This document shows positions 1 through 60,185 of a stretch of DNA of 60,185 nucleotides, in pieces. Position 1 is the stretch's first letter; each line of letters opens with the position of its first letter. The notes beneath the pieces are model-generated. The model saw nothing but the letters and a program-made list of their open reading frames with translations, ran no database searches and was not told the origin of the DNA. A program made the translations under genes and the position numbers. The DNA comes from Schmidtea polychroa (taxonomy: Eukaryota): assembly GCA_044892525.1 (NCBI GenBank), contig CM097885.1, positions 23,252,001 through 23,312,185 of the forward strand, written 5' to 3'.

Positions 1-2
1 TA

Positions 3-350
3 CCCATAACTTTACCAGTTGTTACTCTTGCACCTGTAATACTTGGAAGTATTTCTGTGGCTGATGGTTTCTTAACTGAAATAGTTTCATTATCTTATAC
101 TTCTAAAAAGAAAAGTTTATATAGAGAAGTTTGTTTATCAATAGAATTAGGAATCTCTAAATTATTTTTATTTCAATTAAAAGCTTTGGAAGATGGAATC
201 CTGACAGACGAAGAAATAATGAAATCAAATCAAATAATACAAGATATAAAGAATGAGGTTATAAGATTAAAAAGGGAGGGCATGGTGGCTAATGTTATAA
301 GTAATAAAAAAACATCTCGAGAAAAATGGTTAAAGAATTCTTACTTATAA
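3..350 (+). CDS. 5'-partial small protein with a hydrophobic segment; probable Polinton accessory ORF
   Basis: The frame is open from position 3 (PITLPVVTLAPVILGSISVADGFL...KALEDGILTDEEI...) and converges on the PolB genes inside the element. Confidence 0.5.
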   Translation, partial: PITLPVVTLAPVILGSISVADGFLTEIVSLSYTSKKKSLYREVCLSIELGISKLFLFQLKALEDGILTDEEIMKSNQIIQDIKNEVIRLKREGMVANVISNKKTSREKWLKNSYL

Positions 351-444
351 AATGGGTGTATTTTTAAAAAAGTAGATCAGGTTGCTATAGTTGCTTAAAT
401 TAATTGTCGACATTTTATTATTAAAAAATTAAATATCGTTGGTT

Positions 445-999
445 TCAGTTATGGTTGAAAGCCAACCTATGAATCATTAATTTATGATCTTTAAATTCTT
501 TATCACTTAGACCTTTTATATATTCAGGATCAGTATTAAAATATTTAAGTTCTAAACATATAGGATTAAAAACTTGAGAATATAAAGGTTTCTCGATTTC
601 TCTCTCGGGATAAATAATTTCAACATTATAAATATCAAGATCAGTAATCTTTGTATCATATAACTTATTCAACTTTTCTAGATTTTTTATTATAGGGATT
701 AAATTATTTCCAATAGGTAGAGTTGTCTTTAAATCACTTAGTATGAATCTCTTATCATCATAATTTGATAATGATATTTTTTGAGATTCTATCAAGTGAA
801 TATCATGGTTTTCACTTTTAAGTTGATGTATTTCATCAATTTTATCTTTATGATTTGGATTCAATGTATCTATATAATCTTGATGAGAAAGATTCTTTGC
901 AACCACTCTCTGTATTCCTTTACATCTGTTATCCATTAAATTAGTAATATTTTTTATAATTTCAAAAATGTTATTTTCTTGATTTTTAGTTTCCATCAT
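445..999 (-). CDS. Stand-alone duplicate of the PolB C-terminal region (184 aa)
   Basis: KGIQRVVAKNLSHQDY...NYDDKRFILSDLKTTLPIGNNLIPIIKNL...ELKYFNTDPEYI aligns collinearly with the last ~165 aa of the 1024-4851 protein. Confidence 0.7.
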   Translation of the reverse strand: MMETKNQENNIFEIIKNITNLMDNRCKGIQRVVAKNLSHQDYIDTLNPNHKDKIDEIHQLKSENHDIHLIESQKISLSNYDDKRFILSDLKTTLPIGNNLIPIIKNLEKLNKLYDTKITDLDIYNVEIIYPEREIEKPLYSQVFNPICLELKYFNTDPEYIKGLSDKEFKDHKLMIHRLAFNHN

Positions 1000-1023
1000 T
1001 TTATAGTGTTAAAATTCTAATTC

Positions 1024-4000
1024 TTAGACCAGTCGTAATTGATTTATAATTATTTCTGCAGTAATGCTTTTTAACATTAATTTATGTGATTTAAAGTCTT
1101 CTGGTGTTAGTCCTTGGATATATTCAGGATCAGTATTAAAATATTTAAGTTCTATAGGTTTTATATTTTGAACTTGGTTATATAAAGGTTTAGGAATTAA
1201 TATTTCAGGATATTGGATTTCTACTTTAGCAAGTTGAAGGTCTGTAATCTCTAGGTTATAAATTTCATTTATTTTATCAAGATTTTTTATTATAGGGATT
1301 AAATCATTTCCAATAGGTAATGTTGTCTTCAAGTCAGAAAGTATAAATCTTTTATCATCATAATTTGTTATAGCAATCTTGTTACACTCTTCAAGATATA
1401 TATTATGTTTCTCTGATTTAAGATGATGGGTTTTAGCAATTTTATTTTTATAATTTATATTTAATGAATCTTTATACTCTTGATGTGTGAAGGTTTTTGA
1501 CACTGATTTTTGAATTCCTTTACTTTTATTTTCTTTATAGCTTTTCGGGTTTTCAGGGAATGAAGGATATTCAAATGTGTGATCTATTTCAACAGATCCT
1601 TCTCCCTCCCCTATTATAAATTTTATTGTATGCTCTTTCATAATTGGTTTGTCTTTCATTTCAAGAGAATATTGTTTAGGTCTAATAAACACTCCTCCAC
1701 TTATTGGAGTATTTGGTTTTTCATCTTTAAAAGTAAATAATTCTCCAGAGTTGTTTATTAATTTATTTAAGGTTTCGTTTTCACTTATTTCCTTTTTTAA
1801 ATCTTTACTATGACCTTTTAAAAACATACTATCAGTGTCCATAGCATGCATGGATATTCGATCTCCAAAATGGGGTACTAGAACATCATAGTAGGCTTCA
1901 TACATTTGAAGCTTTGAAAGTTCTAAAATTGAAAACCCTATAAAGATTGGTTTATTATAAGTTTTTACAGAGTTTTTAATCTCTAGGGCTATAAGGTTAC
2001 TAGAGAATATCTCGGCATTTTTAAATGTGGGCTTTCCAATTATCCGGTTGTACCTATTAAGGTCTTTGGATGTATTGGTCAAAAGCTCTACACGTGTGTA
2101 CTTGTCTATATTCTCCATGGTCTTTCCAAAGACCGCATTGTTCAGGAGTTTGTAAATCATATCAAGAAATGCATTTCCAGCTCTCTTTGCTGCATTTCTT
2201 TTCAAAATATTTCCCTCTATGAATTTTTTCATAAAAGGGGCTTGTCGAAATTTAATAATGGAATGTACTTTTTTTAAAACCATTCCATGGGAGAGATAAA
2301 ACTGAAGGAGTCTATAATGACAAAGGTAATCAGTTTTATCGGTCTGATCGCATAAAAGTTTTATACAGGGCGATCTATCCTGAGCCATCTGCCAGTCTGA
2401 AAGTTCTTCAGTCGAGATCTTTCTTCTTACTGGAGCAAATGGAAAGAATCTTGTCCTGGATTTTATTTCATTGGGATATTCAAGATCGCATTCTTTGACA
2501 TATCCATATTGTGAATTCTTTGGTGTTTTTAGAATTTCTTGTATTAATTCCTCAGTGGGCTCTTCCCAGGTGAACTTGCCAATTGGAAGGTATTGAGTCA
2601 TTACTCCTGCATATAAAGCTGTTGCATCTATATACATTATTTCAGAAGGATTAGAAAGACCTTCCAGTATTTCCTCACGATCTTCTGGGTTTGTTATTTC
2701 TACATATAGAGCATCAGTATCTTTGAAAAATTTAGGATAAAGAGTTGTAAAATTATTAGCATTTATTTCTCTATTCCCTTGTACTGAAGAAATACCTCCT
2801 CTAATATTATGTTTATATACATTAAACATATCAAGGTCAACTAATAATTCAATGGTTTTATTTCTTTCTGCTATGTCTTCATCGGTCCATATGCTATATA
2901 ATAATATATCCCAAGCTAGAGAGGGAGCGGTTATATAATTATAAGGTTTTAATTCAAAACCTTTTGAAAATGTCTCGAAGCAATCAGCTAAGATATAAAC
3001 ATCTAAGGAAAGATACATGTCAGTATATTCTCCAAGGTTTCTACAGTTGAAAAGATTCCACATTTTAAGTGCACGGGAATATTCCTGATCAGAAATCCCT
3101 GATTGTGTTAAAACAGAAAAGAAATCTTCTTGAGCTGGGAGTAATTCATTATATTTTTCAAAGGAGTCTATATAATCATATGGATAGATTCCTTTTGCTA
3201 GACAGGTATTATATTCCTCTAATGGAATATTGTTTTTTAATAACACATGTTCTTTTGTATATTTAAAATCCTCAGGGTTCATAGTTTTAGCAATCCCATC
3301 CAAAGACATCCCTAAGAAATTTAACGAGTCCAAAAACTTAAAGCATCCATATTGAATGCTTTTATATTTTTCTTTTGTAAGTCCAATAACCTTGAAAGAG
3401 TTTTTAGCATTTGCGGCCAGATGCTTAATGAATAGGTGAATATCATAGCCAAAAAGATTGTGAAATATAAATGGTATGTGTGTTGGTTTTTTACAATTGA
3501 GATTACATTTTTTATGGGCTGCTCCTCTGTAATTATTTTCTCTTTTAAAATGATCATGGTCTGCAACCTTTGGCTCCTCATCCTCAAACTCTTGTTTGCA
3601 CATCCAGCAGTGTGTTGCATTTTTATATTCTTCCTCTTGTTCTTCTGAAAAATTCATAGGAAAGTTGGATTTTAATATTATATATAATTCATGTTCTAGA
3701 TTATTTAAAGTTTCAACAAAATGGTCTAGAGTCTCTTTGTCAGAAGTTCCCCTAAATGAATATTCTCTAGATTCTACAAGTTCTGGATAATTACTTTTGA
3801 AAAACATTTTATAAGCAGAGGGTAATTGTTTTGTTAGTTTTACAGTATTAGTTTTTGTTCGTCTTAGTTTTACATTTATAGCTTCAAAATCACAATAAAA
3901 CACTCCCAATGCTTCTAATAGATTGGAATAGTTTTTAAACCTCATATTAGCATTTTTCTTGTGTGGCATTTTTATTAAAGCAGGTTGATTCTTACAACAG

Positions 4001-4851
4001 AGTCTCTCATGTTTAATAGCAGCAAGTTTTGAACTTGAATGATATAAACATCTTTTACAACATATGCCTCCACGAATGAGTGTGTTTCCTTTCATAAAAC
4101 TTTGAAAATTCTTTATTAAGATATAATGAAGTTTTTTATCTAACATAGTGCCTCCGGACGCAGTGCTTTCTGCTTCTGGTTCTAATGAAATGCCTTCTTC
4201 TGCTTCCATAACCTTCGGGTGAATACTTTGAACCTCTTCACCATATTCTTCTCCATCAAAGTCTTCATCTGGTTTACCTTCTTCTAATATTAAAAGATCT
4301 ACTTCTCTCTTTTCATCTGAGATTTCCATGTTAGAAATGTAAATAGGAATAATGTGTTTATAATTTTTATTTTTTCTAGTTTTTGTAATTTTGGTTGGAA
4401 TGAATTGATAAATATTAATTTTAAGATTATTTAATTTTTCAAATGCTGGAACATCTTCAATTTTCATTGGGTGGGAAAAATCTTTTGGATAAATTAATTC
4501 AGATTCATATTCTTCATATTTTTGAACTCTCTGTGGGTTAGTTGCTTGAGGATGTAAGTGTGCAAGTATTGACCATTGAAAACATTTATTATCTTTATTC
4601 TGTACATTTATAACATGGTTGGAGGTGAATGGTGTGTGAATAAAAGATTTAGGATTTGGTGGTGCGCCTCTCCAGTATTCAATCTCTATATTTTGAAAAG
4701 AGTGGAATCTTAAATTAGATTCTCCTAGTTCTTGTTCCACCTGTTCTTGTTTTTCTTCCAATTCTTTAGCTATATCATTAACAAGTTTATTTCCTGCTTT
4801 TGTAGAAAATAAATATTTATATGAGGTTTCAATTTTTACATCTAGAGGCAT
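1024..4851 (-). CDS. polB: Protein-primed family B DNA polymerase (pPolB) with an inserted endonuclease-VII-like Zn module
   Basis: ExoI FYCDFEA, ExoII FHNLFGYDIH, ExoIII YLSLDV; motif A YIDATALY, motif B KLLNNAVFGK, motif C MDTDS; CWMC...DHDH...YRGAAHKKCN insert. The frame stays open upstream of the ATG to 4944. Confidence 0.93.
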   Translation of the reverse strand: MPLDVKIETSYKYLFSTKAGNKLVNDIAKELEEKQEQVEQELGESNLRFHSFQNIEIEYWRGAPPNPKSFIHTPFTSNHVINVQNKDNKCFQWSILAHLHPQATNPQRVQKYEEYESELIYPKDFSHPMKIEDVPAFEKLNNLKINIYQFIPTKITKTRKNKNYKHIIPIYISNMEISDEKREVDLLILEEGKPDEDFDGEEYGEEVQSIHPKVMEAEEGISLEPEAESTASGGTMLDKKLHYILIKNFQSFMKGNTLIRGGICCKRCLYHSSSKLAAIKHERLCCKNQPALIKMPHKKNANMRFKNYSNLLEALGVFYCDFEAINVKLRRTKTNTVKLTKQLPSAYKMFFKSNYPELVESREYSFRGTSDKETLDHFVETLNNLEHELYIILKSNFPMNFSEEQEEEYKNATHCWMCKQEFEDEEPKVADHDHFKRENNYRGAAHKKCNLNCKKPTHIPFIFHNLFGYDIHLFIKHLAANAKNSFKVIGLTKEKYKSIQYGCFKFLDSLNFLGMSLDGIAKTMNPEDFKYTKEHVLLKNNIPLEEYNTCLAKGIYPYDYIDSFEKYNELLPAQEDFFSVLTQSGISDQEYSRALKMWNLFNCRNLGEYTDMYLSLDVYILADCFETFSKGFELKPYNYITAPSLAWDILLYSIWTDEDIAERNKTIELLVDLDMFNVYKHNIRGGISSVQGNREINANNFTTLYPKFFKDTDALYVEITNPEDREEILEGLSNPSEIMYIDATALYAGVMTQYLPIGKFTWEEPTEELIQEILKTPKNSQYGYVKECDLEYPNEIKSRTRFFPFAPVRRKISTEELSDWQMAQDRSPCIKLLCDQTDKTDYLCHYRLLQFYLSHGMVLKKVHSIIKFRQAPFMKKFIEGNILKRNAAKRAGNAFLDMIYKLLNNAVFGKTMENIDKYTRVELLTNTSKDLNRYNRIIGKPTFKNAEIFSSNLIALEIKNSVKTYNKPIFIGFSILELSKLQMYEAYYDVLVPHFGDRISMHAMDTDSMFLKGHSKDLKKEISENETLNKLINNSGELFTFKDEKPNTPISGGVFIRPKQYSLEMKDKPIMKEHTIKFIIGEGEGSVEIDHTFEYPSFPENPKSYKENKSKGIQKSVSKTFTHQEYKDSLNINYKNKIAKTHHLKSEKHNIYLEECNKIAITNYDDKRFILSDLKTTLPIGNDLIPIIKNLDKINEIYNLEITDLQLAKVEIQYPEILIPKPLYNQVQNIKPIELKYFNTDPEYIQGLTPEDFKSHKLMLKSITAEIIINQLRLV

Positions 4852-4904
4852 TGCGATTGAATCATCTCCTCTCCAGTATTTTGCATTTCCTGTAAATTTA
4901 ACTT

Positions 4905-5405
4905 TTATAACATTAAATCTTGATCTACCAAATTTTTTATAGCATCATCCATTGATGATATTATTTTTTTTTTATTTTCTCTTACATATTGCATGATTGA
5001 TCTGGGTCCTCGTTTTACTTCTACAATTACATCGGTGTGATTGAAGTTGTCCCAATTAAACTCTAGTTTTTCAGCTTTTTCAGTCATTGAGTTTGAATCA
5101 GAATCTTTTGCTTCAAGACCACAATCTTCTATGTGTCTTAAGTAAAAAGATTTTATCTTCATCTTTTTTCCACATGCTGAACATTCGAATATTTCTCTGT
5201 TTTTAGGAACTCCAATACAATTTTTAAAATGCTTCTTATAACCTGAAAATAAATATCTATCCTTACATTTAGAACAGATTTTGGAATTAGTGTCATCTAG
5301 TGTGTTAACTTTTATTAAATGGTCTTTTGATTTTTTATGAGATGTTAAAGCAGTTTTATTTTTAAAATTTTTTTCACAAATTTCACAATTGAAAATAGCT
5401 TCCAT
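4905..5405 (-). CDS. Zinc-finger protein; probably the N-terminus of pPolB separated by a -1 frameshift
   Basis: CEIC...HKKSKDH, CSKC...HFKNC and CSAC...HIEDC fingers. Its 3' end overlaps the open PolB frame across 4905-4944. Confidence 0.7.
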   Translation of the reverse strand: MEAIFNCEICEKNFKNKTALTSHKKSKDHLIKVNTLDDTNSKICSKCKDRYLFSGYKKHFKNCIGVPKNREIFECSACGKKMKIKSFYLRHIEDCGLEAKDSDSNSMTEKAEKLEFNWDNFNHTDVIVEVKRGPRSIMQYVRENKKKIISSMDDAIKNLVDQDLML

Positions 5406-5565
5406 TTTTAAAAGAATTTTTTGGTTGAATACGATGTTTTGGTTTTGATATTAATTTTTATTTTTTTTAAATCTAAAAGTGATCAGGCGACCTAGATCAT
5501 TATGAATTAGGTAATCTGATATTCTTATAACATTAAATCCTTATAACATTAAATCCTTAAGACCA

Positions 5566-5810
5566 AGTAGTGAGGAATCTATGCACCCCGTTACCTTTTC
5601 TCGGAATTACTAATCTATAAATACATCTATTCCGAACTTTTTTACTTTTAAGGGAAGAAATTAAGGGTTAATGGCAATAGGGGACAAAGTTTAAAAGTTA
5701 AAAAAGTGAAGAATATGGGGTAAAAAAGCATATAAATGTGGAAAATATGGGTCAATAGCGCTGTTTTTTTTGAGGGTGGGGGTGCTGGGGTGCATAGATT
5801 CCTCACTACT
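5566..5810. repeat. 24-bp perfect inverted repeat AGTAGTGAGGAATCTATGCACCCC (5566-5589 / 5787-5810) at the Polinton terminus
   Basis: Read directly; the two copies are exact reverse complements. Confidence 0.95.
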
Positions 5811-6247
5811 GATCAGAAATAATACTATAAAATAACCTCTGAGGAGAGAATCCGACAAAACTAATTCCGTAAAAGATTAGAAAAGATATTACCTATTAAT
5901 CTCTGAAGCAACCTCTGAGGAGAGAATCCGACAAAACTAATTCAGTAAAAGATTAGGAAAGATATTACCTACTAATCTCTGAAGCAACTTCGGGGACAAA
6001 GTGGTTAATTTTTTTTGTATTGTTAAATAAAAGTTTTAGTATCATAATTGTTATACTGTTATATTTATTTTTATTTTTATTCATCACCACACAGCCTGCA
6101 CCCCGATTGTCCCAACACATTTTTTTGGTGACTCTATCGGGCTCTTCAAATTCTCCTACAAAATAACATAAATTAACAATAATTAACAATAATAACAATA
6201 AAAACAATAATTTATTAACTATAATAACAACCATAACCCCCATAACA
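5811..6247 (+). repeat. Gypsy 5' LTR (5'-truncated by the Polinton)
   Basis: Matches 27332-27768, ends in ...ATAACA, and contains a 76-bp tandem duplication (5834-5985). Confidence 0.92.
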
Positions 6248-6249
6248 AC

Positions 6250-6261
6250 TGGTGTCAGAAG
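6250..6261 (+). promoter_or_regulatory. Primer-binding site TGGTGTCAGAAG (complementary to the 3' end of tRNA-Leu)
   Basis: Lies 2 nt after the LTR CA, begins TGG, and is complementary to ...CUUCUGACACCA. Confidence 0.75.
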
Positions 6262-6446
6262 CAAAGCAAACACAACACGACACTCGCATTCGACGATTTT
6301 TTTCAATCACTACGCCTTTCAGTATACTTATTATAGAAGTATAAAGGATAGTGACTCTTTTGGCTGAACACAGTAAGCCATATCCTTGAACAATCTCATT
6401 TTTTGTAACACAACAAGCAATAAAAAAAACATCAACAAACCAATTA

Positions 6447-7622
6447 ATGGCATCAAATCAAACAAATCCAACAAACATTTCACAAACACCCAATAATAAC
6501 GAAAACACACACATGATGGAAAATACGAATTACTACTATAACCCAAACACTAGCACAGATAATACACACACCATAAACTCAGTAATTAACCCAAGAACAA
6601 ACATCCCAAACTACTTTAGTGACGAAAATGGGACACCCCAAAAATGGCTTGAATTTGCTAAATTAACCCTAACCCTATCGGGAATAAAGTCAACGAAAAC
6701 GCTATGTTCAAACATTATCGCTGCACTCCCAAGTAGCAAACTGAACGAAATAGCTGACCAAATTGAGGAAATCTCAAAGAGCGAAGACCCGTTCAACAAG
6801 CTTTCCAACGTCCTAACAAACAAAAACAAAATCAACAGGAGGCAAATGCTGGAATCATGTCTCAACAACACACAACTTGGCGACAATAAACCAACAGATT
6901 TCCTTTGCCAACTAAAACAAAAATTGGAGTACCTCCAACCAAACATCACTAATTCGGGATCAAATGAATTAGTAAAAGAATTTTTCATGCGAGCAATGCC
7001 GCCCGAAATAAGACGTATACTCGCAGCCAGTAGCAATTCGGACGTAGAAACGCTAGCAGACATAGCAGATAAAATCAATGAAGAAATTTATCCTACTATA
7101 TGCAGCACACAAAATTACAACAAAAACAAAACTAATCACAACAACCAATCAAACAACAAAAACACTGAATCAAATGAAACAACAAACCGATTAATAAACA
7201 CTTTGATCAGCAAATTCGACGAAATAATTGTCGAAAACAGACAAATAAAAGCGGAACTAGCCGAAATAAAAGAGAAATACAACAGGCAAAATTTCAATCC
7301 AAACGAAAACAGAGACCTATTCAACAGAAACAATTTCAACACAGACCAACTATCATATAATCACAACAGACAAAACCATGACCGACCATCTAACGGATAC
7401 AACAGACAGAACTACAGCCACAGACAATCCCCAAACAGCCACTACAGAAACCGGTCAAACTCCCCAAACCGATGTAACAATTACCGAAACAGCAGCCCAG
7501 AAAGGGATTCAAGAAATGATTTCCTAAACAAAAACCACTGCTACTTCCATAATAAATTCGGCGACAAAGCATATAAATGCATAAAACCCTGCGAATTCCA
7601 CAAAACAGAGCAGGAAAACTAA
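6447..7622 (+). CDS. gag: Gypsy Gag
   Basis: LGDNKPTDFL capsid-like segment and C-terminal CYFHNKFGDKAYKCIKPC box. Ends in the slippery site G GAA AAC (7613-7619), with pol in the -1 frame. Confidence 0.9.
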   Translation: MASNQTNPTNISQTPNNNENTHMMENTNYYYNPNTSTDNTHTINSVINPRTNIPNYFSDENGTPQKWLEFAKLTLTLSGIKSTKTLCSNIIAALPSSKLNEIADQIEEISKSEDPFNKLSNVLTNKNKINRRQMLESCLNNTQLGDNKPTDFLCQLKQKLEYLQPNITNSGSNELVKEFFMRAMPPEIRRILAASSNSDVETLADIADKINEEIYPTICSTQNYNKNKTNHNNQSNNKNTESNETTNRLINTLISKFDEIIVENRQIKAELAEIKEKYNRQNFNPNENRDLFNRNNFNTDQLSYNHNRQNHDRPSNGYNRQNYSHRQSPNSHYRNRSNSPNRCNNYRNSSPERDSRNDFLNKNHCYFHNKFGDKAYKCIKPCEFHKTEQEN

Positions 7623-8227
7623 AAATGTCACCATTGATAGCACCCACATTTGGTGACAATAATAATACTTTCACGGTGCATTCAAACAATACAGATTTTC
7701 TAATCGACACAGGTTCGGTGATCTCCCTATTACCACACTACCTATACAAAAATACAAAAACTACAGAAAAGTCACTAACCGCTGCCAATGGCTCCAAAAT
7801 TAAAACATTTGGCCAACATACAATAACACTCATAATAAATTCAAAAAAATACAATTGGCCATTCACAATTGCAGAAGTACAACAGTCAATAATCGGGGCC
7901 GATTTCTTAGCAAATTACAACCTAATAATGGACTGCCGAAACAAGAAAATAGTCGAAAACAACAAAACAGACAAAGAAACAGTCAGGAACACAACATCAA
8001 ACTTTTCGAAAGTAGACATCGGCGTGATTCAAACAAGAAGACCAACTATCAAAACAATTAAAACTATTGAACACGTACCAGAAATAGCCACACTACTGGC
8101 AAAATACGATAAACTCTGCGAACCAGTAACTTTCGATGGAAATTCAAACCACACTACTGAACACGCAATACTGACAAACGGAAACCCAGTCCACTCAAAA
8201 GTAAGACCACTGGATCCAAAAAAATAG
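7577..8227 (+). CDS. pol: Gypsy Pol part 1: aspartic protease
   Basis: FLIDTGS and IIGADFL motifs. The frame breaks at an A-run (8218-8224); one extra base gives DPKK-x-EITKNIFNELLENN, joining the RT frame. Confidence 0.88.
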   Translation: MHKTLRIPQNRAGKLKMSPLIAPTFGDNNNTFTVHSNNTDFLIDTGSVISLLPHYLYKNTKTTEKSLTAANGSKIKTFGQHTITLIINSKKYNWPFTIAEVQQSIIGADFLANYNLIMDCRNKKIVENNKTDKETVRNTTSNFSKVDIGVIQTRRPTIKTIKTIEHVPEIATLLAKYDKLCEPVTFDGNSNHTTEHAILTNGNPVHSKVRPLDPKK

Positions 8228-8256
8228 AAATCACAAAAAATATATTTAACGAACTG

Positions 8257-9755
8257 TTGGAAAATAATATAATAAAACATTCAAACTCAGAATGGTCTTC
8301 AGCACTGATGCTAAAACAAAAAGCTAACGGGGAATGGAGAGCTTGTGGCGATTACAGACTCCTGAACAAAATAACAGAGCCCGACAGCTATCCATTACCG
8401 ATAATAAAAGACATAATAAATCGACTAAATGGCGCAAAATATTTTTCAAAAATTGACCTACAAAAAGCATATCATCAGATCCCAATTAGAAAAGAGGACA
8501 TCAAAAAGACAGCAATAACAACACCGATCGGCATGTTCGAATACAACCGAATGCCTTTCGGTCTACGAAACGCCGCAGCAACTTTCCAACGATTCATGGA
8601 TCAAACAATGAAAAACAACAAAAACACAATCGCTTATCTGGACGACATCCTAATAACAAGCCCAGACAAAGAAACACATCTAAAGGACGTGGAAAAAGTG
8701 TTCAAAACGCTGGACAATGCAAAACTAAAAATAAACACTCAAAAGTGCAAATTTATGAAAACGGAAATAAATTTCCTTGGTCACACGCTAAACGACAAAG
8801 GAACACAACCAATAGAAAACAAAATAAACAATATAAAAAATTACAAACTGCCGATAAACACAAGAGAGTTGAGGAGATTTCTAGGAATGGTAAACTTTTA
8901 TCATTCTTACATCCCAAACTGCAGTAAATTACTAGCACCACTAAACGATGTTATCAAAACAAAACGGAATATCACAATAAACTGGACACAACAAACAACC
9001 GACACATTCAATAAAGCCAAAGAAAGCCTATCAACGGCAACACTACTCGGTTACCCAGATCCAGAACTAGAGTACCAACTAACTACAGACTGTTCTGGTT
9101 TTGCAATGGGCGCAACAATTTTCCAGGAAAATAAATTCGGCAAACAACCACTGGGATTTTTCTCGAAAAAACTAAAATCACATCAAACAAGATACTCAAC
9201 ATTCGACAGAGAACTCCTAGCAATACACGAAGCAATCAAACACTTTCAACATTTACTCGAAGGACGAACCTTCAAGATATACACGGATCACAAACCGCTA
9301 ACAAACGCAATAGAAATGAAAAACCCTTCACCAAGGCAGATTAGACAAATCAATTTCATCTCACAATTCAACTGCACAATAAACTACGTAGCAGGAAAAT
9401 CAAACATAGCAGCAGATGCTCTATCCAGAATTGAAAGTGACATAAACGCCCTAGAATTCGAAGAGATAATTGAATTGGATCAAATTAAATCCAAACAAAA
9501 TGAAACAATTAACAAACTCCCCACTAAACACAGTTTGAAACTACAAGAATTCAACGGAGTATGGCACGACGTCTCCAACGAAAGCAACAAACGAATATTA
9601 CTCCCGGAGGAATTCCGCCAAAACTGTATCGAAAAGATACACAAGATTAATCACCCGGGAAACAAAGTAACATTCGAGCTAATACATAACAACTATATAT
9701 GGCCTAACATGCGGAAAGATATCAAAAACTACGTCAAGAGTTGTCACAGCTGCCA
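8257..9755 (+). CDS. pol: Gypsy Pol part 2: reverse transcriptase, RNase H and integrase HHCC finger (cut by insertion)
   Basis: WRACGDYR, IDLQKAYHQI, MPFGLRNA, YLDD, TDCSG, DRELLA, TDHKPL, ADALSR, H...HPG...CHSC. Confidence 0.95.
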
Positions 9756-12427
9756 AGTAGGTAGATAGTAGCCCACTGGAACAATTACCCCCCCCCCCCC
9801 CGGGGGGGGGGGGGGGTAAAATTGTTCCAACTTTTTATTACGCAATTGTTCCAACTCACATTTTTTGCTCTCAGGGATTTTTGGTCCAAATTATTTTTTT
9901 ATCACACTATAGTGAGGGGGTCTCGATGGTCCTGGGATTTTCAATACAAAAAATTTTTTTCAATACAAAAAGCTGGTCTACACTAAAAAAGCCAAGGAAT
10001 TTTCAGACTATAGTGAGGAGGTCTCGATGGTCCTGGGATTTTCAATACAAAAAAATTTTTTCTATACAAAAACGATGGTCCTGGGATTTTCAATACAAAA
10101 AAAAAATTTCTATACAAAAATCCGACTATCAATAAAAAAGCATGGAATTTTCAGACTATAGTGAGGGGTCTCGATGGTCCTGGGATTTTCTATACAAAAA
10201 TCCGACTATCAATAAAAAAGCATGGTAATTTAAGGTCTCAGGATATTTTCAATACAAAAAGCCGGTCTACACTAAAAAAGCCAAGGATTTTTCAGACTAT
10301 AGTGAGGTGAGTCTCCTTGGTCCTGAGAAATAGGTGGTCTACACTAAAAAAAAACGTGGTAATTTAAAGTCTCAGGATATTTTCAATACAAAAATCCGAC
10401 TACCACTAAAAAAGCCAAGGATTTTTCAGACTATAGTGAGGTGAGTCTTCAATAAAGAAGCATGGTAATTTAAGGTCTCAGGATATTTTCAATACAAAAA
10501 TCCGACTATCAATAAAAAAGCATGGATTTTTCGAATTAAATTAAGGTGGGTCTCCTTGGTCCTGAGAATTTCAATAGACAAAGGTGGTCTACACTAAAAA
10601 ACGTGGTAAATTTTTTAAAATTACAGTAAATTATGGGTCTAAAAATTGAATTACAGTAAATTATGGACTAAGATTTTTAAATTACAGTAAATTATGGTCC
10701 AAATTTTTCAATTAAAGTAAATTATGGTTCAAATTTTTCAAATAAGGTAATTATGGTCCTAAAAAATTAAATTACAGTAAATTATGGCTCAAATTTTCAA
10801 ATAAGGTAATAATGGTCCTAAAAAATTAAATTACAGTAAATAATGGTTCTAAAAATTAAATTAAAGTAAATTATGGTTCTAAAATATTAAATTACAGTAA
10901 ATTATGGTCCAGATTTTTCAATTAAAGTAAATAATGGTCCAAATTTTTGAATTAAAGTAAATTTAAGTTCTTAAAAATTAAATTACAGTAAATAATGGTC
11001 CAAATTTTTAAATTAAGTAATCAATGGTAAAAAATTTTAAATAAGTAAATTAAAGTAATAATTTTTAAATAAGTAAATTAAAGTAATGTAATAAGTAAAT
11101 TAAAGTAAGATTTTAAAATTTAATTACAAAATAATAGAAGGTGTTTGAGAATTGAAATTTTTTAATGAAAATTTTTATGAAATAATTTTTAAGTAATTTT
11201 TAATAGAAATTTTAATGAAATATTTTTCAATGGTAATTTTAGATGGATATTTTTATGAAATATTTTTCAATGATAATTTTAGATGGAAATTTTTAAGATA
11301 ATTTTTAATGAAAATTTTTATGAAATATTTTTCAAAGACAAATTTTAATAATAATTCAACAACAAACCAACAACTTAGTACCAACAACCAGTAACTTATG
11401 AACATGTATTAACAACCAGATACCTACAACTAGTTACTAACAATCAGTTACCTGAGACCAGATACCTACAACTAGATACCTACAACTAGTTACCTGATAC
11501 CAACTACTAACAACCACCTACCCATTAACTAGCTACAACCAGCTAACAACTAGCTACCAACTACCAAGTACTAACAACCAGTTACCTGATACCAACTACT
11601 AACAACCACCATCAACCAGGTACTAAGCATTATCAACCAAGTACTAACAACTAGATACCTAGTTACTAACAACCCGCTAACAACTAACAACTAGATACCA
11701 AGTACCAGTAAATTACGAACATGTATTAACAACCAGATACCTACAACTAGTTACTAACAACTAGTTACCTGATAGCAACCAACTAGCTACCACCTACCAA
11801 GTACTATCAACCAAAAACAACCAGGTACTAAGCATTAATTACCAACTACTAAGTACCTACAACCACCTACCAACTACTTATAACCAACTACTAAGTACCT
11901 ACAACTTGTTACTAACAACTAGCTACCACCTACCAAGTACTAACAACCAGTTACCAACTACTAAGCATTAATTACCTACAACTAGTTACTAACAACTAGC
12001 TACCAAGTACATACAACCAACAACTAAGCATTATCAACCAAGTACTAACAACCAAATAACTTACCTAGTACTAAGCACTGTCAACTAGATACCAAACACT
12101 TACAACCAGATGACCACATGAAATTATTGGTTAAATATGAAAATAAGGATTATATTTAGTTGTTAAGTAAATTATGGTGTAAAATTAAGAAATAAAGAAT
12201 AATTAGGTAAATTAAGGATAAATTAAGGAAAATTAAGGTTCAAAATTTAAAATTAAGTAATCAATGGTTCAAATTTTAAATTAAAGCTAAAGGAGTAAAT
12301 TAAAGTAATAATTTTTAAATAAGTAATGTAATAAGTAAATTAAACTAAGATTTTTAAATTTATTATCAAAAGATTGAATAACCACCAACTTTTTTGAGAA
12401 ATGTAATTTTTAATGAAAATTTAAATG

Positions 12428-12493
<66 letters not shown>

Positions 12494-15400
12494 TACTAAT
12501 AATAATTCAACAGTTACCAACAATCGCTTACTAAATATTTTTAACTAGGTGCTGACAAATAAGTACCAAATACTTACAACATGATACCACATACTAACTA
12601 AATCTCAATCAACCAAGTAAAAACAACCAAGTACTAACAACCAACTAAATCTTCTTCATTGTATCTTATGAAATGCTTTTTAAATTATTTTTTTATATGT
12701 CTTCAAAAATATGTTTAATTACAATCAGTAGAAAAACCTTTTCAAATTTAACAAAAATGTTGATTTTCATCAAAAACCACAACTCAATCACTTTAAAACA
12801 CCACGTCATATTCAAAATAATTACAGTGAAAGACTAATGAATTCTAATTTACAAAACATTCTTCTTTTAATTGATTACTACTGACTTATTATTGCAATGT
12901 AAAAATCGCATTCAATAAATACTTATTGTTGATCAATTTTATTATATATACTCTGAGTTTATCCGACAGGATGTTTTGACCCCCCTAAGGGTACAGGTCG
13001 TAAGGGTACTGGTCGTAAGGGTATTAGTCGTAAGGGTATTGGTTGTAAGGATATTGCTAACTCTCAACCCCCATCTACCCATTAAGTAGTTACTAAGTAC
13101 TATCAACCAGCTAACAACTAGATACCATGTACTAACAACCACCATCAACCAGATACTAAGCATTATCAACCTACAACTATATAACAACAATCAGTAAACA
13201 ACACTATACCAACTACCAAATATAAGATACCAACAACTTAGTACCAACAATCAACTAACCACACATAAAAATAATAGCAATTAAATACAAAACATTCTTC
13301 ATCGCATACACTATCTTATCAAAATCTAAAAAGTCAATCAGATATCAACTATCAACTACTAACAACCAACAACTATGTACTAACACAAATTGATCTTTAA
13401 AAGTAAATACTCATCACTTGGCAAATTGGATGAAAAATTATTTGAACTCAAGGTATCAATAACTAGGTAAAAATTGATTAAATTATTGTAAAAATTTAAA
13501 TTATTCAAAATAAATATCATAAAAATTTAATTAATGGACAAGAAAGAATTCTAATCATCCAGTAAATAAAAAAAATACTGATCATTCAAGTTGAATTAAC
13601 TAAGATAATAAATTAATAAGATAAGATCTAGTAGATAATTTATTTAGATTGAATAAATTAATTGAAATAAAATTAATTTTAATTATTTTTTTGTAAAAGT
13701 AATACATGTACTCAAATTGATTGACTGATTTCTCAATATATTCAAAAAATCAGTATAAATTCATTACAAATATTGGATGAAAAATTAATTGAACTCAAGA
13801 CATCAATAACTTGGTAAAAATTGATTAAATAATTGTAAAAATTTAAAATTTTCAAAATAAATGTCATAAAAATGTAATTAATGGACAAGAAAGAACTTTA
13901 AATTCTAGTCATTGATCATTCAAGTTAATATGAATCAACTAAGATAATAAATTAATAAGAATTTTGAAATAAGATCTAGTAGATAATTGATTTAGATTGA
14001 ATAAATTAATTGAAATAAAATTAATTTTAATTATTTTTTTTTTAAAGTAATACATGTACTCAAATTGATTGACTGATTTCTCAATATATTCAAAAAATCA
14101 GTATAAATTCATTACAATTATCAAAGTCAGCAATCTACAATAACAATAATTATCATTAAATTTCAAAAGAGACTAGAAAACTAACAAACCAGTAAATTCA
14201 TTTAAATAACAATAATTGGTATATTCAAGCGAATTCTCTAATAAAAAACATCTAAAAAGCATCAAATTTCCCTGAAATATCTCTATGTTTAAAGATTAGT
14301 ATCTTATCGATAAGTACTTGTTAAAGATCATATATTCACCTCAAACTAACAAGATTCATTAAAATCCCTTAAATGACTATATTTCAACCCTTAATTCGTA
14401 TTATTACAAATATCATCTAAAAAGCATCAAATTTCATTGAAATAACTCTATCCTTAAAGATTGATATTTTAATGATAATTACCCTTAAAAGATCATATAT
14501 TCCCCTCAGACTAATAAGATTCCTTAAAATCATTTAAATGACTATAATTCTAACTTTAATTCCTATTATCACGAATATTTCCCTATAAAACATGTAAAAT
14601 AATTTGGTCATTAACCCTAAATAATTTATAAAATCTAATGATAAAACCGGTTATAATTAAATTTTTGTTAATCACTGTAAATATTTGTAAATTACTACTC
14701 GAAATTTAAAATAAATATAACTGACTAGGTCCCATTGAAAGATTAAATTTATCCATTCAATAAAATATATTTCTTCAAATGTTCATTTTTACCGATATTC
14801 AACCGATTTAATTACTAATTAAAATCAATCGATATATTTCTTCCAATAAAGATCAATTTTATTGAGTTGTTGTCGATGTTTTAAGTCCATATTTCTAAAC
14901 TTTTGTCATTCTCCACCTAAATAAAGATAAAAATAATTTAAAGTTGATATCAATCCCAATTATTTGTAAAGATTTCATTGTCAAAACCAAGTAAATCGAT
15001 CATTAACCCTACTTAATAAAACATAAGTCTAAATTAATATACAATGAATTAATCACAACCTAATAAAACGATATAATTTCACATTAATATTGATTCATAA
15101 CTGACTAATGTATTGACATTTCCCTTAAAACATTGATATTTTACCAACATCTCCCTTACAATGATATATTCCCATCTTAACCCATCCTTAATTAAATTAA
15201 ATCGACTATATCCCCTTTAAAGATCATATATTCCCACCTTATCCGATCTCTCATTAAATCTAACCGACTATATCGCCTCAAAAGATCATATATTCCCATC
15301 TTAACCCATTCTTCATTAAATTCAATCGACTATATCTCCCTTACAATGATATATTCCCATCTTAACCGATCTCTCATTAAATCTAACCGACTATATCCCC

Positions 15401-17157
15401 CTTAAAAGATCATATTTTCCTATTTTAATCGATCTCTCATTAAATATTTCTACCTCTTTAAACATCTAACCGAATATATCCTTCAATTCTATCCACTTGA
15501 ATCCTCCTTTAATTCACTCAATCCTCTTAAAATCCTTAGAGAACTTCAAAAATATGACTTAATTGTTACAGACACCAAATATTCTTCCATTGAAATAATT
15601 TAGTAGCTATGTAGTAAGAGTTCACTAAAAGATCAAAAATCAATATTTTCTACAAATATTTACCATCAAATACTGGAGATGAAATATATTGTTTGATTAT
15701 AATTCTTCATCGATTCAACCAATCATTTTCAAGCAATAACAGCAAACTAAATTTCTGTATATCCTACAATCATTTTCAAGTAAATTTAAAGTTAACTGGT
15801 TTCTTAGCTTATGTTTTTTAAAGTGCATCAATGTGTAAATATTCTTAGAAAATTATTGAAAAATTATTTATTCAAATGCATTACAAAGTCATCAAAAATC
15901 ACTTAATTATTAATCTAATTGTCAATGAAATTAATTTTTATTTAAAAACTATTCAATAAAATACAACTAATTATCAAGAAATTAATTAAATTTATCAATT
16001 AAATTTATCACCATTAAAACTTTTAATCAGTCAACATGAAATTCTTAGAAAATTATTCAATATCCTCATAAAAATTTATCCTATCACTTGATTATTGTAC
16101 AAACTTTAATTATTAACCTCATTGAAAATAATTTTTTATTTAAAATTAAAAAACAAGTCAATAAAAATACATCCAATTATCAAGAAATTAATTAAATTTA
16201 TCTTAGAACTAACTTTAAATTTTTAAATATTCTTTCAATCAACATGAAATTCACAAAAATAATAGAAATTCATGAAAATGATAGATATCCACGAAAAATT
16301 ACGGAAATTCATGAAAATATTAGAAATTCACAAAAAATGATGGAAATTCATGAAAATGATAGAAATTCATAAAAATGATAGAAATTTACTTGAATAAAAC
16401 CATCAACTAAAAATTATCAATGCCTTAAACAACAAATTTGTCTAAATAATCATTCAAATAAAAGCATTAAATACCTTTACGACTAATACACTTACGACAT
16501 GTTGAATGTGAGTAGTACCCTTGTGAGCAATACCCATAGGGGGACAGAATATTTTTTCGGATAAACTCAGAGTATATATTAATTAACTCATTCAAATTTA
16601 TCATTGAATCAGTAAAATTATCATAAATTTCGATAAAAATTCTAATGTGGTAAGCAATGAAAAGAGAAATATTCTTTAAACTTAGATAAAACTAACAATG
16701 AAGGTGGTAAGAATCATTAAAGTGAGAAAATTATTCATTACTCGATGATAAATTCAAATGGATGAAAATAATTGGTAGAATAATTTATTAATGGGCATAG
16801 ATAAGAAAAAAGGTTGATAAGAATGGAAATATATTAATTGAATTTATTTAAAATTATTTCATAAAATTCATAAAAAAAAACTTTTAAAAGAAATATTTGT
16901 GGAGATGTTTTAGGTGAAAATTAATCACAATCGGCGGAATATAATTGATTAAATATCGAGGATGGGGGTTATAATTAATGGAAAATCAATGGGATACAAA
17001 TGATTAAATAGTGGAAAATCCGGGAATATAAGTGATTAATTAATGGAATATTGAGAATCGGAGGAATATCAATGAGAAGGATATATAATTTAAACTAGTT
17101 TATTACATAACAAGCCGCGACTAGTTTATTACATAACAAGCCGTGAATGGTATTTTA
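9756..17157 (+). repeat. Left arm of the giant inverted repeat (7,402 bp), built from successive degenerate tandem arrays
   Basis: Arrays at about 9900-10610, 10615-11110 (~31 bp), 11360-12115 (AC-rich), 12431-12489 (AAT)n, 12990-13055 (15 bp), 13420-14120 (~350-bp duplication), 15150-15480 (~61 bp), 16245-16390 (21 bp) and 17093-17143 (27 bp). Confidence 0.92.
12951..16572. mobile_element. Possible nested TA-flanked TIR element within the arm (mirror copy 18736-22357)
   Basis: TATATA-CTCTGAGTTTATCCGA ... TCGGATAAACTCAGAG-TATATA, with subterminal TACCCTTACGAC-type repeats at both ends. Confidence 0.55.
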
Positions 17158-17972
17158 CCAACATTTTTAAAGTATGTTATTTAATTTTAATTTTATTTTT
17201 AAATTGTACATATTTTGAATATCATTCTATTGTTTAATTTCGATAATAAGTATAAAAAGTCTATAATGATTAATAAATTAATATCTTGTTAACATTTACC
17301 AGAGAATTTAAAAAACTTTACTTAAAATTTAGTGAAGTATTTAATTTTGATTGTACTTTATAAGACATATATTTGAGTATTAACTTATTTTGATTGAAGT
17401 ATCACATTCAATATTATGATGATTTTTTTTTTCTAAATTGAAATATTTTAGTGTAAAATAGTTAATTTGATAATAAATAGAATACAATGTTAAAGGACTT
17501 TTTGAAAAAAAAGTTAGTTTCTACTGCCTAATCAATAAGTTTAAAAAGTTTAGAACTGTTAATAAATCAATTTCTTATTCGCATTTACATATAAAATTTT
17601 TATTTTTAAATTAAAGTAATAAATTGATGATTTATTTTAATTGTATTTGAATGATACATTTAATTTACTTTGATTGAAAGGAGTAATATAATTCATATTA
17701 TGATATTTGTTTTCGAAATATTTAGTGTAGAATAGTAAATTTAATAATATATAGCTATTATTACAAGTACTTATACAAAAAAAACACTTTTTATTTCTAA
17801 TGTTTTATTCCATCAATAAGTTTAAAAGTATGTAACTGGTAATAGATTAATTTCTTATTTACATTATTCGAGAATTTGAAAAACTTATAAAATTTATATT
17901 TTTAAAATTTAATTTTGATTGTATTTTCTAAGACTTATATTTGAATATTTAACTTATTTTGAATGAAAAGGG

Positions 17973-18027
<55 letters not shown>

Positions 18028-18150
18028 CTTTTATGATAATTGTTTTTGAAATACATAATGCAAATTAAAACATTTTAGTAATAATTTGCTATTATTTTAG
18101 AATTTATTTTAGTCAAAAATTAAAAAAAAGATCTAATCAATAATTCTCAA
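17158..18150. repeat. Central spacer of the palindrome (993 bp): about three diverged ~285-bp units plus (TA)n
   Basis: Related blocks (AATAAGT.TAAAA.GT...TAATA.AT.AAT.TCTT) begin near 17242, 17531 and 17811; (TA)n at about 17976-18023. Confidence 0.65.
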
Positions 18151-21100
18151 TAAAATACCATTCACGGCTTGTTATGTAATAAACTAGTCGCGGCTTGTTA
18201 TGTAATAAACTAGTTTAAATTATGTATCCTTCTCATTGATATTCCTCCGATTCTCAATATTCCATTAATTAATCACTTATATTCCCGGATTTTCCACTAT
18301 TTAATCATTTGTATCCCATTGATTTTCCATTAATTATAACCCCCATCCTCGATATTTAATCAATTATATTCCGCCGATTTTGATTAATTTTCACCTAAAA
18401 CATCTCCACAAATATTTCTTTTAAAAGTTTTTTTTTATGAATTTTATGAAATAATTTTAAATAAATTCAATTAATATATTTCCATTCTTATCAACCTTTT
18501 TTCTTATCTATGCCCATTAATAAATTATTCTACCAATTATTTTCATCCATTTGAATTTATCATCGAGTAATGAATAATTTTCTCACTTTAATGATTCTTA
18601 CCACCTTCATTGTTAGTTTTATCTAAGTTTAAAGAATATTTCTCTTTTCATTGCTTACCACATTAGAATTTTTATCGAAATTTATGATAATTTTACTGAT
18701 TCAATGATAAATTTGAATGAGTTAATTAATATATACTCTGAGTTTATCCGAAAAAATATTCTGTCCCCCTATGGGTATTGCTCACAAGGGTACTACTCAC
18801 ATTCAACATGTCGTAAGTGTATTAGTCGTAAAGGTATTTAATGCTTTTATTTGAATGATTATTTAGACAAATTTGTTGTTTAAGGCATTGATAATTTTTA
18901 GTTGATGGTTTTATTCAAGTAAATTTCTATCATTTTTATGAATTTCTATCATTTTCATGAATTTCCATCATTTTTTGTGAATTTCTAATATTTTCATGAA
19001 TTTCCGTAATTTTTCGTGGATATCTATCATTTTCATGAATTTCTATTATTTTTGTGAATTTCATGTTGATTGAAAGAATATTTAAAAATTTAAAGTTAGT
19101 TCTAAGATAAATTTAATTAATTTCTTGATAATTGGATGTATTTTTATTGACTTGTTTTTTAATTTTAAATAAAAAATTATTTTCAATGAGGTTAATAATT
19201 AAAGTTTGTACAATAATCAAGTGATAGGATAAATTTTTATGAGGATATTGAATAATTTTCTAAGAATTTCATGTTGACTGATTAAAAGTTTTAATGGTGA
19301 TAAATTTAATTGATAAATTTAATTAATTTCTTGATAATTAGTTGTATTTTATTGAATAGTTTTTAAATAAAAATTAATTTCATTGACAATTAGATTAATA
19401 ATTAAGTGATTTTTGATGACTTTGTAATGCATTTGAATAAATAATTTTTCAATAATTTTCTAAGAATATTTACACATTGATGCACTTTAAAAAACATAAG
19501 CTAAGAAACCAGTTAACTTTAAATTTACTTGAAAATGATTGTAGGATATACAGAAATTTAGTTTGCTGTTATTGCTTGAAAATGATTGGTTGAATCGATG
19601 AAGAATTATAATCAAACAATATATTTCATCTCCAGTATTTGATGGTAAATATTTGTAGAAAATATTGATTTTTGATCTTTTAGTGAACTCTTACTACATA
19701 GCTACTAAATTATTTCAATGGAAGAATATTTGGTGTCTGTAACAATTAAGTCATATTTTTGAAGTTCTCTAAGGATTTTAAGAGGATTGAGTGAATTAAA
19801 GGAGGATTCAAGTGGATAGAATTGAAGGATATATTCGGTTAGATGTTTAAAGAGGTAGAAATATTTAATGAGAGATCGATTAAAATAGGAAAATATGATC
19901 TTTTAAGGGGGATATAGTCGGTTAGATTTAATGAGAGATCGGTTAAGATGGGAATATATCATTGTAAGGGAGATATAGTCGATTGAATTTAATGAAGAAT
20001 GGGTTAAGATGGGAATATATGATCTTTTGAGGCGATATAGTCGGTTAGATTTAATGAGAGATCGGATAAGGTGGGAATATATGATCTTTAAAGGGGATAT
20101 AGTCGATTTAATTTAATTAAGGATGGGTTAAGATGGGAATATATCATTGTAAGGGAGATGTTGGTAAAATATCAATGTTTTAAGGGAAATGTCAATACAT
20201 TAGTCAGTTATGAATCAATATTAATGTGAAATTATATCGTTTTATTAGGTTGTGATTAATTCATTGTATATTAATTTAGACTTATGTTTTATTAAGTAGG
20301 GTTAATGATCGATTTACTTGGTTTTGACAATGAAATCTTTACAAATAATTGGGATTGATATCAACTTTAAATTATTTTTATCTTTATTTAGGTGGAGAAT
20401 GACAAAAGTTTAGAAATATGGACTTAAAACATCGACAACAACTCAATAAAATTGATCTTTATTGGAAGAAATATATCGATTGATTTTAATTAGTAATTAA
20501 ATCGGTTGAATATCGGTAAAAATGAACATTTGAAGAAATATATTTTATTGAATGGATAAATTTAATCTTTCAATGGGACCTAGTCAGTTATATTTATTTT
20601 AAATTTCGAGTAGTAATTTACAAATATTTACAGTGATTAACAAAAATTTAATTATAACCGGTTTTATCATTAGATTTTATAAATTATTTAGGGTTAATGA
20701 CCAAATTATTTTACATGTTTTATAGGGAAATATTCGTGATAATAGGAATTAAAGTTAGAATTATAGTCATTTAAATGATTTTAAGGAATCTTATTAGTCT
20801 GAGGGGAATATATGATCTTTTAAGGGTAATTATCATTAAAATATCAATCTTTAAGGATAGAGTTATTTCAATGAAATTTGATGCTTTTTAGATGATATTT
20901 GTAATAATACGAATTAAGGGTTGAAATATAGTCATTTAAGGGATTTTAATGAATCTTGTTAGTTTGAGGTGAATATATGATCTTTAACAAGTACTTATCG
21001 ATAAGATACTAATCTTTAAACATAGAGATATTTCAGGGAAATTTGATGCTTTTTAGATGTTTTTTATTAGAGAATTCGCTTGAATATACCAATTATTGTT

Positions 21101-22814
21101 ATTTAAATGAATTTACTGGTTTGTTAGTTTTCTAGTCTCTTTTGAAATTTAATGATAATTATTGTTATTGTAGATTGCTGACTTTGATAATTGTAATGAA
21201 TTTATACTGATTTTTTGAATATATTGAGAAATCAGTCAATCAATTTGAGTACATGTATTACTTTAAAAAAAAAATAATTAAAATTAATTTTATTTCAATT
21301 AATTTATTCAATCTAAATCAATTATCTACTAGATCTTATTTCAAAATTCTTATTAATTTATTATCTTAGTTGATTCATATTAACTTGAATGATCAATGAC
21401 TAGAATTTAAAGTTCTTTCTTGTCCATTAATTACATTTTTATGACATTTATTTTGAAAATTTTAAATTTTTACAATTATTTAATCAATTTTTACCAAGTT
21501 ATTGATGTCTTGAGTTCAATTAATTTTTCATCCAATATTTGTAATGAATTTATACTGATTTTTTGAATATATTGAGAAATCAGTCAATCAATTTGAGTAC
21601 ATGTATTACTTTTACAAAAAAATAATTAAAATTAATTTTATTTCAATTAATTTATTCAATCTAAATAAATTATCTACTAGATCTTATCTTATTAATTTAT
21701 TATCTTAGTTAATTCAACTTGAATGATCAGTATTTTTTTTATTTACTGGATGATTAGAATTCTTTCTTGTCCATTAATTAAATTTTTATGATATTTATTT
21801 TGAATAATTTAAATTTTTACAATAATTTAATCAATTTTTACCTAGTTATTGATACCTTGAGTTCAAATAATTTTTCATCCAATTTGCCAAGTGATGAGTA
21901 TTTACTTTTAAAGATCAATTTGTGTTAGTACATAGTTGTTGGTTGTTAGTAGTTGATAGTTGATATCTGATTGACTTTTTAGATTTTGATAAGATAGTGT
22001 ATGCGATGAAGAATGTTTTGTATTTAATTGCTATTATTTTTATGTGTGGTTAGTTGATTGTTGGTACTAAGTTGTTGGTATCTTATATTTGGTAGTTGGT
22101 ATAGTGTTGTTTACTGATTGTTGTTATATAGTTGTAGGTTGATAATGCTTAGTATCTGGTTGATGGTGGTTGTTAGTACATGGTATCTAGTTGTTAGCTG
22201 GTTGATAGTACTTAGTAACTACTTAATGGGTAGATGGGGGTTGAGAGTTAGCAATATCCTTACAACCAATACCCTTACGACTAATACCCTTACGACCAGT
22301 ACCCTTACGACCTGTACCCTTAGGGGGGTCAAAACATCCTGTCGGATAAACTCAGAGTATATATAATAAAATTGATCAACAATAAGTATTTATTGAATGC
22401 GATTTTTACATTGCAATAATAAGTCAGTAGTAATCAATTAAAAGAAGAATGTTTTGTAAATTAGAATTCATTAGTCTTTCACTGTAATTATTTTGAATAT
22501 GACGTGGTGTTTTAAAGTGATTGAGTTGTGGTTTTTGATGAAAATCAACATTTTTGTTAAATTTGAAAAGGTTTTTCTACTGATTGTAATTAAACATATT
22601 TTTGAAGACATATAAAAAAATAATTTAAAAAGCATTTCATAAGATACAATGAAGAAGATTTAGTTGGTTGTTAGTACTTGGTTGTTTTTACTTGGTTGAT
22701 TGAGATTTAGTTAGTATGTGGTATCATGTTGTAAGTATTTGGTACTTATTTGTCAGCACCTAGTTAAAAATATTTAGTAAGCGATTGTTGGTAACTGTTG
22801 AATTATTATTAGTA

Positions 22815-22880
<66 letters not shown>

Positions 22881-25797
22881 CATTTAAATTTTCATTAAAA
22901 ATTACATTTCTCAAAAAAGTTGGTGGTTATTCAATCTTTTGATAATAAATTTAAAAATCTTAGTTTAATTTACTTATTACATTACTTATTTAAAAATTAT
23001 TACTTTAATTTACTCCTTTAGCTTTAATTTAAAATTTGAACCATTGATTACTTAATTTTAAATTTTGAACCTTAATTTTCCTTAATTTATCCTTAATTTA
23101 CCTAATTATTCTTTATTTCTTAATTTTACACCATAATTTACTTAACAACTAAATATAATCCTTATTTTCATATTTAACCAATAATTTCATGTGGTCATCT
23201 GGTTGTAAGTGTTTGGTATCTAGTTGACAGTGCTTAGTACTAGGTAAGTTATTTGGTTGTTAGTACTTGGTTGATAATGCTTAGTTGTTGGTTGTATGTA
23301 CTTGGTAGCTAGTTGTTAGTAACTAGTTGTAGGTAATTAATGCTTAGTAGTTGGTAACTGGTTGTTAGTACTTGGTAGGTGGTAGCTAGTTGTTAGTAAC
23401 AAGTTGTAGGTACTTAGTAGTTGGTTATAAGTAGTTGGTAGGTGGTTGTAGGTACTTAGTAGTTGGTAATTAATGCTTAGTACCTGGTTGTTTTTGGTTG
23501 ATAGTACTTGGTAGGTGGTAGCTAGTTGGTTGCTATCAGGTAACTAGTTGTTAGTAACTAGTTGTAGGTATCTGGTTGTTAATACATGTTCGTAATTTAC
23601 TGGTACTTGGTATCTAGTTGTTAGTTGTTAGCGGGTTGTTAGTAACTAGGTATCTAGTTGTTAGTACTTGGTTGATAATGCTTAGTACCTGGTTGATGGT
23701 GGTTGTTAGTAGTTGGTATCAGGTAACTGGTTGTTAGTACTTGGTAGTTGGTAGCTAGTTGTTAGCTGGTTGTAGCTAGTTAATGGGTAGGTGGTTGTTA
23801 GTAGTTGGTATCAGGTAACTAGTTGTAGGTATCTAGTTGTAGGTACTTGGTATCAGGTAACTGGTTGTTAGTATCTAGTTGTAAGTACTTGGTAGTTGGT
23901 TGTTAGTTGTTGGTATCAGGTTGTAAGCTGGTTGATAGTACTTGGTATCTGGTAATTAGTTGTAAGTACTTGGTTGTTTGAGAGTTATTTAGTACGTGGT
24001 ATCTAGTTGTTAGCTGGTTGTAGCTAGTTAATGGGTAGGTGGTTGTTAGTAGTTGGTATCAGGTAACTAGTTGTAGGTATCTAGTTGTAGGTATCTGGTC
24101 TCAGGTAACTGATTGTTAGTAACTAGTTGTAGGTATCTGGTTGTTAATACATGTTCATAAGTTACTGGTTGTTGGTACTAAGTTGTTGGTTTGTTGTTGA
24201 ATTATTATTAAAATTTGTCTTTGAAAAATATTTCATAAAAATTTTCATTAAAAATTATCTTAAAAATTTCCATCTAAAATTATCATTGAAAAATATTTCA
24301 TAAAAATATCCATCTAAAATTACCATTGAAAAATATTTCATTAAAATTTCTATTAAAAATTACTTAAAAATTATTTCATAAAAATTTTCATTAAAAAATT
24401 TCAATTCTCAAACACCTTCTATTATTTTGTAATTAAATTTTAAAATCTTACTTTAATTTACTTATTACATTACTTTAATTTACTTATTTAAAAATTATTA
24501 CTTTAATTTACTTATTTAAAATTTTTTACCATTGATTACTTAATTTAAAAATTTGGACCATTATTTACTGTAATTTAATTTTTAAGAACTTAAATTTACT
24601 TTAATTCAAAAATTTGGACCATTATTTACTTTAATTGAAAAATCTGGACCATAATTTACTGTAATTTAATATTTTAGAACCATAATTTACTTTAATTTAA
24701 TTTTTAGAACCATTATTTACTGTAATTTAATTTTTTAGGACCATTATTACCTTATTTGAAAATTTGAGCCATAATTTACTGTAATTTAATTTTTTAGGAC
24801 CATAATTACCTTATTTGAAAAATTTGAACCATAATTTACTTTAATTGAAAAATTTGGACCATAATTTACTGTAATTTAAAAATCTTAGTCCATAATTTAC
24901 TGTAATTCAATTTTTAGACCCATAATTTACTGTAATTTTAAAAAATTTACCACGTTTTTTAGTGTAGACCACCTTTGTCTATTGAAATTCTCAGGACCAA
25001 GGAGACCCACCTTAATTTAATTCGAAAAATCCATGCTTTTTTATTGATAGTCGGATTTTTGTATTGAAAATATCCTGAGACCTTAAATTACCATGCTTCT
25101 TTATTGAAGACTCACCTCACTATAGTCTGAAAAATCCTTGGCTTTTTTAGTGGTAGTCGGATTTTTGTATTGAAAATATCCTGAGACTTTAAATTACCAC
25201 GTTTTTTTTTTAGTGTAGACCACCTATTTCTCAGGACCAAGGAGACTCACCTCACTATAGTCTGAAAAATCCTTGGCTTTTTTAGTGTAGACCGGCTTTT
25301 TGTATTGAAAATATCCTGAGACCTTAAATTACCATGCTTTTTTATTGATAGTCGGATTTTTGTATAGAAAATCCCAGGACCATCGAGACCCCTCACTATA
25401 GTCTGAAAATTCCATGCTTTTTTATTGATAGTCGGATTTTTGTATAGAAATTTTTTTTTTGTATTGAAAATCCCAGGACCATCGTTTTTGTATAGAAAAA
25501 ATTTTTTTGTATTGAAAATCCCAGGACCATCGAGACCTCCTCACTATAGTCTGAAAATTCCTTGGCTTTTTTAGTGTAGACCAGCTTTTTGTATTGAAAA
25601 AAATTTTTTGTATTGAAAATCCCAGGACCATCGAGACCCCCTCACTATAGTGTGATAAAAAAATAATTTGGACCAAAAATCCCTGAGAGCAAAAAATGTG
25701 AGTTGGAACAATTGCGTAATAAAAAGTTGGAACAATTTTACCCCCCCCCCCCCCGGGGGGGGGGGTAATTGTTCCAGTGGGCTACTATCTACCTACT
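18151..25797 (-). repeat. Right arm of the giant inverted repeat (7,647 bp)
   Basis: Mirror coordinates sum to 35308 internally and 35557 distally. It carries an extra 248 bp between ~90-bp direct repeats starting at 23755 and 24003. Confidence 0.92.
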
Positions 25798-26809
25798 CTG
25801 CCAACTAAACAAAACAACAAAAAAACTCAAAACAAAAAAATTAAACTTCCCAAGCAGCGAAATATTTGAAACAATACACACAGATGTGGTAGGACCATTA
25901 CCACCAAACGACAACTACAAATACCTCCTAACAATTATAGACAGGAAATCCAACTGGTTCGAAGTAATCCCAATAAAAGAAATCAGCGCGAAAAATATCT
26001 GTGAAATGATCGAATTAAATTGGATAGCTCGTTATGGCCAACCGAAAACAATCATAATTGATCAAGGCAGACAATTCGAATCAGAAATGTTCAAAATACT
26101 GTGCAATAAATACAATATCAAAAGAAATCGAACAACAGCTTACAACCCACAATCAAATGGGAAAATCGAACGGTTTCACAGAACATTAAAAGAAAGCATC
26201 AGGACAAAAGCCAATGACCAAAACTGGTTAAACCAACTTCCAACAATATTAATCGGACTAAGAAATAGCCCAAATTCAACAGATAATGAAAGTCCAGTAT
26301 ACAAAATTTTCGAAAAAGCAACAAACTTGCCATCACTTAAATCAGATACAAACAAAAACACCGAAAACAGCAAACAAATAACAAACAAAAATAGCGAAAC
26401 CACCGAACAGAAACCAAAAGGAATTTTAAAAAGAAGACCGGACTCCGAATTAGACGGAAAAATAGTATTAACAACAGATTTCATCCTAATAAAAAAACCA
26501 TTCACAAAAGGATTCGAATCCAAATACGAGGGTCCATTCAAACTCCTAGAAATTAACAAAAACGTCGCCACAATAATCAAAAACAACAACAAAATGAAAA
26601 TAAACATAAGACGAATAAAACCCTATCACCAAAACAAAAACCCACAAAACAACTCACCGCAAGACAAAACACAAACCCAAACACAAACAAAAAAACAACC
26701 AATTCACAAAAACATCACATTCAACCACAAAAATTCAATCAAAATATTCGATAAAGACACAATACTGGCTCCACTATACAAAAAACGTTACAGCGAATGC
26801 TTTAAATAA
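25798..26809 (+). CDS. pol: Gypsy Pol part 3: integrase catalytic core and C-terminus
   Basis: IHTDVVGPLP, IIIDQGRQFES, NGKIERFHRTLKE (DDE triad) and YEGPF. It joins part 2 in frame as CHSCQLNK once the insertion and one TSD are removed. Confidence 0.93.
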
Positions 26810-27037
26810 AAACACAAACATACACAAACAAACACACGCACAAACAGCGTTAATTGTACAGTTTTTATTTTTCTTGTAAATACAAAACAAAATGTAAATT
26901 TTTAATTTTATTGAAGTTGTAGATACAAAGAAACAGAAACAAAATACACAAAAACATATAAAACATACGAAAAAAAAAGTTATTGAATGTAATTTTTTTA
27001 CGTTGCTTTTTATTGATTCATGTTAACCTCCGGTTTT

Positions 27038-27048
27038 AAAGGGGGAAG
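27038..27048 (+). promoter_or_regulatory. Polypurine tract AAAGGGGGAAG
   Basis: Immediately upstream of the TG start of the 3' LTR. Confidence 0.75.
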
Positions 27049-27051
27049 TTA

Positions 27052-27768
27052 TGTAATGTACAGTTATTTTTGTTAATATTTTAGTATTCACAATTAGGAA
27101 TTGTGTATACTAAGATATAAAATACAACCATCTGGGAAATCCAGATTTTTAATAAAACTATAGTAAATTAAAAAATTAAAAAAAGTCAATAAATAAATCA
27201 AATAAAATTTAGAACAAACAGGAACTAAGACAAGAATAAGAAAACAAATTTAGAAGAAATTGGAAAGAATATTATTAAACCAATTCCTTTAAAACGGAAA
27301 AAAGAATATTAGAAGACTAGAACAAAACAAAGATCAGAAATAATACTATAAAATAACCTCTGAGGAGAGAATCCGACAAAACTAATTCCGTAAAAGATTA
27401 GAAAAGATATTACCTATTAATCTCTGAAGCAACCTCTGAGGAGAGAATCCGACAAAACTAATTCAGTAAAAGATTAGGAAAGATATTACCTACTAATCTT
27501 TGAAGCAACCTCGGGGACAAAGTGGTTAATTTTTTTTGTATAGTTAAATAAAAGTTTTAGTATCATAATTGTTATACAGTTATATTTATTTTTAGTTTTA
27601 TTCATCACCACACAGCCTGCACCCCGATTGTCCCAACACATTTTTTTGGTGACTCTATCGGGCTCTTCAAATTCTCCTACAAAATAACATAAATTAACAA
27701 TAATTAACAATAATAACAATAAAAACAATAATTTATTAACTATAATAACAACCATAACCCCCATAACA
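27052..27768 (+). repeat. Gypsy 3' LTR (~717 bp)
   Basis: TGTAAT...ATAACA. The last 437 bp match the 5' LTR remnant; the start is inferred from the PPT. Confidence 0.85.
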
Positions 27769-28690
27769 AACCTCATTAAAAATTAATTTTTATTTAAAAT
27801 TTAAAACCAAGTCAATAAAATATAGCAAATTATCAAGAAATTAATTAAATCTGTCTTAGAATTAACACTAAAACCTTAACTTTTTAAAATATTCTTTCAA
27901 TTAACATGAAATTCACAAAAAATGGTAGTAAAATCCCGTTAACTCTAAAAAATTACCAATGAATTTAATGCCAAATAATAACCAAATATTTGCCTAAATA
28001 AAATAATTAAAACACACCAGTACCTTTACGACCAGTACCCTTACGATCAATACCCTTACGACCAATACCCTTACGACCAATACCCTTACGACCAATACCC
28101 TTACGAGCAGTACCCATAGAGGGAGAAAATATGTTGTCGGATAAACTCAGAGTATATATAATAAAACGAATTAACAATAACTCCATCAAATTGAATCAGT
28201 CAAATTATCACAAATTTTGATAAAAAATCTTATTCTAAAATGGTAAGCAGCGTAAAATCGAAAGATAATTTTAATAACACAGAGATAAAATTAACAATAT
28301 TATTTTCACGTGGTAAGAATCATGATTATTCTATGATTAATTAATAATGAAATTCAAAAAGGTTATGGAAAGTAAATGTAAATATTCTGAGAAGTGGCAT
28401 AGATAAGATGGAAATATATTAATTGCATTTATTTAAAATTATTTCATAAAATTCATAAAAATTTATAAAAAATGATCACTTTATTAAAAAATATTTAATA
28501 CAATTTTCAAAGAAATATTTGTTGGGAGGATTAGTGGAAAATCGGGGGCTGTAAGTGATGAGGATATATAAAATTATTTCTAATATATGAGTTACTAACG
28601 AATTAAAATATTTTAATAATGCGATAAACATTTATTTGATAAAGTATTTAATCCACAAATGACAAACATACATAACAAATGGTATTTGAC
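27769..28690 (+). repeat. Diverged homologue of the palindrome inner arm (about 16115-17157)
   Basis: Collinear blocks: AACCTCATT.AAAAT, AAGTCAATAAAA, TTATCAAGAAATTAATTAAAT, TCGGATAAACTCAGAGTATATAT, GGCATAGATAAGA, ATTTATTTAAAATTATTTCATAAAATTCATAAAA, ATGGTATTT. 15-bp TACCCTTACGACCAA array at about 28020-28115. Confidence 0.8.
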
Positions 28691-28980
28691 TGAGTAATTA
28701 TGATAGATTCATATTTTAAATTTTAAGCGAGTGCGCCTTGTTATCCAGATGAAAGGTAATATAACGAAGTACTAACTCTCTCAACACTACAAACATTCAG
28801 TATTCGTGTGTGTTTGTGACATTTGTTTCCGTTGCCTTTCATTATAGACTGCAATATGTAAATAACTGCCTGACTGGAGACTTTTGGTAGGCCGGGGTAT
28901 ATATCTTATATTTATAATTATTTTCTAAATAATTGACTGTAATTTTAATACCTCTATCCTAAGGTGGAAAGGCATGACTA

Positions 28981-31900
28981 CAGCCCCGTACCGTGACACC
29001 TTTTGACGGGGGGGGGCCCAGACTCTCATTAAAGGGGCCAGTAATTCTCGTGTAAACTAAGTATTTTATGAAAACAGACTAGTCACTACTCACACTTTGC
29101 ACTCCGAAATGTTCAATTTAAAAAAAAGGAAAGCAAAATCGACATTTTGTCTGAGCATTATTTTGCTACATTATTGCATATACTAGTATATAGGAAATGA
29201 TTTTCGCACATTTTTTAGGAACAAACACAAAAAACAAATAGCTGCATGTATTTTCACGACGGACAATTGGACATACAAAGACAGAACACACAGTCACACA
29301 GATTTGAAAACTAAAGGTGAGTGCAATAGAAATTACACAGGAACTAGATCCAGAAAAAAGAAATTACGAGTGTGAGATATCGACATGACTCAAAATAGCT
29401 GCAGTCGACGATTTTTCATTTCATGAAACCGCCGAAGAAACTCATCAGATTTGATGTTATTACTGATGTCACTTTCAAATGAGAGCAATACAAGGTTGGC
29501 TTTACGAGAATGGCTCATCGACGTACGAAAGGAGTTAAGACACGAGATAAAGTACTGACAGCCGCCTCACATGTGGCAGTTGAAGCACCGATTGTCAGTG
29601 CAGAAGCTGCAAGACGATAGACAGATGGAAAAGCATCTCGGTATGAGTACAGTTCTTGCACTAACTGATGAACGTTTGTCACAGTACTGGCTCTCTTCAA
29701 TAGGAAAACCTTTGCAGTTTCAAATTCATGTTGGGTTTCGCTTAGGTCCACGCCACACAGTGTCGCTAAAGACTTTAGCTCCTCAATATTCAAAAGGTTT
29801 GCGTGATCAGTCTTCAAACATGCAAGAGACTTATCAAGGCTTCTGTTGGTGACACCGAAGCGTTTTGTTAGTTCCTGCAGAGTCCTATCAAGGACTTCGT
29901 AATACATCTGGCAATATGCGCATCTGATAGGCAAGGCCTGGTGTTCTGGCTGTCCCACAGATCCGAACACAATGAAGTTGTCTAATTTTGAGTTCATCTG
30001 AGTTCTTCTTCTTTTTGATGTCTGTTCCATATCCATTTGACCTTCGAATTTCCCCAAAAGAACTTGGAATTCCTCTTCATTGCGTAGGCTGCGAATGCGC
30101 TCTATGACGGCATCCATAACATCACATGCTGAAGAAAGGTCCATTGCTTGACCCTGCAAGCTATTGTTGGCTGTTTCAAGGATAGTCAGCAATGAGAGCA
30201 CCATGTGTGCAATGAACTGAAACTCCACTTCATTGACTCGATGCAAGAGTCCAGTAGCTTCCAATTGAATATCAATTGAAAAGTGAGAATGTCTACTAGA
30301 ACACATCTCAAGCAAATTCACAATTGTATCATAATTAGTTGTTATTGCCTGAGTCGTCTGCAAGTGTCCTGTCCAACGATGTTCCATGAGCCGTGTCAAT
30401 TTATCGCCATGATATATGGCCGAAACCTTAGGATATGACAAAAATGTGTATAAGTTTCTGCATATGTCGAAGAAGTCCCGCAGTTTTTGGCACTCAGAAA
30501 CGGCACACACAACAACCAAATGCAACTTGTGGTTGAAGTAATGGACATACGGAATTTCTTTTTGTAGACGCTCCTGAAGCAAGGCCTGCACCCCACCATG
30601 CTGTCCAGACATAACAGCGGCTCCATCATAGCATTGGGAAATTATATTTTTAGGATCCAACTGAGCCTCTTTCAAGGTTGTCAAAATTACATCTGTGAAG
30701 GCCTCTGCATTGAGAGCAATTGTTCGGGAAATGCAGATTAAGTGCTCCTGAGGTTGTCCTGCTGAGACAAACCTTATGGCAATCGACACATTCTCAGTCC
30801 CTGTTCGATCTTTGGTACCATCCACCTTCAGAGTAAAATATTCAACATCCGCAGACTTGCACTTCTTAACAATTGACTCTTGCACTATTGATGCCATTAA
30901 CGCGATAATTTCATTTTGAATTCGAGGTGATGTGTACGTGGCAATTTTGGGAATCGTTTTAATGATTCGAGCCAGCTCAGGATTTTTCTTAACAGTGTAT
31001 TCGAAGAGACGTAAAAATAGACCACACGGAAGCTTATCATCCTCATCAATATCATCTCTACTGAAACTGTCACCACGAAAGGCTAATTCATTTGTCACAA
31101 GAAACTTTACAACGTCAACGATTTCGTTGACATAATAACGGTTGTTCTTCAGCTGTGTTTCATTAATCAAAGTGCAAACTTCCTCACCTTTTTCACATCT
31201 CAGCTGTTTCTCTTTCCAGCGTTCCATGGCATGGATGTGGCCACCAGAAGATTCATGCTTTTGAAAACCTTTTCCTTTTTCTAAAGCCGATTTCCAATTT
31301 CGGAATCCTCCTGTTCTGAAAGCACTTTCGCCAGCAGAGCTGGGCAATGAAAATTTTCTACAGCAAAAGCAGAAGACTGCATCTTTCTCAATAGAGTACT
31401 CCAAATATGGTCTTCCATTATACCACACAGACGAAAATGAGCGTTCCCTTGAACCAAACGAAGTCTTTGGTAAATTTACATCAGTTGGCTGGCGTGGCAT
31501 TTCTTCACTCAGATCACATTTAGTAGATGACAGAGTCTTAGCAGGTTCACAAGAAGATGAGGACATCACTGCACTGTCACGGATACATGAAATAGCAGGT
31601 ACAGATGAAGGACTAGCACAAGTTGAGGACATAGTAGCAGAGATACTATTACTCGATGAAGTGACTGAAGTCACAGAATTCTTTGGAATGACTTGGAAGA
31701 AATTCATGATACTCTTTTGTGTCGACATGTTCTAATACGATGAAAATAATGTTACAAAATATGATCAATTAACATGTCACTCTGCCATAGGAGTGAGTTG
31801 AGTATAATGACATGTGATGTGCTCTCATTGGCCTATCTCTCTACCATCGTATAAAAACCACAATGCACCCACTCCGTGCTCTGACACTCAATCATGCCTC

Positions 31901-32656
31901 CATGCGTTGTTACTGCCTGTGAGGCAGGAAAGACAGACAGCACGCACCCTACTTACGCCACCGACTTCACATGCCAGTCTCTTCCAGTCAGGCTATAGAT
32001 GGAACATCCTACCCCTGTCCATACTACATAAACTTCTACATGTGCAACTCATGAACACCCATGTCAATGCATGTGTGCACGATAGCAATTTTTCTTTTAT
32101 CAAACATATTGAATGTAATGCAGTGATTCACATTAGAGCAACTGTTGTCGACAACGTTTGGTATCGACAATTGATGCGCTGTTAACATTTGGTGTTAAGC
32201 AATCCTGTGAGACTAATATTTTAATTGTCCAGCACTACCCTTTAACGATTTGGGGAAATTTATAGACACACTCCGGGGTTCGAATTCCGTACACATCTGA
32301 GAAATTTCACGACATGTAACATTGCTTTACTAATTTAAAAGACCTCACCATCCATTGAAAGTTTTGTTAGAGAATCTTTTTTAACTTAAGAAAATGATTA
32401 AGTCTCAGTTAATTAGGATACGAGAAAGTTTTTATTTAGTGAAATTTAAAACGATGCTCTGACTTTAATTAAAAGGTTTTTTTAGGATTCGGTCCATTAT
32501 ATAGTGCTTATTAGATCAGTTATGGTACATGAATAAATGTAATTGTTTATTTCATTTTCACCTTGAAGTAAAACCATCATTTTTTATTCATGTCCGTTTT
32601 TTTATTTGGGGGGGGGGCCGGGCCCTCCTGGCCCCCCCCCCGACGGTACGGGCCTG
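28981..32656 (-). mobile_element. Full-length hAT DNA transposon (3,676 bp)
   Basis: TIRs CAGCCCCGTACCGT / ACGGTACGGGCCTG (14 bp, 1 mismatch); 8-bp TSD CATGACTA at 28973-28980 and 32657-32664. Confidence 0.93.
29515..31728 (-). CDS. hAT transposase (ZMYM1/DUF4371-like), with a frameshift near the C-terminus
   Basis: TTF-type Zn finger (VFCFCCR...NWKSA...H), VDGTKD, QCYDGAAVMSG, HYFNHKLHL, RW, TATCEAAVS. Adding one T at about 29528 extends the ORF (PFRTSMSHSRKANLVLLSFE...RRLQLF*) to 29390. Confidence 0.9.
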   Translation of the reverse strand: MSTQKSIMNFFQVIPKNSVTSVTSSSNSISATMSSTCASPSSVPAISCIRDSAVMSSSSCEPAKTLSSTKCDLSEEMPRQPTDVNLPKTSFGSRERSFSSVWYNGRPYLEYSIEKDAVFCFCCRKFSLPSSAGESAFRTGGFRNWKSALEKGKGFQKHESSGGHIHAMERWKEKQLRCEKGEEVCTLINETQLKNNRYYVNEIVDVVKFLVTNELAFRGDSFSRDDIDEDDKLPCGLFLRLFEYTVKKNPELARIIKTIPKIATYTSPRIQNEIIALMASIVQESIVKKCKSADVEYFTLKVDGTKDRTGTENVSIAIRFVSAGQPQEHLICISRTIALNAEAFTDVILTTLKEAQLDPKNIISQCYDGAAVMSGQHGGVQALLQERLQKEIPYVHYFNHKLHLVVVCAVSECQKLRDFFDICRNLYTFLSYPKVSAIYHGDKLTRLMEHRWTGHLQTTQAITTNYDTIVNLLEMCSSRHSHFSIDIQLEATGLLHRVNEVEFQFIAHMVLSLLTILETANNSLQGQAMDLSSACDVMDAVIERIRSLRNEEEFQVLLGKFEGQMDMEQTSKRRRTQMNSKLDNFIVFGSVGQPEHQALPIRCAYCQMYYEVLDRTLQELTKRFGVTNRSLDKSLACLKTDHANLLNIEELKSLATLCGVDLSETQHEFETAKVFLLKRASTVTNVHQLVQELYSYRDAFPSVYRLAASALTIGASTATCEAAVSTLSRVLTPFVRR

Positions 32657-33183
32657 CATGACTATATTAATCGAATAATAATTTAGAAGAATTTGATTTA
32701 AATTTCCATAACTTTATAGTAAATCTAGCGTGGTGAATATAAGTTTAAGTTTATGGAGATTATGTGTTCGCTTCTCTAGACGTCTGACAAACGAACTTCT
32801 TATGTCCTATATAAGGAATTATTAGGAAAAATTAGTGGGCACTCCTGCAATAGAGTAATCGTTGGTTATCGAAAATGTGAACGCTTATTATAAGAAATAC
32901 TAGGGATAATCAAATGTTTTTCTATATGCGAGAAATTTGTCACGTTGACGAGTGGATGTGTATTCTATTTTCGGCTAAATTTATTCTGATTCGGGGAATT
33001 TTTACTGCCACAGACATTGAATTCTAGAAGTCGCCTTTTCACGACATTGCCTATACCCAGTGTATTTTCGTTATGTTGAATGGTTACGATCTTAAGATGT
33101 TGTGGCTAAATTGTAAAATTAAAAACTGGGGAATTAGTTGCTCTATTTTCTTATATACTGGATAAGATAAGATTCTTATATAC

Positions 33184-34006
33184 CAGGAGTGCCCACTAAT
33201 TTTTCTAGGAGAGCTACATTCACATCCAAAATGTGTATGCGATCTACTTTTTTAGTACTTACATAATATTTACCTACAATGCAATAAATTCATCACAATA
33301 AAACAAATATATGTCAAAATATGGAAAATTAAACTATATAACTATTTATTATAAAAAAATGTAACTTAGGACAATTGCATATCAGTAATAGCAGAAATTA
33401 TATCTGATTTATTTTTAAAATCACAAAATAATGATTCTGCCGCTTCTAAAAATGCTTCTTTTACAATTACTCCATCACTAAAAGATTTCTTATTTTTTGC
33501 CAGAATGTAGCTTACTCGGAAAGATGCAGCTGTAGCTGACTTTGATTTGGATGTTAGCTTCGTAAAAAATGACTGTTGAAAAGAAATGCATGATTTCAGT
33601 TCCATGATTTTAGACTTGCGTAGTTCACTGTCAAGTGGATAATCAACTGCAAAATTCTTATGAATTGTCTTAAAATGGCTTTCCAAATTCCCTCTTTTTG
33701 GTAATGAAATAGTAGCTTTACAAATTAAGCAACAACATTTACCTTTAATCATTACAAAAAGTACTCCTTCTCCATTTCTTCGCTATAATGATAAGTCTTG
33801 GCTTTTTTATTTAGCATTTTTAAACAAAATTAATTTAACAAAAAAGCTTAAGAAAATTTTTCACTTTGTTACACAAAAATTTAAGCATAAAACAGAAATT
33901 TTATATAAAATCTAAATTTATATAAAAAATATTTTTTTATGAAGATCTACTAAAAAATCCTTCGCGATCTACCGGTAGATCGCGATCGACCTTATGGGCA
34001 CCCCTG
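33184..34006 (-). mobile_element. Internally deleted hAT (Buster/Charlie/SPIN-like) element
   Basis: Ends CAGGAGTGCCCA / TGGGCACCCCTG; subterminal palindrome CGCGATCTACCGGTAGATCGCG; transposase fragment inside. Confidence 0.75.
33366..33800 (-). pseudogene. N-terminal fragment of a GTF2IRD2/SPIN-like hAT transposase
   Basis: CCCLIC...NLESHFKTIH (BED-like finger), QQSFF, ASFRVSYILAKNKKSFSDG.IVKE. Confidence 0.8.
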
Positions 34007-34509
34007 CTCTATTGCAACCAATTCAGCGTGCAGACATCGGCGACAGCCGGTAAATCAAAATGATGCCTATTCAGATGATATAATAAGTCAAGTTAAACAC
34101 CAGCACTCCACAACTACATCACGCGCATTGCATAATTCGTGTCAAAATGCCATTCCGCAGATAGAATTTGCGATACTAAAGTAGATGACTCGATTGTTGG
34201 TCCCACCACTGCTATAGCACATTTCCATCCGACATAAATTAATTTTCGAAGACGCAAATCCTCACTCTCATGGACCATGCAATATTTTCTTACAATAAGT
34301 ATGAACAAAGTTAGCACCAAGGATCCTGGTTGTCCTCATCATCGCAGATGTAATTACAATAGAAATTTGAAGCCTACTAGAATAGATAAACTACTGGCTG
34401 ATAATTTAAATTTTTAAAATTTTTATAAGAATGAATAAATTAATTTCCGATAAGTTGATTTTCGAGAATTTTAAGGAGTGAAATTTTGTTTTGTAAAAAT
34501 TTAAGAAAC

Positions 34510-34700
34510 AAATTTAAATAATAATTTTAGAAAATAAATTTAAATAATGATTTTAGGAAATAAATTTAAATAATAATTTTAGGAAATAAATTTAAATAAT
34601 AATTTTAGGAAATAAATTTAAATAATAATTTTAGGAAATAAATTTAAGCAATAAATTTTAGGAGATAAAGTTAAGTAGTAAACTTAAGGAATAAATTTAA
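34510..34700. repeat. 26-bp minisatellite AAATTTAAATAATAATTTTAGGAAAT, 5 copies plus degenerate ones
   Basis: Units start at 34510, 34536, 34562, 34588, 34614 and 34640. Confidence 0.85.
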
Positions 34701-36148
34701 GTAAAGAATATAATTTTCACGCGAAACCAAGTTTTCAGGGTTATTATCGGGAATCCCCAACTTGCAGGAATAATTCGTTGATATAAGGCGCTTCGAAATG
34801 CGATTTCAGCCAACAATTTAATAGTGATAAATAGACATAATTTAATTGAGTAAGATTAATAGTCCTCATTTTCTATCATTTAATTTAATTTAAATTACGA
34901 TAAGAGGTGGAACGATGCAATTATAATTATAATAGAGAAGGGGATATCTGAATAAAAGTACTCCATCATTATCCACTTGACTCGCAAACTGAATCTGTCA
35001 TGATAAAAATGTACTTCAAATCTCTTAATGTGCGATTTTATTGTAGCTTATAATAGTGCTAATTTATTGGTTTTTGCTGTGTTAGAAAATTGTTTTAAAT
35101 GTAATAAATGCTTAAGTATGAACTGTTGTCTCGTCAATATCCAAGTATCTAAATAGCTATTCTAAGACCCTTTTGTGAAAATTTGGTAAAAATTGAACGA
35201 CCTCACCCTGACCAGAGGCAATTTTCGTTCGATGTAAGTCCTTCTACGGTATTCAAGAACCCGAACTGCGAATACTGTGGGGAGTAGTCCTAACACAGGG
35301 GCTCAGCTGCTCACAGGTTCCGACCTCGGCGTACATCACCAACATGGCTCGTTGTCATGGGTTACCAGAAGGGAAAATTGTCGACAAATCACCTTGGATG
35401 CCTGGGAAAGAGTCGAATCAATTGTACAGTTACACCTAGATGCACCATATGTGGATGGCACACCCCCAGGTGCCCAAGACATATTAAAATTCTCCTTACT
35501 TTCGACATAAATGGCATATACTGAAAACATAAAACTGTAAAATTAAGGCTGTACGATTCAATTAATTTTGTGACCGAAATGCATCGGTATATATACCCTA
35601 ATTTTGGTCTGTGAGTGTGTGTGCGTGCATTGATTGAGTAAAACAAATTTAAATTATTTTAATTCTAGATAAAATCTTACTTGAAAGCCATTTATAAAAT
35701 TGCTAAAATAGACTTACTAATGAACTTCATTTCAACACATATTATATACCAACTTGTATTATAGATGCTTTTATTCCTATATGCAATAGATTTTTCAGGA
35801 ATTCTGAATTTTTAATTAAATTAAAATATTTTTGGAAAAGCGTTTGTTCTACTTTTGAAATAAATAAAATCTCAATTCAGTGCAGCATTAGTCAACCTGA
35901 ATATTTCCAAAACTGTATTTCATAAAAATTCAAAAATGTTAATAGATATTGTTGAGGAATGTAAATTAAAATAAATTTAAATGAAATTTAGGTTGAAAAT
36001 TTTGTTGGGTTATTGAGTTGGTGATAACATTTAATGTTACTCTGACTCCAAGCATGTCTTTATATAATTCACAAATAACACTTGACAACAGAAATCTTTA
36101 TTGATAATCACAAATAAACTTTCACTTGACACTGACAATAAATTCAAC

Positions 36149-39100
36149 CAGGGCCGCCGCGTACGATTGTTCATATTGTGCCCCGCACAAGGGCACCGGC
36201 AGGCGCCTCTTTCACTCGGCCCCACCTCACTAAATAAAAAAAATTAAAATTAAATATAAAAAAATTAAATGATAAAAAAGAAAAAGTGACAAATATGGAT
36301 TTATTAGAGAGATACTGGAAACGCGGGCGCTACGTATACCTTATTCTACCACGCTATGAAAGCACGCTCGTGACTTCGTGCGATGCGATCGGTGTAGATC
36401 GCTCAACTTCGTTCGATAAAGGCGTCACCGCGACGTACGGCATTTCACATTTACGTCTAGTTAAGTTTACGTTTAGTCAAGTTTACGCAAATTTACGTCT
36501 AGTCAAGACCACCGCTGCATTTGTCTTCTGCGTAAATCAAATATTTATTGATTTTCATCAGGCATTCATTATAAAATTTCAACGTAAGTATAATTTACAA
36601 TATTAAATAACTAATTATATATTAAATAACAATATTAAATAATTACAATGTATAATAAAATTTAACTTAAAATCCTTAGATGTCTGGAATCGGAAAAAAA
36701 TCAAAATTATCAGGCGCGCAAAATAAGAAAATAGACTTCAGCGAGAAGACGCTCGACAAAAGCTATCAGGTTCTTTAGATAAATTCACTATTAAATCTAT
36801 TAATCCTACTATGACTGCAACGGAAGAAAATCAAGACCTGAATCTCGAAACACAAAGTTCTTCTGGTGTATCCACAAACTCTACAATAGAAAACGAATCG
36901 AAAGAAAGTAATAAAACCGATTCCGATTCCGAAAAAATTGATTTTAACGATCCGGCTACTTGGCCAAAACAAATTAATATAAAATTAAGAGATTGTTTAA
37001 TAGAAAATGATCCTAAGCAATTAATTTTGAAAGACTTCCCAAAAAATGAGTCTGGACTTAAAGTTTCTGATAATTATTATTATCGAACTTTATCAAACGG
37101 GGAAAGAATTTGCAGGATTTATTTGCTTTATTCGAAAACTCAAAATTCAGTATTTTGTTACTTTTGCAAATTAATGTCTGACAATACTACATAACTTACT
37201 AGAGGTTGTAATGATTGGCAATTCTTAAGCCACATATTAAAAGTTCACGAAACTAGTGTTGGGCACATAAAAACAGTTCAAAATATAGCGAATTGAGATT
37301 GTCACTAAAAACAAATTGTACAATTGATGCAATGCAACAACGACTCTACGAAACCGAAAAAAAATATTGGCGATTATTCATATAATACAGTATTTATCAA
37401 GACAATGCTTGGCATTTAGAGGTTCATCTAAAACTCTTTTTCAAAACGACAACGGAAACTTTTTGAAATTAATAGAAACCATAGCTAAATTCGATCCAAT
37501 AATGTCTGAACATTTACATCGCGTTCAAACGTTTGAGAAAAAGAATATTAGTCATTATTTAGGTGATCAGATTCAAAATGAAATAATTAGCATTATAAGT
37601 GATGCTATTAAGAAAAAGATTTAAGAAATGCTCCACTCTTCAAAATATTATTCAATAATTCTTGATACAACACCAGACATAAGCCATACTGAACAGTTAA
37701 CCATTGTCATAAGATTTGTTTATCACAATAAATCGAGAAATGTTGCAGAAATTCGTGAGCATTTTTTAGGATTCCAAAGTGTAACTGACACAACCGGTGT
37801 AGGTTTATTCGAGTTCATCATTAACCATTTGAAATTAATGAACATTAATATATCAGATTTACGCGGACAGTCGTACGATAACGGAGCTAATATGCGTGGG
37901 AGACATAATGGACTTCAACAAAAAATTCTTGAAATAAATTCACGAGCTTCTTTCGTTCCATGCGCTGCTCATTCATTAAATTTGGTAGTGAACGATGCAG
38001 CTAAAATTTCATTTGAGACGGTAAATTTTTTTAGTGTGATTCAAGAACTATATAATTATTTTTCAATTAGTGTGAAACGGTGGGATGTATTAAAAAAATA
38101 AGTTAAAACTTAACCCTAAAACCACTTTCTTCAACTAGATGGGAAAGTCGGATAGAAGCCCTGAAACCTCTGAAAATGTATATGTCAGAAATTTATCAAG
38201 CTCTATTAGATATCACTAATGACCACACAAAAGACATGAATTCTAGAGCTCAAGCAAATAATATAATTTCAAGAATTTGTTCTTTTAAATTTTTGTGTTC
38301 CGTCTCAATTTGGTATGATATATTGAATCTTGTCAATATTGTCAGCAAAATAATACAAAAGCCCACATTCGATTTACAATTAGTAACAGAAAATCTTAAT
38401 TCAATTTTGAACAACTTAAAAAGTCTTAGAACTGATGATAAATTTGAAGAACTTGTGACGTCTGCAATGGCTAAAGCTAGAGAACTTGATATTGAGCCTG
38501 ATTTCCCTGAAACTCGAAAGCGAAAAAAAAGGAAGTTATTCGATTACGAAGCATCAGATGATACAGTGAAGGATGCAAAACATGATTTTAAAATTAACTT
38601 CTACTTCGCGATTCTGGACACCACTATATCGTCAATTTCAGAACGATTTCAATAATTGCAACAACACAACGAAGATTTTAAAATAATACACAACATCAAC
38701 TAACTAAAACAATGGGATAATGAGGATTTATTGAAATAAAATTAACCGACGGTGCAAACTTAAACGATGAAGATATTGATGGTATAGCTCTAAACGAAGA
38801 ATTAAAAACCATTCAATTTTTTATAAAATCTGACTTGTCTCCTCACGAGGTTTTAAATTACATTTATAAAAATGCATTAAATGAGATCTTCCCGAATATA
38901 ACTATTGTATTACGCATTTTTTTAACATTACCTGTGTCTGTTGCTTCTGGCGAAAGAAGTTTCTCTAAGTTAAAACTAATTAAAAACTATTTACGGTCTA
39001 CCATGAAGGAAGAACAATTAACGGACTATCCATAATATCTATAGAAAGCGATATTTTGGATTCCATAGATATTAACGATCTCATAAAAAACTTTGTAGCT

Positions 39101-39342
39101 GCTAAAGCTAGAAGAGTAAATATGTAAAAAGTATTTTGATTTTTGAGTGATGAATAATTATAAAGTAATCTAATTCTTAATATATGTTTGAGACAAGCAA
39201 ATTTTATTGATTGCTTAGATTTAGTACTATATATTGTATGTATATAACCCATGCCTGTAAATTATCGTATTATATCAGCTGTAATTATTTTTTAAAATTA
39301 ATTTTTAAAATTTATTAATTTTTTTTTTACGCGGCGGCCCTG
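36149..39342 (+). mobile_element. hAT DNA transposon (3,194 bp), decayed, nested in B
   Basis: Perfect 15-bp TIR CAGGGCCGCCGCGTA; 8-bp TSD AATTCAAC (36141-36148 / 39343-39350). Confidence 0.93.
36680..39127 (+). pseudogene. Fragmented hAT transposase (ZMYM1/DUF4371-like)
   Basis: Consecutive ORF pieces with VFCYFCK, LAFRG, GNFLKLI, ILDTTPDISHTEQ, QSYDNGANMRG, CAAHSLNL and TLPVSVASGERSFSKLKLIKNYLRS; several stops and frameshifts. Confidence 0.92.
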
Positions 39343-41510
39343 AATTCAACACTCTACTTGGTGACTATACAATGCTTATTACAACACTCGGTGAGGAATA
39401 GCACTTTCGTATAACACCGGATTAAAAGATCACAAATTACTGATTGGTTTCTAAACTGGGATTTTGAGCTGGTTGTTTTTTTTTACTTTCGTTCAAACTT
39501 TATTCAAATAATCAATAACTTCTTTTCGTTTTATTATTCAGCTAATTCTTCTCTTCAACTCTTCTCCAATAATTATTTTCCACAATTATTTCCTTTACAA
39601 TTATTTTGACAATCGTTTATTCAACAAAGTTTCGTCCAACGTCTAATTTTCTTTGATAATTCTATTTCTCAAATCGTCTCTCAAATCGTTTCTCAAATCG
39701 TCTTCCAAATCGTCTCTCAAATCGTTTCTCCCTTTGTTCTAATTTCACGTTCACCGGTTTTCCTTTATATAGTTCGCTTCTCTTGTGGCACTCCAGATAC
39801 TCAAGTGTTTTTCCACTTTCTATCTCCTGCTTTCCCCGACTGTCCCATTTTTATCTCTGACAGCTGTCAAGTTGTTTTGCCCTTTTTCCTTTCTTGTTTG
39901 GCTGCCTTCTCCCATCAATTCTATTATCACTCGCAAGCTGTCGAGATAAGGATATTGTTGTTTTCCTTTTTCCCTGATTTCAAAATTCCATTTCCTTTTT
40001 GTACTAATTAATTAGTACTGACCTTGATTTCTATTTTCTCGTTTGATAACTTTTATTTCCTTTCTCTTTCTCATTTTTGATTTCTTTTCACTTCCGTTTT
40101 CTTTTCTGAGTCTCTATAGATCGTCCCGTTTGTCATGGCGATCTTCCCCCAGGTAATTTTATATATTTCTTTATGAATTATTATTTAGGTATCCTCAACA
40201 ATTTAAATAAAAAGTAAGTGAAGAAAAAAGACAAATAAAAGCGTGATCATGCACAGAATTGATAGTAAAGGAAAGTATGATAAAAGCAGTATTAGAAAAT
40301 CGCAAAAGAAATTGCGATAGGCAAGAATCCGGAAATCCAAGAAAAATCAATAAATGGTAAAATCATCGAAATCGAATTGGGAAAACGGGGCAGGTATAGA
40401 TTAGCTAATGGTCAACAAGATGATGATTAGGGATTTATCAGAAAATGGTTAGAAAGAGTCGAAAAGCATTCAAATGTGTGAAAACAGAAAACGTTAATTA
40501 ATTAATTGGCTAAGAGGAAACCCGAGCTAATGGGAAACCCGAGCCAATGGAGAACCCGAGAGATGAAGGAAACCGAGCTGGGTAAATAAAGAGAAAAGTA
40601 AATAGAATGAAGATTTGGGCCCATTAGCGTGACACAGTGATTAATTGGAAATGAACAAGGAGAAGATAATGCATGCAGAAAGACCGGACGGGCCATTAAT
40701 TATCTTTGTTCGTTGGACCATTATGGGTGACAGCCGAAGCAAATATGTGGATTCGAATGTCAAGTGAGAGTTTGGTTCGGCAATAACCATTTGTCATCCC
40801 GATTTCGAAGAGTATATAAGGAATAGGTAAAATCAGAGCAAATCGGCATTTTGCCTCAGGGTAAAAAGAAACGAGAATAGGCGAAAGGTAAAAACAAATT
40901 AAGGAAATTAGGGGAAAAGAAGATATAGAATAGGAATACGAAAAGGTGAAAAAGGATCGAATCAAATAAAAAAAGGAAAACGTTGGTCGAGAGAACCTAA
41001 GGAAATAAAAGGTGAATATTATCTCTATCAAAATATCAACACGGAGCGGAAAATCGGTGAAACTCGAACTGTTGAACTATTGATTATTGATTGTATAATG
41101 TTAAGAGAATATATATTTTTTTGATTCAAATATACGTTGGGTCGTTTAATGTTTGATTAAAAAGACACGAGTAGTCAGAGTTAACCGACTTAAATTAACG
41201 GAAAACCCAACAATATCAAAGAAAAATAAACAAGTAACTAAAAAGAGTTATTGTAGAATATATGTAAGTTAAAGTATTTGCATTATATTAAACTAATATA
41301 TAATATCAAATTAAACAAATAACGCCAATTGTAACAAAGTACTAAAATGAAATTATATATTTTTGCTAAACTTTTATCACTTAATTCAACCATCAAAAGA
41401 ATGTAGTAGATATTTAATTTTTATTATTTATTCAATGTATAAAATGTTTTCAAAACACAAGATATGTGAAATATAATGAAAACCAACAAATAAAGTATAT
41501 GATAATGATG

Positions 41511-41621
<111 letters not shown>

Positions 41622-41683
41622 GTAATAAGTTTGAAGTTTAAAAATTTAAATTCAAAACTTTTATTTTCGACAAAATTATACTT

Positions 41684-43135
41684 TCAATTTATTAGAGTTC
41701 TTAAGAAAAAAGGCAAGGCACAAAACATTAGATTTAATATTCCTAAAACAATACTAAGAATATGAAATCCAAATATTTCAGCTATTGGACCACTAGATAA
41801 TGTTCCAATTACTCTACAAATGGTCATAGATTGTGATGTCAAGGATGACATGGTCCCGTAATTGGAATTAAAGTATTGGTCAGCCAGATATGTTGTCAAT
41901 GGAAATATTACTTGTTCAACAATTCCCACACAGAAATACATGCCAATAATCGGAATGAATAGCAAACGCCAATCATGACTGAATGGCAATAGTATCAGTA
42001 AAATACCAACAATCATTTGTGCAATTATTGGAGTGTAGAAGAGAAACTTAGGAGCGTATTTAACATTTAAAATAACTAATCCTACTCCCCCTATATATCC
42101 AATAAATCCAAAAGCCCAAACCAATCCTTGTTGAGTTTCCGTTGCGCACAATCGGAACCCCATCCATGAAGGCAGTGTTGCTGGCAACGCAAACATACTA
42201 AAGTTCGCAATAAATAGTTGAACTAGACAGATTAAAACAAAAGGGTTTTTAAGCATGCGCATTATCGAAATCAAAGGACTTTTATTCTGTTTATCTTTCT
42301 TTGGATTGAAATCAGAATTTTTATCAAAACTTTGAGTTGAATTTATAATTTTGACTGGAATTTCTTCCTTAATTTCATTGCTTACATTTTTAGTTTCTAT
42401 AATATTTTTATTATTTGATTTTTGAATGCCAATTGCATTTTCATCCTTATTCATAGAATCATTAGAAACATGTTTGTACAGCAAAACTGTGACCAAAATT
42501 GTAACAACCCATAAAGGTATGAGCAGAAAGAAAACTGATGATTTCCCTAAACTTACGTCTATTTCTGCTCCATATATTGCACCGATAGAATGACTGAAGA
42601 AATATAAAGTATTTCCTAAACCAAAATATCGGCCTCTCGTGTTGATATTTGGAAAGAGATTTGAAATTATTGCCATGACTGAAATAAATAGTGCTGAGTT
42701 GACGAAAGCATCGAGAACCCTTCCAAACATATAAGCTAACACCGAATTTCCAAAACCGTAAGTCAAAGACACAACGATGCCCAAACATTGTGCTGTTATT
42801 AAAATCGCAAAATTGTTTACTTTATCAACAAGACATCCAACTATTGAATTCGAAATCACCTGGGCCAGATTTTTGGCTAGGAATACCATACTAACGATGA
42901 AGTATGGAGGTTTATGAATTTGACAAGGTTTTGAAATATTCACCATTAGATTGGTCGTGTCATAAACTGTGACATTGAAAGGGAGGTTGGCAGTAGCATT
43001 GGCAGTGGCATTATCAAGTTTGTCGACGAGATATTTTGGGAGAATCGTATACAGACTGCTTTCTGGAATAGTTATCATGAAAGAGTTCAAGCTCACCATG
43101 AGAATTACTAAAACACTGCCAGATCTAAACGGCAT
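41684..43135 (-). CDS. MFS transporter, divergent SLC18 (VAChT/VMAT)-like, intronless; copy 1 (483 aa)
   Basis: About 12 hydrophobic segments, N-glycosylation-rich loop 1 (NAT, NVT, NIS), GCLVDKV MFS motif A. WMGFRLCATETQQGLVW and FPLTTYLAD...YG...GPIAEIFGF...GILNL resemble, from memory, the VAChT C-terminal half. Confidence 0.85.
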   Translation of the reverse strand: MPFRSGSVLVILMVSLNSFMITIPESSLYTILPKYLVDKLDNATANATANLPFNVTVYDTTNLMVNISKPCQIHKPPYFIVSMVFLAKNLAQVISNSIVGCLVDKVNNFAILITAQCLGIVVSLTYGFGNSVLAYMFGRVLDAFVNSALFISVMAIISNLFPNINTRGRYFGLGNTLYFFSHSIGAIYGAEIDVSLGKSSVFFLLIPLWVVTILVTVLLYKHVSNDSMNKDENAIGIQKSNNKNIIETKNVSNEIKEEIPVKIINSTQSFDKNSDFNPKKDKQNKSPLISIMRMLKNPFVLICLVQLFIANFSMFALPATLPSWMGFRLCATETQQGLVWAFGFIGYIGGVGLVILNVKYAPKFLFYTPIIAQMIVGILLILLPFSHDWRLLFIPIIGMYFCVGIVEQVIFPLTTYLADQYFNSNYGTMSSLTSQSMTICRVIGTLSSGPIAEIFGFHILSIVLGILNLMFCALPFFLRTLIN

Positions 43136-43641
43136 TGAATGTTATTCTCAGTGAAATTCACAGTTAGAGAAATACATATTTATATACATGTTCATATTTC
43201 ACAATTCGAGAGATATCAAATGGATATTTACGCAAATGTCGAAATAACTTACTGAACAGATAATGTTCTGCATAAAGTACAAAAATTAATTACTAAAACA
43301 ATAAAATAATCTTGCGATTAAATATGAAATTTATTCAAATTTGATTATTGGAAATAAAATTTTATTTTATTTTATTTATTAAATTTTTTAAATAAATTTT
43401 TTTAAATATTTAAATTTTTTATCAATTTATATATTTTTTAAAATATAAGAAAGACTCAATCCGAAATGAAGAAGAGAGCTGATACTGTTAAATTTGGTAT
43501 TGGAGTGATCAGGACCTATTTGAGGTTGAAATATTTCACTTTATGAATACACACTGCGGATTATCACTTATAAAGTTATTTATTGAAATTATATTTTAAT
43601 AAATGATTTCCCTATCGACAAGTTTTTTCAACGTTTAAATA

Positions 43642-44416
43642 TGTTGGGATAATATATAAAGGCATAAAAATGAAATAGAAGCACAGGTAAAATAAATAAA
43701 AACACCATAATAAAAGTACAAAAATTAATTGAAAATTTATAAAATTTGGAAAATAATATTGATCTGGGAAATGTATATGGTTGAACTCCCAATCGAAAGA
43801 CGAACTCATGAATTACAATAAAAACTTATTGAGGGGTCCCTAGAAAGTTATAGCATAAAAAACAAATTAATTGAAATTAATTAATCAATTAGTGGAAAGC
43901 TCGAGTCAATGGAAAACCCGATGCGTATAGACAGCCGAGAAGTAAGGGAAGCCCGATAGATTATTAAATTATTAGAATAAGTTCAGATAAAGCATCAAAG
44001 ACGTGCCGAGCAATTCACTTGCTGTGGAGTCAATTAGACTCGAAGTGATCGAATAATTTTTGAATAGCAATTAAATTGTTTTGAAAGACAAAATATAAAA
44101 AGAGAGCTTTAGAAAAGTGAATTGCCAGTTGGTCGAACAAAGCGATAAGTAATTTGTTAACGTTTGCAAAGCTCCGAGAGAAACAAAAAATAAAATCTAA
44201 GTGAAAATTATAAATTATCTTACCAAACATATGATTACCGATTGGGCAACCTACCATATAGATTATTTTCTAAGAAAGGTGCAAATACAGTGAAAAATTG
44301 TGATTGTGATCAAAATTGAATAAAGTGTTCTGTGTTGGGTTTGAGTTATTCGATTGGAATATTAAAGAACATGAGGAGTCAGAAACTAACCGACTTTATT
44401 GATTAATAGCCCAACA
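43642..44416 (+). mobile_element. Solo-LTR-like element C (775 bp)
   Basis: TGTTGGG...CCCAACA; 4-bp TSD AATA; the 3' part (GAGTCAGAAACTAACCGACTT) resembles the 3' end of element A. Confidence 0.78.
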
Positions 44417-46067
44417 AATATGAAAGTATATGTACCACTTACTTTCAATGTAAAATAAAATTTCAAAAGGAAAGCAATTAAATCTCAAAAATTTAAATTA
44501 AGAGTAAAATTAATTAAATTTAATATTTTATAAGGGAATGGTATGAGCGAGTTGCAAATTAAACTTTAAAGATGGACATACTAATTAAAGATTAGTGGGG
44601 ATCCACAGGTAAGGCTATTAAAAAACAAATTTACTTATCAATTAATTATTCAAATATTTGGTTGATAATGGTAAATGCGACAGGTGCATTAGCAGTCTAT
44701 TAATTTCAGATAGTGGATAATTAGAATTTTCTAGAGCCCGGGAATCACTGTTGGGGAAAATCGTTTAATAATTATAAATAATTACGGCTTTTGGAACCGC
44801 TGTTTGCGAGATGATCGGCTAATTTGGGTCGGTAATAAAAGTTTCTAATCCTGGTGTTTAATCAACACTTGGATTATCCACCAAACCGTATAGAACAGGT
44901 GGGTTACATAAAACCAAAATCATACATTTCATGCTGTTTCCAGAGTAACCAAGAATCCAAAGCTTCCCTACCACTAGAAACCCGTTGAAATAACAACGTC
45001 AGTAGTTTGTCAAATTGTTAGTTAAAAATGACCTCACTCCTGTGAACTATAAATAGCCAATATCTTCATGGGTCAACGGACTATCGATGGAATATATGTA
45101 TCTGATTTAATTCACTGTCCCTGCTGTCATCTAACACTTATCGGAAAACATAAAAATTATAAAAAAATTAGACCTGAATAATTTATTTAAATTTTATTAT
45201 ACACAAGAAAATTATTTATCCTCATTTTAATCTAATTGAGAATGAACATTCGTTGATCACCGTTTCACACAGAAACTCTGCGTAATATCGTCAACCCAAT
45301 GTTTCAAATTAATCCGTTAAACAGGCTTGACAATTTCATTAAAGTTCTCATTTATTTTGATCTATGTTTGACTACAAATTATTATCATGCTAAATAATTT
45401 TATAAATTATGTTTGCTCCTATTATTCCGCGAAACCATATTAATTTTGTTGACGCTATACATTGATCATATTTATAAATCGAAGACATTTTTTATAAAAT
45501 CGCCAACCAAATTGTGATATGAAAATAATTCATCCTCAATTGTGAAAGTTCAGTGGCACAAGCAGCCATCTCCCGTAAAAAATAACAATAATATAAATTA
45601 CTGATCAAACTCAACGCATACTGTCGATAAATTATCGCAAACTAATTAAAGGAAAAGTAAATAAATCTCGCGTGTTAATCAACACAAAATTCAAATAATT
45701 GTTTGTCAATTTGACTTCAATAAAATAAACTGCAATTCAACGAATATCGATTATTATTTTACGTTTCCGTTTAGAAAATACAAAATTACACAAACACTAA
45801 AATATGTCCATGAAAAAAAAATTGACAATTTACGCTGTCACAAAATTTTCTTCCACAAGTGATTCATTTACTTATATCAAATCGGATAGTATGTTGGATT
45901 ATGCTCTATTTTGGCTATCTGCCGGATATCGATTGTTGAAACTTATTATTCATCAATTATTAGATTTAGTTGTTTGAATTATTTATTCATCGAATTCTGT
46001 GCTAGTGTTTGTTAAATTCGATTTTATCTATCAAAGATGTTAATTTGGAGTTTGTGATTGACACTTA

Positions 46068-47017
46068 TGTTAGGTTCGATGGGTAGTTCGATCTAACACA
46101 AAAAGATTTGACTCCACAAATTATATGTTAGGTTGCGCGTGAATATTTTGATATTAAATGAATAAATAACAATATGATTTACAAAACTTTATTCAGGTAA
46201 ATATAAATTACAGAAAAACTTGATTTACAAAAACAACAAATACTGGCTGCGCTTAAGTTAAGATAACGGTTATTCAAACCGCTCTAAAGATTACTTCTAA
46301 GAATCAAGGCTGGCCCTAAATGCACCAACAGCCCGAAATAGGTACAAGTATTAATAAGAGGGATTTCCGAAATTTAAGCGCGATACTATTAACCCATATA
46401 AACGGTTAATAGTTTTATTTAAATCAGTCAAAACAGCTACAAAAAGTGTTGGCTGATGACGGTGCCCTTTAGATATATTTAAATGTTTAAAAATTAAAAG
46501 GTTAATAATTATTATTATCGTAATTAATCAATAAACTAACTAGAATCGTTTTAACTCTTGTGAATGATGATGAAATAATATATTCCGCACTAAATATCAT
46601 CGATCGATAAATAATTTATAGAAATTAGAACTATCTCGATTATTTTCTAAAAATAGCTTTGCTTTCGTTTATTTAATGGTGAGCCTCCTAAATATATTGT
46701 TTTTTCTTTTCCTTTCGTTTCTCATATTTTTGTCTCCTCAAACTAAAATTTACAACGGTATTTATATTATTTTTATTTAATCTATTTTATTAATAGTAAT
46801 TATTTAATTACTATTTTTACTTCTTATTTTTATTTAAATACTATTTTTGTTAAAAATCTAAATATAGTATTTGTTTATTACTATTTATAATTAAATTCTA
46901 AGCTTAGTAATTTTAGTTCTATTTTTGGTAATTATTTAATACTATTGATAATTAATTTTTATTTAATTCAAAAGCTTTCCTAATACCTTTAATTCCGGTT
47001 CTTACTGAACCCCAACA
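46068..47017 (-). mobile_element. Solo-LTR-like element D (950 bp)
   Basis: TGTTAGGTTC...GAACCCCAACA; 4-bp TSD CTTA; TGACTCCA motif near the left end. Confidence 0.72.
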
Positions 47018-47309
47018 CTTATGTGCCAAACTTCAATCACGTTTTCTCGATAAGAGATTGTATAATTTTTATAATTAATGAAGCATCTATGTGTCTCTTT
47101 TAAGAGCATTTGAAACTTTAAATCGATACTTTAAATGCTTAACTGTGGCCACGTTTTCTTGATTTATTGCATTCAAATTGCTTCATGTTAAAATATTGTA
47201 CTACAAGGTCTGAAGTACTATGCTTAGACTCAAAAATCAACCACGACATTGGACGTTCTTATTAAAGTTATATTGTTTGATAATGTCACGTTGTTAGTCA
47301 GCTTACATG

Positions 47310-47495
47310 TAATTGCTGGGATACTGATACTATTGCCATTCATTCATGATTCGCGTTTGCTATTCATTTCGATTATTGTCATGTATTTCTGTGTAGGAAT
47401 TGTTGAACAAGTAATATTCCCATTGACAATAGATCTGGCTGACAAATACTTTAATTCCGATTACGGAACGGTGTCATCCTTGACATCACAATCTT
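47310..47495 (+). pseudogene. Truncated third copy of the SLC18-like transporter (TM9-TM11 region)
   Basis: GILILLPFIHDSRLLFISIIVMYFCVGIVEQVIFPLTIDLADKYFNSDYGTVSSLTSQSL matches both intact copies; the downstream flank mirrors 41213-41630. Confidence 0.88.
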
Positions 47496-47572
47496 TGATA
47501 TATTTATTAATTTGCAAGTCAGAGGTACTACAGTTAGCATTGCTATTTTTATTTATTATTATTTAATATTAC

Positions 47573-47702
<130 letters not shown>

Positions 47703-47834
47703 CATCATTATCATATACTTTATTTGTTGGTTTTCATTATATTTCACATATCTTGTGTTTTGAAAACATTTTATACATTGAATAAATAATAAAAATTAAA
47801 TATCACCTATATTATTTTGATGGTTGAATTAAGT

Positions 47835-48001
47835 CAGGGGTCTCAAACACGCGGCCCGCTGCGTTACATTTGGCGGCCCGCAACGAAAAAACATAGATTT
47901 GTAATTTAACCAAACTTATTTAACAATTAAAATCATAATTGGCTGTATAAATTAAAACTTATCTTTTTAATTATTTTTATTTATACATATGACGTTATAC
48001 A

Positions 48002-48071
<70 letters not shown>

Positions 48072-48237
48072 AATAAAAAAATGTTTTTTAGTTTTGTTAA
48101 GTTTTTAATTAAATAAATATTAACGTCGGAGTTTCAGACTCCACATGTTCTGAAAAACAATTATTTATGTTGCGGCCCGCCGGCTCATAATACTAGTCTA
48201 ATGCGGCCCGCAGGCCAGTTTGAGTTTGAAACCCCTG
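47835..48237. mobile_element. hAT (Charlie/Buster-type) MITE, 403 bp
   Basis: TIRs CAGGGGTCTCAAAC / GTTTGAAACCCCTG; subterminal GCGGCCCG repeats; 8-bp TSD AATTAAGT; empty site at 41379-41386. Confidence 0.92.
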
Positions 48238-49489
48238 AATTAAGTGATAAAAGTTTAGCAAAAATTTATCATTTCATTTTAGTACTTTGTTACAATTGGC
48301 ATTATTTGTTTAATTTGATATTATATATTAGTTTAATCTAATGCAAATACTTTAACTTACATATATTCTACAATAACTCTTTTTTGTTACTTGTTTATTT
48401 TTCTTTGATATCTATTAACATTTTTGAATTTTTGTGGAATGCAGTTTTGGAAAGGAAATCATAAATGAATTTGGAATATGTACATAAAATATTTATTTAA
48501 TATTATTAAGTGTTTTAATTATTTAACATAAAAAATTAGAAATGGTTATTAAAATAACAAATTTTTATTTTTTGTTTTAATATTACTTCGCCACGCATTT
48601 CCAACTGCTGAAAAGGAGAATAAAAATGCATCACTCACAATTCGAAGAACTTGTTGCTAAGCGAGCAATGTCTGGAATTAAATTTTATCAATTGAAAATA
48701 GATTTCAACGACTGTAATTCATACCTCCACAATAACTTCAATCAACAACACCTTAATGACAATAGACCGTCTTCAATTTCGCGAATATCGAACTATCGAA
48801 AATCTGCTTCACTAACGTGTCTTGTCTGACAATTAACAAATCCACAACCGTCTGGACGTTCCTGATGATACCAACTAATTTGAACACAATTAACTTCAAA
48901 TAATACTTTAATTTAAGAATTTATTTACATTTATATTCTAATTTAAGTAGTCAATTGGGTAATATCATTTTATTGGGTAATTATTGTAGAGGCCGTACCA
49001 CAATCTGACTCCACGTTCTTTTTAGTGAAATTGAAACAATGGCATCCAACAAAATAGATTTTATTTACTTTCACCAAAATGTCTAACAATATCTAATTCT
49101 TGCTTCCATATATTTAGAAATTTTCTCAATAAACCGAAGATGTGTCAACCCTAGAAAGGCGAAGTGTGCGAAAAAAAACCACTCAGAAATGAAGAAAATT
49201 ATATTCAAAATCTCAGGAAGGTTAAAAGCAATAGTGGTGGAAAATATGTTACAGGAAATAGCAAACCTATGCAAACCTTTGTGTTTGAAGTACTGTAGGG
49301 ATAAAATAAATTGTTTTACCTGGAAATTTATTTTTATACAATTTTGGAAAATAAAATTTGAAGAAAATATGCTACTCTCAAACGAGAAATGCCTAAAAAT
49401 GAAAATCAAGAAATGGGAAGTCAAAATCAAGACAATGTTAATTTAAATACTCTTTGACACATAAAATTGAAAGTACATTGGTTTTTTTT

Positions 49490-50200
49490 AAAACATTTTT
49501 CTGGATACTTACAACAATGAAGAATAACGGTTCGGTTAGTTCGTGCTCTTCATCAGCATTTACCTAGTGCTGATTCACGCAGAAAATCCAAAAATTCAAG
49601 ACGAAAAACTCCAGAATCTTTTATTATTACTGTTAAAGAGCTCATTCAAAGATTTCCTGTCATTGCCAGCCGTTATAAAAGATTGCATAATTCTGGTAGA
49701 AAATATTTAAGTCCAGATCTAGATATTCAGAAAATGTTTACTCTTTATCTTGAGAAATGTAAAACTGATGATAAGCAACATGTGAACGAATTGATACACA
49801 GAAAAACCTTTAAATGTGTTCAATTTGCGTTTTCATCATCCTAGAAAAGATACAGGTAGAAGATGCGATCTTTTAAAATTGAATGTTGAAACATGTGAAA
49901 AAGAACATGAAAAAATACAATTACAGGTTGAACATGATGTATATCCCCGAATAGCAGAACTGACTAGGATATCTTTAGAAGATAACCAGAAAAGGGTAAG
50001 TTTATTACAATATGAAAATTTTGCTTTTTCATTTGATTTACAAAAAGCTTTGTAATTTCCAAAACTTTCTGCTTTTCTATCATATTACAAGAGGAACATG
50101 TACTTTTTAAATTTTTTTTCCACAACTTTCATAACAACAACATTGATATGTATTATTGTGATGAGACCAATGCATCAAGAGTTTTAAATGAAGTTCCCAT
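49490..50200 (+). pseudogene. Degraded DDE DNA-transposase fragment (superfamily unresolved)
   Basis: Pieces SGRKYLSPDLDIQKMFTLYLEKC, FNLRFHHPRKDT..RCD, FAFSFDLQKAL*FPKL, YYKRNMY, DETNASR; multiple frameshifts. Confidence 0.6.
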
Positions 50201-50376
50201 TTGTACTGACCCAATAATCGTATGATTTTTGTATAGTAGAAATGGACCTAAGAAATAGTATTCTACTTGTATTTATTATTTATAGTAATTAATTATTCCA
50301 GATATAGTAATTATTTATTTACCTAACCTATTTATAGTCATTTATTCTAAATTTAGTAATTATTAATTATTTATAC

Positions 50377-50546
<170 letters not shown>

Positions 50547-51015
50547 TATGTCCTAGCCTCTACATGGCTATCGAAAATTGCTCTCAGAACGAGCCAATAT
50601 AGTTTTATATATTCCAAATGAATACTATAATGCAATAACATATTGGTGCAGAAATCCTATGTCGTACATAAAAATGAAAAGAGCGATGTTATAGTATCAC
50701 TTGAAAAAGGAGTGCCGAAAATCCGTGAATATCAAAATACATCGATATCTTTACTGATTCTTAGTTAAGTTTTTTAATAAAAACAATTTCAATTGAAAAT
50801 AAATTGTATGTATATAAATTATTTATTATAATTATTGTTTTAATGATTTAATAAGTTATAAGGTTTTTAACCAATATTAACGCTTTCATTAACGATGTAC
50901 ATAATTTTTTATTTCAAGAACGGCCATTATTGTTCTGTTGATGTTGCTGTTAATATATATTATACAAACTTTTTTTAATAAGGTCTACTGCCATTATTTA
51001 TGTCACTTATGTTCA

Positions 51016-52557
51016 ATGAGTTTTAATTGTGATACCATCTTAGCAATTCTTATGGTAAGCTTTAATTTTTTTATGATGAGTATTCCAGAAAGCAGTCTGT
51101 ATACGATTCTTCCAAAATATCTCGTCGACAAACTTGATAATGCCACTGCCAATGCTACTGCCAACCTCCCTTTCAATGTCACAGTTTATGACACGACCAA
51201 TCTAATGATGAATATTTCAAAACCTTGTCAAATTCATAAACCTCCATACTTCATCGTTAGTATGGTATTCCTAGCCAAAAATCTGGCCCAGGTGATTTCG
51301 AATTCAATATTTGGATGTCTTGTTGATAAAGTAGACAATTTTGCGATTTTAATAACAGCACAATGTTTGGGCATCGTTGTGTCTTTGATTTACGGTTTTG
51401 GAAATTCGGTGTTAGCTTATATTTTGGGAAGGATTCTTGATGCTTTCGTTAACGCAGCCTCATATATTTCTATCCTTGCAATAATCTCAAATCTTTTTTC
51501 AAATATCATCATTAGAGGCCGATATTTTGGTTTAGGGAATACTTTATATTTCTTCAGTCATTCTATTGGTGCAATATATGGAGTAGAAATAGACGTAAGA
51601 TTAGGAAAGCCACCAGTTTTCTTTCTGCTCATACCCTTATGGGTTGTTACAATTTCATTTACGTTATGGTTATATATGAGAGTATCAAAAACAATGAAAA
51701 ATCAGTCGAAAAATGTTGTAGAAATCAAAGAATCTGACGACAAAAATATTATTGAAAATGAACATTTAAACAAAGAAAATCTCGAAGAAATTCCAGTCAA
51801 AAATGTTGTAGAAATCAAAGAATCTGACGACAAAGATATTATTGAAAAAGAACATTTAAACAAAGAAAATCTCGACGAAATTCCAGTCAAAATTATAAAT
51901 TCAACTCAAAGTTTTGATAAAAATTCTGATATCAATCCAAAGAAAGATAAACAGAATAAAAGTCCTTTGATTTCGATAATGCGCATGCTTAAAAACCCTA
52001 TTGTTTTAATCTGTCTAGTTCAATTATTTATTGCGAACTTTAGTATGTTTGCGTTGCCAGCAACACTGCCTTCATGGATGGGGTTCCGATTGTGCGCAAC
52101 GGAAACTCAACAAGGATTGGTTTGGGCTTTTGGATTTATTGGATATGTAGGGGGAGTAGGATTAGTTATTTTAAATGTTAAATACGCTCCTAAGTTTCTC
52201 TTCTACACTCCAATAATTGCACAAATGATTGTTGGTATTTTACTGATACTATTGCCATTCAGTCATGATTGGCGATTGCTATTCATTCCGATTATTGGCA
52301 TGTATTTCTGTGTGGGAATTGTTGAACAAGTAATATTTCCATTGACAACATATCTGGCTGACCAATACTTTAATTCCAATTACGGGACCATGTCATCCTT
52401 GACATCTCAATCTTTGACTATATGTGGAGTTCTAGGAACCTTATCAAGTGGTCCAATATCCGAGAGATTTGGATTTCGTGCCCTTAGCGTTGCTCTAGGA
52501 ATATTAAATTTAACGTTTTGTGGCTTGCATTTTTTTCTCAGAAAATCTTATAAATAA
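51016..52557 (+). CDS. MFS transporter, divergent SLC18-like, intronless; copy 2
   Basis: Close paralogue of 41684-43135. The start at 51016 (MSFNC...) is chosen by alignment to copy 1. It has a 90-bp tandem duplication in the central loop (51709-51888). Confidence 0.85.
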   Translation: MSFNCDTILAILMVSFNFFMMSIPESSLYTILPKYLVDKLDNATANATANLPFNVTVYDTTNLMMNISKPCQIHKPPYFIVSMVFLAKNLAQVISNSIFGCLVDKVDNFAILITAQCLGIVVSLIYGFGNSVLAYILGRILDAFVNAASYISILAIISNLFSNIIIRGRYFGLGNTLYFFSHSIGAIYGVEIDVRLGKPPVFFLLIPLWVVTISFTLWLYMRVSKTMKNQSKNVVEIKESDDKNIIENEHLNKENLEEIPVKNVVEIKESDDKDIIEKEHLNKENLDEIPVKIINSTQSFDKNSDINPKKDKQNKSPLISIMRMLKNPIVLICLVQLFIANFSMFALPATLPSWMGFRLCATETQQGLVWAFGFIGYVGGVGLVILNVKYAPKFLFYTPIIAQMIVGILLILLPFSHDWRLLFIPIIGMYFCVGIVEQVIFPLTTYLADQYFNSNYGTMSSLTSQSLTICGVLGTLSSGPISERFGFRALSVALGILNLTFCGLHFFLRKSYK

Positions 52558-52627
52558 TAACATTGTAATAAAATAAATATTTTTAATTTCTAATTAGTTT
52601 TTTTCAACACACCATCACTATTATAAC

Positions 52628-52798
<171 letters not shown>

Positions 52799-53142
52799 AT
52801 TAAGTATAAAAAATTGTCATATAATTTAAATGATAGTTTGACTAATACTACAGAGAAATAAATTTATGAAAATTTTACCACGTAATTTTAATGAAAACCA
52901 GTGAATAAAAATGATAAAATATAATCAATTTTGATTTTTTGATTTTTTTACATTAACGATTTTTATTTTTAAAAAATAATTTTTTAGATTTATAAATTTC
53001 TTTGTCAAATATCAAATAATCCTATTGAAGAAAAGTGCAATCTCACAATAAAAATCGAATTTCAACCGATTAAAATTTGATGTTCATTCAACCGTAACCT
53101 CGTTTGAAAATAGAAATAATTTGTTTTCGTTTTTCAAATAAA

Positions 53143-54231
53143 ATGAAATTTTCATCAAATTTCACATTATCCAAAACAAACTCTACAGGATATTTCAATA
53201 TATTAAAAATAACAAAACATAAAGGATTTATCGCTGGAATATGCATCTTTATTCTATTCATTGTCTTCATGTGCCTATTGAAAAGAATTCACACTATTAG
53301 AAACTCGAAATCCGCATTGAAAAAACGATTCACAAAAATCACAGATATGAATTTTGAAGAAGACGTTGAAGAGTATAAACCTTCGAAATTTGGGGACATA
53401 AGCTTTGCGATTGATTATTTATTCGGGAAAAACATTTTAGTTGTCAACGTAATGCAGGTTTTTGGTCTGACTTCACGATCCGAAATTGAAATAGATTCAT
53501 ATGTCAAAGTTCGAATAGAACCTGAAGCATGGAAAATTAAACCGCGTAAAACAAAAATACAACACAAAACAAACAATCCAACTTTTTCCAAAAGGTTTCA
53601 ATTCAGAATTCTCAAAGCTGAACTAGACAATGCAGTTGTCATACTTGAGGTCTACGATCATGATTTTTCCGGCGCCGCTGATAGTATGCTGGGAATTTTG
53701 AGATTTCCAATTTCCTCCATGACCCATCAAGAATTCCAAGAATTGCCCTGTGAGAAAAAAATGCCACTTGATGCTCCGACCGAGAGCCAAGAAGGCAATG
53801 GGGAAATTTGTATTGTTCTCAAACATTTTCCAATTGAACACTTATTGAAAGTAACCGTGTTAGAAATAAAGCGGCTTAGTTTCAATTCAAAAACTAAAAT
53901 TCCGCCAATTTACGTTTCCATAGAAATGTTCTACAAAAATGAGTCATTATCAAAAAAGAACACAACTACTAAACACAATACTCGAGATCCTTATTTTTCA
54001 GAAACATTCGAGTTTCATTTAAAACCTGTCCATGCTCCATATATTCGTCTGTTATTTAAGGTTTTCCAAAAACCGACAATAGGGCTTCAAAAGTGTATTG
54101 GAAAAATTGAACTGGGAAGTAATAGTCGAACATTATCAGCTAAGAACCATTGGATGGATATGACTGCTCATCCAAGGGTAGCTAAAGCATGTTGGCATGC
54201 CTTATCGTATGATAAAGCTAAAGATAATTAA
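53143..54231 (+). CDS. Synaptotagmin-like protein (TM + C2A + C2B), intronless
   Basis: N-terminal TM (GFIAGICIFILFIVFMCLL), C2A (DSYVKV, KTKIQHKTNNPTF, VYDHD), C2B (KKNTTTKHNTRDPYFSETFEF, CIGKIELG), and HW.DM...PR...WHAL C-terminal signature. Confidence 0.88.
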   Translation: MKFSSNFTLSKTNSTGYFNILKITKHKGFIAGICIFILFIVFMCLLKRIHTIRNSKSALKKRFTKITDMNFEEDVEEYKPSKFGDISFAIDYLFGKNILVVNVMQVFGLTSRSEIEIDSYVKVRIEPEAWKIKPRKTKIQHKTNNPTFSKRFQFRILKAELDNAVVILEVYDHDFSGAADSMLGILRFPISSMTHQEFQELPCEKKMPLDAPTESQEGNGEICIVLKHFPIEHLLKVTVLEIKRLSFNSKTKIPPIYVSIEMFYKNESLSKKNTTTKHNTRDPYFSETFEFHLKPVHAPYIRLLFKVFQKPTIGLQKCIGKIELGSNSRTLSAKNHWMDMTAHPRVAKACWHALSYDKAKDN

Positions 54232-55016
54232 GAAGAAATGAAAAAATATTTTTGTATATATATAAAAGATTTATAATTTTATTGTAAAAATAAAAATATT
54301 TTTGTTTCTTTAATTATTATAATTAGAATAATTATTAATAAATAATAATTATAATAATAATGGTTTAATGATAAATTAAATGTTTGTATAAAAAATTGTG
54401 TTCAAAACATAAAAGGTAAATATAACACAAATACGAAAAATTAATTAAGTGCAAAAAAATTAATTAAAAAAGCGAAAAATGGAAAATCAATATTTCTCAT
54501 AGGAAAAGATATGAGTGAGTAGCAAATGAAAGAAAAAATACGAATTTGATAATTTCAAATTAATAAGGCATTATTTAAAAATTACAAATTAATTAATTGT
54601 TTATTTATAGTCATTAATTAAACTAGTGGGTTCACAAGGTTGACAGGCATGACACAGACTTGTCAAGCGAGGAAAAATCAATAAACTCAAATAAAAATTT
54701 GGTGAAAATTGATACCAAGATGCCAAAACAATTATTGAATAATAAATTAATTTATTTCGGAAAATCTAACTGACGAGAAATGATTGATGGAGATAAGCTG
54801 GATAAAAAAAGACAGGAATTCATTTAGAATTGCCATTTCGTTCGAAGAAAGTGAAAATATTATTAGTGAGATTGTTGATTCTGAGTTGGCAAATGAAAGT
54901 TATTGTATTGAGTTTCATTGTTTTAATAAAGGACATTTGGAGTCAGAAATAATTATTTTCCTGCCGAAGTTATTTAAAAACTCAAAATATTTTTGCCTTT
55001 AAGACTATTTAAGGTT

Positions 55017-55258
55017 TATTCATAAATATATACAAAATTATTCATAAATATATACAAAATAATTCATAAATATATACAAAATAATTCATAAATATATACA
55101 AAATTATTCATAAATATATACAAAAATATTCATAAATATATACAAAAATATTCATAAATATATACAAAATTATTCATAAATATATACAAAAATATTCATA
55201 AATATATACAAAATTATTCATAAATATATACAAAAATATTCATAAATATATACAAAAT
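55017..55258. repeat. 11 x 22-bp subterminal array TATTCATAAATATATACAAAA(A/T)
   Basis: Period of 22 read directly; only 2 inverted copies at the right end (about 56620-56663). Confidence 0.9.
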
Positions 55259-55425
55259 TTGAATAAAAAAATACCATTTTAAATATACATTATTCAAAAT
55301 AAAATTATCAAACATTTATGATAGTTAAAAGATTTCCAATAAAGTACTAAGTTAAATAAAACATCAATTTAATCTAATTCTATTATCTTTTAAAATTCAT
55401 AATCTATTAAAATTACCTATATTTT

Positions 55426-56461
55426 ATGGACCAAAATGTGAACTCAGAAGGATTTGAAACAAACGAAAGCCAAAGAAAAGCCAGAAAACCTAGGCAACAA
55501 ATATCGGTTGATATATGGAAAAGGATTAGAAAAGAGTTAGAAAAGAATTTTCTATTAAACATATCGCCAAAGATGCTGATATATCCTTAAAAACAGCATA
55601 CAATATTGTCGATAAAATTTCAGAAGGTATGACAAATGAACAAATTATATCGAAGAAAAAGGAAGACCTGTCAACAATGAAAGCATAGCAAAAACGAAAA
55701 TATCCGAAATTTTATTAAAAGATACTTCTTTTTCTCGATAAGAAATTCAAATTGAACTGAGGAAACTTGGGATTAGGAAATCGTAAAGTACTTTATGCAG
55801 GGACTTAAAAACAATGGAGACAATTAGTTCGGGTACCTGAAGATCGAAATTCAGAAAAAAATATAAATCTCAGACAGACATATGGAAAAATGATAAGTTT
55901 TGTTACAGATGATAATTTAATATTTTTAGATGAGACTCGTGTAAATCTACACCAGATCAGAAACTATAGCGACTCTCTCAAGAATTGTAAAGCTTTTAAA
56001 ATTGTTAAATCGAATAAAGGTACTAACATTTCTTGCATGGTAGCAATTAAAAAATCAGGAATAATTGGTTTTAAAGTATAAGATGGTCCTTTTGGTGGAA
56101 TTGTATTTATTCAATTTATAAATGAATTTTTGATACCACACTTTTTAATGCATCCTAATGATGTTCTAGGCCTTGATAGTTATAGCTTTCACAAAAGAAG
56201 TGATATAATTAATTTATTGAATCAAGATGGCATTAATCATAGGTTTTTACCTCCGTATTCTCCACAGCTAAATCCTATAGAGGAATATTTTAGCTACTTT
56301 TAGTCCAGGTTAAATAGCCTAGAGAATATTATAAGCAACCGAAATGATTTTAAATTTAAAATTTTAGAAAACTGAGTGAAGAGTTTGTAGATCTTTCCAG
56401 TTGGTTCAGGAATATGCGTAGGTATGTAGAAAATGCTTTATCAAGACGGGCTTTTATTTAA
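55426..56461 (+). pseudogene. DD34E IS630-type transposase pseudogene
   Basis: LIFLDET...NISCMVAI...LGLDSYSFHK...FLPPYSPQLNPIEE (34 residues between D and E); several stops and frameshifts. Confidence 0.85.
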
Positions 56462-56798
56462 TAAAAAGATTTATGGCTCTAAACTTTAGAGTCGAAAGCA
56501 TATTATGTAAATTATGTAATAAAATGTTTTATTTTGATATATGTGTAATATTGAAGCTCAACATTTTTTTATCAAATATTTTATAAATAATACTCTTTTT
56601 ATTTTATTTTTTTATTCAAATTTTGTATATATTAATGAATATTTTTGTATATATTAATGAATAAACCTGTAATGAATTATAAAAATTATTTTTTACATTT
56701 TTAATATAAAATCAAGACAAAGTCTTATGTTTTCAATATCCTTCTTTCATATATGTTGCAGTTAAAGTATAAACTTAGGCAATGTATATATTAACTAG

Positions 56799-57019
56799 CC
56801 CTTTAACCACTAAAACCGTCTACAGATGGTCATCATAAAAACCCCATTCAATTCAAATCAAAACATTTTCGCGTTCCAAACAGTAAGACCGTTTTTCGTC
56901 TGTAAAACTACACACCACAACTTGCAGGTTTGAACACGATCAAACACATGGTTTGCTTGTAACGGTCAGTTTGGTTGAGTTTGGTTTGTCCTCGTAATTT
57001 TATTTCAGTGGTTTAAGGG
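56799..57019. mobile_element. Possible piggyBac-like MITE (221 bp)
   Basis: Imperfect TIRs CCCTTTAACCACTAAAA / TTTCAGTGGTTTAAGGG; flanks CTAG / CTAA. Confidence 0.45.
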
Positions 57020-58752
57020 CTAAATAAAGTATACATTCTCTAATAAAATACATAAATATTATTCTAGTATGCCATGTTGCGATGCAGCATACTACCTAGG
57101 TATAATATACATTTTATTATTATTTTATTTTGTCTAAAAATTTACTACTAAAATATTCATTAGTGACTGTATACATTAAATGAATTTAAAACTTTAACAG
57201 GTTAATGTAAGCTTGTTCAATTTTAAAAGTTATTTTGACAGTTAATTATTTATCATAATAATTAATTATCTTAATAAATCATTGAAATATTTAATTCTCA
57301 GCTGAAAACACCTCACAAACCAACATAAGTTTTTACAGTTTTTATCATTTTTTTACAAGGTTGTTCAAACTAAATATAGTTCTTGCACGGCATTCAGATA
57401 ACATGGAATGTATCTAAAATTTGACTTTAAGAAACACATATTATTTTAAGCAGATATCTGAAGAACATATCTACCGTATAAAAAGGAGTTGGGTGTATAT
57501 TTGAAAATTAAAAATCTTAGCATGAGAAATATAAAAAAATATTTATTTAAAAAAAATCTATGCAGATGGAAAAAGTGTTCAAATTGAAGAAAGAGAATAT
57601 TCTTATCAAGAAGCTTGTTGAGATATAGCACGAATAGTAGGTTATACAATGTTGCAAAATATATACAAAAAAAGTTAAACAAATAATGAGTTTAATATAC
57701 AAGAGATTTGTAAGTGATATTTAAGAGTTATATAAATAATTTGCATTAATTATTTTGGGATATTTAAATGTTTGTCGATTTAACCAAATCTTGATCCAAC
57801 CTCTCGTGTTCAGCATTCAAAAGAATAAGAATCAAATCCCAACAAAATCTTTATTTCCAAGTCGTTCAAATTAGTTAAACTGTTACACAAATTGGTAACC
57901 GACCAAATGGTATCACTCTCTAAAATCAAAACACAATCTTGTTTATTTCTCAATTCTGAATTGGCCCTCGTCTCGTTCACTGACAGTTTTGCTTGTCGTT
58001 TTAATTGATTTTGATAATTTGTATTTTTTTAATATTTTTTTCATATCTTTTTAATATCTTTTTGTATAACCTCAATAATTTTATAAATATCTGATAAATT
58101 TAATATTAACCAAAAAATGTTTGTCTAACTTATATGTAAATACGGTGCTGGCAATAGAAAATATTGAAAAATATTTATTTGCTATGTATAAAAATGAAAA
58201 AAAATTTCAAATTGGTAAAAATAGACAAAATTTATTTTTGATTAATATTTAGTTTTCTTAATATTTTAGGTTAGTTTTATAAGTTGAGAATTAAAATTTC
58301 CCAATGTTATCAGATTGGATCATAATCGGATTAGGTAAAGGTGTTGACTGAATAAATATGGCCATAATATTGAGGCCAATATTTGTGGATCAGATTACTA
58401 CCCAACAACCTTCCATGATTGAAGATTAATCTCCTATATTTCTATGTGTACAGAAAAGATTAGACGTCGTTCGAAGTCTATATAATTACGGGAGAAACTT
58501 GACTTATCTATCTTCGAGATTTTCTGTTCATTAAACAGAAAAAATCACTCAATGATTCATTTAAAACTCTTACTTTTACTTTTACAATTTCAAATTGTTT
58601 TTATAAAGGGGTAAAATAATATCTTATTTAAATTTAATTTGTTTAAATTTTGATTCAGAGATGCAGAATCTCATTACTGCGGTTCGGGAGAAATGTAATC
58701 TTAATGTTTTCAAAGTCTTTCGTTATATTAACAAATATTTTCCAATTTTTAG

Positions 58753-59242
58753 GAGATCATGTTGCCTTGGGTGGTCTGGAATGAAGTGCAATGAACGTAG
58801 GATCAATTGCATAATAAATGATATTATTTTTATTTATGTTAATTTTTCAAGCGGTTTGTGAGAAAGGCTGCGGCTCAGGAAAATGCATAGAACCGAATAT
58901 ATGCGATTGCAGAGAAACAAACAGATTTGGGCAACAATGTGAAAAGTTTGGTGCAGAAGTGGCGTTAGGTTAAAATTTATTTATTTAAAAAAGAGGTTTT
59001 TAATTATTACATGTATTCCAGTGTCTCAGAACTTTGAATTAGCTGATCAAGCCCAATGCTTATATTTGAATGGAAGGTCTTACAAAACATTCGATAGAGT
59101 TAAAACAATCCAAACAAATTTCACTGGAAATATGGTCCTAGTCCAAGATTGCCTGAATCGTCCACCAACCTACCAAATTATTGTCAATCCTCAAGAAAGT
59201 TGCGTAAATAAATCCAGCAATGATTGTGAAATTACAATCAAA
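58753..59242 (+). CDS. Internal exons (58753-58796, 58852-58968, 59022-59242) of a Cys-rich EGF + VWD-like extracellular protein gene; partial
   Basis: GT-AG introns of 55 and 53 bp splice in frame to give RSCCLGWSGMKCNEPVCEKGCGSGKCIEPNICDCRETNRFGQQCEK...AQCLYLNGRSYKTFD...VLVQDC. Confidence 0.7.
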
Positions 59243-59423
59243 GTTAGCGCTTATTTCAAATAATAAATATTAAAATAATAATAAAATTAAAGTATCTTAG
59301 TAGCAGCATTAATTAAATGTTAAACAAATAAATGAAAATATATAGTTTGCAGCAAAAGGCTTATATTATCATTTACTTGTTTAATAATACAATAATAATA
59401 CAATAATAATACAATAATAATAC

Positions 59424-59676
<253 letters not shown>

Positions 59677-59721
59677 GTATAAAGTGATGATTTCTGGGTA
59701 GCAGTATTTATTATTTAAAAC

Positions 59722-59906
59722 AATAAAGTGATAATTTAAGCCTTTTGCTGCGAATAATGTATTTAATGAAAATATTTTCGACTATAAGATAGTCCTTGTC
59801 AATCTCCGAGATCAATCTCCGGAGATTGTTAAGGACAATCTTATAGTCGTAAATTTTTTCATTAAATACATTATTCGCAGCAAAAGGCTTAAATTATCAC
59901 TTTATT
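59722..59906. repeat. ~185-bp hairpin (86-bp arms) flanked by (AAT)n on the left and (ATT)n on the right
   Basis: AATAAAGTGATAATTTAAGCCTTTTGCTGCGAATAATGTATTTAATGAAAA...CAATCTCC / GGAGATTG...TTTTCATTAAATACATTATTCGCAGCAAAAGGCTTAAATTATCACTTTATT. Confidence 0.88.
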
Positions 59907-59916
59907 ATTATTATTA

Positions 59917-60001
<85 letters not shown>

Positions 60002-60011
60002 CAATTATTAA

Positions 60012-60077
<66 letters not shown>

Positions 60078-60087
60078 CAATTATTAA

Positions 60088-60166
<79 letters not shown>

Positions 60167-60185
60167 TATGATTTCCCTTTGAATA

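What the first reader, a model, noticed from the sequence alone, without database searches (positions are those of the whole stretch)
9750..25803. 16-kb non-coding giant palindrome that integrates with Polinton hallmarks: candidate non-autonomous snap-back satellite of Polintons/adintoviruses
Seen: arms 9756-17157 and 18151-25797 are near-perfect reverse complements around a 993-bp spacer, with no credible ORF in 16 kb. Termini are 5'-AGTAGGTAGATAGTAG...CTACTATCTACCTACT-3' and the exact 6-bp TSD is CTGCCA. Excision restores Gypsy integrase (AGC TGC CAA CTA AAC = S C Q L N), so it inserted as one unit. Established: a 6-bp TSD with AG...CT termini made of short tandem repeats is the Polinton/Maverick signature, but Polinton TIRs are normally only hundreds of bp to ~1 kb and enclose genes. 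A pPolB element with an AGTAGT terminus ends 4 kb away. Inference: a Polinton-sized gene-less parasite, about 94% TIR, replicated and integrated in trans and perhaps formed by template switching like copy-back defective viral genomes.
Basis: partly seen in the sequence, partly recalled or inferred. Interest (0 to 1): 0.95.

Follow-up and report, generated by a model that had tools for sequence, protein, structure and literature searches.

The report
Giant palindromic satellite of Polinton virus
A 16-kb gene-less mirror-image DNA element is one of many copies that share their ends with an active virus-like Polinton in the same genome, and it most likely lives as a fold-back parasite of that virus, offering a natural record of how Polintons copy their DNA.

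Summary
Confirmed: arms 9756-17157 and 18151-25797 differ by 2 substitutions and 3 indels around a 993-bp spacer, with a 6-bp duplication inside a Gypsy pol gene. The family is large: an arm probe has 1,833 hits, an integrase probe 279. The likely helper is not the neighbouring Polinton but a young 17-18 kb family with identical ends, encoding pPolB, integrase, ATPase, protease and a capsid-like protein. 16 of 19 insertions have an exact 6-bp duplication. In one segment, arms are identical within 6 of 7 gene-less copies, while the window copy differs 8-12% from the others. Two related forms exist: an 18.1-kb helper derivative whose right part is replaced by an inverted left 7.8 kb at a sharp junction, and a 13-15 kb palindromic family with an open polymerase frame in each arm. 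Best reading: a long-lived fold-back satellite, replicated and integrated in trans. Replication and packaging are inferred; no spanning reads were seen. The scan noted similar elements before, here and in another genome. New variant of non-autonomous Polintons.

The parts
9750..9755 (+). Left copy of the 6-bp target-site duplication (CTGCCA)
9756..17157 (+). Left arm, 7,402 bp, non-coding, built largely of tandem-repeat modules
9756..11355 (+). Outer 1.6 kb of the arm, homologous to the terminal inverted repeat of the gene-bearing Polinton family. The first 466 bp are 97% identical to one helper end; 75-78% overall because modules are shuffled
9777..9829 (+). Subterminal C-run/G-run hairpin, also present in the helper ends; z = -4.4 for the first 150 nt as single-stranded DNA
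12165..12507 (+). Second copy of the inner end of the helper terminal repeat plus an (AAT)n run; last clear helper-like sequence in the arm
12843..16686 (.). Arm interior bounded by an old 68% inverted repeat (12843-13040 / 16470-16686). Patches of related decayed sequence flank the host Gypsy; the 17-bp core motif has 6,576 hits in the genome
17094..17158 (+). 26-bp tandem repeat at the arm/spacer boundary; arms end in or just beyond it in 5 of 7 copies
17158..18150 (.). 993-bp asymmetric spacer, homologous (about 80%) to the spacers of other copies
18151..25797 (-). Right arm, 7,647 bp; carries 248 extra bases (about 23846-24093) in the 14-bp repeat array
25798..25803 (+). Right copy of the 6-bp target-site duplication
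5810..27769 (+). Host Gypsy retrotransposon, interrupted in pol by the palindrome; 3' LTR 27052-27769; the comparable LTR parts differ at 5 of 438 bases
1..5809 (-). Right part of a different, 15.2-kb Polinton (pPolB here; capsid, PLA2-integrase and ATPase upstream of the window), inserted in the Gypsy 5' LTR with a GATCAG duplication. Its ends differ from those of the palindrome

Best explanation
The element is a non-autonomous, almost fully palindromic satellite of an active Polinton family that has the same ends. Shown: shared termini, the same 6-bp duplication, many dispersed copies, no genes, and exchange of terminal repeats with the helper. Inferred, step 1: the helper's rve integrase inserts it. 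Inferred, step 2: the helper's protein-primed polymerase copies it from the ends by strand displacement, and the displaced strand can snap back along almost its whole length. Inferred, step 3: template switching or repair within that fold-back keeps the two arms alike, while switches between molecules give the mixed-arm copies. Inferred, step 4: the architecture began when a polymerase switched strands and replaced one end of a helper genome by an inverted copy of the other, as seen in the 18.1-kb derivative; genes were later lost or replaced. Most speculative: its helper-like length reflects packaging in helper capsids.
For: Ends: the terminal 33-mer is exact in gene-less and gene-bearing copies. 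Helper genes: pPolB (motifs; relatives annotated PF03175), rve/chromo integrase and A32 ATPase, adenain-type protease above the Pfam cut-off, double-jelly-roll-like protein (Atlas 0.98, low recognition value). All 33 scored polymerase copies are near-identical (98-100% over the main match), 32 without a stop. Duplication: 16 of 19 exact 6 bp, 2 with one mismatch, 1 none. The gene-less form moves as a unit: two copies at different loci differ at 6 positions in 6.1 kb. Arm homogenisation: 0 differences between arms in 6 of 7 copies over 830-900 columns, while left arms of different copies differ by 0.1-11.9%. Exchange: one gene-less copy has a left end 99.35% identical over 1,538 bp to a helper end and about 70% to its own right end, with an intact duplication. 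Copy-back snapshot: C1:186707364-186725444 has two inverted open polymerase frames, inner arm parts with 0 substitutions in 1,776 columns, a helper-identical middle that stops abruptly, no exact integrase probe hit, and an exact 6-bp duplication. Second palindromic family: 29 +/- against 1 -/+ polymerase-probe pairs among the first 100 hits, 0 of 58 paired hits near an integrase probe against 29 of 42 single hits; 28 of the 38 best hits of its polymerase lie in 14 inverted pairs. One gene-less copy has a new centre about 550 bp inside the arm.
Against: No extrachromosomal molecule, virion or spanning read was seen. The arm beyond about 2.75 kb has no detectable helper gene remains, so the origin of this family by copy-back rests on analogy with the other two forms. 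The helper's own left and right terminal repeats are only 75-88% alike in the 3 copies read in full, though close in others, and 3 of 7 gene-less copies have partly divergent arms: homogenisation is not applied at every round. Size matching is loose: fetched gene-less copies are 16.0-17.6 kb and nine helpers 17.0-18.0 kb, but other helpers are 19-21 kb and one two-arm copy is 12.1 kb, and the polymerase-only family centres on 13.6 kb. One fetched copy has no duplication. Only 7 gene-less copies were read as sequence; the rest are probe counts.
Confidence: 0.75

Rival explanations
1. The element is a non-autonomous Polinton moved by the helper integrase alone. Its arms are kept alike by host repair or gene conversion of the chromosomal or excised hairpin, not by pPolB replication.
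For: Long inverted repeats can convert each other in chromosomes (own knowledge). Blockwise mosaic arms in 3 of 7 copies could be conversion tracts. Nothing here measures replication.
Against: The window copy sits in a young Gypsy (LTR parts differ at 5 of 438 bases) yet is 8-12% from other copies, so its arms were already alike at or before insertion. A mixed-arm copy with an intact duplication and a helper-derived end implies exchange between free molecules. A whole palindromic family keeps open pPolB frames in both arms without an integrase, which suggests selection on replication.
Confidence: 0.15
2. The near-identity of the arms is an assembly or polishing artefact, or the result of fold-back chimeric reads.
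For: No spanning read could be laid. Near-identical long repeats can be homogenised by assemblers, and the copy with the shifted centre lies on a 66-kb contig.
Against: Flanks are not mirrored and carry direct 6-bp duplications in 16 of 19 cases. The window arms keep 2 substitutions and a 248-bp indel. Polishing would not turn 8-12% divergence into identity within copies only. All 30 bins are covered by contigs of three runs.
Confidence: 0.05
3. The element is a foldback-type cut-and-paste transposon mobilised by an unrelated transposase that also makes 6-bp duplications.
For: Modular tandem-repeat arms are typical of foldback elements (own knowledge), and the arm interior is related to an abundant host repeat.
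Against: All 3 gene-bearing copies with these ends that were read in full are Polintons, and none shows another transposase. The ends are shared exactly and exchanged with them.
Confidence: 0.03

Closest known systems
Polinton/Maverick elements (Kapitonov and Jurka 2006, not held, recalled; PMC8097293 and PMC4028283, passages read)
   Same: AG...CT ends with short repeats, 6-bp duplication, 15-20 kb length; terminal repeat shared with a full Polinton in this genome.
   Different: No genes. Arms are 7.4-7.6 kb, against 584 bp in anole (PMC3014272, passage), 744 bp in C. elegans (10.1101/2024.01.15.575659, passage) and about 1.6 kb in the helper here.
Non-autonomous Polintons in Repbase, e.g. 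Polinton-1N1_DR (name seen in one passage of PMC9341505; structure not seen)
   Same: Presumably helper-dependent elements with Polinton ends.
   Different: Could not be compared: Repbase entries and the 2006 paper were not available, so long-armed forms may already be listed there. A helper-to-satellite series with a copy-back junction was not found in the searches run.
Snap-back and copy-back defective viral genomes; AAV snapback genomes (PMC13506859, passages; PMC8235507, abstract)
   Same: Genome end duplicated in inverted form, helper dependence, near-full self-complementarity.
   Different: Here the forms are integrated, heritable lineages up to 12% apart that carry non-helper filler and reach helper length. 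They are not short products regenerated in each infection.
Subgenomic template-switch products of protein-primed replicons: phi29 (Murthy 1998, as cited in a passage of PMC4974454); adenovirus defective DNAs and palindromic derivatives of the yeast pGKL1 plasmid (recalled, not read)
   Same: Same polymerase class; template switching proposed as the cause.
   Different: Those are extrachromosomal and not known to me to integrate with a target duplication or persist as high-copy genomic families.
Foldback transposons (FB/Galileo type; recalled)
   Same: Very long inverted arms made of tandem modules around a variable loop.
   Different: The partner here is a Polinton with polymerase and capsid-like genes, not a cut-and-paste transposase.

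Membership tests
Polinton/Maverick (autonomous) | Encodes pPolB and rve integrase, usually ATPase, protease and capsid | tested here: not met
   No hit of 15 Polinton proteins in 7 gene-less copies. The gene-bearing partner meets it.
Non-autonomous Polinton | 6-bp target-site duplication | tested here: met
   Window exact; 16 of 19 insertions exact, 2 with one mismatch, 1 none.
Non-autonomous Polinton | 5'-AG...CT-3' ends with (AG)3 or (AGT)2 motif (PMC8097293) | tested here: inconclusive
   The end reads AGTAGG, one base off (AGT)2; the gene-bearing Polinton has the same end.
Non-autonomous Polinton | Termini shared with an autonomous Polinton in the same genome | tested here: met
   Exact 33-mer and a homologous 1.6-kb terminal repeat.
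Non-autonomous Polinton | Dispersed copies that spread without their own genes | tested here: met
   7 gene-less copies read; two of them differ at 6 positions in 6.1 kb; arm probe 1,833 hits.
Non-autonomous Polinton | Mobilisation by helper proteins in trans | not testable with these tools
   Inferred from shared ends and duplication length.
Snap-back/copy-back defective viral genome | One genome end duplicated in inverted form, near-full self-complementarity | tested here: met
   93.8% of the element is arm.
Snap-back/copy-back defective viral genome | Sequence derived from the parent virus up to a switch point | tested here: inconclusive
   True for the outer 1.6 kb and one repeat of it; not for the rest. 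Met in the 18.1-kb derivative.
Snap-back/copy-back defective viral genome | Replicated by the helper polymerase and packaged in helper particles | not testable with these tools
   No extrachromosomal or particle data; the terminus is absent from viral contigs, which is weak evidence either way.
Foldback cut-and-paste transposon | Autonomous partner with the same ends encoding a cut-and-paste transposase | tested here: not met
   3 of 3 gene-bearing copies read in full are Polintons; most of the 2,266 termini were not inspected.

The most novel reading that the evidence does not exclude
Polintons in this genome spawn heritable snap-back satellites in a series: full virus, fresh copy-back without integrase, polymerase-only palindrome, gene-less palindrome. 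The gene-less forms are replicated by the helper's protein-primed polymerase, padded to about unit length because they are packaged in helper capsids, and outnumber the helper, acting as endogenous defective-interfering genomes or satellite viruses of an animal Polinton.
Probability: 0.4. Interest if true: 0.92.

Novelty: new variant of a known kind. Interest (0 to 1): 0.78.

Why it matters
Polinton replication through a fold-back single strand is a model (described as such in 10.64898/2026.07.28.741278, passage), and virions had not been observed for vertebrate Mavericks (PMC8097293, abstract start). A young family that throws off palindromic derivatives with mappable switch points, keeps arms alike while lineages diverge, and exchanges ends with its parasites gives genomic evidence on that mechanism. 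It also gives sharp native-DNA tests: protein-capped linear forms, snap-back on denaturation, nuclease-protected DNA of helper length. If the arm probe count is roughly halved to about 900 elements of 10-17 kb, such palindromes would fill on the order of 1-2% of this genome (my estimate; fragments inflate it), with consequences for genome stability, double-stranded RNA and assembly.

Tried and rejected
The neighbouring Polinton as helper: rejected. A hidden gene or decayed helper gene in the arm: none found. My first reading of the inverted polymerase-probe pairs as fresh copy-backs of this helper was wrong for the one I read: it belongs to a separate family with other ends and a polymerase 91% identical to the helper's. 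My guess that C1:186.7 Mb folds at its centre was also wrong: it has a 2.75-kb asymmetric middle. The helper polymerase gave no PDB sequence hit and no direct PF03175 hit; it was identified through motifs and relatives. The terminus was not found in viral contigs. No RNA holder listed. The laid runs were contigs only and cannot show ends or spanning molecules. Ten paper searches listed no title or abstract start describing a giant palindromic Polinton derivative. Repbase reports and most subscription papers are outside that library, and Kapitonov and Jurka 2006, Daniell and Mullenbach 1978 and Esteban 1997 could not be read. No supplements were opened.
Full report
Observation. The palindrome is real at the stated coordinates. 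The arms (9756-17157, 18151-25797) align over 7,651 columns with 2 substitutions and indels of 4, 1 and 248 bp around a 993-bp spacer, and make up 93.8% of 16,042 bp. The flanks carry a direct CTGCCA duplication and are not mirrored. The longest ATG frame in arm plus spacer is 73 aa (shuffled median 70), and none of 15 Polinton proteins hits any of 7 gene-less copies at E<=0.1. The element lies between the zinc-binding part and the rve core of a Gypsy pol gene. Contigs of 3 of 4 laid runs join 9749 to 25798, so empty sites exist. The locus is nested: the Gypsy sits, with a 5-bp duplication, in decayed sequence related to the arm interior, and a different 15.2-kb Polinton sits in its 5' LTR with a GATCAG duplication.

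The family. The window lies on contig C1 of a 781-Mb assembly. The terminal 33-mer has 148 exact hits, a second terminal variant 345, and the shared first 14 bases 2,266 against 4 for the control. A 30-mer from the arm beyond the helper-like part has 1,833 hits at up to one mismatch, and an integrase 30-mer 279 at up to two. Of 37 facing terminus pairs under 45 kb in the first 26 Mb of C1, 16 enclose inverted arm probes, 4 one arm probe, 4 polymerase plus integrase probes, 1 the integrase probe only, and 12 none of the listed exact hits. I read 9 further copies in full: 6 gene-less palindromes and 3 gene-bearing elements. Of 19 insertions with both ends in hand, 16 have an exact 6-bp duplication and none a longer one, 2 have one mismatch, and 1 has none.

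The helper. The gene-bearing copies have the same termini and a terminal repeat of about 1.6 kb homologous to the outer arm. They encode a 1,419-aa frame with family B motifs whose relatives are mostly annotated PF03175, an rve plus chromo integrase in two frames, an A32 ATPase, a TBP-like and a RING protein, an adenain-type protease above the Pfam cut-off, and a 408-aa protein whose best Atlas hits are double-jelly-roll clusters (0.98; recognition value below the tool's threshold). This is the Polinton gene set listed in PMC4028283 (passages). The family is young: 33 scored polymerase copies are 98-100% identical over the main match, 32 without a stop. Nine copies are 17.0-18.0 kb; three others are 19-21 kb. 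The Polinton next to the window is not the partner: no shared 16-mer in the first 3.6 kb of the arm, polymerase 28% identical.

Arms evolve in concert. The 7 gene-less copies are homologous along arm and spacer. In a segment of 830-900 columns the two arms are identical in 6 of 7 copies, while left arms of different copies differ by 0.1-11.9% and the window copy by 8.1-11.9% from the rest. Over the outer arms, 4 of 7 copies have 5 or fewer substitutions; the other 3 are mosaics with a divergent inner 1.5-2.4 kb, outer 2 kb or outer 5 kb. One mosaic has an intact duplication and a left end 99.35% identical over 1,538 bp to a helper end but about 70% to its own right end, so helper and satellite exchange ends before insertion (inference). 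Two copies on different chromosomes differ at 6 positions in 6.1 kb, so the gene-less form spreads as a unit. Arms end near the same 26-bp repeat in 5 of 7 copies; one copy has lost the spacer and folds about 550 bp inside the arm with a loop of about 40 bp. Against a simple picture, the helper's own two terminal repeats are only 75-88% alike in the 3 copies read in full, though close in others.

Related forms in the same genome. (a) C1:186707364-186725444, 18.1 kb, has helper-type ends and an exact 6-bp duplication and two inverted open polymerase frames. The left 7.8 kb is repeated in inverted form on the right; the inner 1,776 columns that I read have 0 substitutions and 3 gaps. The 2.75-kb middle is 99.7-100% identical to the helper's capsid region where read and stops abruptly at a 2-base overlap. 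No exact integrase probe hit lies in it, and by position the integrase, ATPase and TBP part is absent. I did not read the outer arms. This is what a strand switch during replication predicts, and insertion without its own integrase implies supply in trans. A second case on C3 shows inverted polymerase and inverted RING probes by coordinates only. (b) Among the first 100 polymerase-probe hits, 29 adjacent pairs face inward 4.5-11.5 kb apart, against 1 in the opposite sense; none of these 58 hits has an integrase probe within 15 kb, against 29 of 42 single hits within 25 kb. The one such element I read, C1:4822493-4835897, is a 13.4-kb palindrome with another terminus, an exact 6-bp duplication, a spacer of about 1.05 kb and an open 1,208-aa polymerase frame in each arm, 91% identical to the helper's. 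Its terminus has 372 hits; 43 pairs have a median length of 13.6 kb; 28 of the 38 best hits of its polymerase lie in 14 inverted pairs, and 36 of 38 have no stop. Its helper was not identified.

Mechanism. Shown: shared ends, duplication length, spread without genes, concerted arms, end exchange, and one recent inverted-replacement junction. From established knowledge: protein-primed replicons start at short terminal repeats, and phi29 accumulates subgenomic molecules attributed to template switching (PMC4974454, passages); snap-back genomes are a known class of defective viral genome (PMC13506859, passages; PMC8235507, abstract); the Polinton model has opposing terminal repeats annealing before pPolB copying (10.64898/2026.07.28.741278, passage). 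Inferred: helper integrase inserts the element, helper polymerase replicates it, and switching or repair within the snap-back strand homogenises the arms (0.75 overall; about 0.93 for helper-dependent Polinton derivative alone). Packaging as the reason for its length is the weakest step: gene-less copies read are 16.0-17.6 kb, close to the helper, but the polymerase-only family is shorter. The origin of the arm beyond 2.75 kb is unexplained: it holds an old 68% inverted repeat whose core motif has 6,576 genomic hits, more than the roughly 3,700 that the arms would give, so it may be a captured host repeat or the remains of an earlier fold-back.

Rivals. Host-level conversion with integrase-only movement (0.15) cannot be excluded from sequence. 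An assembly artefact (0.05) is unlikely given unmirrored flanks and retained arm differences, but no spanning read was seen. A foldback element of another transposase (0.03) finds no partner among the copies read.

Comparison and novelty. By the tests above it is not an autonomous Polinton; it meets the testable features of a non-autonomous one, and it works like a snap-back defective genome, with parent-derived sequence shown only for the outer part. Non-autonomous Polintons exist by name (Polinton-1N1_DR in PMC9341505, one passage), and I could not see their structure, so long-armed forms may already be in Repbase. Ten searches listed nothing on giant palindromic derivatives or polymerase-only palindromes. 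The scan itself noted a 13.6-kb element of this build in another genome without finding a helper (e1-7786796) and a gene-less palindrome in this genome (e1-7879908); these are unchecked notes, not independent support. Verdict: new variant of a known kind, interest 0.78.

Noticed in passing
L054-L057 (G000:C1:4822493-4835897): Separate palindromic family with an open pPolB frame in each arm and no integrase probe nearby; 372 termini, median 13.6 kb. It deserves its own study.
   Followed up: partly
L051-L053, L058-L059 (G000:C1:186707364-186725444): Recent helper derivative with an inverted duplication of the left 7.8 kb; the RING gene seen in other helper copies is missing from both arms.
   Followed up: yes
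G000:C1:67.72-67.86 Mb, 174.75 Mb and 216.07 Mb: Inverted integrase-probe pairs 2.4-9.5 kb apart, one with inverted RING probes about 0.5 kb apart: possible fold-backs of the other helper end. Coordinates only.
   Followed up: no
L047:134 to L048:7113: A gene-bearing helper copy is inserted, with a 6-bp duplication, inside the arm of a gene-less copy.
   Followed up: partly
L048:3578-3603: The helper integrase is split into two frames at the same place in all 3 copies read, by a short AT-rich stretch bounded by GT and AG; probably an intron.
   Followed up: no
L048:4692-5204: The helper carries a TBP-like gene next to the ATPase, plus a RING-finger gene and an adenovirus protein X-like frame.
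   Followed up: no
G000:C1:233.0 Mb: A tandem array of about 916-bp period matches the helper RING probe at two mismatches, in dozens of copies.
   Followed up: no
Genome-wide: The arm's internal 17-bp motif also occurs in outward-facing pairs about 0.9-1.1 kb apart away from full elements, suggesting a smaller related repeat family.
   Followed up: no
window 41499-52750: Two MFS transporter-like frames (41684-43141 minus, 50905-52557 plus) form an 87-90% inverted duplication with (AAT)n runs between them.
   Followed up: no
window 59336-60173: Inverted (TAA)n/(TTA)n arrays about 800 bp long at the end of the window.
   Followed up: no
window 29515-31731 and 37625-39035: Two hAT-type transposase remnants (DUF4371 and hAT dimerisation domains).
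   Followed up: no
L039:625-990: The neighbouring Polinton's terminal repeat contains an internal inverted copy of its own terminus about 240 bp inside.
   Followed up: no
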